Below, piece by piece: positions 1 to 64,000 of a stretch of 64,000 nt of DNA. The notes under the pieces were generated by a model. It had not been told where the DNA came from. It ran no database searches and worked only from the letters and a program-made list of their open reading frames with translations. Where the stretch lies: the NCBI GenBank assembly GCA_964247055.1, contig OZ176056.1, forward strand, positions 7,998,001 through 8,062,000. The letters are read 5' to 3'. The position numbers were made by a program, and so were the translations under genes. This DNA is from Paragordius varius (taxonomy: Eukaryota > Animalia > Nematomorpha). Each line of letters opens with the position of its first letter. Positions within the stretch are counted from its first letter, which is position 1.

Positions 1-121
1 ACAATATACTACTACCCCTTATATACATTTAAAATAGAGGAAAAATCGCTAAAATATTTATTTTAAAATGATATATGACTTTAATACTGCAACGTTAATT
101 AATAAAACCAAAGGGTATATA

Positions 122-368
122 CCATTTACACTTCAACCTTGAACAATTCAAATTCACTCTCAAATAAATTATTTGTTTTCAAGATTAAAAATTACCTATA
201 TTTTTTTAACATTTAAAAAATAAAATTTGAAACTTTAAATAATACTGAAAAAAACAATAAACTAAATCATAAAGATATATTTTATATAAATAATGAGTTA
301 TAATCCGAAAACGCATAATTTGTTTTTAGGGTTAAAATTGTTCAAGGGTGAGTTTAATTTGTTAATGG
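122..368. mobile_element. MITE family A (TA|CCATTT...AAATGG|TA; internal 21-bp AATTCAAATTCACCCTTGAAC units)
   Basis: Terminal inverted repeats with TA flanks; homologous copies throughout the window. Confidence 0.8.
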
Positions 369-861
369 TAAATATATAAAATAAACACAAAATATTAAGT
401 TTTAAAACGACAAAAAAATAAGCCAATAATTAATATTTTAAAATATTAAAAAAAATTAAAATATATAGTTTTTCTAAATGAATAAAACTATGCGAAAAAA
501 TAATAAAGCGCATATATTCAATAAAATATAATTTTTAATGAAACATAAAAGCATAAAAATGAAATAAAATTTGCAAAAAACCTCAATCTTAAAATATATA
601 TAAAATACATTATTAAAATAATCAAAACTAATAATTATACTTATATAAATTTCCCAAAAAAAAATTTGAAAAAATCATAAAAACAATACCAAAATAATTT
701 AAAATAGTAAATATTGCTATAATTATTTTTTTGTAGCCATTTTAAAAATTATAATGGAAAAATCTTGATTAATTCTTTTATAAAATATTTCCCTAAAAAT
801 ATTCAGTTTTAACAATAAATTTCTAACTATTTCCTGTATAAAAAAAATCAAAATTATATAC

Positions 862-3800
862 CCTCAACCAATTGAACCCGGGCACAAGAATGGGAAACAA
901 TGTTTCCATTTCCAAACGAAGTGCTAAGCCTAAGGACACAAAAAGGCCGACACGATTTTAGGGCTGTAATAGAGACGGGTTGAGGTATTTCAATTTCATA
1001 CAATGTTGCACTGCAAACAAAAAAAAGGTTAAAATATAAAAAGACTTTAATTTTAATTTTTTTAAAAAAAGAAAATAAAAATTGATAAAGTTTATTAGTA
1101 GAGTCTTACATATTATTTAAATAAATATTTTGCGAATTGAGACGGGTTGAGATATATCATTTTCATACAATATTGTTCTGCAAAGAAAGAAAAAAATTTT
1201 AATTTTAAAATGACTTTAGTTTTAATTTTAATTTTAAAAAATAAATAAAAATTGATAAAGTTTATTAGTAAATTCTTAAATATTATCTAAATATTTTTCG
1301 CTAATTGAGATGGGTTGAGATATATCGATTTCATACAATGTTGCACTGACTGTGGTTATAAAAAATTAGAAATTTTGAAAAATATATTGTTAATTTTTAT
1401 ATAAGAAAAATTTTAAAAAGATCAATTAGAAATTATTTATCAAAATTAGTTTATTTGTCTATAAAAAAAATGTGAATAAATATAAAACAATAAAATTATT
1501 TAAAATCGCCACATAGGCAGAGAGTTACCCGGATATCACTTTTCAATAGAATTTAAATAGATATCTTTTTGATCAAAATAATTTAGATTAAACTTTATTA
1601 ACATGCAGTAAAATTATTTCAAATTAAAATTTGCAATATACATACTCAGTAGCGACAGAAACCGTATTTAAATCGCCCAAGTTTCGTTTTGACGTTAGGG
1701 GTGTCAGTGTATTAACTATGCCTGGATGATTGTAATTCCACATTTCCAATTGAATCCCATGCTAATTAATTAAGTTTGAATTTATATGAAAATTTTAAAA
1801 ATAATTCATTAACTCGTAAAGATAAAAAATTTAAACTATAATTTGTCTCGAAATTTAAATAAATGCCTTTTAAAATAAAATTTTATAAAAAGAATTATAT
1901 GTTTTTCTAATAATAAAAAGTCATAGTAAATACAGTACGAGCAAGTATATATTTCTAGAAAGTTATTAATTATTGCCAAATAGAATATGCAGTAAAGAAA
2001 ATTATCATTGGCTAATAATATTTAAAAGTGTAAAAAAAATAACCATAAGCCAATAATACACCCCTTTGTATTTACTATTTGGCAATAATTAAAACTTTCT
2101 AGCAATGTATTACTCACACTGTATATTATTTGAGTAAATTTAATTTTTATATTTCAATTTAAAAATATTATTATTTTTAATTCCTGGATGTAACAAAATC
2201 ATATATGACTGAAATTATGAAAATTGTGTATATCTAAGTGTTAAAAATCTTATTTTTCAATAAAGATAGAAACTCAAACGAAATTTAAAATAAAAGGTAA
2301 CATGGCAAATTAAATTCATAAGAGTAATTGTAATTTTTATTATTAAAATTTAAATTATTTAAAAGATTACGGACAAAGTTCCTTTCTGCCAATACAAAAT
2401 TTAGAGCTTTATTGCGGGTGAATAATTCAAAATTTATTTTTGGTTTTTAGGACAAAAAATAATTTTTTTGGCGCTTTGCGATGACCACTGATTTTGAAGA
2501 TATATACCATTTAAAATTCAAATTCACCCATTGAACAATAAAATTCACTCTTGAACAATTTAAATTTTCTTCTCGAATTCACTCTCGAACAATTCTAATT
2601 CATCCTCTAACAGTTCCAATTGACCCTTTAACTATTCAAATTCTCCTTAAACTATTCAAATTCACTATGTTTTTTGGGGGCAAATATACCTCATTTTTAA
2701 TAAATATATATTTTGGCATAGCTTATTATTTTTTTAGTATTATTTTAATTTAAAACAAAATTTTATTTTTTTATAATTATATAAAAATATAGGTTTTTTA
2801 TCTTAAAAACATATAATTTTGAGGGTGATTTGAATTGGTTGAGGGTAAATTTGAATTGTTCAAGGGTGAATTTAAATTTTTTAAGGGTGAATAATTGTAA
2901 ATGGAATATATTTTTATTCTTATAATTATATTAACTTTATTAAAAAACCATAGTTTTTATTTTTACTTTTTTTACTGGTTATCTATAAAAAAATGTTTAC
3001 AGATAATTTAAATTACTAAACTAACCTTTATAAAATTCGTCATCTCCCAAGAAACGTTGAGCGGTACATCGATAGGCAGGTATGTCGTTGTATCTCGAGC
3101 TAATTTTAAAAAAAATTAATTAAATTTTAAAAATGACATTCATTTAATATATAATAATTATTAGTTTAAAAAATTGTAAATTATAAAAAGTATAAAATAG
3201 GTCTTAAAATTTATTAAAAAGTTGAACGGGAACAGGGATTTGTTTTAAAAGTTGTGAAAAGGCAACTAGGAATGGTGGTTTGGAAAAGCAGTTTAACACT
3301 TCGATTCAAATTGGGGTATCTAAATACCCCAGACTAAATTTAAATTAATATTTTTGAAAAAGTATTGAAGAAAACGGTCCCAATTCAAATTTATGCTTCT
3401 ATCCTGATAAAAAATATATAAATATACCAAAATAGCTTGATAAAGTTTTGTTTTGAAAAAAAAGTTCCATCTCAAACTATTTCGACGCCATTTTTATTTT
3501 ACAAAATTTTTACAAAATATCGTCTCCATTTAATTTTAAGGGTAAAACTAAAGCTAATTTTTTAATTATACTACATTTAACATTGATAGAAATAGAAAAA
3601 GCGGTTTATTTTGTATTATTTTTCAATTTTACAATTTGACACATGTCACGTTGACGAAATTTATACCTTTCGGTTTTAGCTTAAAATAAGTAATATCAAG
3701 TATTTTTGAATTAAATTTTTTATATATTTCGGTTTATTAATGTTATATAAGTGCAAAATTTTGTCATGGCTTCGATTCCTTCCATACTTTTTAAAGTATT

Positions 3801-3947
3801 TGATTTTAAACAGGCCTGGGGTATCCAACTACCCCAATTTGAATCGAAGGACTAAAATGAGTGTGTTGTATCCAAGTGTTAAACAAAAATCTTATGATTA
3901 CATCTTGTTAAATTTTAAATGTTTCAACTTTTTAAAATTATATAAAG

Positions 3948-3988
<41 letters not shown>

Positions 3989-6927
3989 GTATATATTTAA
4001 ATTATACCTATTTTTCCATACCCAGTTTTATATTTAACTTTTTAAAAATTATTAATAAAGAATTTGAATGGCAAAAAAATGTATATTTAACACTTGGATA
4101 TAACACATTCATTTCAGTCCTTCGATTTCAATTGTTGGATACCCCAGGCCTGTTTAAAATTAAATATATCAAAAAATATGGATAAAATTAAAACCATGGT
4201 GCACTTATACAACATTAATAAACCGAAATATAAAAAACTTTATTCAAAAATTTGATATTACTTATTTTAAGGTACAACTCAGGGGTAAAAATTAGTTACT
4301 GACATGTGTGCATTAGCTTAATTAAAAAAAATACAAAAAAACCACTTTTTCTAATTCTATTGATGTTAAAGGTGATTTAAAAGTAAACTTTAGGCTTAGA
4401 ATCAAATAAACACGATATTTTGCAAAAATGTAAAATAAAATGGCGTCGAAAGTAGTTTGATAAGGGATTTTTTTAAACCAAATTTTATTTAGATATTTTG
4501 GCTTATTTATATAATTTTTATTAGGATAGAAGCATAAATTTAAATTGATCTGTTTCTTTCAGTAGTTTAAAATATCAATTATAGGCTGGGGTATTTAGAT
4601 ACCCCAATTTGAATCGGGGTGTCAACAAATTTGAAAATATTAACATTAACGCTTTACACGTGGGGTATTTGAAGACTACAATAGGCTCTATCGATGGATA
4701 TTAAATTTAAAGGCCCCATGATTTATTTATTTCTCAAATATCACTTTTTTCTCAAATAGTTTGCACAACAATATGTAAAATTGTAAATATTAATTCTGAT
4801 TATCAGGAATTGGATATTAAATTAAAAATAAAACCCTAAAAAATTACCATTTATATTTGTGCTATTAATTTCATATTTTTCAAATTTTTTTTCTTTAAAA
4901 TGGCTTAAAGTCATCAACTATTGTATCATCTATAAATACTAAATCCGATTCCTGTGAAATTGTTATAATTAAATATCTTAAAACAACTATCTTGGAATAT
5001 ATTTTTTTCCTTAACATTAAATTTGAATGTCACAAAATATAGTAATTAATTTAAGGAAAAAGATACAACGCAATATTTTTGAGCTAGAAACGTATAAATT
5101 TAGAATAAAAAAATGTTGTCTTTTAACAAGACTAAAAAGTATATTCCATAATTTCAAATGCAATTGTTTGTTGTTGTTAACAAAGTAAAAAAATTAATCC
5201 ATCAAAATTTCACACTATTTCCTCTGTTTTTTTTTAATTAGGTGTGAAAGAATATATTTTTTATTTATAATATAAAATTTAAAACAAAATCTAAATTTTT
5301 AAAAAAAACAATGCAAAAAATAAAATTTGTTAATGTTAATAATAGTAATAATATAAATTCCATATATCCAATTATCTCAGGTTCAAAATTTTAAAAAATT
5401 TAAGAACTGTAGTAATTTAGAATTGTGCTAAAAACGCAAAAAATTAATCAAGTGTAATGTAACTAACATACATTTAAAACAAAAATATAGTGGAAAAAAT
5501 TAATTAATTACACACCTTTAAATTTAGTAAGATTACAAAAATTAATAATATTATTCATAAAATGATATTAATACATACAAGATACTCTAAGTTTATTTTT
5601 GGAGAGATACCTAAAAAATAGGGTTAATGGGTCGCAAAACAATATTTAAACATTGTATAGCTTCTTTTTTAGATTAGAATTAGATTATTATACTGATATT
5701 ATATTATTCATAAATAAACATATTAAAAAAAATTTGTTTCAAAAGGTTAGAGATTTCAAGAGATTATATATTTATATATTATATTGGTTTTGGAGATTTA
5801 AAAATTGAATATTGCTAGAATTATTAATAAATTATATTGTTTATTCAAAAATCATATTTTCAAAGAAAAATATTTTAGAGTTCAAATCCAAATACTACTA
5901 CTGAATAATGAATACATTGTTGCATTTGCAAAGCTTGCAACATTTTTCCAATTTTTTAACTAAATATTTTTGGCTAAAAGCTAAAAATATTAAAAATTGA
6001 AACCATATGGTATGGTTTACTAATTGGGATTTAGTATTGCCTCATAAAAAAGTTTATAGAAAGAATAATACCAAAAAATTAACTGTACTGTAAAAATGGC
6101 TAATTTTACTTTTTTGCTTAAACAAAAAATGGTTATCTTAACTTAAACTTTTAATTATATTATAAAGTTTTTAATTTTATTTCCAGTTATTGAAAGTTAG
6201 ATCGTATGTAAAAACCATAAAATAATATTTTATAATCCACCCAACATATATTAAACCCCATATATGAAAATCAAATAGTGTGTGCGGATTGATTTTTGTT
6301 TGCCGATTAAAAACTAATTAACCGTAATGAAGGTGTTTGAACCATTCAATAAAAAATTAATCTTTCTTATTATGACCCTTTATTATGATAAAACAACGCC
6401 CAATAATCGTATATTTATGTTAATATTGCCAATTGAGTAAAAATTGACAAATATAAAGCAATATCAAAAGAAAATATTTAAGTTGATAGGGATTCAAAGT
6501 TTTAAAAGAACTCAGATAAACAAACAAGTATCAATTTAAAAATTTGTAAAAGTTCAAACCTTAAAAGATATAAAAAATCCCAAAAAAACGCAATAATAGG
6601 CATCTTCCAAAAAAAACTAAGTTATATATATTTCTAAATAATTTTAAATATACCGGAAACACTGTGTCCGCATCGAATTATGGTGATATATTCATTTAGA
6701 AAAGCCAGCTGTTCCGGGTTTAGGGTCGGAGCAGACGTGATTAATTTTCTTTCGTCTGCTTTGCGAACGCGTTCATCCGTTAGAGAATGGAAAAGGGAAT
6801 TGAAAGCTTTGGGGTAAGTTAACTTTATGGAAGCGTTTGAGATGCCAGAAAATGTGCAAAACAGCAACAAAAATGATAGAAAAAGTTTGATAAAACCGTA
6901 ACTATTCATATTTAATTTTTTAGTCAT
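862..6927 (-). CDS. Secreted/cell-surface protein, 5' part only (continues left of the window); resembles the N-terminal domain of uncharacterised invertebrate EGF/DOMON-type surface proteins
   Basis: Phase-consistent GT-AG exons 6927-6654, 3099-3026, 1761-1646 and 1010-862 give MTKKLNMNSYGFIKLFLSFLLLFCTFSGISNA|SIKLTYPKAF...IRCGHSVSARDTTTYLPIDVPLNVSWEMTNFIKHGIQLEMWNYNHPGIVNTLTP...TDATLYEIEIPQPVSITALKSCRPFCVLRLSTSFGNGNIVSHSCARVQLVEG. The N-terminus is a hydrophobic signal peptide. The family assignment is from remembered motif similarity only. Confidence 0.75.
968..1350. repeat. Three tandem ~167-bp units, each with a splice acceptor and the start of gene 1 exon 4
   Basis: gagacgggttgag...ttcatacaat.ttg recurs at about 972, 1139 and 1307. 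Confidence 0.9.
1933..2121. mobile_element. Short palindromic MITE (family J)
   Basis: TA|cagtacgagc...ctcacactg|TA with inverted ttattgccaaata arms; related copy at about 44365-44530. Confidence 0.65.
2507..2904. mobile_element. MITE family A copy
   Basis: ccatttaaaattcaaattcaccc...gggtgaataattgtaaatgg with several 21-bp units; in intron 2 of gene 1. Confidence 0.8.
3297..3878. mobile_element. piggyBac-like MITE family D
   Basis: TTAA|cactt...aagtg|TTAA; subterminal ggggtatctaaatacccc hairpins. Confidence 0.85.
4091..4621. mobile_element. piggyBac-like MITE family D, opposite orientation to 3297-3878
   Basis: TTAA|cacttggataTaacacattcatttcagtccttcgatt...ggggtatttagataccccaatttgaatcgggg tg. 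Confidence 0.8.
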
Positions 6928-7068
6928 TCAAAAGAGTTTTGGGTAAACTTGGGAGAAAGTTAATTGAGAGATTCGTGGAATAAACCAATGATTATTTTTC
7001 GATGGAATAATGAGTAACTTAAACAATGTATAGATTCGTTGCGAAAACAATGTTTGGGTAACAACATA

Positions 7069-7286
7069 TTTTTCTCATATGGATAGGGGGTAATTTTTAT
7101 GAAAATTTTCGGGAAAAACGTTAAATGTAAGTTGATTTTTTATTTATAATAAACGAAGTAAACAAGAGATTGTGGGTTTTTCTCATATGGATAAAGGGGG
7201 TAATTTTTATGAAAATTTTCGGGAAAAACGTTAAATGTAAGTTGATTTTTTATTTATAATGAACGAAATAAACAAGAGATTGTGGG
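7069..7286. repeat. Near-perfect ~108-bp tandem duplication upstream of gene 1
   Basis: ttttctcatatggata...aaacaagagattgtggg present twice. Confidence 0.9.
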
Positions 7287-10200
7287 CAATTCAAAATTAA
7301 AGTTTGTGTAACATTTGATTAACGAACCATATAAAATTTATAATATTAATATATATTTTTTAAAAAAAGGCACAAAAGGTAACACGACGAATGTTTTATG
7401 ATAAATTATATAACTTATATTTTATTAAACACGGGTGGGTGATTGCATAATAGTTAGAGTTAATAATGATGAAGAAATTTTTAACTGCTCTTTTATCATA
7501 ATTTATATTATTAATCGAATATTTTTATATATATGTATATATTTTTCATACCTAAAGCAACATTGTGTGTGCAATACAATGTAATTATTTTATTAATAAT
7601 AATTTAGGAAAGATGGGAGGCACACAAGAGTTAATAGCAAATGCATTTACAATAAGGGATCATTTTTTCCACAATTGAGCATTTAACCATTTTTGTGAAT
7701 TAAAGGAAAATAAAAGAGATAAAAAAGTTGTTTTGCAAGCGATAAGGTGGAAAAAGGATATCTATAAACTTTTTAAAAAGTTTTTTCTCTCTCTTCAATT
7801 TAACTGTAAATGATGATGATTTATCATTGTGTATGTGTTGTTTGAAAAGTTTATGGCTCCTGTATTTAGGCTTCAACAAAATGTGTTTTAATCTATCATC
7901 GGATATTATACCAATATATGATCGATATTAGGAAATCACAATAAAATCATATGGTTTCGCAAAAATGGCTTTAAACTTTCCAAGAGAAATCTATAAAACC
8001 CAATCATTTTAAATTTTCAAATGTGAGCAGGATAATGAAATTAATAAAGTTTTATCCATTGAATATATGTGTTAATATTAAAGGTTTTTTTCAGGATTGT
8101 AGGTTTAATTATATAGGTATTTTTATAGTTTAGTATTCATATCCTTTTCATTGTTTCTGTGCGCTATAAAACGCATATGTATAAAACAAAAGGCAATGTA
8201 TAGATTTTGCGTTTAAGGGTATACAGAGATGGTTAATGAATTAGTTTTGAAGATGGTGGTTATAGTTGAGAGAAAGAAAATGTAATTAGATTGGATCGTG
8301 GAGATAACTATAAGGAAAGAATTGTAGATAAATTGTTGGATGATTAAATATATTATAAAAGTGCTTTAAAAATGTAATGTAATAATTAAAATTAATTAAT
8401 TAGCCACATTTTACATATTTTAGAGATTTTTTTCTTAAATTTTACAATTTATTAATCTAATGTAAAAAACAGGAATTATAATTTATTACATTTTTAAACA
8501 TACCAAAAACAAACAATAAAAAAGTTCAAAAGTCAAAATATTAATTTTCTGAATTATGCATGCATGTTTTTTCAAATTTTATATAAATTTTTTTGAGAAA
8601 ATACACGGTTAATTTTTAACAATTTTTATTTTAATTTAAATTTTATTAATATGAATAAAAACAATATTACTAATAATATAATATATATTTAATTATAATT
8701 GGAAAATATGCTGAAAAAAAAATTAAAAAGGGAAAACTTTATTATATTAGCTAAAAAATAATAATGATAATTTTATATTATCAAATACAAGCAAGCATAT
8801 GTCAGGTTTATATATTTACCTTTATAATTTGATCTTATCTTAAAAATATTTAAAATTTTATAGTTCAAAATTTATATATATTTCTTTTCTTATGCTTAAA
8901 ATTTTCGACTTTTTTAAATTTAATATTAAAAAAATTCACTATTATGCCATAATTTTATTTTATTATTTTATTTTTCCATAAAAAATTAGTGCAAGGTTGC
9001 TCTGTAGACAGAATAAAAAAATTTAATTTTTCTTTAATTGTTTTCCGTAATAGTAACTTTTATAAAACTTGAATGCTTTTTTAGCAACTTAAAATTTCCC
9101 CCTTTTTTAGAGTGAGTAGTATGTATATAATTAATTATTAATTAACTAATTATTTAATTATTAGTGTTAATGGCATGTTTCACCTATTTTTATTTTTTTC
9201 CACAATTCGAAGAGAAAAAACTAAATTGTTTTAAACGGGTTTTAAGTTTTATATATGCATTTTTTAGCCTAATTGATTATAAAGTTTGAATTTACAAGAC
9301 TTAATTTTAATGTAATTACGAGAGGGTCATTACCTTTTGGGAAAGTTTTAATAGCCATTTATAAATATTTTAATAATTATTTAAACTACAAAGCCGAATT
9401 TGAAAATAGTTTTCTTTAACTTTTTCAGAGCATCAAATGTTTTTTTTAAAAATAATGTATAAATGTAAAAAATCAACCTCATCTTAAACCTATTTGCAGC
9501 CATTTTTATCTATATTTTTTTTAAATCGCTACTAAATAAACAAAAAAGGTATATTATGGTTAGAAAATAATGTAATTCAGGCTTCATTTTACCAGCAAAA
9601 GCTTGATATAATTCAATTATCAGCTGTTCGTTTCGATTGTGTTTCGGAGCTGTACCAGTTTTAGATACTAAAGTTACAAAATTGTAAAAAATATAAGCTT
9701 TTTATCTAATACATGAGAAAATGTTTGATAATTGAATTTTAACTAAAGTACCTTTCGAAACTGTAGTTTATTAACAAAAATGAGCTATGGGATACAAACT
9801 ACCCCAATCTACCCCAAAAGGTAAAATAGGACAAAGTAAAGATAGCCAGAGTTCAGTATGTTATTTTGGCTAGATGGGTATTTAATTTACGTGTGTGTTG
9901 CATTGTGTGAGATTTTTTATTTTAATTTATTACATTTTTCGAACTCGTCTATAGGAAATTACAACAGCGTTTAATTAAATATGGAACCGATATATTGAAA
10001 AATACTGGGTATATCTGTCGGAATATTAATTTGTTTAACAAAACACCTTTAATATCAACAATTAAATATCTTTTATGGATAGTTTTATTCAAACTTAATT
10101 TTGAAAATTTGAATTGAACCCAATTAAAAATATGCATTTTAGGGCCCTTTTAGACTTAATAATTCTTTAAAATCTAACAATAAGTTTATTATGCTCATAA

Positions 10201-10815
10201 ATGTAAGAAACTTGAAAAAATGTTTTTGTCATATTTTAACTACAATCAAAGATACTTAAATCTTTTATTTAAAGAAAATAATTGCTATCTATCAATGTAA
10301 AATAATCATATATACCCAAAAAATATTTCCTCAGTATAGATATTAATAATTTTAAAACCAACATATTTAACCATAATGTATTCTATAGTTTATAATTTTA
10401 AACGTAAAGAGCATAGTTAATGTAGTGCCAGTATATTATTTAGAGCTAAAATTAAAAGCAAAGTTGTGATATAAAATATTAGTTATTATTAATAAATGAT
10501 AAATAATTTGGGATATACCATTTTACGCTTGATATTTCATTATTATCAATGCATCATATATTAAGCATTTCTAAAATCTCTATTTGTTTTCCAATCATAT
10601 ATACATAGTAAACGCGTACATCCTTACACGGTATGCATCCTTAAGATCATAATTACTATTTAAATTAATTTAATAGTTATAAAACAACATAATTTATTAT
10701 TTCAATATAACCCATAGCATCCGTATATAACACATAAATTTATTAAAAATATATAATATTCGCAACTTTGTTGAATGATATAATCAAACAGCCCAACATT
10801 TTCGATTCACGTGAC

Positions 10816-13346
10816 TCAACATTTCGTTTGAACCTATTATATCAAAACATATAATTTATTTTAACTAAATAAAAATCATGACTGTTAGCTATGGGCCAAC
10901 GAGTGTTAAAGCCTATACAAGTCCGGATACAATTTAACTCCTTACCCTTTAATAAAAATAAGAAAAAAGGGACTCTTAACTGTATATAAAACAAAGTTTT
11001 TTTGAAAAGATATCTATGTTTTTTTAATTAACCTATCGATTTAAAATTAATAAAAATAAAAAATAAATTGATAAAAAAACTCATATATATATATATATAT
11101 ATTTGCCATTAATAAAATATAAAAAAATATGTCCTTTGGTACTTTTGGTCTTTGCAGCATTTTTTACTGTAAATCAAACCTAAGTTTGATTAGATAAAAA
11201 GTTATAAGTAAAATATGGACAAAAATTGAGTTTTTTTCATTTACCATAAGAGAAGCAGCATTTACAATACGTTGAAGGAGGGGGGCACTTTTTACCCGTA
11301 TTACGGGACATTTTGGAGGCAAATCGTGAACACAACGTGAAAAAGTTTGCCAATCTTCACATGTCCCCGTAGGATCAAATGCTATGTGCCCAAATTTTTG
11401 TAAATGTTTGGGGTGAAATATGAGGTAGCAATCCATGATGGCTTGTGAACAGCTGGTATCTTTTGTACTAAGAAAAACAATTTGGTTTATGCTAATTGGG
11501 ATTTAAAAGTGATTTCATATCTGTAAGTTCTTAAAATCTGATTATAATAATAGAGCTTATAGTTAGTTACAAAGAACAATGTCAAAATATGAATTTAATA
11601 ACCTAATGTGCGCAATATTGGCGTTAATTTTGGTTAAATATCTAAATATCGACATATAACTTATATAAATATTATTCTTGTAATAGGACCACTTTTTAAA
11701 AGCAACCATCCGCTTGAAATCTTAACGTATTTAATTTCACAGAGCAATAGGCATATCAGAATGTACATACCAAATCAAATTTTAAAACCGTTCGACGGCG
11801 TTTTACAGTTTCAAAAATAGTGTAATTAAAATTTATTATTTCCAAAATCGCTAGCACGTTTAAGTTATCATCGTTTTCAATATTGGATAGTATTTTAAAG
11901 TATTTTTCAACATGTCTGCGGCTATTTCTTATTTTATCATAAAATTAGCAAATCATAGAAATTTAATAAAATTAAGTGATAGTTATTCCAAAAGTACAAT
12001 AAAGCTTAAATCAATCCTTTATTCAACCGTATTTTAGTAATATGCGATACCAGTGTCAAAACATAGAACCAATTATCTGTAAATCCATGTCTAATCAAAC
12101 TTTATTCTTTTGAACCTTTAACGTTAAATTAAAACCATTAATTTTTTATTTCATCCGCATTCTAGCAAATTTTAATAATTAACATTTTTGTTAAATGTAT
12201 CTTATGATCTCAAAAATGATAATCATAAAACAAATTTTAACCCAAAAAAGTTTCAAAAATCATCATTTTTTTATTACTCGATTGTGTTGACATAAACACG
12301 GCAAAATCCCATTTCCGTCGGCGCGTTTGCTAAAAAGGTAGCTCTTATCCGGCTTCCAGAATCACCTTGGCTCATGCCGCATGCAATATTAGCTATATGG
12401 ACGCAATAACATAAATCTACCCAGCCTCTATTTCAGTTTTTTTTCAAATATCAAAAAATAAGAAAATTAAATTTTTTAAACCAAACTCAATACCTTTTTT
12501 TATTGAGCCCACATATATTTTTTTCGTAAAACCGTCATTTTTATATCAAATTTAATACATACTATATATAACTAAATCTATTTTTGAAAAAAATGATAAT
12601 AAGCATATGAAAGTTGACATAATCATTAATTTAATTTATTTTTCATAGATAAAATATTTATATTAAATGAGTATTCAACACTAGCCTTCCTTAAATATTT
12701 ATACGGCTCGCGAGAAATTTGAAATACAAAATTTTATAAAATATAAGAAAAAATATTTTCTTAAACAAATTTTCTGATAGTAACTCTTTCCGGTGTATAT
12801 ATAGTGTTAGGTCCAAATCTAATAAAATCATTGTTAATGCCCACATATATTTTCCAAAGTGGCCCACCGGATTTTTCCATCCAAAAATGAAGCCCACCAA
12901 GCCATTTGTATTAGACACCCCTGTTTTAAAGCCTTACAAGGTATTAAGCGTAATTAAGTAATAATCGATAAATTCCGTTATAAGTTTAAAAATTAAATAG
13001 TTTTAATCAAAAATAAATGTTGATTGAGTTTCATTGATTAGGTGTGTTTTAATGAACAAGATTTGGGGCTTAAATAACATGTTGAGTTAAGGTAGAAAAG
13101 TAATGAGTTTAAATGAAAAAAGGTATATTTTTTGTATAAAAAAATAATTTTTATTAAATCATACTTGCAGTAATCACGTAAGAAATGGGGAAGATTTATA
13201 CGACTTGTTTTGCTCAACAAATAATTATCAAAAGTGTTTCGACAATAGCCCACATTTTCTTCATACGAACATTTATCAGAGCTAAGAATGGTGTGCAAAT
13301 CAGTTAAAATATTAAGAATTAGTATTAATGTAAAAATTATGTTCAT
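10816..13346 (-). CDS. Small secreted cysteine-rich protein with two internal repeats
   Basis: Exons 13346-13165, 12427-12278 and 11467-11245 splice in phase (2,2,0). A likely last exon 10833-10816 (VQTKC*) is less certain. The product has a signal peptide followed by two repeats C-x6/8-C-x~23-C-xx-W-x5-CV-x6-C. Confidence 0.75.
10890..10987. repeat. Dispersed ~100-bp repeat (second copy about 34358-34446)
   Basis: gagtgttaaagcc...gtccggatacaatttaa.tccttacc...gactct.aactgtata at both loci. Confidence 0.75.
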
Positions 13347-14199
13347 TTCATTGTAAAATATATTAAAATCTTATAATTTATTTACTATAATAATGGTTAT
13401 TGTTTACCTGTTGACACTTTTACTCTTATATTTAATATCCATCATTATGATGGATTTTAAAACCAACCTTCTAAAGTATATAAGTAAAAACACAAAAGTC
13501 TAATAGGGCTTTAAAAATCAAATCAATACTTTTCAAACCTAAATATCAATTTTTACAAAAGTAATATTTTAAATATTTTATAACTATTGTACTAAGCAGT
13601 GAGAATGGTTTATAAACATTGCATATTGATACTTAAAAATAATGACTGTATGCAATTATCAAAAACCGTTAATCAATTTTAAGTCATACCTTTTGAATTT
13701 TAAAATAGATTTATATATTTTGATTTTCATTCATCTTTATTAATTATATAAACTTGGGGAATCGGGGCGTAGAAATTATAGGACGTTGACTACACTCTAA
13801 TATTTATGAAGCATTTTATGCTTTTATTGTTGGGATAATTGATAACTAATTTTTTAACTAAATCCTCTTGTTATTATATTATAAGCAAAGGGTATATTTT
13901 TTAAAATAAAACTCATTCAAATATCGGCTATAACATGCAATTATTTTTTCTTTAAATGTTTTCAAAAACAAATAAATTCGGCTGCGATTATAAAATTTGT
14001 TATAGAATTTATTATTTTAATTTTTGAATTTACCGTTGTTATAAAATGTAGAAAATCATAATGCACTACTGTAGTTATTTTTTATGTATATTCGCTTAGT
14101 TTCAAAAAGGTAGGCAATTATATATCTTAGGAAACATTAATAGTCTCAAGCGTTATATAACTGATATTTTTTGCAAAAAGGATAATGTTTTTTATTGTA

Positions 14200-14570
14200 C
14201 AGTAAAAATTGAAATTATACGGACAAAACCTAAAAATATTAAACCGTACTATTTTAAACTTCATTTTTTAAAAGATAAAATTAAATTTTCTTAACTTATC
14301 ATTGATAAAACTCATATTACAGTAAACATTGAAATTACACTGATGTTAAAATAAGGTAGTTTTTTTTCTAAAGACAGCCATGCTTAATTATTTCGGCATA
14401 AATATTAATTTAAAATTTTGAAACATATGATTGACTGTGTTAAATTTACAATTTTTTCCCTTTATCTGCAATCGAAAATGATAAGTTATATATCAATTTT
14501 AAAAATATGGTTGACTTTTGAAAAATATTTGTCTATATATTTTTACGTTTTGTCCGTAAATACTACTTCA
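14200..14570. mobile_element. MITE family B (TA|CAGTAAAAATTGAAATTATACGGACAAAACG...)
   Basis: TA-CAGT terminus typical of Tc1/mariner-type elements; inverted arm cgttttgtccgta at about 14545-14558. Confidence 0.75.
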
Positions 14571-15194
14571 AGGCATTAGGTGACCGTATGATATATCAAA
14601 ACAATGAACACGTTACACACCATGGTATATTTATATTAAATAATTTTAATTTTTTATACACCAATTACATATAATAATCGAAAAAAGGGAAAATAGACAA
14701 CTTAGCAGAGATGATAAATAAGTGTAATTTTTATGCATGACTTTAGAGCTAATTCAAAGTGGCACGACCATGATTGGCGCATTAATAAAGAACTATTATT
14801 AAACCTAAATAGTCTACCCTTTTTTAAAAAAATGCATTTAAATTTTTATGTGGAATCCAGGATAGAACCCTGTTCTTTGTCCAACCATAAACGCCGTTTA
14901 AGATAGAAATTAGGAACATCATATTGATTGATTTTTACGTTTTTTAGAAAATTACATTGAAGCTTTGATTTTAGGGTTTACTTTATAATTAAGTATATAG
15001 GGGACATAGTCGACACATAAATTAAATAAAAGTGATTATTCAGTATCGTGCTTACTTTCCAAATTGAATAACACAATTGCATATTTTTTATACATAAATT
15101 AAATTATTTTTAGAAACGCTAAGAATTTTGATATATAATAATTTATTTATACTATAGCAATATGTAATACAAAATAAATTTTATAAATTTGTAT

Positions 15195-18100
15195 TCAAAG
15201 TAATTTTCTTCCCTCAATGCTAACACTTTTGTTTGGATTTATTCCGGTGCTTGAGTTGCCAAAAGAGGATCTTTTGGAAGAATTCAAAAGCTTTTTAAAT
15301 TTTTCCATCCTGCTGTTTTTAATTAAACTCAGCGGTTTTTTCTAATATTGTAAAATTAATTCAAAAGAGTCTTATAAACACAATTAACAAGTTGTTTATA
15401 GGTAATAATATAAATTTATGATGCATCTAAACAAATTTTAAATACAAACCTATTTGATCATGGAATAAATTTGGCATGAAAAATAAAATTTTTACACACC
15501 AAATGATAAATATAATATAATTATATCTATATACTTCATTATTTAAGCATAAACTGAAAGTCAAACATCATTTTTTAAAAAACACGAGACTACTGCACAA
15601 TATTTTTAATTTTTTTTATAAAATTCAAATCCTTAAAATTCATTTTAAAAAATCATGAGAATTCTCCGAAAAAAAAGATTCAATAAAAATGTTTAATTTA
15701 TAAATTTACACTCAAAAGTCTCCAGATAAATAGTTGTATTATATATATAGCTAAAAACCTGATTTATTTCAGCAACGTTAACCTTCGATTTAGGTCGAAT
15801 GACATAATCCCGGGCCGAAGGCTGAGGTATCCTAGCTCGTCCATACTTGCCTCCAATAAATGATGTGTGATGTTTTTCAATATCATCACAATCATCGTTT
15901 TGGTTAATGTTTCGTGGAATGCTTTTGAATAAATATATATATATATATATATATATATCATTTTTTGGAAAAAAAAACAATATTTTTCTATCAAACGCAA
16001 CATTTTTTCAATTGTCTTAATGTTTTCTTTGCTTGAAAAAATTTTACGTTTGCTTGAAAATGCTGTATTGAAAAATGTTGTTTTTGACCGTAGAATTGTG
16101 TAGAATATAATATTTTTTATTTTGTTTGGAAAGGAAAAATAAAATTTTTTAATATTAAAATAATTTTTTTTTGCAACTAGAAACTATACGGATAAAACGT
16201 GAAAATGTATAGATACATACTTTTTTAATGAACAATATTAAATATTGATTCTTTCAAATTTAACTTATAGTTTAAAACTGTAAAGTAAAAAATAGAGATA
16301 TGAATAATATCTTAATTAATTATGTATTTTTCAATTACAATCATTCTCCAAACACAAATTATATGGAAAAAATAAAGAAAAATATGGTTTTCTTCTAAAA
16401 AAATTATATTTGTTTTTACATATAAGTGTTCAACGATTATGTTAGCCTTTACTATCCAATATCAAAACTTATAAATTTCAAATTTTTTGTTATAAAACAA
16501 TTTATTATTATTTCCACCAATTGAGAACTATAGAAAGTTCTTTAAAAGTTTTAAATTTAATTTATAATTTTTTAAAAATATATTATAGATAACATTTTAT
16601 GCCAGAAAATGCTATTTTTCGGAAGATTATATCTAAAAATTTACAGTAAAAATTTGAAATTATACGGACAAAAAGTAAAAATATAAAGAAAAAATTTAAA
16701 TATTTTGTTTTTTTAATATAACTCATTGTTTTAAACTGTAAATTAAGAATTAGAGATATATGTTGGTTGCACAATCAATCTGTATTGATTAATATGATTA
16801 TTATGAGATAAATTAATGTTTAAAAAAGTATGGTTATCTTTTATAAAAATTATCTGTCTTTATTTTACGTTTTGTCCGTATAATTTCAATTGTAAAAAAA
16901 ACTAACCTAGCATTATTTTCGCCCGAATTTTGATGACTATGGAAATGATTCATAAGATAGTAATCTCTTTCCTCCCTTTCCTCCTTACTCATCGCCTTAT
17001 AATCGGATGGAATATTGAAGATGTGACGAGACCATTCATCTTATATATATAAAGCAAAAAATAATAATAATTTTATAAAAGTAATAAACTTATTCTAAAT
17101 TTTGAACCAAAACTTAAATTTTAATTACCAATATACCATATTTCAGTCAAAAGCAACATTTTTTAAAGCACCAACATTTTTTTAACAAACGAAACATTAT
17201 ATTTTAACCAAACGCAATTTTTTCAAGCAAACGAAATATTTTTTAAGCAAATGGATTTTTAGTTGCGTTTAAAGGAAAAAATGTTGTGTTTGCTTAAAAA
17301 AGTGTTACTTTTGACTGAAAAAATGGTATATTTTAAATAACATATAAAAATAATTGAAATTGCCATAAATAAAACTAAGAAAATTATTTAAAGCTGCCCA
17401 AATTACACAAAAAATAGACAAATTAGAATAACCAACTAAAAATTAACAAAGATTATAAATAATTTTTTTTAAATGATCCAAATAATTATTATGTAAAACA
17501 TCTATATATAAGTAAATTTATATGGAAAAAACATTTAAATTAAAGCCAAATAATATTTTATATATATCATACTATTTAATTATTATTTTTTATATTTGTA
17601 AAATCGTATGTGTTGCTAATTTATATCTTTATTCTTAACTAAACAATCCAAAATGAATTATCATAAAAAATCAGAGTAATAAAACATAGTTTCTAAATCA
17701 ACAACTTTTGTCCGACTTTTGTTGTGCATTATTTCTATAATTTTAATTTATACTGTTCGATTATGCGCCAACAAGTTCATAAGATTATATGTGATTAAAA
17801 CATAATAAAAATAAAATATATCGATTTAATATTTATTAAAAATATTTAATTTGTAATAACTCACTAATAAGTTTTCCGGCTCTAGCCTTATTTTCTTTAG
17901 TTTCTTTGGGGTGTTTATAAATGTACATGACAGCTTTACCTATTAGACTGGATTTAAGGGTTCCCACATCAACCGGTGGTAACTTTATATTGATAAATTA
18001 AAATAATGTTAAATAAACGAAATCTAAAAATTAATAAAACTAAAAAACAGTAAAAATTTGAAATCGCAAGGATAAAACGTAAAAATTCAAAAGACAAAAA

Positions 18101-21100
18101 TATTTTAATTTAATGTTTTTCAACACTAACGCATCGTTTACTTTTAAGATGTAAATTAATAACCACCAATTCAATTATATATTTCACTATTGTATGTAAT
18201 CAACATTTAATATATAAAAAAGGTAGGTTTGAAAAAGTATGACTTTCGCTCGGATAAAAAAATACAGTAAAAATTGGAATTATACGGACAAAATGTTAAA
18301 ATATAAGACAAATATTTTTTTCTGAAAAATAACCATACTTATAAATACTTGATTTTTTTTAATTATAACTAATTATTTTAAATTGCAAGGAACATAATAG
18401 AAATGTATCTGGTAACACAATTAATCACGATTGTAATTAAATGATTTTTATAGGATAGATTAAGGTTTATAAATGTATGGTTGTTTTTTGAAAAAAATGT
18501 AGTTGTTTTTATATTTTTACGTTTTTGTCTGTATAATTTCAGATTTTTACTGTATTTGTCTTTTAGTTTTATATTTTTTGTCCTTTTAATAACTATTACA
18601 GTAAATAAACTTTATAAATGGAAATTAGATCTAAATACACATATTACAATACCACAATTCATTAATTTTGATAATTTTACAAAATTATCATTTAAACCAA
18701 CCTCTAAAAGTATTTTTAGGATCTCTTCACGAATCTGCAAATGGGGTAAAGTTTTATCCGATAGGGGTTGTAACCAATCCTGACAATAGAAAATATATTA
18801 ACAAATAATTAATTTTTTTAACCCTTAAAATGGCAAAAAAAAATATTTATTATTTAAAATTTCATAATAAAGTATATATATATATTTTAGTAAAATTTTC
18901 AAAAAAAGGTTTATTCAAATTATATTAAAAATTTCAAACAATAAAAATTTCAAATTGATTTTTATATAAATTCAAACAATAAAATAATACCGCAAAAGCA
19001 GTCAAAATTCCGGCATCCAGAAAAGCGCCTTGTAAATCCACTCTAAAGTAACATTGATTTTAAATTATAGTAACACAAAATATTTATATATATATTTTTT
19101 TTTTAAATAAAAAAACTAAATTTTAATGGAATTAAAGAATAAAAAGAAAAAACCTTCGAAGCTGAGCAATAATGGTGGGTAGAAGTCTCAATTTTTTGAA
19201 AGCTGGCAATTTTCTTGTATTTAACACACGATCTTCCTATTACAAATTTATTATAGATGTAAATTAAAGGCCATATAAAGACGCACCCGAAAAGGGTCAA
19301 CCATATAAAAATTATGTATTTTTTCCAAAATATAAATTATAAAGAGACGGAGAGGGGCATTACAATAAAATAATAATTTAAATTAATTTTTTAATATTTA
19401 TTCTACCCAACAACAATTAAATAATTTATATATAAAATTTTTAGCTCATTCATTAGAGAGCTTCAAAATACCCACACACTTATAAATTGGGAAAGAATAA
19501 TAAATGTATTCGAATTAAACGATTTTTATAAATTATAAACGAGAAGCTTATTTATAAATCAAAGTGCCTAATAGATATCGGATTCTAATTTTAATTTATA
19601 GGGGCAAGGAATTAATTTTTAAAAATTTCATATTTTTAATATTAAGATATCTAAACAACTAAAAGCTTATTTGAAAATTAGAAAAGTACCTAATAGAGAT
19701 CAGAATTTATTTTTTATTTATAGGCTCTATTTATATTGAAAAAACACTTATTTTCTTAATTAAAATATCCAAAATTAACAACTGAAAGATTATTTATAAA
19801 TCAAAGTGCCTAATAGAGATCAGAATCTAATTTTAATTTATAGGCTCTTTTATATTTTAAAAACACTAATTTTTAAATTAAAATATCCAAAATTAAGAAC
19901 TAGAAGCATATTTATAAATCAAACTGCCTAATAGAGGTCAAATTCTAATTTAATTTATAAGCTCCATTTATTTAAAAATTTCATTTTAAATTAAAATATC
20001 TTAAACTAAAAGCTTATTTATAAATCAAAGTACCTATTAGAGATCAGAATTTAATTTTAATTTATAGGGGCGAAGAATTTATCATTAAAAAATTATTGTT
20101 TTTACATATAACATTTACAATTCAATTTCACCCTTAAACAATTCAAATTCACCCTTGAACAATTGAAATTCACCCTTGAACAATTCAAATTCACCCTTGA
20201 ACAATTCAAATTCACCTTTGAACAATTCAAATTCACCCTCGAACAATTCAAATTCACCCTCAAATAAAATATATGTTTTTTAAGATTAAAAATTATTTAT
20301 ATTTTATATATTTTTCAAAAATAAAAATTTTGTTTTGAATTAAAATAATACTGAAAAAAATAATAAACTATACCATAAACATATATTTCATATTAATAAT
20401 GAATTTATATTAGTTCGAAAACACATAATTTATTTTTAGGGTGAATTTGAATTGTTCAAGGGTGAATTTGAATTGTAAATGGTATATTATGTTAATAAAC
20501 TTAACTAACTTCCCAAGCCGTTCTCATTTTATCGATCAGGGCGGCTATCACATCATCCGCATCGTTTATAAAATCTCCGCGATCACCTGATTTATTATTT
20601 AGGGAATTCGAATTTGAGGAATAATATGAAAATCTTTTACGGTTTGCTCGTTGACGTTGACTTTGCAGCTTTTTGCGTTCCATCATAACATCGAAATCGG
20701 AAATCATTCCAATAGAGTTTTCTGTACTGTTATTATTTTTAGTAAAATGTTTTTGTAGAATAAAAATTAAAATTGCAAAAAACTAATATTTTAACCCTAA
20801 TTTTTTTCCTATATAACTTAGTTAAAATCTGACATGCCGCCAGCGGAAATTATTCCAATAGAGTTTTCTGTGCTATTATTATTTCTAGTAAAATGTTTTT
20901 GTAGAATAAAAACTAAAATTGCAAAAAAAACCATATATTTTTAATCTTGATATCTTTCTATAAAACTTAGTCAAGACATACTGTAGTCAAAACTCTGATT
21001 CTTACTATTAATAATTCTATTTTTTAGAGTTAAATAGAATAAAAATTAAATATAGTGAGTGGTATTAAAAAGACATCAAAAAGTATAAAAATTCAACATT

Positions 21101-24100
21101 TCGGTTTTTTTCTGTTTTTAACGATAACAATTTGGATTAATTATCAAGAATTTTTTCAAACATTTTAAATTAATGTCATAAAACCATATTTTTAACCCTA
21201 ATTTTTTTTTCCTATATAACTTAGTTAAAATCTGACATGCCGCCGGCAGAAATCATTCCAATAGAGTTTTCTGTACTGTTATTCCTAGTAAAAAATTTTA
21301 GGGTGCAAAAAATGATTAAAATTAAATATTTATAGTGAAAAGTCATAAAAATAAGAAAAAAAATTATTGGAAATCATATTTTCATAAATCTGATAATCCC
21401 GGCTAAAACAATATTATACTATTATTCCTAATAATATTTTTTTAGAAAATAAAAATAGAGCTTAATAAGTAATATATATTTAAGAATTTATGTATATTTT
21501 AACAAAAAAAACTTTAATAGATTTCCAATTTTTTTAATAATTTATAAAATTTTTTTAATAACCTAAACATTTTAATCAGGATTTTTTTTATTTATAAATA
21601 AAGTCGGCACAAAATCTACCTTGACAAATCCATAATCTGTCGGAATATTCTAGATACCATTTTTACTATTTCTTTATACGGTTTGAAAATTGAACAAATT
21701 TTATGGAAATATTCTAACTTTAAAGGTTGTTTTGTGTATAGTGATACCCCTTAAAAATTAAAAACTGTATTTTTTCACATAAATAATTATTGTTAATTTC
21801 ACAATCGTATTTAGAGATGTTTTCAATAGGATAACTTTGTGTTCTATATGTGTTTATTCTATATAATTATTATATTAAGTAAAAAGTAATAATTGTAAAT
21901 AGAGTATTAATTATTAACGTATTTAAACACAAAATTGGTTAGTTTTTCTAAAAATAATATCAAATTTTTCTTTGTTTGAAAATAATAGATGTGATAGAAA
22001 TCGACAAAATTAATATTAAAAACAATTTTTAATTATTATTTTATGATTAAATTGAATGTTAAAATAGTTAAAAAAGTAATTTTCTTATTATGCAATGCAT
22101 ATATAACGTATAATGTAAACAATCATTAAGTTAGATAAATTTAAAAAATCTATTTAATCACTGGCAAAATGGTATAAAATTTAACATTTTATCATAAAAA
22201 TATATAAAAAGTAAAAAGTGGTTTTCAAAAATCAAATAATTTTACCCCAAACCTAATTTTTCTCGCAATAGTAATATATATTATCGAAACCCATTTATTT
22301 CTATATGAAATTAACCGTTAAGTATTGCTGAGTTATATTTTAACTTACAAATCAAAAACTAATTTTGTTAATTTATTTTAAAAAAAAGTTCAAATATAAA
22401 GTTTTATTAGGCCAACTATCTAACTATCTAATTAATTGAATAAACGAAAAAATAAATATCAAATAATAAAATTATTATAATAATAGACTTTTTCCGATTT
22501 TTATGGACGTTATCAGAATCAATGTCCTCGTCATCGTCAGTCAAAACGGGGAGAATGGGAGCCCCTTGGTCATCAACGACTAAATTCAAATCAAAAAAAT
22601 TTTAATTTAATAATTTAAATTCCAGAAAAATTTTAAACGTTTGGAAAAATTGAAAATTTTTGAATAAAACTAAAACATTAAATTTTGAAAAAAAACGCAA
22701 AAAGCAATAAATGCGCAAATAACATTAAAAAATTTTATTTAACCATGTTTTTTAATTATATATTACTATGTTTTTATCAGTATGTTTTTGAAAAATTTGA
22801 GTAAATTATAGGTCATTAATAAGTTTTAAAAATCTAATAGGACGCAGTATTTTGCAATTAGAATAACAATCTGCCATTTTAGATACGTTAAAATTAAAGT
22901 AAATCTATTAGTGATTCCGACAAATTAATCCCTAAAAATTAAAATGATTTCATTAAGTTATAAAACCGCTTGAAAAAAATAATTAATAATTATTTATTTA
23001 CATTAATGTTTTAATATATATTTTGCTTAGTTTCGGAAATTTTTCAACTATTTCAAAAATAACTACTATAAAAAAGCGCAAAACATATAAAAATAATTTA
23101 AAAAATATATACACATAAAACTTAAAAACTTACTTGCCGCCGGCTTGTTTTGTCTATAGTTCATTATTAATTCATTATCAATATTCTTTGAAGCATTTGG
23201 ATTTCTTTCGGCATTGTCATCTTGTGAATAAGGCAAAGTCTCCTCAATATCACTTCCCCCGCTATTTATCACTTTATTACTTGTCGACGTTGTCCGCAAT
23301 AATTCGTCGTGTTGATTTGATTTGACCCCTAAAAATTGATTAATATATATGAATATATGAAAAATTATCATAACTGATTTTCTAATTTGTTTAACCAGTT
23401 AATTTTTATTGATATAAGTAATATAATAGACAATGAACTTAGGCTTTAAATACAGTAAAAGTTGAAATTCTTCAGACAACATGTAACAACTAAAAGACAA
23501 ATATTATTTTTATGGAAACAACTAAACTTTTTTAAACCACACCTCTTACATAAACTATCTAATTATAATATATAATTTATGGTGTTACCAATTTACATCT
23601 CTATTTATAATTTGGAAACACAAAACGAATAATTTCATCTGAAAAAATCTAGGTGTAAAATGTATGAATTTGTCTTAATTTTAACGCTGTGTCTGTAAAT
23701 TTTATTTTCATAAAAATAATCCTGATATATTTTTTTAAAACAAAAATTCTAAATTAACATTCTTTAACTATATCAAAATATTTAGTTTTTCATGCTTTAC
23801 TAAAACACACACTTTATAAAAATTAAATCATAAAAAACCATATAAACCCTCAGTTAAATGAGTTTCGGCTTATTGTTGGTTAAAAAAATGAGTTTTAGTC
23901 AGAGTAAATTAAAAGCAATAACATTACACCATTTATGATTCACAAATAAAAAACACCTCCAATATTCACTAAAAAGACTATAACCGTTATTTAAATGGGT
24001 CTTGGGTTTGGTTTAACTAGTGTTGTTGAATTGAAAAGAAATATATATATTTTTATGGAATTTAACATTTTTTAATTATTTTTCATAAATCTAAATTCTA

Positions 24101-25088
24101 TAAATTAATAAAAAATTATAAACCGTTATTAAAATGGCTGTCCTCCTCATCGTCAGATGTTGAATCGATATCTCGTCTGCTTTCGTCATTAGCATGTTTC
24201 ATGTGTCGTCTGCTGCGTTTTTTTCGTTTTAAATTGCGTTCAGGTGACTTTGATTGCAACCAATTAGAATCGTGTTGTTCCATTTCAATTTCAGAATCTC
24301 GGAAACCTTCAAACACCTGGATAGTGTAAATATTTACTGTTATACTATGCACAAGTAGATATAAAGTAAAAATTTCATCGAAAAAACAAAACATAGGAAA
24401 AAAGAAGGACTTCTATCTCAATTTTGAAACCCTAACTCTGAAATAAGAATGCAAGATTTATGGAATATAATTTGTAATTATCACCTTTTCACCAGATCCT
24501 TCACTATCCGATGAACCAAATATGTTAAGTACCTTACTGTTTAAAGTTGTAAGGCCATATTCATCTAAAAGTTCGGTCTGTCTAATATTTTCATTTAATA
24601 TTTTGGTAGGTTGGTGATCTTGCTGATTTATACTTTGTTCGACTATATCATTTAAAACCAAATTTTCGGTAGGATTAGTGCTTAATTCATTATCATTATT
24701 AATTATCGGATCAATTATCGGGATATCAATGATTTCCTCCATATTATTTGATTGTTCTAGATCCAAATAAGGTTCATTAGAGTTGTTGGATGTTTCGCAT
24801 TCATTGTGCAAAGCATGGAAATTTTGTGTAGGTTCGTTAAAAGCATTGTTCTATAAATTATAAACAAAATAATACCCAATTATTGTCATCATGATGTGGA
24901 CCAATGCTAAATATTAAGTTAAAATAAACCTATCTAAAGGTGGAATGATTGTTATCTCTTCACTTTATGCATTAAAAAAATGTATACTTTGTAGTACCCT
25001 CCTGAGTTGAATTCGTTTCTTTGATATAAGATTCCAAATCTAAAGCAAAACTTCCAATTTCTTTTACACCAACTTCGGTATCAGACAT
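15195..25088 (-). CDS. IWS1: IWS1/Spn1 transcription elongation factor (TFIIS-N-terminal domain)
   Basis: Exons 25088-24988, 24962-24930, 24906-24876, 24850-24485, 24316-24124, 23328-23134, 22579-22489, 20726-20510, 19236-19154, 19042-18991, 18779-18702, 17982-17865, 17039-16907, 15921-15759 and 15341-15195, all in phase. Motifs: [97 protein letters not shown], and C-terminal SIEGRKLL*. The first three exons are less certain. Confidence 0.95.
17136..17326. mobile_element. MITE family C (TA|CCAT..CAGTCAAAAGC; internal AAGCAAACG-type repeats)
   Basis: Inverted arms ccatatttcagtcaaaagc / cttttgactgaaaaaatgg. A second copy lies at 43484-43661 and a partial copy at about 15985-16095. Confidence 0.75.
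18265..18552. mobile_element. MITE family B copy (IWS1 intron)
   Basis: TA|cagtaaaaattggaattatacggacaaaa...ttttgtctgtataatttcagatttttactg|TA. Confidence 0.85.
19540..20070. repeat. Minisatellite, ~120-bp unit x5, in an IWS1 intron
   Basis: ttataaatcaaagtgcctaatagagatcagaat...tttatagg recurs at about 19567, 19689, 19809, 19927 and 20032. Confidence 0.85.
20111..20482. mobile_element. MITE family A copy
   Basis: About six tandem 21-bp units; the right TIR ends 27 nt from the IWS1 donor at 20509. Confidence 0.85.
20697..21290. repeat. Three copies of an IWS1 acceptor plus exon start
   Basis: gaaat(c/t)attccaatagagttttctgt recurs at about 20700, 20848 and 21250. Confidence 0.9.
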
Positions 25089-25127
25089 TAATGCCGCGCT
25101 TTCATAAAATCAGCAAAAAATTTATTT

Positions 25128-27443
25128 ATGCAAAAATCATTCTTGATACAAGGTGGAAGTGGTTATGGGTTTGAAGAAAATATTCTTTATGGCATAATCC
25201 TTGTAATCCCAACTTTAAAATTGTATACCAATTTTCAAAGATCATTAAATATTTATCTTCAATCATTCTTTTGTGGTACTATACTCATCCTGTACCTATT
25301 ATTTTGTTCGCACCGATCCAACAAATTTGGAAAAAGTAACCATTTAATCTGTTTATTAGTTCCTTTAATGCTCCTGAATACATTTAATGTAGACAGTTTA
25401 CGTGGTTGTGCCTTTTCATCCATAATATTTTTTCAAATGGCCATAATAAGTATTTTAGTTAGTACCGTTTTTTCCTTTCAAAATTTAAAGCGTAATAAAA
25501 TAATTATGCATACTATATCGCAAATTCGTCAATTCAATCCCTATAACGTCATTGATGATAAAAATTTTGTTTGGATGATACATATAAGGTTTAAAAAGTT
25601 TTATTTATTGTTCATTCTTGCCTTTACCTGTTTTAAGTATTTATTGCTTTTTCTAGTCATCATTACCATAATTTTACCACTAACTTTTCTGTTGCTTATA
25701 TCGATATCATTGTTATACTATGCATATACCTTAAAAAATTCAAACACCTTATTGCAATTTCGACTGGTTCAAAAATTCTTAACATCATATCGCTTATTGA
25801 GAAGATTTGTCATTTACCTTGCTAATCAACCTAATAATTATGTGATCAAAAAATTGTGTTTACTCATATTCGCTAATTCAATTATTACCCTATTAGTATT
25901 ATATATAGTTTGGCGGGTTTTAAAAGCCAATAATTACAAAATGTCCAGGAAACCGCTGTTGATTGGAATGACTTTGGGGGAATATTTATTTATATGTAGC
26001 ACATTTATCATTTTCCTCTATATGAGTGTAAATATCCCATTTTTTGTCCCGTCTTTTCTGACCCCTGGTCCTTTAACCAGGCAATCAAAACTACTTTTTA
26101 CGCTTTTGTTCGCTCTTTGGCACCCTATTATTTTCATTATAACAATATCCAAAATGAATGTAAAACAAAATCATATAGCTAGCAAAAGGTTATTAGCAAC
26201 CTTTTTATTTCAAACTTTAATTCTGCTTTCAATATATAAACTTTTTATCGGGCAATCGATGGTTGTTTTCATGTGGCAATATATTTTTGATGATTCTCAA
26301 CACAAAATGCATACCAAAGTTTTATTAATAGTCTATTGGGCAATAATGACTACCATATCCATCATATTTTGTTTAATAAAAACTTATAATACTAATTCCA
26401 ACCAACAAAAATCAAAAGAAAAGCAATCATCCTTGAATGCCATGATATCAAAAGCTCTTTGTTCAAAATACAAATTAATTTGCCGTCGTAAAGTATTTCA
26501 TGCAATAATAGTCCTCATTGTGGTACCTGGACTCTTTGTAGATTTACCTCTTACCACATTAGCCACAGTTGTAGCATTCGCTTTCCTTTTGGAATTTGAA
26601 CTTTTTCGTTTTTACATAATTGAAAACACATTTGAAATAAGATCACATCCCAAAAGAAATGCGTTTGCCTCTGTTAATATATCCATGATGCAAAGATTTG
26701 CTATCAAAATTAATCAAGGCTACTTATCGTTTCGTAACGGAAAAGAACAAACATGTAACGGTTTAATACTTTCTCCTTTGTATTTATTAATGGGTATAAG
26801 TTTTCCCATTTGGGCCAATTATATCAAAAGCGTTTTGACTTCATCCATTGATAATTCACAATTTTTAATATCAACTTGGTCTGGTATTATAGCTGTGGGC
26901 GTTGGAGACTCCATATCTGCCATCGCTGGTTCATTTTTGGCCATAAAATGTCATCAAAATATTTCTGACAAATCCCGTACAAGAAATCCTTTTAATTTAA
27001 TCATAAACCATATTTTGATGAAACCATTACCTACTATAAGGAGTGAAAATATAGACAATAAAAAACCCAATAAAACAATTTGTGGTTGTCTTGCTTCATT
27101 CCTGTGTCAATATTTCACGATTGTTATCCTATTATACATTATAACACGAATTAATGCAGCTAAAGTTTTAAATTTAACGTTTATTAATTATTCTCCGCAT
27201 CCAGTGTATAATAGACAATATTTTACATTGGTAAAAATTAATACCAATCTCGCATTTCAAAATTATCCACACAACAGTTTTTGGGCATCAATTATTAAAG
27301 CATCCAGTTATAAATTAATTTTTGATCCATATCTAGGTTTAACATTATTACTAAGTTCTCTCCTTGAGGGTTACACCCAAAACAATGATAATGTTATAGT
27401 CCCCGTTACCCTGTATTATATGTTAAGCGTGTTGCAAATATAA
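25128..27443 (+). CDS. DOLK: Dolichol kinase (cytidylyltransferase-family, multi-pass membrane), single exon
   Basis: Uninterrupted 771-aa hydrophobic ORF with RKVFH, LILSPLYLLMGISFPIW, GIIAVGVGDSISAIAGS, KT.CG and LLEGYTQNNDNVIVP, matching DOLK/Sec59 motifs. Confidence 0.92.
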   Translation: MQKSFLIQGGSGYGFEENILYGIILVIPTLKLYTNFQRSLNIYLQSFFCGTILILYLLFCSHRSNKFGKSNHLICLLVPLMLLNTFNVDSLRGCAFSSIIFFQMAIISILVSTVFSFQNLKRNKIIMHTISQIRQFNPYNVIDDKNFVWMIHIRFKKFYLLFILAFTCFKYLLLFLVIITIILPLTFLLLISISLLYYAYTLKNSNTLLQFRLVQKFLTSYRLLRRFVIYLANQPNNYVIKKLCLLIFANSIITLLVLYIVWRVLKANNYKMSRKPLLIGMTLGEYLFICSTFIIFLYMSVNIPFFVPSFLTPGPLTRQSKLLFTLLFALWHPIIFIITISKMNVKQNHIASKRLLATFLFQTLILLSIYKLFIGQSMVVFMWQYIFDDSQHKMHTKVLLIVYWAIMTTISIIFCLIKTYNTNSNQQKSKEKQSSLNAMISKALCSKYKLICRRKVFHAIIVLIVVPGLFVDLPLTTLATVVAFAFLLEFELFRFYIIENTFEIRSHPKRNAFASVNISMMQRFAIKINQGYLSFRNGKEQTCNGLILSPLYLLMGISFPIWANYIKSVLTSSIDNSQFLISTWSGIIAVGVGDSISAIAGSFLAIKCHQNISDKSRTRNPFNLIINHILMKPLPTIRSENIDNKKPNKTICGCLASFLCQYFTIVILLYIITRINAAKVLNLTFINYSPHPVYNRQYFTLVKINTNLAFQNYPHNSFWASIIKASSYKLIFDPYLGLTLLLSSLLEGYTQNNDNVIVPVTLYYMLSVLQI

Positions 27444-27683
27444 AAATGCACCCTCATCGCCATATCCATCCAAATTAAATTTTATTTTAATTGTAATATA
27501 AGTATGCAAATATAATTTAAATTATTTATTTAATGATATAAATATAAGTATGTATGTGATATATAAATACATTATTGTGTATAATTCTGTCTTTTTCTTG
27601 ATATATAACAAAAATATAATATGTATCATTGAAATTATGTTTGATTTGTATTAAAAACAAATATTATAGTGCCAAAAGTTTTA

Positions 27684-27844
27684 CAGTAGCGTATGGCATA
27701 AAACAACATTAGTCCATAAAAGAATAAAAAATGTTTGTATTAAAAAAACAAAGGGATATAGGTATACAACTAGGTTTATTTTTTAAAAAACACGTTTTTT
27801 TTATTCTTTTATGGACTAATAATGTTTTAAGCCATACGCTACTG
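27684..27844. mobile_element. Short palindromic MITE between the DOLK and TBC 3' ends
   Basis: TA|cagtagcgtatggc...gccatacgctactg|TA. Confidence 0.8.
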
Positions 27845-28090
27845 TAATATTATAAAAAAAAGGAACAGAGCACCATATAAGTAATTTGTTTGTTTGATAT
27901 TCCATGTAATTTACAAAACAAAATACGATCTTCTTTGGTAAAAAATAACTTTTATATGTGATGTGACACTAAGGGTGGTATATAGAGCATAAAAAATTGT
28001 ATGTGTACCTTGTTTAAAAATACTCGTAAAAGTAAGTTTGTCACCATTTTTATCATGACAGGCAATTTAAAAGATTTTATTTATCATTTT

Positions 28091-30962
28091 TTATATGGCA
28101 ATTTTATCGATGGCTTTAAAGAGTTGATCGCATGTCAAAGTTTCAGGTAGTTTGGTTAAGAACTGTGCCGATTGTATAAAATCCATATTCAGCAATATAT
28201 CCTCGTAAAGTTTCAGTATTCCTACACAAAAAAAAATTTTAAAATGAACCAATTACACTTCAAATTCACCCTAAAATAAATTATTATGTGTTTATTAAGA
28301 TTAAAAGTTACTTATATTTTTGTATTTTTTTAAAATATAAAATTTTGTTTAAAATAAAAATAATCCTGAGAAAATAAGCTATGCCATAAAGATATAATTC
28401 ATATTAATGAGGAGTTGGATATTAGTCCGAAAACACATAATTTATTTTTAGGGTGAATTTGAATTGTTCAGGGGTGAAATTGAATTGTAAATGGTATATA
28501 ATATATAATTAAAGGTTTTAATTTTAAATTAATTATGTACAGTAAATTTGAAGTTATACGGACAAAAATTATATATCATGAAAAATATTTTTTAACCAAA
28601 AGCAAATTACTTTCCTTGCTCCTATACAAATTAATTAATTACAATTGTAAAATACATGATGATTGATATCGTTATCAATATATATTTCTATTACATAATT
28701 TGCAAATTAATTAAAACAATGAGTTAATAAAAAAAACAAAATGTAAAAATTATAGTTATCTTTTTCTTAGAATCAAAAATTGTCTCGTTATTTTTACGTT
28801 ATATCCGTGTAATTCAAATTTTACTTTATGTTAGCTTTTGCAAGCAAGGTTAAATATGAAATAATTTATCGCCATACTAAACAACCCTAATTATAAATTT
28901 TATATCAAAATTAAATAAATTATTTAATTTTTTAAAAATATACCTTTAATAATAAAAATACCGAAAAAGTAAAATTACCTAAAGCTGTTTTAAACAAAAA
29001 AGTTTCACCATCCCGTAAAAATATATCCCAAATGCGACAAGTTATATCCAAATGAACCGATTTACTGTATATCGTGAATATCCTATAAATAATAAAAAAA
29101 ATGTAAAATTATTTATATATTTAAAAGTTAGATATATATAGACACTTTAAGACTTTTTCTTGTTTTTGTCCGCGATGACATATTGGGGTATATTTATATC
29201 TAAGAGCTTTTCAATTTTATAAATTAAATACTGTTTTGTAAGTGGTTTTAGTTAAAATTTAATTATCAAATATTGTTCTTCTGTATTAGATAATATACGA
29301 TTTGGAACCAGACAGCTCTTTTAAAATTAATTTATATCAAGTTTTTGCTGGTGAAATGCAACATTAAGGCTTATTAAGAATTACATTTTATCATAATATA
29401 TATATTTAGTTTCAATTATCATTAGCGATTTAAATCAATTTATCGAAAGTTTTTGAGATAAGGATTTGTTAAAAAAAAATTTGTTTATGCCCCTAAAAGA
29501 CTAAAGTAAGCATATATTTAAATTAGGTCTAATACCTTAAATACTTTTTAAAATAATCAAATTTTAAATCGTGCTGGGATATAAAACTACCCCACAAGGT
29601 CATGAAGTGTTAATAAAAACAAAATTGGTGGTCAAAAATAAGATAAAATACCAATCTGTAAGATATAAATCGGGTGTAAAATTGAGATTTTGAAAATGTT
29701 CATACAATGAAGGACAATTTGAGTCAAGGAATTCGGAATATAGCTCAAAATAACGTGCCATCTAACATATAATAAGTATTTATAAATATAATTATTCAAA
29801 GAATAAAATAGGGTTTAAAACCATAAAATGATTAATTTTTTATGTCATTTTAAATGGTGAATCGGCATAATTCTAGAAAAATATAAAAAAAATTAAAGTT
29901 AACCATTGTATTATATTTTTAAGTTAAATGTTTACTAATAATTTACCAAAACCCTCTATTAAAACTTATAATCAGAACCTGTATACAACATTATAAAGAG
30001 GGCAAAATTTTCACAAAACTTAAACAAATATAAAAAAATTTTTAAAATAAATTTTACATTTTCTTGATCTAGGCCATAAAAAGTTTGAAAACATGGTAGT
30101 TCCATTAAACAACAAAAACTTATGAAGGCTGGTTTAAGGTTCATATTGAGGAGCAGTATAGCGGCTATAAAGGACATACCCTGTACCTGAACATAAAATT
30201 TAAAAATGGAATATAAAAAAGCAATATATAATATAAAAAACAATGTAAAATCATTAAAAAATTTAATTTTATTCCAAAAAGTTTATATAATCGAATAAGT
30301 AATAAAGCAACTATATATTATCACCTATAATATTGTACAATATAGTACGGAAAAAAAGAACTAAACCCTAATATAAGCTATGGATTATATGGTAAAAATT
30401 GAAACTATACGGACAAAACGTAAAAATATAAAGACAATTTTTTTTCAAAAAACAACCTTACTTAAAAAGCCTAATTTTTCTCATATAATATATAAATAAT
30501 TGTATTATCAATTTACATATCAATTTTTTACTTTGCAGTTTAAATCAATTATATTTAATGCAAACATTTAAAATGTATGGGTTGCCTTTTAGGAAAAAAT
30601 ATTTGTCCTTAATATTTTTTAAGTTTTGTCCGTATAATTCCAATTCTTTACTGTATATGAGAAAATTTACTATATCGTATTAATTTTTCAAACTAAACTT
30701 TTTTTAGATATAGCATCCGTATATTTTAAATTTAAAACTAAAAAAAATATGGAATTACATAAGCCATTTCCGGATTGTACAGGGTATAAGAAATTAATAA
30801 TCGCTTAAGTGTATTATGATATGGTCCCCCGTCTTGAAAAATGGCAAGGTGTGGAAAAGTTCTACTAACATCTAAATCTAAAAGAAAATTTATAAAAAAA
30901 ATTATTTTTATTACATAAATAATGTAAAATTATAAGGGTGGAAATAAAAAACATTTAAATAA

Positions 30963-31003
<41 letters not shown>

Positions 31004-34000
31004 CGAGCTAAATACTTACGAAATATGTGCATTTCATAATATATAAATATACAATGATGATATAAAACCACCAAATTTTTTTAAAAAATTTAAATTTATC
31101 CTATGCTTTAAAAGGGCACTTTAATAAGTTTTTTTGAGTAACCTCTTTATATTATATCCACATTTCTAGTTTTTAGTAAAAATAACTGATAAATTATAAT
31201 TATAACTAAGGTGCATGCATTTAAACACTCAAACCAATGATTTTTAAAAATAGTTAAAACCACTCAACCCCGATTTCATATACCATTTACACTTCAAATT
31301 CACCCTAAAATAAATTAAGTATTATTAAGACTAAAAATTATTTATATGTTTTTTGTTAAAAATAAAAGATAATACTAAAAAAATAAATTATGCCATAAAG
31401 ATATATTTCATATTAATTAATGAAGAGTTATGTTAGCCCGAAAACACATAATTTATTTTTATGAATTTGAATTGTATAGCACGTCTTAAAAATTCCGATA
31501 TTTATCATTTTATTTCTCAAAAAATTTATATTATATCCTTACTTATGTTAGCTAATGCATTTTTTGTACTATTGGCATCTTGAGTTGAAGCTATATCAGG
31601 GAAAAATGTACAAGGTATAATATCTTTTTTGGTTTGATTTAAACAATCATTCGATAAAATATTATTTCTTGGTATATTATTATTTTCTAATTTGTTATTA
31701 GGATCGTTGGTGGAAGTCTTAGATTCTAAGCATAAATGCGTTGAAATTTCATCATTATTGATATTGTTTTGGGGTTTAATACTATAGTTTTTAGAGCAAT
31801 TTGAATTGATATTTTGAGCAGTTTGATGATCCTGTTCTGTCTCCAATAACAAATCATCACAACAGGCAAATAGTGTATCGATAACTTCTATAAATAAAGT
31901 ATAAAAAATTTCGAAAAAATCATAGAATAATTTATATGCCATATTAATGCATTTGAAAAACAATATCTAAAAAAAATTTCGTGTAAAATACTTAAAGGTA
32001 CGTATAGTAAAAAAATGTTACCATAGAGCGTTAAAGATTAAAATTTCATAAGCTTTTTCTTATAAAGGGGCTAAATATATAATTATCAATCAATAATAAA
32101 AATATTTTTTAGGGTATATTTTAATTTTATTTTTACTACATTACATTTGTTTGACAATAATCGAAAATTCATACTTTAGATAAAATAAATTTAACTTAAT
32201 GCTGAAATATAAATTAATTATACTTATGCCTATTTAACTGCCTGAGTTAACTATACAAAAAAATTTCAAGTTTTTAACATTCACTTTCATATTTCAATAC
32301 AATTATTACTAAAACCATAAAAAATACAGTAAATATTGAAATTATACGGACAAAACGTAAAAATATAAAAACATAAAAAAAATTTTTTTTTCAAAAAACA
32401 ACCCTCTCTTTTTTAAGCCTTAATTACGCTCATAATAAATTACATAACTATAACTGTAATATATGTATTTGATAGTTTTACCAATCAATATTTTGCAATT
32501 AATTTACATACTTTGCAGTTTAAAACAATGAGTTATATTTAAAACAAAACTAACTCAAGATTCAAATAGTATAGTAGTTGTCTTTTAGAAAAAAAATATT
32601 TGTTCTTATAATTTAAAATAGATGTATAATAAACCTGAATCAAGTTTTTTTTCTAAATCCACGTTTTCTATGAGAGCCAAATACCATACACGCCCGCGAA
32701 CACATGGGGGAAGTCCCAGGGACCAGAGATTATAAGTTTTACGGAGGTTTTTTCTAGTTTTTGGAATTTAAATTTTTGTGAAAAATAATGCAAATTAATA
32801 TTTACCAATTCAAATCAAATGTAAAATGTAATAACCTGAAAAATTTATATACAGTAAAAAACAAAAATTTAAGCGTAAAAATAATATAATGTATATTTAA
32901 ATTACAAAATATTTCTTGCTAATATATATATATATATATATTTATATATAAAGCTGACTAAAAAGGCATGGTAGTATATTTAAATATACCATTTACACTC
33001 CAAATTCAGCCTTAAACAATTCAAATTCACCCTTGAAAATTCTACAAACTCACCCTAAAATAAATTATGTGTTTTTTTGAGATTAAAAATTACCTATATT
33101 TTTTTTAAAAAAATTTTGTTTGCAATTAAAATAATACTGAAAAGTTAATAATAAACTATGCCATAATACATTTCATAAAAATGTTGAATAAGTTATATTA
33201 GCTGCCCGAAGAGACATAATTCAATTTTAAGGTGAATTTAAATTGTTCAAGAGTGAGTATTTGAATTACTGTAAATGGTATATATAATCCTACTAAAACA
33301 TATCAAATTATTAACTAACTAAAAAGCTCAAATATATTGATCGTATAAATAATTTTTTTTTCAAACTTTAGAGTTTTTAAATAAAATATATATGTGTATA
33401 TATATACGAGGTATCCCAATTAGGTATAATTTCATTCAACCAAAGCCTAACACAATGATCCAATTTTTCTTCTTGTTTAAGGCGCTGAACAGCAAGCTTA
33501 CGTTCTTTTTTGATTTCTTTAGCTTCTATCGAGATAGATAGATAAATAGTTTATATATTAACAAAAAATTAGTTTTAATATAAACATTATGAAATACATA
33601 TATACATATATTTTGACTATATAATTATTTTGTCTAAGTTAGTTTTATAAAAAACGGAATGATCACGGTCGTATTAATTGATAATGGAAGTTAATTATAA
33701 AAAACAGCCTCTATTCATAACGATATTTTTTCAACACATTAAAGCCAATTTAAACAATTAACGCTAATCGAAAAGGCATAGGTAAACGAAAAAATAATTA
33801 ATATGGTTATTTGTGAACAAAGAGTTGATTATAATATTTTCACAGGTTTCAGCTCTTTAAAAACAATTCAAATCTTCATAAAATTTGAATCTTTTACTGG
33901 CATTTACTGTGATTTTTTATTCGTTACAATAATAATCTCACAAAACCTACCCCTTTTCTTTGATGCTTCTATGAGTTGATTGTATAGATCTGTGTGTTGT

Positions 34001-37000
34001 TCAGCTTCCTCGGGATTTTTTGGGGGTAAATTTCTAAGAATACAAAAAATTTTTATTCATATTTTTTATATATGCGATTGAATTAGATTGATATAGATTG
34101 TAGAATTTAGGCCTAAAACTATGATGTTTTTTGGGTAGTGAAATATTAAACGTTTTACAAAAAGGTTGGATGTGGAAAAACTACGGTTGCTAACGGCTCC
34201 TGCAAAAAAAAACAATTATTGTATTTTCTTTAACTTTGTGTTACAATGGGCCCTCTTTATTGATAACGTTTCTTTGTATTAAATAAAGGTAATAATACAT
34301 TATGGTATAAAACCCCGAAACTACGCAATTTTTCCATCATAACTGTCTCAGGCAGGTGAGTGTTAAAGCCTTCACATGTCCGGATACAATTTAAGTCCTT
34401 ACCTTTTAAACAAAAAAAAGAAAAAAAAGAGACTCTAAACTGTATATTTTATTTAATTCATATATTATTATAGAGTTGAAATTTTTTACGCATGATACAA
34501 CATTTTGTTTTTTTACAATTTTCAAGTGTTGGGTATGTTCATCATCTATCTATATCTATGTAATATAAAAAATCAGTATAAAAAACTTAAAGTAAATCCA
34601 TTTGAATTAAAAACCGGTACTTGACTCCTTTTTAAACAAACACTTTTTTTACAACATCCACAAAATTTGCCAAAAATAATTACGCCAAACTTAAAAAATT
34701 TGAAATTGCTTATAAAAACAGTGGTTTATTACAGTTATATCAATTAAAATGTTTTCATACTCAGGTCTTTGTTCCAATATAAGGTGTGGTTTAAGGCTAC
34801 TCCCAATCCTTACAGGTGACGAGGATTTATAATAATGTGAAGCCAATGAATTGTGTTGATTAGTTAAATGACTGCTACCAAAAGAAAAAAGATCTTGTAA
34901 AATTTTCTTTTTAGTATTTGTGTTATTACAAATTAAATCATTATTTTTATTATTCTTGTCCTCTGGGGTAGGTATTGAAGGCCCCAAATATCGACTAATG
35001 AATAGTCCAAGAAAATTGGTTTTCGAACTACCCCCATTATTTTTAGCTGATAAATTTATTTCTTCCTTTGTGCCCATATTGATTTTATAATTGCCGGTTA
35101 AAGAATTTTTTAATTCGCTATCCAAATTCAAGTCGTCCGCACCATTGTTAGGGTTAATATCAAAAGTCGATGTGGTTTGTTTTACCGAAATATTGGTGTC
35201 CTTAATTTCATTAATAGATGTTTCAGAAGATGTTTCAACAATTTCAACAGTAGCAACCGCAGGAGTATCCAAATATTGTGGGAACTGAGAGGCGGTTAGT
35301 AAACCAAACCTATATATATATATTCGATCGATTAACTGGAAAAAAAGCAAAAAATGTATAAAAAAACTTATTTAAAAAGGGTATATGTGACAGTTACTTA
35401 GGTCGTAATAATAACTTAAATTCAAGATAAAAATGTGATTAATAATTTAGGAATTAACCGCTGGGTCAAATATCATTTTGATTATAAATAATATTGAGAC
35501 TTCATGACCTTTTCACTTTTTTTGTTCGCGATGACATTTTGGGGTAGTTTTATATTGTAAAACCATTGTTTTAAAATTTGTTTTGGTTAAAACTTAATTA
35601 TTTAACATTGTTATAGTGTACTAGATAAAAAAAGCTATATTTATTACAGTTTCTTATTTCTAAAGTCTACAATTCGGATAGCTCTAAAACATAATTAAAA
35701 CGAACAGCTGATATTTAACTTCAAGTTTTTGCCTGTAAAATGCAACCCAAAGCCAAAATAATTTTCTAACCATAGTATATATATTTATTTGCCCAAAGAA
35801 CAAAAAAATGGCGACGAAAAAACTTTGTTTTTGATTTTTTTTATATATTATGCGCCAAAAACACTAAAGAAAGTATATTAAATTTCGCCTAATATGTTAT
35901 AAACGCGTTTTAAGATATTCAAATTTAAAATCGTTCTGGAATATAAAACTACCCCAAAAAGTGAGGTGTTAAATGTATTATATACAGTTAAAAATGCCTT
36001 CAGTTCAACTTTATGTTAAGTTTGCCCCATAAATTTTTTTTAAATAAAATTATACATTCTAAAACCTCAACAATTCGTGACAAAGACAAGGGCAATCCTG
36101 ACCACCATCTCTGATGAGATGCATTGTTTTAAACATTTCCGCTTGGTTAAGGGTAAGAACATTATTGAAGAGGGGATAATTTTTACCAGTTTGCTGTACA
36201 TTTTGATGTTCTAAACAACTTTTAGTGATAAAATTTTGCAAATCATTCTTTCCATCAATGCTATTATTTGAACAGGTAGGAGGAGATTCGTCAACCATCA
36301 TCATAGATGAAAACGAAGTTTGCGACGTTGATTTAAGTGAACTAACTCCACTATCGATTGAAGGCAACAAGGCTTGTTCTTCGGTTTTAGCAAGATTGTG
36401 ATTATCGAATATATCGGTAAATTGGTGGTCTTTGATATTAGTTTGAGTTGATATTTGTTCCTGAATTTGGGATTTAAAACCATTTAAAGTGTGACCAGGA
36501 GGGGAATCTAAAAAGTTTTCTGAGGGGTGAGGTTGTTCGATAATGCTATAAGAAAATACAAAAAAAAATTTAAAAGGAATAAGTTAAGGCTCAAGAAAGG
36601 CAAAACATGATATTTTTCTGTAATTTTATCAAAATTTTAAGAATTACATATATGCTTTTTTATATGCCTAAAGTGGTCAACTAACCCCAATTTGTATTTT
36701 GTTACTGCAACTAATTATTGTTTATGTTATCATTTATATTTTATTTTAATTAAATTTATGGTGGAAAAAAAGATTAAAAAAAAGAACTTTTAAACAATGG
36801 TTATTCGTAAATTTTTAACAAAAAATATATATGAAAGAAATATGATATGGTTCGCTTAAGTAAATATTAATCTTTTAAAAAGTTTTATAATTTAATACAT
36901 GATATAAAGGTGATAAAAAACCCCTTGAAAAGTTATCAGTGAAAAGAATTTGATAAGTGGAGCAAAAATTACTTTTGAGAATTTGCATCAGAATGCTTGA

Positions 37001-37415
37001 ATGCAGGGAAAAGTGAATGATTTCTACGATGTTTAAGATTTGAAGCAGTTTTTGGAGTTTCAGAATAGGTGCGAGATAATTCTAAAAGACATTCACATTG
37101 TTTACATTTCCTAAAAGAATCGCCAAAATCCTGACTTTGATTTTCAAGATTATTTTTGGTAACTTCAGTTACATTAAAATTATAGTTATAACGGGTATTA
37201 AGGCATTCAGATCCTTTTCTGCGCACAAGAAATTTGTTGTAAAAATTAACATTTTTTGATTTAATTGAATGATCTTTTTGGCCAATGTAATCTGTATTCG
37301 TTGTAACATCCGTCAATTGTAACGGATTTAAGGTTAAAATATTGGAAGAAGAATAATTACCTAGAGAAACATGACTGGGCAAAGAACAAATTTTTGATTT
37401 TGCGGCCGAATTCAT
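28091..37415 (-). CDS. TBC1D14: TBC-domain Rab GTPase-activating protein, TBC1D12/TBC1D14-like
   Basis: Exons 37415-36973, 36545-36066, 35309-34761, 34033-33951, 33525-33408, 32752-32635 (1 nt short), 31887-31543, 30877-30759, 30186-30058, 29761-29652, 29082-28979 and 28221-28091. Motifs: [109 protein letters not shown]1D12 versus TBC1D14 cannot be resolved. Confidence 0.9.
28249..28494. mobile_element. MITE family A copy
   Basis: Same TIR and internal body; in the last TBC intron, about 27 nt from the acceptor. Confidence 0.8.
28540..28827. mobile_element. MITE family B copy (TBC intron)
   Basis: tacagtaaatttgaagttatacggacaaaa...tttttacgttatatccgtgtaattcaaattttact. Confidence 0.75.
29151..29609. 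mobile_element. piggyBac-like MITE family E (TBC intron)
   Basis: TTAA flanks; right end aaaactacccca-caaggtcatgaagtg|TTAA. Homologous to 35498-35968, with partial copies at about 9560-9830 (reverse) and 54700-54872. Confidence 0.75.
30392..30653. mobile_element. MITE family B copy (TBC intron)
   Basis: gtaaaaattgaaactatacggacaaaacgtaaaaat...ttttgtccgtataattccaattctttactg|TA. Confidence 0.8.
31283..31477. mobile_element. MITE family A, truncated copy
   Basis: Left TIR tataccatttacacttcaaattcaccc and internal body; right end degenerate. Confidence 0.7.
32326..32610. mobile_element. MITE family B copy (TBC intron)
   Basis: tacagtaaatattgaaattatacggacaaaacgtaaaaat; right arm truncated near the exon donor. 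Confidence 0.75.
32989..33278. mobile_element. MITE family A copy
   Basis: TA|ccatttacac...gtaaatgg|TA. Confidence 0.85.
35498..35968. mobile_element. piggyBac-like MITE family E copy
   Basis: gacttcatgacc...ttggggtagtttt ... aaaactaccccaaaaagtgaggtg|TTAA. Confidence 0.75.
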
Positions 37416-38119
37416 TTCAATACAATAAGCAAAATATCATAAGGTTGATCATAATATCGATCCTCTCGTAAACACGATAGAAAGTTGTATGTTTAGATAG
37501 AAAATTTTGGTTATAATAAATTAAAAATTACATTATTTATGTTACAGCGCATGGTTATCTTATTTTTTAACTTTTTTAAAATAGATAATTATTTGGGCCA
37601 TACATATTTTGTTAATATATATATGTTGATAATTAAAGTTTAGTAGACAAACGATCATGATCAAATATATATTCCTATAGTAAAATGCATCAGCATAATC
37701 ATAGTACTTTGGGTTTTAGCTCTATGAAATATAAAAAAAAGTTCTTTTCATTGTTATACTAGCTAATCCATATCAGAAAATGACAAATATTGCGCCCATT
37801 TTTCTACAAAAAGTTTTTGGAGAAAGCGTAGCTATTTATTCCAAAAATACATCACTAAAATATATCTTAAACTATATAAAAAATTAATCTTGTGAGTTCC
37901 TAAACTCTCCAATTTAACTTCTAAGATAGGCAAACTTTCTTAAAATAAGGGCCAGAATGCCAAGATTGTGCAATAAATTTAAATTTATGCATAATTTTGG
38001 AAAACATTTTCCTTAATTTAATCATTATAAAAATTTTGGTGCTGGGTTTTATTATAATTTGAAGCATAATAAAAACGGTATAAATATAAAGATAATATAT
38101 ACTTTTCTACCTAACACTA

Positions 38120-39592
38120 TACGCAGCGTCTAAATCGGGAATATAAAAATAACCTGACGACATATATATATTTTGATCTTAAAATGTATTATGATTATCA
38201 TGATGCTTTTGGTTTCGGCACTTAGAGGTGATATAAGAAGGTTAATTACACTTTGTCGTTAAGTGCTCCATATCAAAAAATGGCATTATTTGCGCACATT
38301 TTTTAAATAAATTTTTTGGTGAAAGCTAGATGCTTCATAAAAATTCTAAAAACCATATACTACGTATAAATAGCAAAATAATATTGCAAAATATTTAATT
38401 TTTAGATGTGGGCTCAGAAAGTGCCAAATTTTATCGCTCTTCTAAAATAAATAGGTTTTCTTAAAAACGGAAAAATGGGGAATTGCCTGTTAACAATTTT
38501 AAATATATAGTATATTTTTATATAAGATAATCGTTTCCTTCATGATTCAAAATAGTATGAAGTGCGTTCCAACAAAATTTTTCGAAAATATAATTTTTCA
38601 GAAAATATTTTTTAAAAATATTTTTTTTGATGTCATAATTTAGTATATATTTAACACTTGGATGCAACACATTCCTTTTAATCTATCGATTCAAATTGGG
38701 GTAATTAAATACCCCAGACCTGTTTAAAAAACATTCTTTAAAAAATATGTAAGGAATCGAAACCATGGCAAAATCTTGCACTCATATAACATTAATAAAC
38801 GGAAATATATAAAAATTTTATTTGAAAATACTTGATAATATATATTTTAAGCTAAAACCAAAAGGTGAAAATTTAGTCAACCTGACATGCGTGCAATGGT
38901 AAAATTGAAAAATAATACAAATTAAACAGCTTTTTCTATTTCTATCAATGTTATATGTAATATAAAAAAAATTAGCTTTAATTTTACCCTTAAAATTAAA
39001 TGAAGACGATATTTTGCAAAGATTTTGTAAAATAAAAATGGCGTCGAAGTAGTTTGACATGGAACTTTTTTTTCAAAACAAAATATTATTTTATTTTGGC
39101 ATATTTATATAATTTTTATAAGGATAGAAGCATATATTTAAATTGGGATTGTTTCCTTCAGTATTTTTTTAAAATTCCTAACTCAAATTTAGTCTGGGGT
39201 ATTTAGATACCTTAATTTGAATCGAAGTGTTTAAATTCTAGCGCATAATCTCGGTATATATACGTTTATTTTTAGAGGACTATCCCATTTTGGAAAGAGT
39301 AAAATATAGGACTTCGGAACCCACATCTAAAATTTTTTTTTAAAATATTGTTTTGCTTTTTATAGAATGATGATATATTTTAGTGATATTTTCTAAAATG
39401 AAACCTCTAGCTTTCACCAAAAAACTTTTATTTTAAAAAATGTGCGATTTACCATTTTCTGATATGGACACTTACCATAAAAGTGTAATAGTTTTTTTAT
39501 ACCCGTTAAGGCCGAAACCAAAAGCCCATCCAGATACATTTACTTATCAGAAGTTATATACTTTAATATGTTATTTTTTTGTGGACACTGTG
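38120..39592. mobile_element. Family F element with long (~350 bp) inverted arms; family D inserted centrally
   Basis: 38130-38490 is the reverse complement of about 39260-39590 (gcttttggtttcggc, ccatatca.aaaatgg, ggtgaaagctaga, agatgtggg). Other copies lie at about 37650-37960 and 51100-51400. Confidence 0.6.
38655..39229. mobile_element. piggyBac-like MITE family D copy
   Basis: TTAA|cacttggatgc...atcgaagtg|TTTA. Confidence 0.85.
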
Positions 39593-40609
39593 TGTATGCA
39601 AGAGTCATAACTTTCTTAAATTACTCGTGTTCAAAACCAAAAGCACCATGATAATTCAGATACATTTTCCTGAGAGTATTCACAAATTATTTTTTGTGAG
39701 CTCTGACTATGAACACCTTTGATGATGCTGAACATTTCTATCACATCAAAAATTTTAATTTAAAGGCTCGCTTTCTTCCAAATTTAAGAGGATATTTGAA
39801 AATATTTAATATAAATTTAAAGACAAACGGATTTTATCTCTGATAGATTCAGCACATTGAAATATATAGAAAAAGTGTTTTTAACATATCTTAACGCGTT
39901 TGTATACCGTATCTATCATGGCTAAAAGGGTATTTTTTATACCACCCATTTTGTGCACAGTTGAATGGTAAAAAGTTTTTTTATCATGTTTTGATATTTA
40001 GGGTCAAAAATGTAAGAATCTTTAATAATTAAGTAAATTTGGACGATGGCAACATGTATTTATTGATGGGGAAACGCTCCTATTAATAGAGAAAATGTTT
40101 TTAGGCTGAACGGTTTTAATATATAGAAACACTTATATTTTGCAAAGGCCCTCTTTATTAACATGAAATAAAAGTTTCAAAACTATAAAAATAAAATTAT
40201 ATAATTGCAATAAAAAATTAAAATTTGATTTTATATTTTAGCAAATATATATTTGAGCCCTTGGTACTAAAAACACTCAAAATTTACTATTGTGAAATTA
40301 TAAAAAAATTTAACGCCATTGTAGTTGTAAATCAAAACTCAAGGTAAGGATTATTAAATATTTTTATAACAATCAATCATATTATGACTGAATATGGTGA
40401 AAACTTATTGGAACGTCTTATTGATTATAGGAATAATACATTATTCAAATACAGGTATTGATATTAAATATCCAGTTTATCAAATATATAATTTTAAAAA
40501 ATGATTCTAATTTGTTTTAACAGTATATAGCCAGAATACTCGCCAATCTAAAAAAAATTATAATTTATAAATTTAAAATACAAAACACCCTATATGTTTG
40601 CTAGTTTAA

Positions 40610-41186
40610 GACTTGAATACAACACATTCATTTTAGTCCTTCGATTCAAATTGGGGTAGTTAAATACCCCAGGCCTGTTTGAAATTAAATTCTTTAAAAA
40701 TATGGAAGTAATCGAAAAGATGGAAAAATTTTGCACTTATATCACATTAATAAACCGAAATATGTAAAAACTTTTATTCAAAAATACTTAATATTACTTA
40801 TTTTAAGCTAAAACCGAAAGGTAAAAATTTAGTCAACGTGACATGTGTGCAATGGTAAAATTGAAAAATAATACAAAATAAACAGCATTTTCTATTTCTA
40901 TCAATGTTAGATGTAATTTAAATAAAAAATTAGCTTTAATTTTACCATTAAAATTAAATGAAGACCATATTTTGCAAAAAGTTTGCAAAGTAAAATTGGT
41001 GCGAGGTAGTTTGATATGGAACTTTTTTTCAAAACAAAATTTTATTTTGAAATTTTGGCATATTTATATAATTTTTATTAGGATAGAAGCATAAATTTAA
41101 ATTATGTCCGTTTCCTTCAGTGATGTTAAAAAATCCTAACTTAAATTTAGTCCGGGGTATTAGATACCCCAATTTGAATCGAAGTG
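40610..41186. mobile_element. piggyBac-like MITE family D copy
   Basis: TTAA|gacttgaatac...gaagtg|TTAA. Confidence 0.85.
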
Positions 41187-41329
41187 TTAACAATATAATA
41201 TCAATGAGACATTTATTTTTCTTATTAATGCCATATATTCAAAAATTTTACGCGAAAACGTTAAATAAGTGATTTTTAATTTGGTTTTAAAAGTAAAATA
41301 TGCAGACATTGATTGGTGTCAGGTTTTAG

Positions 41330-41899
41330 CACTTGGATACAACACATTCATTTCAGTCCTTAGATACCAATTGTGGTAGTTGGATACCCCAGACCTTTTT
41401 AAAAAGGAATAGTTTAAATAAGGAATGAATTGAAACCATGGCAATTTGCACTTATATAACATTAATGAACCGAAATATATAAAAAAAATTCATTCAAAAA
41501 TACTTGATATTACTTATTTTAAACGACCAGAAGGTAAAAATTTAGTCAACATGACATGTATGCATTATCTGAATCTAAAAATTATGCTAAATAAACCACA
41601 TTTTTTGTTTCTATCAATGTTAGAGGTGATATAAATAAAAATTAGCTTTAATTTTAGCTTTGAAATTAATTGACACGATATTTTGCAAAAACGTTATAAA
41701 ATAAAAATGGCGTCAATTAGTTTGATATGTAATTTTTTTTTAAACCAAAATTTATTTAAATATTTCGGCTTATTTACATAATTTTTATTATGATAGAAGT
41801 ATTAATAATTTAAATTGGGACCGTTTTTTCAGTATTTTTATAAAAATATCACTTAAATATAGTCTGGGGTATTTAGATACCCCAATTAGAATCGAAGTG
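41330..41899. mobile_element. piggyBac-like MITE family D copy
   Basis: TTAG|cacttggatac...gaagtg|TTAA; direct orientation, about 140 bp from the previous copy. Confidence 0.85.
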
Positions 41900-43483
41900 T
41901 TAAGGGTAAAATTTGTTTAATTTCTTATAATTTCTTTTAACCCTTCAATATTTTTTAAGAGAATATATTTCTGTATATTTATTCGGTTAATTAAACTTTT
42001 TACACTTTGTAACTTGGTATACTCTAAAGTTTAAATAACATTTAGTACTGAAGAAAAGAGCAGATTTATCAATAAATATTAAAAATTTGTTGTTACAATA
42101 TAATCAAAGCCATTTTTTAAATTGATTCCAAATATTCTAATATGTTTTTGTCTTAATAATTTAAGCGATTTAAAAAATCAATATAAGCGGAAAAAAGTTT
42201 AAGATGAAGGTTTTTGCCTGTTTACATGTTAAATTTTACCGGTCATTTAAATGAATTTTAAGTAATTAAAATGTTGGCATACAAAATCATATTGGGATTA
42301 TTTGGAAATTGAATTAGTAATACTTTATTTTTGTTGTTTGATACAGGCAAAGGCTATGATATGCAATATGTATTAACAATTTTATTTAAGTTATTTTTAT
42401 TTCAACTTCTTTGGGGTAGAGAAGTCCCCCTTTCGGTAAAGAAGTGTTATTATATTAATTTTTTACTAATCATATATGATTTAGTTTCTCTTTTACATGA
42501 ATTTACATTATTCTACGGTCATCAATCAAAAAGTAACTACTCCTCTCAAAATATATTTCGGAAATTAGTATCACTTAAAATTTCAACCTCTATTAACTCT
42601 TTCGTTCACTTTTTTATACAATATATAATAAGTCCGGGTCTGATTGTCAAAAAAATTTTTACTTGGTAACCACCGATTAAAATAATAATATAATCTGAAT
42701 TTGTTTCCTCTTCATAACCAGCTTTAAAATTGAAAATATATACAAATATATTAAATTATTAAAAATTAATAAACAGAATTTATTCACAAAATGCAATTTT
42801 GCCAAAAATAACTTTTTTGTTGAATATTTTTTGTACCATCTCGTGTACCGCATAAAAAGAGGTTTTGACTGTATTAAAAGATATTTTATATTCTATTTTA
42901 TGGCTGAAAAAAGTATCCATATATTGTAAAAACTGGGATACTTTTTTAAAGTCATCGTGATTTTTCTTAGCTTAATTTTTTAATTTTTACTTAGCGTTTT
43001 GGGTTAGCAAAATAAGGAATAGTCAGGTAAATTGGCAAGCACTCTATTTAAATTTGTAATTTTACAGTTAATGTATAAATCAATGTGAGTCTTTTTAAAT
43101 ATTTGTCTTAAAGCTTGTCCACTTTAAAATTTTGAGGACGAGTTTGTCTTTAAATTTTGATTTTAGATATAAATATCAATTTTTTTAATTATATAAAATT
43201 TAAAAAATGTATATATTATTAGCAAACTAAAGGTAGATGTCACACTCAATTTGATGCGAATTCAGACTATAACCGAACTTATCAACTCATTTGGTATGTT
43301 TAATTAAATATTTGCAATATTTCTGATTACAGTAGCTTATGGTAACAAACAATAAATTGTTAAAATGCAACAATTTTGTTCCTATGTTTTACAATTAATT
43401 TGGTTTATTTAATTATGGACAAATCTTTTTTATACCATACGTTACTGTAAAAAATTGATTAAACTAAATACTAAATTAGTAAA

Positions 43484-43661
43484 CCATTTTTCTGTCAAAA
43501 GCCAACAATTTTTTACTCAAACCCAACATTTTTTCAACCAGACGCAACAATTTTCAAACAAACGCAACATTATTTCAGTTGTATTCGCTTAAAAAATGTT
43601 GTCTTTGCTTGAAAAAATGGTGCCTTTAATTGAAAAAAGGTAGCTTTTGACTGAAAAATGG
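43484..43661. mobile_element. MITE family C copy
   Basis: ccatttttctgtcaaaagcc...gcttttgactgaaaaatgg|TA. Confidence 0.75.
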
Positions 43662-45059
43662 TATATATTTGTTAAAATTAGAAAATAGCGAACAAGTCCA
43701 AGCCAAAACACCTGGTACCGATAAAGTAAATTATTAAAATATATTTTTAAACAACCAAAGAATTATAAAAATTTGTTTACAGAACAACAATTTGCACCAA
43801 CTTTTGGAATTGGTCAATAAAAAAATGGCTGTAATAAAGACATTGCGACCGAATGAAGGAGAACCAAAGGATTAATAAATGCTTTATTGTCTATAAAGTT
43901 GCTTTTATAATTAATTTTTGGTGTGGGAAATTTGATGAGTTATTGTAGAATACCTAAGTTTATAAATAATATTAAATTAACATGTCAGGATTTAAACACA
44001 ACTTATAAAATGACAAACACAACAATACATAAAGGGACCATGTCGTTAATGCTTTTTTTTGAAATGGAGATATATGGACTATTTCAAGATAAAAAAACCA
44101 AGCCCGGAATAAAAAAGATATTCCCAATTTTTTATGGCTAAAAAAAGAAATATAGAGAATTCGTAAAAATATATGAAAATTTTAAAATGTTAGAATCATA
44201 TCACAATTTAAGGGTTAGTTTTATTTATTTTTAGATTCTGTTCCAAAGTTTTATGATGAATTAAGTGACTAAAAAAATGTAATTATCAAAAAGAAAGTTG
44301 CTCATCTTAATGCGCTCATTTTAATTCTAAAAAATAAATGATATATCTATTTTAATACATTTTACAATACGAGATATATTGTTAGTTTTTCATTAATTAT
44401 TGCCACATAATATATATATTGGCAAGAGATTGATGGCTAATAGAAGTAAAAAAATATAATAAGCCAATATTTCCCGTTGCTTTATATGCTATATCTGGCA
44501 AAAATTAATGAAAAATTAGCAATTATACTAACCTAAATGTATAAGCCCTTTAGTGCTTTTACAAAACGGTTTGACACCAGTGAATAAAAGATACAGAAAA
44601 TGAAAGAAACACAGTAAAAATATTTATTAAGTATTAATATTTGTAAAAATACAAGCATATACATTGTAGAATATTTTCATACACTAACTTAGATAGGGGT
44701 GTCTTCATAACCCGCCTACATCCCTTAATATAGAATGTAAGGCCTAATAAAAAGCTGAAAAATTATCAAAGAAACCAAAATTCAATAATTATCAAAAATA
44801 TTTACAAAATCCTAAAAAATTTATATTTCAGATTTTCTATATAAATCTTTCCAAATTTTTGGCAAATTAGCAAAATTTTGTGGTGAAATACTTATTAGTG
44901 TAGTTGCCTTCTTATTTCTTTACAGTCTTAATGTATGAAATCCGATTGAATATTTATAAATCCCCATACATTTTTTAAATACGGCCCTGTGGCTTGGCGA
45001 AACCATTTGTTGAACACTTTTAATTTCGATTATATAATAAAATACATGAACATGATAGG

Positions 45060-46170
45060 ATATTAATAATTTATATTACTTAAAAACATTGAAGTCGGCG
45101 TCCACACATTCCGCTCATATATTAGGCAAAAAAGGAATGCCAAGCCAGAAAAACTGATAGACTTTTGCGGCAAACCATTATCAAGTCATTTTTCAACGTT
45201 TTTCAATTATTGAAGTGTGCTCTGCGAGTGTCCCTCATAGATGAGAAGTTGTATTAGTCAGATGGCGCCTGGTCTGGAGAGGTCAGAGGATGAGGAAAAT
45301 CCCATCAAAGCAATTTCAAAAGTCTTTTAACAATGCTGTTTTGAACTGGGCACTCCCATAAAAAAGCCCTTTCCCATCCATTTTGGCCCATTCTTGTCAT
45401 TTTTCGATTTATACATGGTTTAAAAATCATTTGTGGCAATAGCTTTGTGTATTAATGGTTTCATCAACATTTTCAATACCCACCGACAGACGCAGAGCCT
45501 ATTTTTCTTGCCTAAATTCGTCCTTGGCATTGATGGATCGGCTAGGCAAGGTAAAAGCCACGATTTTCCCGCTTGGGATTTTCGAAATAAAGCCATTAAT
45601 CATGCGCCGTCCCAAAATACAAAAATATTTTTTCGTGACGTTGAAGCCAGATTTTACAAATATTGCTATTTTTTTTAAATTCATTCAAATTATGTGGGAT
45701 TTATATACAGTGTTTATGCTCGTAGACATTTATAAATTGATTTTTGGAATACATGTATGTGTTTCTACCAATTGTTGTTAAGTTTGATTTAGGTCATCCC
45801 CATAATCTTTCACTCATCGTAGTTGCATATGCATATGTAGTCCATCAGAGCGTCAACTCTCTTTCACATCTTAGTTTCAACGTTTAAAGTTTCGAAACCA
45901 TGTAGTTCACAATTTAATCGAGCATGTTTACCATATGTTTTGCCTGCAAATGATTAATTAATTTGATGTCAATGCGTGGTGCAAATGTTTCTTTTTAGGC
46001 ACAAAATTTGACATGATTACTAAATGATAAATGTAAGACACTAGTTTTTAGTAAACTCAAATTGTGTATGTTTGTCGTTTAATGTCAAATCGGCAAACGT
46101 GTGCGTACTTTTCGTTGACTACGTCATTTCCTGGTTAAACCAGTAATAACCTATGAATACACCTAATGTT
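45060..46170 (-). pseudogene. Decayed mariner (Tc1/mariner superfamily) transposase
   Basis: Minus-strand fragments across several frames with stops and frameshifts: MSNFVPKKKHLHHAL (ATG 46014), WLYFENPKR, ETINTQSYC, WDFPHPLTSPDQAPSD (mariner YSPDLAPSD motif), and WFAAK..FF..GI. The ends are approximate. Confidence 0.85.
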
Positions 46171-46612
46171 ATTATCCAACATTTATTTTTTTTTTTGGGG
46201 GGGGGGGGAGGGGGGAGTTTTTGGTATGGATAATTTAACTATGCATTTTCCCTTTGTTCATTTTATCAAAATTTTTTAAAAAAAGCAAAATTGCAAAAAA
46301 ATATTGGCAATTTACAATATCGACTGAATTAAAATTTGCCAAAAATTCTATCCCTAAACGAAATTGGATATGAAATTGGAAACAACCAAAAAATAGTTTC
46401 CGATTTTCAAATGCCAATTATGGTTAAACAAATTTTCAAATCTGTGGCAAATGCCAATGTATAATAAAAAAACATTATATTATTCAAACATATGTTTGTT
46501 TGCAATTAAAATAAAAAATTTCAAAGAGCTAAAATTAAATTTTTTTAAATAATAATTCCGACATTTCCATTAACATAGCATATACCGTTTCTATTTTGTA
46601 CCTTTTATAATT

Positions 46613-46651
<39 letters not shown>

Positions 46652-46903
46652 TGTGCAATAATAACTAACCACATTGTTAATTTTATTTGTAAGTTTTTGG
46701 TTAAAAAAATGTAAAAAATATAAAACATTCTTGACGGTATTTATACATTTTCCAAAACAACTCTAAGCACACACACACACACACACACCTGAAGGCATAA
46801 ATGGCAATAATAATTTAAAATACATTAAACATAAACTATAAATTATAATTCCAATTTTATAAATGACTTGTTAAAAAATTTTTTTTTTGGTAAGAGTAAA
46901 TAA

Positions 46904-49900
46904 ATGGACGGACAAACTTTAAACAAATCTACGAATATGGTTGACGAAGTTATCGGAAGAACTAAATTAAAACATCCAAAACCAAAAAAGTGGTCAAATC
47001 ACTTTGAATTTATTCTTTCCCTCATTGGATATGGTATAAGTGTGGGTAGTGTTTGGAGATTCCCATACATTTGTTATCGGAATGGCGGGGGTTTTTTCTT
47101 AATATAAAATATAATATACCATTTACAGTTCAATTTCACCCTTAAACAATTCAAATTCACCCTTGAACAATTCAAATTCCCCCTTGAACAATTCAAATTC
47201 ACCCTCGAACAATTCAAATTCACCCTCAAATAAAATATATGTTTTTTGAGATTTAAAATTACCTATATTTTATATATTTTTCAAAAATAAAAGTTTTGTT
47301 TTAACTGAAAAAATAATAAACTATACCATAAACATATATTTCATATTAATAATGAATTATACTAGTTTGATAACACATAATTTATTTTTAGGGGGAATTT
47401 GAATTGTTCGAAGGTGAATTTGAATTGTTCAAGGGTGAATATGAATTGTTTAAGGGTGAACTTGAACTCTAAATGGTATATAATATTCAAAGGTGCTTTC
47501 CTTATTGCCTATTTTATCGTTCTCCTATTATGTGGTGTACCCTTATACTTTATGGAATTAGCTTTGGGCCAATTCACGAGCAAAGGACCACTGCGAATAT
47601 GGGCTTTTTGTCCCCTGCTAAAAGGTAAACTTCTATTGGATTTTTAACCATGTCTATTATTTTTGTTAAGGGGGACGTCATATAATATATATTTTTTACG
47701 GCATTTGTCAATAATATAATTATAGCCTTTATTTTAAAATTTTGGTAAAATCATATATTTGCACTTAATATGAATACGCCTTAACTTTCTAGAACCATGC
47801 AAAAAGCGAATGTATGGATGCAATATAAAAATTATTAATTTATATATAACTTTAGGGGTGTCCAACACAGATACTAGCTTTATAAAATATGTATAATAAC
47901 AAATAAGCTACAATAAATATATTATATTTTAATCATTGGACTGTAAAAATATTTTACCATCGCTATATAACATTAATTATTTTATTTTTCGTTTATAACA
48001 TTAGCAAATCAAGGTGCGCCACAATATTTAAAACTCGATAATTTATATTTTTATAAAAAGATTTGAATCTATTCACAGTCGTTTATAAATTTGGAAAATT
48101 GTTAATTTTTACCTAGAAAAAACTTATAGTATTTCAACAATCCAACAGTAAGGGTAATTTGTGGTATATATACCATATACGATTCAAATTCACCCTTGAA
48201 CAATTCGATTCACCCTAAAAATAAATTATGTTTTTTCGGGCTAATATAAATCATCGTTAATAAGAAATAAACCTATGGCATAGTTTATTATTTTTTTCAG
48301 TATTACATTAATTTTAAACGAAATTAAATTTTAACAGTAAAAAACGCATAATTTATTTTAGGGTGAATTTGAATTGTTCAAGGGTGAATTTGAATTGTTT
48401 AAGCGTGAATTTGAACTTTAAATTTCTGAATAATATCTTATTACAAAATAATTTAAAGTAGATGATATAATTTATAATTGCAATAATATATTTTTTTAAC
48501 TGATAATATGTTATATTTGTTTGGTTTTTTTTTCTTCATAAAATATTTTTGGATGGCCACGCATTGGAAACCCCTGATTACAAATATAAAAAAATCAATA
48601 GATAGTTTTTAACTTTACAGATGTGACAGGAAATATTTAGACATAAATGTGTAAGCAAATTTAAAAACAGAGCTAAAATATCCATTTCATTTATAAGGTA
48701 TTAAAATAGTCTTTGTTTATGTTTCTATGGGTTAATAAAAACTGTCCAACACGTAAGTTACTTTTAGATTATTAAAATTGTATTTCACTCTTAACATGCA
48801 AAAAGCTTGGTTAAAATTCGACATTGTCTAAATTTTATATATGTGTATAATTTTTTTCGTTTAAGTTTAATGGGGAAACGTCCGTAATGGTATTAAATTT
48901 TTTTTTACTAAAATTCAAAGGCTTTGTCAATGGTAATTTATACAAACAAAGCATGTTTTGATTCCATATATTTTTAAAAGTGCGCAAAATGCAATATAAC
49001 CTCCGGTATTAATGCTTTATAATCAAAAATAGATTTTATTACAAAGGAAATATTTTAGCCATGCCATATATATATATATTTTATTTATACAATTTTACAA
49101 AGGCTATATATTATAATTAATTATGTGTCAACCTTTTAAGATAGCTTTACCTTTTTTAAAAGACCTCTGAGTATGTGAGTTTTGTCAAATGTGTATGTTT
49201 GCAGAGAATGTTATAATTACATTACTGAGGGCTAACCTAAATATTTTATAAATCTTTTATTGAATTCAAACCAAAAACTATATTTTACAAATAAAAAGCT
49301 TATAAAATCCCTTTACCATAATTAACACTGGGTGTTTGTTTTACGTAAACTATTGTGATGACATATATAAACTCTGCCACACAAAATAAATGGGCCTGGT
49401 GCATTATAATATTCTTGACGTGGGTTAAAATTTACATAATTACGCCAATGTAATTTTAAAATATATAAAATATTGGAGAAAATGTAAAATTTAATGTGGA
49501 ACGACATTAAAAAACATGCTTAGGAAGATATAATAAAAAAATTGATAGCACTGAGTCTTATTTATACTTAGCCAGTGTTCTTAAACAAAAAAACAATTAT
49601 GACATCAAAGAGTGTCTCATAATATAACTCCATATAATTTGACAAAAAATAAAATTAAATGAAGCGAGTAAAAATTTCGTTACTAACGACATTTTTGAAT
49701 CATACCAGACCTATATTTTATTAATTTTAAATAAGTCGAACCATATATGTTTAGACCGAAATAGCTAGATAGGTTGGTTGAATAAGGAAATTTGGGGTCA
49801 AGCGCCATATCAGAAGCTTAACAACTAACAAATTTTAATATTTCCTCCTATTTTAACTATAAATTAGCTCAATAAACCATATAAGTAATTTTAAATCGTA

Positions 49901-50647
49901 ACATAAAAGTAGCCCAAAACCAGACGTTTAAAAGCTTTTTTATTGTACACCTAATACATTGATCAAAATTTTATAATATACAAAAGTTTAAGATGTCATT
50001 TAAATATGAACTTTTGACCGAAGCTTTTGCGATAATTTTAATATGCCAATTTAGTATCAAAACGTTTTTAGTAAAATAATAACTAAAATATTATAAACTT
50101 TATTATAAGCATTAAATTTTATACGAACTTAATATAATCAAAATTTAAATGTTCCCTCTCTCTATACATCAAGGCCAAAATATTAAAAATCAGCTGTTGC
50201 GACAATATATTTGGCATCTATTTCCATTTTTATATGGCGTGGAGTAGACCGCAAGATTTTTTCGGAATATGTAATTTCATTCCCTCATATATTTAGTTTC
50301 CTAAAACGTACAAGCGAATCGGAAAATTTTAAACATTCTAAAAATATAATTTTTGATATGTTCAAAAATATTAGTAATGCAATATCGCTTTCATATTTAA
50401 ATGGCATAGGAGTTGGGATCGGGATCATTCTGTTGAATTTCATTGATAGCACATGTTTTAATTTGATTCTTGCCCTTGCCATATATTATGTCGTATCAGC
50501 CTTCCAAAAACCATTACCTTGGGGAACGTGTAAAAACTCATGGAACACCCCAGGGTGTTTTGTGTTCAAAGACATTCATCAAAATGCTTCAAGACCGATT
50601 GACGGTATATTAATTACAATATAGCTTGAAAAATTATTATGATATAT

Positions 50648-50697
<50 letters not shown>

Positions 50698-53600
50698 ATA
50701 AAATATTTATCATACATGGGGTGCTTTTATTATGCCTCACGCGTTATTCCTTCAAGAAAAACTTTTCACTTATATAGCGATTCCTATAAATCAAAATTTG
50801 CATAATGATGCTCATTTCAAATTTTTTCTATTAAAATTTAAAATAAGCAAATAAATAAATATAATATTTTTATTAGTGAGTTCCGAAATTTTTATAATTT
50901 AGACTCCGCTAAATTGAGTGGCTTTTTTTAAAATAAACACAAAAGAGCCAAGGTTGGTCGATAGATTTTTAATATCTAGAACACAAATCATATTTAAAAA
51001 AATAAATTTTATTATAGCGTAGATGTTATTTGAAGCACAATGCGCACAGTACAAAAACACTTTTAAAACTAAAAAATACCATTATTATTAAAGGCTGAAT
51101 AGTTACCCAGACTCTTAATGAATATTATCTTGCCTTCAAATTTAAGCATTTAAAATCCAATGTGTCAGATCTAATACCTAGAAATAGATTTATTGTTACA
51201 GCACACAAAAAAGTAAGTATAAGGATTATTATGGCGCTTTTGCTTTTGGTTTACATAGTTCTACCACTTTTGTGGTAACTATTTCATATCAGAAAATGGC
51301 ATTTGTGCACATTTTGTCAAATAATAAATGTGGAGCCAAATTAATCCTTATAAAAATATTTTTAAACGACAATATTTTTATAAATTTATAAATGTTTAGA
51401 ATAAACTATGAAAGTCTCAAATCAATAAAATAGAGATGTACATTGGTAACAATTAATCACATGTTTTATGAATGTTATTTAATGATTTTAATAGGATTAA
51501 TTAAGGTATGAAAAGAAAAGAAAATGTCCTTATATTTTTTACATTTTGTTTGTGAGTTAAATTTAATTTTTAATTGTAATTAAGATATATCACATCGATT
51601 AAGGTAAAAATTTGATTTAAATTATACATAGCATCTCCCAATATGACTGAACATTTTGCAAATTATACATCAGTCGAATATATTCCATCAAAATTTAGCA
51701 ATTTAAATTTTGCTGAAATTTCAACATCATCCACCTTTGAATTTTTCAAGTAGATTTAAATTTTTTTAAATAAATATTTTTATCTAATTTTCGTTCAAAA
51801 ATAAAATCGAATTAATATAATCATCAGTAAAAATTGAAGTTTTACGGAGAAAATGTATAAATATAAAGACAACAACATTTATTTTTTAAAAGACAACCAT
51901 ACTTTTTCATACCATAATTTATTCAATCAAAATCATTTAATAACAATCGTAAAATATTGATTATGCTACCAATATACATCTTATTTTGGAGTTTAAAAAA
52001 TGAGTTATATTTAAAAAATCAAGAATTAAAACGTAAGGTTGTCTTTTAAAAAAAATATTTGTCTTTATTTTTTTACGTTTTGTCCGAATAATTTCTATTT
52101 TTAATGTTTATTAATTTTTACATTATAAAAAAGTATTTTTAAAATGTGAATTTTGCACTTTTGATGCCTCACTATATCTAAGAAGCCATTTTTACTGAAG
52201 CAAATGTTTTAGAGATGCATTTTGATAGTTGATTTCAAACTATAGTAGGGCAATTCGCCAGTAGTGTATGAAAAAAGAAAGGAAATAATTGTTTATTCAA
52301 CCTTTTGTTGTTTTTTCCATACACTACTGTGTTGCAAATTGACCAACTATAGTGTGTAAGCAACTATACCAAAATGCATACTATGCCTCTTAAGCTCAAA
52401 AAAAACTCAATCAATATTTTATTTGTAAAGTTTTTATTTAGTTACACAAAATTAAATATTATAAATATTAAAGCTACAAAAATGTGAGGCACACACACTT
52501 TCATTTTTTGCATCTCATAAATGCCATTATTATGCTTATTTTATCAATAGTCGTCATATTTTGGAGATTAGTAAAGGATTAGATAATATGGGTTCTTTCA
52601 ACGTACGATTGTTGGGTTGTTTCGTCCTGGCATGGATTTTAACCTATTTTTGTTTGATGGGTGGAATCAAAGCCACCGGAAAGGTTCCCATATAATAATA
52701 TACTCTAAAATTAACACCATTGACTGATAAAAATATTTATTACTACATTAAAACTTGAAATTACACAGAGACGACGTAAAAATATAAAGACAAATATTTT
52801 TATCTACAAGACAACCAACCATACTTTTTAAAACCTTGTTTTTTCTTATAAAGCTATTTAGTTACAATTGTGAAAAATATAAAATGTTGATTGTGTTATT
52901 TCTATATATCTCTATTTCACACTTTGCCATTTAAAACAATGAGAGAGTTATATTAAAATAAATCATGGTTAAAGTATGTATGGTTGTCTTTTAGGAAAAA
53001 CATATTTGTCTTTATATTTTCACGTTTTGTCCGTATAATTTCAACAATTTTTACTGTAATTTATAAATTTATTCACCAAGATTGTATATTTAACCGCAAT
53101 ACTCCCGTACATTATACTCACAGCCTTGTTGATAAGATCACTTTACTTACCTGGAGCACTAACAGGCATCTTATTTTTCATAAAACCGGATTGGGGCAAA
53201 TTCAAAGAACTAACGGTATCACAAAATGCATTAATAAACCACATTCATTCCCCTTCCTTCTTTTTAATGAATTTATCTTTTTATGACACAATATATTATA
53301 TTATAACATATTGTCTTTCATGTAGATCGCATTTTTAAGTTTTAAAAAGGATCCCTAGGGTTTAGTTATAATGATTTTTAGTGTACATTTCAACTTTTGT
53401 GAATATTTTAAAGTTTTTTCATCATGAACCAAACAAATTAAAAAAAATTAATTTATTCATTTTATAGTAAAATTTTGCAAATATTTTACAATTCAAATTC
53501 ACCCTTAATGAAAATTATGTGTTTTCGGGCTAATATAACTCATTATTAATATAAAATATATCTTTATAGCATATTTTATTTTTTCAGTATCATTTTAAAT

Positions 53601-56600
53601 AAAAACGAAATTTCAATTTTTAAAAAACTAAAAAATCCAGGTAAGTAATATTTAATCTTAAAACATAACTTATTTTAGGGTAAATTTGGATTGTAAATGG
53701 TATATATATTTATTAAAATATACTAAATTTTGAATTAAGAAAATTTATGTTTTTAATAAAGGGTCAAAGCAAAGAGGGAGTATAAAATATATCCCTTAAT
53801 CCATTTTATTTTTTATGATAAATAATTATAGATATTATTATTATAATTATGTAATTATTTGCTATTTTTTGTTGATGAAAGATTTGGAAGGAGGCAGCTA
53901 CTCAGGTATTTTATTTTCTGGGACCAGGATGGGGTTGTCTTATAACGATAGCAAGTTATAACAAATTTCGTGAAAATTGCCTACGGTATCCTATATGAAA
54001 AGCTCTACTTAAATTTAATTTTACATTATGAATTGAAATTATACGGGGGCAAAACGTATAAAAACATTAATAAAACAAATATTTATTCATTTTTGTTAAC
54101 AAAAAGGCAGCCATACTTTTTATACCTTAATTTTTGAATATATATATATATATATCTTATATATTTAGAACAATTGTAAAATATATCATTTTGTTTAAGA
54201 TATTAATATACATTTTTATTTCACATGCAATTTAACACTTTATAACTTTTCCACTTTTTAGTCTGCGAATACATATTGGGTAGTTGTATATCCCTGAGCT
54301 CAATCTTGTAAATAACATAGTGTTTGTAAGTTATTTTATTTAAAATTTAATTATTAAATATTTGTTCTTCTGTGTAGATAAAATATATTTTTTACAGTTG
54401 TAACTTTAGAGCAGGGGTGTTCATCACAGATATTTGCGGGTTGCTGGAAATTTTTCTTTTTATTTATTTATTTTGTAAATTTTAGATGATATATTCACTA
54501 AATAATCCTAAATTTTTGATTGATATCCAATTTTTTAATTTTTTAAATTTTTTTTAGAGCACTTTTTTTTCTACCGAAAAAAGAGTGTTGAACACCCCCT
54601 GTTCTAGAACTTATTGAAGTTAATTATTTACTAACCAAAATACACCTTTATTTGCCTAATATTTTAGCAATTTAATAACAATTGACGAAAAAAAATAGCG
54701 GCGAAAATGGGATCAGATTTTTTACATTTTTATAAAAAAATTTGAGTAAGCATACGCGCTAAAAGATAAAGAAAGCATATTTTTAAATTTCGGCCTAATA
54801 TATTAAATATTTTTTAAGATATTTACAAATCGTTCTGGAATATAAAACTACCCCAAACAGTTATAAGGTGTTGAAACAATTAATTGTATTCAAAAAATTA
54901 AGTTAAGAAAGTGGTTTTTAAAAAATATTTTTTTTTATAATTTTTTAGTTTTGTCCCTATAATTTCAATTTTATTATATATATGTTTTAATCACGGATTA
55001 ATCAGTGGTTTTAAAGCTTTTAATATTATTTTTTATTATTATCCAATTTACTATAAACAAAAATTTTTTTCAATAGATAGAGTAGATTTTTTTGGAATAT
55101 CACAACTATTGCGGTTTTATCGGTTATTTTGGATTTTATAATATTTAATCAAAATTACGCAATATACTTACTATTCATATCTATGCATTTTAATTGGAAA
55201 CCATTAAAAAATGGTGAAACATGTGTCAAATTTTTCATAAATTAAGACCATTTGCTCCTCCCCCGCTTTTAAAAGAACCCAAAGAAACTAAATTTAGTCC
55301 CTATTTCTAACTAAGCAATTGATCTAACTTTAAACTAAAGTAATTCATATAACATTCAAAATATTTTTTAAATCTTAAAAAAGTAGTTATTTGTCTATAT
55401 ATATATATATATATATATATAGTCATGTATCCTTTATTTATCAAAAATTTATTTATTTTTTCGTTAAATGGGTATAAACATTTGGTAAAGAATGGAAAAA
55501 ACAAGAGCTCTATGGTAATTCTTATACTTTTTTGATGAATATGATATTGTTAATACCATAGAGCTCTTGTTTTTTCCATTCTTTACCAAATATTTATACC
55601 CATTTAACAAGAAGAAAAAATAAATAAATTTTTAATGAAATAAAGGATACATGACTGTATATATGATAGTGATAGCATTACAGTCCCCTTAATATCGGGT
55701 CTAACATCCGTATATGCTGGATTCATAGTTTTTGCTTTGATTGGATTCATGTCAAACGAATTAGCCTTACCTATTGAAATGGTTGCCACACATGGTTAAA
55801 TTTATTTTGCATATAAAAGAGAATTTATACGGACAAAACGTAAAAATATAGAGACTATTTTTTATTTCTAAAAGACAACCCCATACTTTTAAAATCTTAA
55901 TATTTTTTCAATTACTACATTTTTTAAGAGTCCAAAGTATAAAATAGATATGTATATTGGTAACATAATCATTTACATGTTTTCTGATTGTTATAAAATG
56001 TTTTAAATATGAATAAAGGTATGAAAAAGTTTAATTGTCTTTTAAAAAAAATTTGTCTTTATATTTTTACGTTTTGTCTGTATAATTTCATTTTTACTGT
56101 AACTCATTTAAAAATGCACACTTCTTTAACGCCATGTTAATATTTGAAAAATTAATGAATAAATAAGTATTACATCAGCTCAAATCTGTATTAAAAATGA
56201 CTTTCATGGAGCTTTTATTAAAGGCCTTCAATTTTATCAACTTTAGTGATTATTAATATTGTGCATTTTAGTATCTGTGAACTTATTTTATAGTCAGTCA
56301 AATAAAAGAAATGGTTTATTAAATGTTAAAAATACTGATCCACAAAATTATTCCGTACTGCACATATGAAAAAGGATTGAGGTGAGAAACATAGGCCTAT
56401 TTGTAATGCTAAATTTTGAGAATTTTATAGCAATTTATGTTAACAATTTATTGTATGTATTCATTAGATGCGGAATTTTGTGGATTTTAAGGTTGAAAAT
56501 AATTATAATATAAAATCTATTTTCAAATTATTATTCCGTTTATTACCATCAATTAAAAAATTATTTTTTTGTTTTATATTGTTAATAAAAATAATAAATA

Positions 56601-59600
56601 TTTTTAAGATAATTTAAATACAAATAAATTGCGGTTTGTTACATTGTAACATTTATATTTTGTTTGTTATACATTGTTAACTATCATTAATTAAAAAATA
56701 TCAGTCATGTATCCTTTATTTTATCAAAAATTTTTTCGTTAAATGGGCATAAATATTTGGTAAAGAATGGAAAAACCAATAGCTCTATGGTAATTCTTAT
56801 ACTTTTTTGATGAATATAATATTGTTAACCATAAAGCTCTTGTTTTATCCATTCTTTACCAAATATACCCATTTAACAAAACAAAATAAATTTTTGATAA
56901 AATAAAGGATACACGACTGTATATAGTTAAAATGTTTCACTTTCTATGTATAAAAATCTATCTCTCCTAAAATGTATAAATTAAGCTATAAATTATATCA
57001 AGGTTGATTGATTAACAAACAGACAAATTTGATGACATTTTGGTATAATATACCATTTGCAGTTCAAATTTACCATTTAACAATTGTGAAATTCACCCGC
57101 ACACAATAATTCACCCTTGAACACTTCACATTCACCCTAAAAATAAATTTTGTGTTTTCGAACTAATATAACTCATTATTAATATGAAATTTATCTTTAT
57201 GGCATAGTTTATTATTTTTTCAGTATTATTTTAATTTAAAGCAAATTTTTATTTTTAAAAAATATATAAAATTACAGGTAATTTTTAATCTTAAAAAAAC
57301 ATATAATTTATCTGAGGGTGAATATGAATTGTTCGAGGATGAATTTGAGTTCAAGGGTGAATTTGAATTGTTAATGGTATATTATATAAAACAGGTCTAG
57401 CTTTGGCCTTCATGGTTTACCCAGAAGCTCTGCTGCATATGCCATGGTCCAACTTGTGGTCAGTTCTGTTTTTCCTTATGCTATGGTCCGTGGGGATCGA
57501 CACTTTGGTTTTTTTATTTTACAAAAGTTATAAAAGTTAGTCTCATTAAATGTTTTAATTTTATAACTGTATCCTCCAAATTAATCTGATTTAGTCGATA
57601 GTCTATACTTTATACTCTATAGATTATAAGATTTAAAGATGGAGAAGTTATACATTAGTAAATATTGAAATTATACAAATGAAAAAGGTTAAAAAACTCA
57701 AAAGCAATTTTTTTTCCAATAATTAAATTGATTAATTATCTACAATTGTAACTATAATATTGGACTGTGTTACCAATTTACATCTCTATTTCATTTGCAA
57801 TTTAAAACAATGATTTTACAAAGTCACGTTTAAAAAAGTATAGCGGTCTAAAAATATTTGCCAGAATGAAAATTTTTACTGTATTATTACCTAATATGGA
57901 ATTAAATTAAATTTAGATGTTTGAAAATAATTTATAGTTTGTGGAACTTGAAGTTGTCTATACTGCAATGTATGAAATTTTACCAACAAAAATTAAAGCT
58001 CATAGATTTGGTTTTAGCTTTGTTGCATCAATCATTATGTTTGGATTAGGTCTACCTTACGTCCTAAAAGTACTATATCTTAAATTTTTTTACATTTACA
58101 TTAAAAAATGAAATTGTACAGACAAAACGTAAAAATATAAAAACAACATTTTTTTCTTCGAAAAAAGACTATTATACTTTTTTTAATTAATCCCATTAAA
58201 ATCATTTAACAAAAAACATGTAATTGATTATGTTACCCATATACATCGCTTACTTTAGAGTTTAAAGGAAAGAGTAATATTTGAAAAAAATTAAAATTTC
58301 AAAAGTATGATTGTCTTTTAGAAAAAAATGATTGTATTTAAATTTTACGTTTTGTCCGTATAATTTTAATTTTAATTATAATTTGTTGTATTTATCAACA
58401 AACCAGTTTGCTAAATTGGATAAATAATAATTATTATTTTAATATGCGACCTCTACGTATACTGAAAAATATTTAAAATCATATAAAACAAATATCAAAT
58501 GAAAGGAAATTGCTACCAAGGTAAATTGAGTATTTTAGTGCGGTTTCAGTATTTAGAGATATTTATAAAATCAACAAAATTTTGTCGACATAAGATTTTT
58601 TTTTAACATATGCGTGTTTTTGAAAATAGCTTTCTAAAGCATCTTGGCTTTTTTTATATTAGTTTATAGTTTAACGCATTATCAATAAAAGTTAGATCAT
58701 GCATGAAAAATTATCCTAAACCAATAAAGTTAACATTTTACCTTTATAATTTAAATCTTGTTCAAAAAAATTGCGATTTTTTCCTTCTATTTTGTTTATA
58801 AAAAAATCCTTAAACACGGCTAGTAAACCCCAAAATTTTAAGTATTTAAAATTATATGGACAAAACGTACAAACAAAACAATATTTTTCTCAAAAGCCAA
58901 CATACTTCTTTAAACCTCATTTTATCCTATAAAAATTATTTAAATACAATCGTAAAATACACATGATTGATTGTGTTACCAATTTACATCTCCATTTTAT
59001 ACTTTGAAGTTTTAACAATCAGTAATATTTCAAAAAATAAGATTTTAATTTGTCTTTATATTTTTACGATTGTGATTACAATTTAAATTTTATATTTTGT
59101 CCGGCTGAATACTATAGTTATATTTCCCTATCATTTTATATTTATCAAAACATAGAGGATAATTATAAAGCGTTTTACCAAAATACAATCTAAAAATCTA
59201 GTTTTTATTTTTACGTTTTCATTTAAGGGCGGTATATATTTGTTTCAACTCATGGATTGGTATTTATCATTAGTATCAGTGATGATCTTTGCCTTATTGG
59301 AAACATTAGCAGTGGCCTGGATATATGGTATATTATGAAAAATTCCAATTACAGTAAAAATGAAATTATACGGACAAAACGTAAAAATATAAAGACAAAT
59401 ATTTTTTCTTAAAGACAACCAAACGATTTTTTTAAATTTTGTTTGTTTTTTCAAATATAAATGATTATTTGAAACTGCAATGTATAATATAGAGATGTAA
59501 ATTGGTAACACAATCAAATATTGTATTTTGAGATTTTAATTAAATAATTTATATAGCAAAAATTAAAAGGTTTTAAAAAGTATGGTTATCATTGCAAAAA

Positions 59601-61362
59601 ATATGTGTCTTATTATTTTTACGTTTTGTCCATATATTTTCAGTATTTACTGTATATAAAATATACTATAAATGAAAATGGTTCACTCATCACTGTCAGC
59701 CATGGACAAGTTATTTAGGTGTTAAAGTTTTTTGGATTCCTTAATAAAAGTTAGTGAATTACTTTTTAATCGTCGAACTTATGAATTACTATGGGGGAGA
59801 AAATTTAGTGACTAACAATGAAAATGTCCAAAAATATTTTAATTAATATATATTTATATAACGTTATAGGTGCCGATAAATTTTTAAGCGATATAGAATT
59901 CATGTTAGACCGGAAAATTAAATATGCCAGTATGTGGAAGTTTTTGTGGAAATACCTGAATCCATTTCTCCTTCTTGTAAGTGAGAAACCAAATTTTAAT
60001 TAAATTACAATAGTAAAAATTGAAATTATGCGGACAAAACGGGACGTAAAAATATAAAGACAGATATTTTTTCAAAAGACCGTTTTATACTTTTTTAAAC
60101 TTTAACCTTTTACATTTTAATTCATTGTTTTATACTACAAATTAATAAATAGTGATAGATATTGGTAACACAATTAATTTTATGCATTTTACAATTGTAA
60201 TGATATTTTTGTTAATATTATCAACGAGAACGAATATTTTCGGTTAAAATAATAATTTGAATTCTCGTAAAATTTATTAAATTGAGCGTCTGTATAATTT
60301 ATTATACTTTACTTAATATTTTAGGTGATTCTAGGGTCCAATATCTTTTTATATGTCCCAGTTCAATATGCCAATTACATTTTTCCTTTGTGGGCAACTA
60401 ATATTGGCTGGTGTATTGCTTTTATTAGCTTAATTCCCATTCCCTGTTATATGATATATCATTTTTGGCGGTATAATAAGGGCGATTCCTGGACAGAGGT
60501 TTTTATTTTGCAAAATGCATTGTTTTTATATAATTTAATATTTCACTATGATGATAACAATTTAATTAATACACTAAAGTTTGAAATTATACAGATAAGT
60601 AAAATCAAAAGACAAATATTTTTTCTGAAGGCTAGCATATTTTTTAAACATGGTTTTTTTAAATATACCGTTTAGACTTCAAGAGTGTTTTGACTTCAAG
60701 TTGGTATTTACTCTTTAGAAACTTCAATTTGGTTTTTAAAAATTTTAAGTTGGTTCTTGAACATTTCAAAAATAATATCTATCATTTAAAAACCAATTTG
60801 TTTCAAACTAATTTTTTCCATTTCGCCAATATCAATTATAAATGTTTTCAACGAAACATTGTAATTAATCACCCAGAAAACTATTTTTTTTCAATTCCAT
60901 GTTGAAATCTTAATAAAATTAATAATTTTTTGAAAGCTTAATAAAGATTATGGTTTCTGAATGATTAAAAGTTGATATGGATTAAAGTTTGGTTAAGAGC
61001 GAGCAAGATATTAGGTTAAAAATACTAAAATATACGAATCTTAAACAGTTTCATTGATAAATTAAAACATTTTAATTGAACATTCAACTTGAAGTGTTCA
61101 GAGAACAACTGTGTTTAAGGGCAGTCTTAAAGCACAATGGAAAATATTAAAGTTTTTAAAAGATATTTGTTATTTTATACACATACGGTTATGTCAGAAT
61201 ATTTTCAAATTTTACCGTATTTATTTTGATAACTCATGTTTTATCTAGAAATTTCGTAAAGCTTTACAATCATCCCCGGATTGGTATCCTACGGAAGAAC
61301 CGTATAAAAGCAACTATATAAATTCCGAAAACTCTTTAACTTTATTGAATTATGCGACATAA
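46904..61362 (+). CDS. SLC6/NSS Na+/Cl- neurotransmitter or amino-acid transporter family member (GlyT-like at some sites, strongly divergent), ~622 aa
   Basis: 14 in-phase exons: 46904-47090, 47493-47624, 50410-50604, 51632-51749, 52551-52683, 53081-53215, 53882-53985, 55670-55794, 57395-57507, 57938-58069, 59228-59327, 59870-59976, 60325-60498 and 61249-61362. Motifs: [74 protein letters not shown]. Confidence 0.95.
47119..47476. mobile_element. MITE family A copy in SLC6 intron 1
   Basis: TA TSDs at 47117-47118 and 47477-47478; 21-bp units on both arms. Confidence 0.9.
47853..48576. mobile_element. hAT-like non-autonomous element (contains nested family A)
   Basis: taggggtgtccaa ... ttggaaacccctg; TSD not convincing. 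A related end (attagacacccctg) lies at about 12910-12923. Confidence 0.5.
48173..48420. mobile_element. MITE family A copy nested in a hAT-like element
   Basis: Family A body with a degenerate right end. Confidence 0.7.
50650..50694. repeat. (TA)n microsatellite
   Basis: Long TA run. Others lie at about 3951-3995, 11083-11101, 15932-15958, 30967-31001, 46617-46650, 55396-55420 and 63699-63726; a (CA)n lies at about 46768-46787. Confidence 0.95.
52190..52400. repeat. Imperfect palindrome, probable MITE
   Basis: tgcattttgatagtt...actatagt..cagtagtgtatgaaaaaa versus ttttccatacactactg...actatagt...aactataccaaaatgca. Confidence 0.6.
52746..53056. mobile_element. MITE family B copy (SLC6 intron 5)
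   Basis: Both arms present; ends tttttactg|TA 24 nt before the acceptor. Confidence 0.85.
53481..53700. mobile_element. MITE family A copy (SLC6 intron 6)
   Basis: aattcaaattcaccc...gggtaaatttggattgtaaatgg|TA. Confidence 0.75.
54412..54601. mobile_element. hAT-like MITE
   Basis: TIR CAGGGGTGTTCA / TGAACACCCCCTG; flanks ctttagag and ttctagaa resemble a decayed 8-bp NTCTAGAN TSD. Confidence 0.75.
55420..55657. mobile_element. Near-palindromic MITE family H
   Basis: About 100-bp inverted arms around a ~35-bp spacer, ends (c)agtcatg / catgactg|TA; second copy at 56702-56919. Confidence 0.85.
56702..56919. mobile_element. MITE family H copy
   Basis: Same arms and spacer as 55420-55657. Confidence 0.85.
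57053..57377. mobile_element. MITE family A copy (SLC6 intron 8)
   Basis: TA|ccatttgcag...ttaatgg|TA, ending about 17 nt before the exon 9 acceptor. Confidence 0.85.
59352..59652. mobile_element. MITE family B copy (SLC6 intron 11)
   Basis: TA|cagtaaaaatgaaattatacggacaaaacg...gtatttactg|TA. Further copies lie near 51824-52100, 54030-54250, 55810-56099, 57655-57882, 58100-58375, 58845-59090, 60010-60300, 60580-60660 and 63740-64000. Confidence 0.85.
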
Positions 61363-62179
61363 CATTCACAATTTAGTATCCATTGTTTAATATAACCAAA
61401 TTATTGACCTAAAAACATTTTTTTAATATATTATATTCATTTGTTGAAATAGTCAAATAATATATATATATATATATATATACCGCCCGCATTTTTGACT
61501 TTTAAATACAATATTAAATCAACATTATTGAATCTTATTTAAACTATAAAAAAATTGGATAAGGTAATGTTGAAATCTCCAAATTTTGAATATTTTGCAG
61601 TAATAATAATAATTTATTTAAATTTACTTTTTATATGTCATTTTCTAATTAAATGTACAAAATGTTATATTATAATTTTGAGTAAATATGGGAATAAATA
61701 ATTTATTTGATGACATTACCATTTTAAATAAATGTGCAGACATATAAATATACATAATAATACAAAAAGACTTAAAATATCTTCTCTCTTTGGTTTAAAA
61801 TTGAATAATAAGGTGCTTAAAAGTTCAGTAAAAATTGGATAACGTATAATACGAAAAAACTAAAACACTAATATTTTTATAAAAACACTAATATTTTCTA
61901 AACATTATTATAATTAATATAACTTTGGTGTTACAAAACATCAAATAGAAATATAAATTGATAACTCAATCAATTATACCTGTTACAATCGTAATCTCAT
62001 TTGAATTATACAGAATAAAATCAAGATTTAAAAAATTATAGTTGTAAAATATCTTTAAAATTACTTTTATTTCATAAAATATAATACATAATTAATTTAT
62101 TAGGATACATTTCTCTAAGCTAATAAAATTTATAAACTATTTCTATATATATTTCTATATACATCCCCTAGATTTTAAT

Positions 62180-63630
62180 TTAAAGTAGAGCTATAAGCCT
62201 CTTATGTTCTTCAGAAATGATAGCTTGTTGATATTCTTTAGCAAATGTTTCACTTAACCGTGTACTTAATTGTAAGGATTCTTGGTATTGAGATTCGTTG
62301 CCTGTCCCTTGATATAACCCTATATACAGTCCAAAACGAATAAAATTTAAAATGAAAGTTGAAATTATAAATTTTAAAAGCATAATTTAATTTTGGGAAA
62401 AAACTTTCCACCAAAAAAAGAGTTAATTAATTAAAATTATATGATTATAACTAAAAATCAAAATTAGTTTCTAAAATTTAAAAAATCAATCTACCTGTAT
62501 AATCAAACGACGTTTGAAATTATATGTGATAACTGAAAGAGAATTCATCTTAAAATGTTAAAGCAATATAAATTTAAAAATTTACAAACATACTCGATCA
62601 AAAGAGTTAATTATTTTAAATTATATGATAGTAACTGAAAATTGATTTATTAAAAAAATCATTCAAGATTATTAAACACTAAAATATCCGAGCACAAAAA
62701 AACTAAAACCAATTGATAAATTATAACCTATTAAATCTAAATTTAAAACAATTTGAAATGAAACTAGCACTAATTTACCCATTACCTTAAACAGTATATT
62801 AAATACAACTATAAAAACAATTCTAAATCACTGGTTTCACTAAAATAACCAAAAACTTGTTATATATCTTTAAAACTATCACTTCTTTATGAAAACTATA
62901 ATAGAGAAAAAGTTAAGGCAAAATGGCAGCATAGATATAGATATTCCAAAATTCAAATAATCATATATACTTCACATTTTTTAAGTAAAGCATTTTAAAT
63001 CAAACAAATTTTTGATAATTCTCAAACATTATCTCCATAAAAATGTTGTGATTTTCGAAATAAAAAGAATAATAAAAATATGATAACAAGAGGTTATAAA
63101 AGAAGTACGTACGTTTGTACAGAACAGATGCCCATATTTGGGAACATGGATCCAATATTTTAACGGATAATTGACAACCTGGACTTAACATTGTTAAACA
63201 ATCCTATATATATAGATATCAAAAATATTAAAAATTATTTTAATAAAGGCAAAACATAAAAAGTAAAAAATTTTTAATTGTCAACTTGATTAATTCATAT
63301 ATCCTTTTATATTAATAATATAGAAAAAGAGATATAAATAAACAACATACAGTATTATACATTTAACATTATCGAAAAATAAATCAAAATTTAATATATG
63401 TATATTACAAATTAATCTTTAAAAATTATTAAATTTAACATTTTTAAGTTTAATTTATAAATTTTACCCTAAGTCAAAATAAAAATAAGGATAAAGAACA
63501 ATGCAAACTATTTCATACCTGATAATTCTGTGAGTGTATAAATATTTGTCCCAATAGAAGTAAAGAAAAAGCTGTCATCCGATTTATATCTTCAGCGTTT
63601 GACATTTTTAACGCTTCCCTCAAATACTTT
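62180..63630 (-). CDS. MAU2: MAU2/Scc4 cohesin-loader subunit, last three exons (5' part lies beyond the window)
   Basis: Exons 63630-63519, 63203-63113 and 62319-62180 give [30 protein letters not shown]...DCLTMLSPGCQLSVKILDPCSQIWASVLYKRLYQGTGN...SEEHKRLIALL*, matching the MAU2 C-terminus ([24 protein letters not shown]...QLWSSALL). Confidence 0.9.
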
Positions 63631-63695
63631 CTATGTTAGATTTGTCAATCAAAATAAAATAAAATTAATCATTAATTTTTATAAACTTAAAAATC

Positions 63696-63731
<36 letters not shown>

Positions 63732-64000
63732 GGAACATTTTTGCAAAAAAACTTAGTAAGAATCGAATATAAACGGACAAAATTTTTTTATCAAAAGACA
63801 ACCATACTTTTTCATACCTTATTTTTTATCCTATTAAAATTATTTAATAATAATCGTAAAACATGTAATTATATGTTACCAATATACATCTTTATACTTT
63901 GGGGTTTAAAAGAATGGTTATATTTTTTAAAAAAAACAATATATAAAAAGTATGATTGTCTTTTGGAAAAAAAATATTTGTCTTTTATTTTGTCCGTAAA

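Follow-up and report, generated by a model that had tools for sequence, protein, structure and literature searches.

Three putative introns of 23 to 25 nucleotides at the 5' end of an IWS1 gene, and a class of similarly short introns in a hairworm genome

The 5' end of an IWS1 gene, on the minus strand of the 64,000-nucleotide stretch of hairworm DNA that was analysed (the window), carries three consecutive segments, just 25, 23 and 25 nt long and all bounded by GT..AG, in phases 2, 2 and 0. All three are probably genuine U2-type GT-AG spliceosomal introns separating four coding exons. They would be members of a class of 21-31-nt introns that is found across the genome, with introns of 168 to 1762 nt following them in the same gene. 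This was also the core reading of the initial annotation, which proposed three micro-introns in IWS1 and whose coordinates, GT-AG ends, phases, frame continuity and stops on retention proved correct in all details. The reading fits a class proven in this genome, fares better statistically than its named rivals and concerns a real IWS1 gene; the excision of the three segments from RNA, and the mechanism outlined below, are what we infer.

Excision of the three segments joins the ATG at 25088 to a 366-nt exon (Table 1), and the spliced stretch of 531 nt is open over its 177 codons. Retention of any one of the three produces a frameshift and then a stop. The ATG is the first in frame past a TGA at 25112, and at the other end of the series the TAG of micro-intron 3 ends the upstream frame precisely at the acceptor. 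From exon 1 to exon 4 the GC content rises and falls in alternation between exons and candidate introns. Immediately upstream is a 5-codon uORF (ATG AAA GCG CGG CAT TAA, 25089-25106, minus strand), the stop of which overlaps the IWS1 start codon as TAATG.

Table 1. Proposed exons and introns of the IWS1 gene, in window coordinates
Feature	Position	Strand	Length	GC	Remarks
Exon 1	25088-24988	-	101 nt	0.34	ATG 25088-25086
Micro-intron 1	24987-24963	-	25 nt	0.20	GTATAC...TTTAAT...AAAG; phase 2
Mini-exon 2	24962-24930	-	33 nt	0.33	open in frame
Micro-intron 2	24929-24907	-	23 nt	0.13	GTTTAT...CTTAAT...TTAG; phase 2
Mini-exon 3	24906-24876	-	31 nt	0.39	
Micro-intron 3	24875-24851	-	25 nt	0.12	GTATTA...TTATAAT...ATAG; phase 0
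Exon 4	24850-24485	-	366 nt	0.31	122 codons; acidic, unconserved
Intron 4	24484-24317	-	168 nt		frame continuity of 11-exon model
Exon 5	24316-24124	-	193 nt		11-exon model
Intron 5	24123-23329	-	795 nt		11-exon model
Exon 6	23328-23134	-	195 nt		11-exon model
Intron 6	23133-22580	-	554 nt		11-exon model
Exon 7	22579-22489	-	91 nt		11-exon model
Intron 7	22488-20727	-	1762 nt		11-exon model
Exon 8, first conserved IWS1 exon	20726-20510	-			weak human IWS1 match; frame continuity
Intron 8	20509-19237	-	1273 nt		11-exon model
Exons 9-11	19236-19154, 19042-18991, 18779-18702	-			introns between: 111 and 211 nt
Exon within TFIIS-N/Med26-type domain	17967-17836	-			PF08711; human IWS1 match

Judged by its conserved part, the gene is a real IWS1 homologue, with an N-terminal half that is acidic and unconserved. 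The domain PF08711 was found at 17860-17976, in the C-terminal half, with a score of 37.9 bits that lies over the cut-off. The exon that falls within this domain matches residues 651-684 of human IWS1 (E = 1e-10), exon 8 matches residues 543-572 weakly (E = 0.08-0.28), and the two matches are collinear with the gene order. Database searches were made exon by exon, with exon joins used only for tests of frame continuity; in these tests the frame of the 11-exon model remained open for 480 codons and reached the conserved IWS1 part. The introns beyond the three micro-introns are all GT-AG as well, and further IWS1 exons continue to about 15200. A local duplication of about 110 nt (20930-20820 and 20790-20700, minus strand) has put a second version of the exon 8 acceptor region, with the exon's first codons, a short way upstream of the genuine acceptor.

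The N-terminal half gave little to compare with other species. A phmmer search with exon 4 against 1.84 billion representative proteins returned 0 matches, and comparison of the N-terminus with the solved IWS1 chains in the PDB returned only noise; the end of exon 4 may resemble the acidic motifs FG(S/D)SDSE known from vertebrate IWS1 proteins. The N-terminus has no detectable homologue, so that the IWS1 introns are less firmly anchored by homology than other members of the class described below, and since it is unconserved the gene serves as a test locus for RNA-based validation and not as proof. Word searches with the conserved IWS1 exon and with the neighbouring 771-aa ORF yielded no match and no gene model or transcript from the same species. 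The corresponding search with a RhoA-like exon, a sequence too conserved to give taxonomic resolution, brought up animal Rho proteins of a generic kind only, none above 88% identity, and no same-species transcript. A search for another copy of the IWS1 5' region in the genome, or for a haplotig of it, found the region itself and nothing else.

The class to which the three segments would belong was recognised in gene families with strongly conserved proteins. All 44 contigs of the assembly (110.6 Mb) were searched exon by exon with an HMM of the Ras family. For the 49 pairs of adjacent exons that resulted, the HMM coordinates provided an estimate of intron length, which was 19-31 nt at 13 junctions, 46-86 nt at 10 and 250-3200 nt at 26. 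In eight of the short cases a GT..AG pair at the estimated length restores universal GTPase motifs, for example ..VADIEVDGKT/VELALWDTAGQ.. and ..ERYRAITSAYYRGAVGALL.. across the junction. The pieces that flank a 23-nt intron in a RhoA-like gene align to residues 7-53 and 52-178 of a mollusc Rho, gapless at the junction, and an 8-residue insert in the same gene, missing from the mollusc homologue, corresponds to a stop-free GT..AG segment of 24 nt. A Rab11-like gene has three consecutive introns of 25, 24 and 25 nt, a Rab18-like gene (G000:C5:5361143-5361730) has four of 21, 22, 22 and 22 nt, and alpha-tubulin has one of 29 nt directly after the ATG. Among the actin genes, one is without a 5'-end intron and the split ones have introns estimated at 76-105 nt.

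Altogether, 14 micro-introns could be verified by homology in Rho/Rab genes and alpha-tubulin, with lengths of 21, 22, 22, 22, 23, 24, 24, 25, 25, 26, 28, 29, 29 and 31 nt. They start with GTA or GTT and end with TAG or AAG, and near the 3' end most of them contain TAAT (6), TAAAT (4) or one of TTAAC, TTAC and AAAC (3). With the Ras-family and actin junctions taken together, intron lengths in this genome have three modes, at 21-31, 46-105 and 250-3200 nt. On the evidence of the restored protein sequences, introns of 21-31 nt are a real class in this genome, often present in runs and found beside ordinary and long introns.

Several observations were made in passing on the Ras-family genes. The stop-free, in-frame 24-nt GT..AG introns of the RhoA-like gene (G000:C5:8097580-8097987) and the Rab11-like gene (G000:C3:8184111-8184326) would translate as FLHIMMKV and GTVFLIYV, which a gene finder would take for 8-residue insertions amid otherwise universal sequence. 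In the Rab18-like gene, TIG and VDF are separated by six additional in-frame residues (NNNYIV, 18 nt), which may represent a still shorter intron or a true insertion. Two other Ras-family matches (G000:C10:1742396-1742872 and C11:1307111-1307587) are identical in length, score and open frame, and may represent a duplicated segment or uncollapsed haplotype contigs.

The IWS1 segments resemble the verified micro-introns in several features. Their lengths lie inside the verified 21-31-nt range, their first six nucleotides (Table 1) begin with GTA or GTT, and they finish in AAG, TAG and TAG. Their interior is AT-rich as in the class, with a GC of 0.12-0.20 vs 0.31-0.39 for the exons, and their arrangement as a run of three has counterparts in the runs of the Rab18-like and Rab11-like genes. 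Their branch-like motifs (TTTAAT, CTTAAT and TATAAT) contain a putative branch A, which is at positions 16, 16 and 18 counted from the donor end, with distances of 9, 7 and 7 nt to the 3' end. The TAAT of micro-intron 1 is 8 nt before the 3' end, a spacing also seen in a 25-nt intron of the Rab11-like gene; by itself the TAAT motif is weak evidence, being common in AT-rich DNA and present in its exact form in only 6 of the 14 verified micro-introns.

By its sequence, the intron motif is the usual branch consensus, yUnAy, in an AT-rich form, and the best U2 snRNA gene in the assembly has the canonical branch-binding site, GUGUAGUA. The initial annotation had envisaged a spliceosome adapted to micro-introns. 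Because the motif fits yUnAy and the U2 snRNA is canonical, nothing points to a need for special splicing machinery, and that proposal, though possible, is left without support. The ordinary major spliceosome would instead remove the IWS1 micro-introns by intron definition: U1 would read a minimal GTA or GTT donor, U2 would pair with a TTAAT or ATAAT branch site, its A being 16-18 nt into the intron and 7-9 nt short of the 3' end, and the first AG past the branch would be used, with no polypyrimidine tract. Matches to U2 snRNA are themselves numerous in the assembly (46 matches, 35 of them over the Rfam cut-off, 47 to 178 bits) and are clustered in arrays at G000:C3:257000-527000, C2:11.95-11.99 Mb and C5:12.73-12.79 Mb, which may be a large diverged U2 family or pseudogene arrays.

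The GC content of the window is about 24%, and GT..AG pairs and TAAT words are therefore common in it. The path test looks for the longest open path that begins with an ATG, leads into exon 4 and crosses no more than three GT..AG segments of 20-31 nt. When the 300 nt upstream were dinucleotide-shuffled, 3.5% of the shuffles gave a path of 165 nt or more, as did 2.9% of pieces drawn at random from the window, figures that fell to 0.4% and 1.2% once TAAT was required. In clearly non-coding 300-nt controls such a path was present in 142 of 20,000 (0.7%). The real path scored 0.46 bits per codon, as against 0.03 +/- 0.13 for the chance paths, none of the 142 reaching 0.46, on a codon log-odds scale that was trained on ORFs of at least 110 codons (from the window and 50 other loci) and in part reflects GC content. 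Since the control paths are rare and none is equally coding-like, the pattern at IWS1 exceeds chance.

The coding signal is also specific to the frame. Exon 1 scores +16.8 bits in the proposed frame vs -11.9 and -6.0 in the other two, mini-exon 2 scores +3.7 vs -11.5 and -14.1, and mini-exon 3 has +4.5 bits in the proposed frame; all alternative frames of exons 1-3 lie below the proposed one and all but one of them are negative. Exon 4 reaches +49 bits in frame, and the three micro-introns have a negative coding score in all frames.

With introns of up to 450 nt allowed, the region admits 4030 open GT-AG models, including one that skips exon 2 and one with a single 223-nt intron. Micro-intron 3 is part of the six best-scoring among the models listed; the best-scoring models all contain it together with exon 1 and exon 3, and vary in the inclusion of exon 2 and in an optional upstream exon that is antisense to the neighbouring ORF. 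Exon 2 might, then, be no exon, in which case the donor at 24987 would be spliced to the acceptor at 24907 across one intron of 81 nt and only micro-intron 3 would be real, either in the main form or in an isoform. The frame-specific score of exon 2 speaks against this skip, and so does the rarity of comparable structures by chance: among 2294 GT..AG segments that occur naturally in non-coding DNA and measure 60-110 nt, only 12 could be split into two 20-31-nt introns and an open mini-exon with the motif, and none of these 12 had the GC (0.33) and log-odds of exon 2. The skip is improbable as an account of the locus, even with a mini-exon of 33 nt that can be left out without loss of frame, a model that is open and scores 21.4 bits vs 25.3 for the three-intron model, and a genome in which introns of 46-86 nt are the second common class (10 of the 49 Ras-family junctions). 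Exon-2 skipping could occur as an isoform.

A different account places the start of translation at an internal Met of exon 4 (MEEIIDIP, at about codon 37 of that exon), or the start of transcription downstream, so that everything upstream would count as promoter or 5'UTR, with the three segments unspliced or irrelevant to coding. The unconserved N-terminus would suit such a start, as would the ATG at 25088, which has a weak context, is overlapped by the uORF and is 39 nt from the ATG of the neighbouring ORF on the opposite strand. However, exon 4 is open for 36 codons upstream of the internal Met, its frame opens precisely at the acceptor TAG, and exons 1-3 have a frame-specific coding signal, all of which argues against a start within exon 4 and makes it an unlikely reading. 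A single 223-nt intron (25073-24851) joining GAA/GTTGGT to exon 4, with the mini-exons as chance open stretches, is very improbable: it is frame-compatible (phase 0 to phase 0) and GTTGGT is the donor of exon 11 in this gene, but it would hold three GC-richer, frame-consistent blocks where the other IWS1 introns have a GC of 0.12-0.26, and the non-coding controls rarely had an open path as long and never one as coding-like.

The identity of the animal was judged from its mitochondrial DNA. The mitochondrial contig (C44, 15,693 bp) encodes a COX1 in which TGA is read as sense, and contains palindromes with arms of 80-208 nt, 95-100% complementarity and loops of 0-7 nt, many of them perfect and most of them inside long mitochondrial-code ORFs. 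Long perfect inverted repeats within mitochondrial protein-coding genes are a hallmark of Nematomorpha (PMC6649704), and the contig displays it. On the same contig, a 52-nt hairpin is repeated as an array that lies between 6750 and 7450. Nuclear GC, at about 24%, is near the value of 26.9% for Gordionus montsenyensis (10.1101/2023.06.26.546503), and the assembly of 110.6 Mb falls below the 200-300 Mb of sequenced hairworms (10.1101/2024.06.11.598342). The Rho, Rab and tubulin proteins of this genome are not fast-evolving; on this ground and on that of the mitochondrial palindromes a myxozoan origin was rejected, as was a ciliate origin on the ground of the standard genetic code.

Among 51 metazoan genomes, introns of less than 30 bp were reported in two animal lineages, Dicyema and the myxobolid Myxozoa, in a study whose main text does not mention hairworms (PMC13644364, September 2026). 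The lineages named for such introns in the initial annotation, dicyemids and ciliates, are both published, and the myxobolids were missing from it (PMC13644364). Myxobolid introns have a median of 27 bp in Henneguya salminicola and 22 bp in Thelohanellus kitauei and Myxobolus rasmusseni (PMC13644364). Myxobolids and the hairworm are alike in being parasitic animals with clustered GT-AG spliceosomal introns below 30 nt, conserved A residues just before the AG, no polypyrimidine tract and a canonical U2 snRNA. In the myxobolids, however, nearly all introns are this short, compact genomes are the rule and little more than GTa..AG is left of the signals, whereas in the hairworm the micro-introns are one of three modes, the same gene may have introns of up to 1.8 kb, and a T(T/A)AAT-type motif is usually clear. 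The myxobolid introns were proven by Iso-Seq, while those of the hairworm are known here from the genome sequence alone.

According to the summary in PMC13644364, Dicyema japonicum is likewise a parasitic bilaterian with introns below 30 nt and otherwise conserved gene structures; there, the shortening is genome-wide and the genome compact, whereas the hairworm has a subset of such introns in a repeat-rich genome of 110 Mb. The hairworm lineage, as judged by the mitochondrial palindromes (PMC6649704), belongs to Ecdysozoa/Nematoida, unlike the dicyemids. Ciliates (Paramecium, about 25 bp; Stentor, 15-16 bp) share with the hairworm a similar length (about 25 nt), an AT-rich genome and stops or frameshifts upon retention, but they are not animals, have only such introns and often have reassigned stops, whereas long introns and the standard code coexist with the micro-introns in the hairworm (PMC5014332, PMC13644364). 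The ultra-short introns of humans (43-65 nt, SPF45-dependent) are also short, with truncated polypyrimidine tracts, and are spliced by the major spliceosome with variant 3'-site factors; they are about twice the hairworm length and rare (PMC4463651, PMC8363638).

Taken with these systems, the present findings make it probable that introns below 30 nt exist in a third, independent lineage of animals, the Nematomorpha, which unlike dicyemids and myxobolids would keep them as a discrete class, frequently in runs near the 5' end, within transcripts that also have introns of one to several kb; a single spliceosome, apparently a canonical one, would then cover a nearly 100-fold range of lengths per pre-mRNA. 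IWS1, with 25, 23 and 25 nt and then up to 1762 nt, would be one example of this. The locus adds little beyond another example, and the interest is mostly in the class. Confirmation of the class by RNA would add an ecdysozoan lineage to the list, would mean that extreme intron shortening needs neither a compact genome nor the loss of long introns, and would provide a natural system for the pairing of splice sites 21-31 nt apart beside kb-long introns. There would also be consequences for annotation. Standard gene finders usually have their minimum intron length set above the size of a micro-intron; in this genome they would get the 5' ends of many genes wrong and render stop-free 24-nt introns as 8-residue insertions.

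The longer introns of IWS1 had also been remarked upon in the initial annotation, as kb-long and filled with transposable elements. The first part is borne out by introns of 1762 and 1273 nt, together with others of 795 and 554 nt. The second part was not shown: intron 8 contains tandem arrays (118 nt x4.5 and 21 nt x6.9), and a whole-genome DNA search with two long-intron stretches, a weak negative in that very common words were skipped, found no dispersed copies or family. In that search the stretch from intron 8 had no further genomic copy and the one from intron 7 had two weak partial matches elsewhere.

Head-to-head with IWS1 lies an intronless ORF of 771 codons (25128-27443, plus strand) that encodes a multi-pass membrane protein and is free of TAA and TAG, as expected with the standard code in use. 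It had been labelled DOLK, for which a protein-language-model search provides a lead (dolichol kinase, score 0.92, 18 of 30 matches), while Pfam and two sequence searches returned nothing on its identity. Downstream of this DOLK-like ORF, an exon-sized ORF on the minus strand (29959-30243) matches the RabGAP-TBC domain (PF00566, E = 2e-7) and belongs to another gene.

Follow-up and report, generated by a model that had tools for sequence, protein, structure and literature searches.

The window, a stretch of 64,000 nucleotides from contig OZ176056.1 of the hairworm Paragordius varius, contains a complete SLC6 (Pfam SNF) gene of 14 exons and 622 amino acids (46904-61362, + strand). At a probability of about 0.5, we consider its product to be a selectively maintained, fast-evolving ecdysozoan GlyT-like SLC6 member with a dismantled Na1 site. 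The sequence points to a carrier that has kept the Na2 site, lost Na1 together with part of the chloride site, and probably changed its substrate. Since all three Na1 side chains are replaced while the gene of another hairworm genus keeps them, altered ion coupling is probable; any decision among changed coupling, a changed substrate and a role other than transport is inferential.

In the 14-exon model all 13 introns are GT-AG, with 26/26 splice dinucleotides intact. The reading frame runs through 622 codons to the stop, and its 1,866 coding bases contain neither a premature stop nor a frameshift, in line with an earlier note on this DNA that had described the frame as intact. The span given there, 46904-58069, has to be extended, as only exon 10 (TM9) ends at 58069, and TM10-12 and the C-terminus are encoded by exons 11-14 (59228-61362). 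Family membership is indicated by PF00209 (cut-off 27 bits; profile positions 3-364), which matched eight of the nine exon translations scanned with E values of 5.9e-16 to 4.5e-08, and by the alignment of model residues 19-618 to arthropod GlyT. The nearest relative is a protein of Gordionus sp. m RMFG-2023 annotated as "sodium- and chloride-dependent glycine transporter 1-like" (XP_065312493.1, hereafter P0389; isoform X2 is P0281).

All exons lie on the + strand. Exon 1 (46904..47090; Pfam SNF E 1.8e-15; GlyT1, TauT and SERT structure alignment) encodes the start codon, N-terminus and TM1, and exon 2 (47493..47624; E 5.9e-16; alignment column counts) encodes TM2. TM3 and the beginning of EL2, including the Cys pair, are found in exon 3 (50410..50604; alignment to hSERT 161-210), while the remaining, variable part of EL2 with N-glycosylation motifs is assigned to exon 4 (51632..51749) by a frame-keeping GT-AG intron and the end-to-end P0389 alignment. 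These are followed by TM4 in exon 5 (52551..52683; E 1e-08; 65% in tblastx to L002), TM5 and EL3 in exon 6 (53081..53215; E 8.3e-11; Gordionus exon comparison), TM6 in exon 7 (53882..53985; GlyT2, GlyT1 and SERT structure alignment) and TM7 in exon 8 (55670..55794; alignment to GlyT1 341-381), the acceptor of which was picked for length agreement with relatives and is confirmed by the P0389 alignment. Exon 9 (57395..57507; alignment to GlyT2 545-579) covers EL4 and the first half of TM8. Exon 10 (57938..58069), which alone gave no PDB match and is 55% identical to the Gordionus exon, covers the second half of TM8, IL4 and TM9. TM10 is encoded by exon 11 (59228..59327), and EL6 with the start of TM11 by exon 12 (59870..59976), both placed by the gene model and Gordionus exon comparison. 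Exon 13 (60325..60498; the same evidence plus hydropathy) encodes TM11-TM12, and exon 14 (61249..61362) the C-terminal tail and stop codon, based on the gene model and a weak match to the P0389 C-terminus. The EL2 cysteine pair is present, as expected from the disulfide proposed earlier, and EL2 contains three N-x-S/T sites. Hydrophobic segments fall at the places expected for TM1-12, as judged by hydropathy, and the transmembrane helices align without gaps to solved transporters.

P0389 is 54.7% identical to the Paragordius protein from end to end, with collinear exons. Of the 13 intron positions, described earlier as ancestral, 12 are common to both genes; the exception is intron 3, which lies in EL2 before Paragordius exon 4 and is absent from the Gordionus gene. 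The N-terminus of P0389 is 72 amino acids longer. In an SLC6 phylogeny, the check proposed in the earlier note, the two proteins group together (support 100/97) in a GlyT-like branch, joined by Gordionus P0030 (100/99) and Priapulus (97/91). This hairworm and Priapulus group stands beside arthropod GlyT, its sister clade within the ecdysozoan GlyT-like group, although the join is weak (81/40). No synteny with Gordionus was detected in the 10-kb flanks, and the tree and best similarity suggest that P0389 is an ortholog, not a lineage-specific duplicate. A second Gordionus paralogue apparently lacks its TM6-TM10 exons.

To describe the binding sites we use hSERT numbering, with residues assigned by exon-by-exon alignment to the solved SERT, GlyT1 and GlyT2 structures. 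In GlyT, a Gly at the SERT Asp98 position leaves room for the substrate carboxylate, the hydroxyl of the TM3 Tyr (hSERT Y176, LeuT Y108) binds this carboxylate, and a Trp at the F341 position narrows the pocket. The Paragordius protein has Ser46 (47039-47041) at position 98, where P0389 also has Ser and 209 of 210 other proteins have Gly, and Phe123 (50457-50459) in place of Y176; the pocket Trp is retained as Trp317 (F341->W). C122 occupies the Y175 position and Y311 the F335 position. Two new acidic residues are found in the pocket, D119 (50445-50447) at the I172 position and E417 (57944-57946) at the G442 position.

Na1 is coordinated by the side chains of an Asn in TM1, a Ser in TM6 and an Asn in TM7, and chloride by a TM2 Tyr, a TM6 Gln, a TM6 Ser and a TM7 Ser (PMC6742698). 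All three Na1 residues are replaced, by Ser49 (47048-47050; N101->S), Phe312 (53915-53917; S336->F) and Ser344 (55695-55697; N368->S, followed by G345/L346). The lost TM6 Ser is also a chloride ligand, leaving three of four (Tyr69 for Y121, Gln308 for Q332 and Ser348 for S372). Moreover, the backbone-ligand residue is changed from Ala to Gly (A96->G, G44) and the Pro adjoining the chloride Tyr to Ala (P120->A, residue 68). The Na2 site, formed by the side chains of an Asp and a Ser or Thr in TM8 and by TM1 and TM8 backbone, is retained, with Asp412 (D437) and Thr413 (S438->T) in TM8 and Gly42 in TM1, and so are the TM2 Glu (E84 for E136), the unwound-helix glycines and the 12 hydrophobic segments.

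Most of the substitutions listed in the earlier note were recovered in these alignments. N101->S and the Ser at position 98 follow from TM1, which was aligned against GlyT1 GYAVGLGNVWRFPY and in which exon-1 residues 25-67 correspond to hSERT 77-119 (6vrh). Y176->F is seen in STCFNL versus ASYYNT of hSERT, which adds Y175->C; S336->F and F341->W are seen against QIFFSL..W of GlyT2 and hSERT 325-359, which adds F335->Y; and N368->S is seen in PLISGLTS versus SITNCATS of GlyT1. Two changes, G442->E and Y176->F, had been judged against human SERT and not against the gene's own clade. While the Glu at the G442 position in TM8 (GIDTL versus GLDTM of GlyT2) is present, it represents a Q->E change relative to the nearest relatives (Q in 95/211 proteins and in Gordionus), and Y176->F, although also present, is not rare by itself (F in 16/211). 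A96->G, P120->A, the loss of R79, D452->E and the Asp at the I172 position were absent from the earlier list.

SLC6 transporters have an extracellular gate between an Arg in TM1b and a Glu or Asp in TM10, and an intracellular gate between an N-terminal Arg and an Asp in TM8. The extracellular pair is retained as Arg52 and Glu483 (exon 11; E493), whereas the inner-gate Arg R79 is absent: its usual place (46982-46987) is taken by Pro27 in the multiple alignment and by Lys28 in a pairwise alignment with a one-residue gap. Its partner is Glu427 (57974-57976; D452->E), and lysines flank the lost Arg position. Together with the loss of all Na1 side chains and the accelerated evolution seen in the tree, this altered gate might indicate that only the fold was kept and coupled transport was lost, the protein acting as a transceptor-like sensor, as a channel-like or leak pathway, or as a protein partner. 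However, the Na2 site, the extracellular gate, the TM2 Glu, the chloride Gln, Tyr and Ser, and the unwound-helix glycines matter mainly for a transport cycle, and a charge pair may persist between the neighbouring lysines and Glu427. Likewise, hSERT N101 mutants still transport (PMC4607855), and we consider a non-transporting derivative unlikely.

The earlier note had asked whether such substitutions might be common in an SLC6 subfamily. Among 211 full-length SLC6 proteins, the N101/S336/N368 triplet is NSN in 188, none combines three changes and at most two occur in any. Neither Phe at S336, Asp at the I172 position nor Glu at the G442 position occurs in any of the 211, in which Pro120 and Arg79 are invariant. 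P0389 shares with the Paragordius protein the Ser at 98, a non-Tyr residue at Y175, Tyr at F335 and Thr at S438, but retains N101, S336, N368, Y176, P120, the inner-gate Arg and D452. As the Gordionus gene keeps the three Na1 residues, their loss is specific to the Paragordius varius lineage. The lineage-specific changes affect 5 of 12 conserved functional sites, compared with 7 of 105 conserved sites elsewhere (Fisher p 0.0026, with the inner-gate pair added to the functional set after the data had been seen). They cluster at the Na1 site, whose three side chains all belong to the 12 such changes counted over 117 conserved columns (hypergeometric p ~9e-4).

An ordinary glycine or amino-acid transporter, with Na1 still bound by the substituted serines and with substitutions close to neutral in a rapidly evolving lineage, is somewhat more doubtful again. 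Asn->Ser preserves an oxygen ligand, and some Na+ binding may persist at a reshaped site via a Ser oxygen; the protein also has a GlyT-like clade position and the small-pocket Trp. Working relatives with single departures are known, with Gly at S336 in Drosophila GlyT and Ala in Anabrus, and a Phyllotreta protein with Ser plus Thr is another such relative. In the Paragordius protein, by contrast, all three ligands are changed in addition to A96G and P120A, the unique Phe takes away a ligand common to Na1 and chloride and adds bulk, the otherwise invariant Gly that gives the substrate carboxylate room is replaced by Ser, and the hydroxyl of Y176 is lost. Arthropod GlyT (Drosophila CG5549-type, for example the Anabrus, Aedes and Tenebrio proteins), about 40% identical over the full length, share the Trp at F341 and the TM8 motif D-(S/T)-x-F-V-Q/E-x-E. 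They differ by Gly98, Asn101, Tyr175 and Asn368 in essentially every member, and at S336 they have Ser, with Gly or Ala in a few and never the Phe found here.

The gene looks maintained, judging from its pattern of conservation. Retention of the family consensus drops stepwise with column conservation (0.88, 0.66, 0.60, 0.38 and 0.16), with 88% of the columns conserved at 95% or more kept, and GC content is 0.37 in exons versus 0.226 in introns. The comparison with the Gordionus gene gave a dN of 0.30, but dS was saturated, so that omega for the terminal branch is not computable. For a mutational target of ~230-300 site equivalents, the intact frame limits any neutral period to less than ~0.01 substitutions per site. 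Taken with the 26 intact splice dinucleotides, these data agree with the earlier statement that this is not a pseudogene, and support the view that it is at least no old one. The terminal branch of 1.15 is 3.7 times longer than that of Gordionus (0.31), so some relaxed constraint is possible. Relative-rate counts (46 versus 13, p 1.7e-5) indicate evolution ~3.5 times faster than in the Gordionus counterpart, in a comparison of this one gene to which a genome-wide rate effect may contribute. The fast rate could reflect relaxed constraint instead of new function. The least probable of the alternatives is a young pseudogene or decaying duplicate that lost constraint recently and has an open frame by luck: the long end branch, the 46:13 rate and the Gordionus paralogue apparently without TM6-TM10 exons would fit it, but not the lesion-free frame in DNA of 23% G+C, the retention at the most conserved columns, or the Ser codon TCG at N368, which differs from AAT in Gordionus at all three bases, so that this change is old and multi-step and the frame has long outlived the key changes.

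A maintained carrier with a dismantled Na1 site could have arisen in two steps. The first to change would have been the substrate-carboxylate site, in the hairworm ancestor common to both genes, after which the Na1 ligands would have become dispensable and been lost in the Paragordius lineage. The protein would still cycle as a LeuT-fold carrier with the Na2 ion as its only driver at most, would probably be chloride independent, and would no longer hold its substrate via a carboxylate-Na1 contact. Speculatively, the new Asp and Glu at the I172 and G442 positions would suit a cationic or amine-bearing substrate. The hSERT mutants N101A and N101C, changed at the same TM1 Asn, still transport without a need for chloride, showing that this position sets ion coupling and not folding (PMC4607855); they are single substitutions made in the laboratory in a monoamine transporter, with intact S336 and N368 and a Na1 site that remains occupied (or accepts Ca2+). 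Natural SLC6 nutrient carriers with non-standard ion dependence include the K+-accepting KAAT1/CAATCH1 and the chloride-independent B0AT1/B0AT2, whose behaviour is attributed to changes at or close to the Na1, Na2 and chloride sites (PMC8310414). These carriers belong to other SLC6 branches than the Paragordius gene, and in KAAT1 it is the equivalents of LeuT G20, N21 and A22 that differ, rather than the three ligands that hold Na1 by their side chains (PMC8310414).

The window is strongly AT-rich (G+C 0.21-0.30), and translation of the three forward frames revealed short open segments with SLC6 motifs in series between 46.7 and 64 kb. Eight of nine scanned segments of the gene matched PF00209 (Pfam SNF), covering profile positions 3-364 consecutively. 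The exon model, which was derived from boundary sequence, comprises 14 exons on the + strand (46904-61362), with all introns of the GT-AG type and 622 open codons followed by a stop; G+C is 0.37 in the exons versus 0.226 in the introns. The earlier note had ended the gene at 58069, where exon 10 (TM9) stops; TM10-12 and the C-terminus are encoded beyond this point. The 12-TM layout that it proposed is consistent with hydropathy, which places hydrophobic segments at the expected TM1-TM12 positions, and the proposed disulfide of extracellular loop 2 (EL2) with a Cys pair in this loop, which also carries three N-x-S/T motifs. Alternative or duplicated exons with canonical residues were sought for the gene, and none was found.

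A comparison of exon 3 with the full library yielded no close orthologue and no match above about 51% identity; its matches included "GlyT1-like" proteins of arthropods and P0030, a partial Gordionus sp. m RMFG-2023 protein. An open-frame word search with the same exon also gave no match, a result of little weight since its length filter shuts out full-length kin. With P0030 as the query, a second Gordionus protein annotated as "glycine transporter 1-like" was found (P0389, isoform P0281; XP_065312493.1), which is 54.7% identical to the gene model end to end. The locus of P0389 (L002; Gordionus OX940783.2, 32.82 Mb) and the window correspond exon by exon, and the end-to-end alignment includes exon 10, which has no detectable match by itself. 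The horsehair worm source of the window agrees with this closest relative being from Gordionus. In a careful maximum likelihood tree of 37 SLC6 proteins, the gene groups with P0389 (support 100/97), then with P0030 (100/99) and a Priapulus protein (97/91); the group of hairworm and Priapulus proteins adjoins the arthropod GlyT clade through a weak join (81/40). Beyond the gene itself, the 10-kb flanks of L002 and of L001, the locus of P0030, gave no tblastx match to the window.

The intron positions had been described as ancestral; 12 of 13 are shared with the Gordionus P0389 gene, and the intron in EL2 is present only in the window gene. This intron 3 measures 1,027 nt (50605-51631) in the EL2 coding region, which is uninterrupted in Gordionus (L002:23022-23312), and represents a gain or loss between the hairworm genera. 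The Gordionus gene spans 53 kb, about 3.7 times the length of the window gene, and one of its introns contains a 486-aa DUF659 (transposase-like) open frame (L002:33458-34918). The second paralogue (P0030/P0042) occupies L001:10100-40494 (Gordionus OX940783.2, about 34.43 Mb), where exons for TM1-TM5 and TM11-TM12 are recognisable, while tblastn with either hairworm protein as the query detected none for TM6-TM10. Its annotated product has 442 aa, of which the last about 150 are low-complexity and non-SLC6, which could reflect either decay of this copy or an annotation error.

Fixed Na+/Cl- coupling is a textbook property of SLC6 carriers, whose Na1 ligands are almost invariant. Residue equivalences were established by aligning single exons to solved structures, using hSERT numbering. 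TM1, aligned to GlyT1 GYAVGLGNVWRFPY and hSERT 77-119, shows A96->G, Ser at 98 and N101->S; in TM3, STCFNL stands for hSERT ASYYNT (Y175->C, Y176->F). In TM6, aligned to hSERT 325-359, Q332 is kept and F335->Y, S336->F and F341->W are found, while TM7 reads PLISGLTS where GlyT1 has SITNCATS (N368->S, S372 kept). TM8 contains GIDTL followed by FVELE, with GLDTM in GlyT2 (D437 kept, S438->T). The alignments thus bear out N101->S, Ser at 98, S336->F, N368->S and F341->W as read by the earlier note. Its Y176->F is also real but not rare, as Phe occurs at this position in 16 of 211 SLC6 proteins, and the Glu that it reported as G442->E is present, but the gene's own clade has Gln here, so that the change is Q->E. 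The side-chain ligands of Na1 are exactly the TM6 Ser, TM1 Asn and TM7 Asn, those of Na2 the TM8 Ser and Asp, and those of Cl- the TM2 Tyr, TM6 Gln, TM6 Ser and TM7 Ser (PMC6742698). By this list, the gene has replaced every Na1 side chain (three in all) and one Cl- ligand out of four, whereas Na2 is intact.

Besides the Na2 site and most of the Cl- site, the gene keeps the outer gate and the TM2 Glu, and two pocket positions carry new acidic residues (Asp at the I172 position and Glu at the G442 position). The inner gate lacks the N-terminal Arg (hSERT R79): the position of this Arg is taken by Pro27 in the multiple alignment or by Lys28 in the pairwise alignment, which has a one-residue gap, with Lys26 and Lys29 around it. 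The Asp that pairs with this Arg, in TM8, is replaced by Glu427, and a Lys-Glu pair could replace the Arg-Asp pair; since it may do the same job, the change was not counted as a loss of gating. The reading that we favor, at a probability of roughly one half, is a carrier whose transport cycle would retain drive, at most, through Na2, whose Cl- dependence is probably gone, and whose substrate would bind without a carboxylate-Na1 contact and may be positively charged. The losses at Na1 would also suit a non-transporting derivative, which we consider unlikely; the retained Na2 site and outer gate and the possible Lys-Glu pair are more readily expected of a working carrier.

The comparison set consisted of 211 full-length SLC6 proteins (GlyT, PROT-like, GAT/BGT/CT1, ine and SERT-like). 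In 188 of them the residues at N101/S336/N368 are NSN. None of the 211 shows the triple Na1 change, Phe at S336, the loss of Arg79 or Pro120, Asp at the I172 position or Glu at the G442 position. For the branches outside the set (B0AT/NTT4, insect NAT and bacterial), a review stands in, according to which the differences of KAAT1 fall at positions other than the three Na1 side-chain ligands (PMC8310414). Single and double departures at Na1 ligands do exist in nature: Gly is found at S336 in Drosophila GlyTs (P0257-P0274), Ala at S336 in the Mormon cricket Anabrus simplex (P0025/P0156), Ser at N101 together with Thr at S336 in a protein of the flea beetle Phyllotreta striolata (P0261), and Asp at two Na1 ligands in a BGT1-like protein of the frog Hyperolius (P0354). 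In hSERT N101A/C, transport persists and Cl- is no longer needed (PMC4607855). The natural departures are compatible with a functionally ordinary transporter using Ser ligands, which is nevertheless improbable given the Phe at S336 and the triple change seen in no other protein of the set.

Within the hairworms, P0389 resembles the gene in having Ser at 98, a non-Tyr residue at Y175, Tyr at F335 and Thr at S438, but differs from it in retaining N101, S336, N368, Y176, Pro120, the inner-gate Arg and D452. In P0030, Gly98, Asn101 and Tyr-Tyr are all canonical. From these residue states, the simplest order has two steps: the part of the pocket that binds the carboxylate would have been altered first, in the common ancestor of the gene and P0389, and the Na1 ligands would have been lost later, solely in the lineage of this species. 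The codon at the N368 position is TCG (Ser) in the gene versus AAT in Gordionus, three nucleotide differences that imply repeated, old change at this position.

Retention of the family consensus declines with column conservation in the gene (0.88, 0.66, 0.60, 0.38 and 0.16 over classes of falling conservation) as it does in Gordionus (0.95, 0.77, 0.72, 0.51 and 0.22). The two differ by a dN of 0.30, with dS saturated (LWL85 2.4; ML 20), so that the comparison yields only dN and a rough ceiling for omega. Stops, frameshifts and splice-site loss together offer a mutational target of about 230-300 site equivalents; with the gene intact, any neutral period is limited to about 0.01 substitutions per site (95% level), which is tiny compared with the 1.15 amino-acid changes per site on the gene's end branch. 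Counting against constraint, this branch is 3.7 times as long as that of Gordionus in the tree, and a relative-rate count gave 46 changes in the gene versus 13 in Gordionus (p 1.7e-5), a 3.5-fold speed-up that may be particular to the gene or shared by the whole genome.

Over the conserved columns, the changes are unevenly spread. Among 117 columns with at least 90% conservation, the gene has 12 lineage-only changes, including all three Na1 ligands (hypergeometric p about 9e-4). This is a cleaner value than that for the ion-site and gate positions, 5 of 12 of which changed in the gene's lineage only (Fisher p 0.0026), as the gate positions joined the list post hoc, after the data had been seen. 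The earlier view of a maintained protein rather than a pseudogene is supported by the intact frame and consensus retention, but tempered by the long end branch and the 46:13 rate. A young pseudogene, to which the fast rate would lend itself, is a poor prospect against the intact frame and the short neutral period that it allows.

Within a well-known transporter family, the gene is an intact variant specific to its lineage, and it looks like a natural, apparently maintained protein in which all three Na1 ligands are lost while Na2 and the gates are kept. Since the Gordionus protein keeps the ligands, the two offer a ready comparison for the part of Na1 in substrate binding or driving force, and the pair also bears on the evolutionary re-coupling of LeuT-fold carriers. 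Inside the host, hairworms lack a functional gut and take in food across the body wall, which makes carriers their nutritional interface with the insect. On a wider and quite speculative view, the gene would be one case of a genome-wide move away from sodium coupling in these worms, its product being an Na1-free, Cl--independent carrier (perhaps a uniporter or H+/K+-coupled) with a pocket re-tooled by the two new acidic residues for a cationic or amine nutrient taken up through the body wall from insect haemolymph. Several carrier families with rewritten Na+ sites in this genome, if true, would mean an unusual transport physiology.

Introns 3, 5, 8, 10, 11 and 12 of the gene contain a MITE-like repeat of about 240 bp, present in both orientations at 68-85% identity. 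Copies in or near the gene lie at 51432-52107, 52731-52829, 55806-56114, 58071-58381, 58849-59048, 59343-59657 and 60014-60099, and copies elsewhere in the window at 14520-18554, 30393-32595 and 63766-63973. Introns 1, 2 and 8 also contain tandem-like repeats (47108-47470, 48318-48458 and 57282-57371), whose translation gives runs of "NLNCSRV" or "FKFTLEQ".
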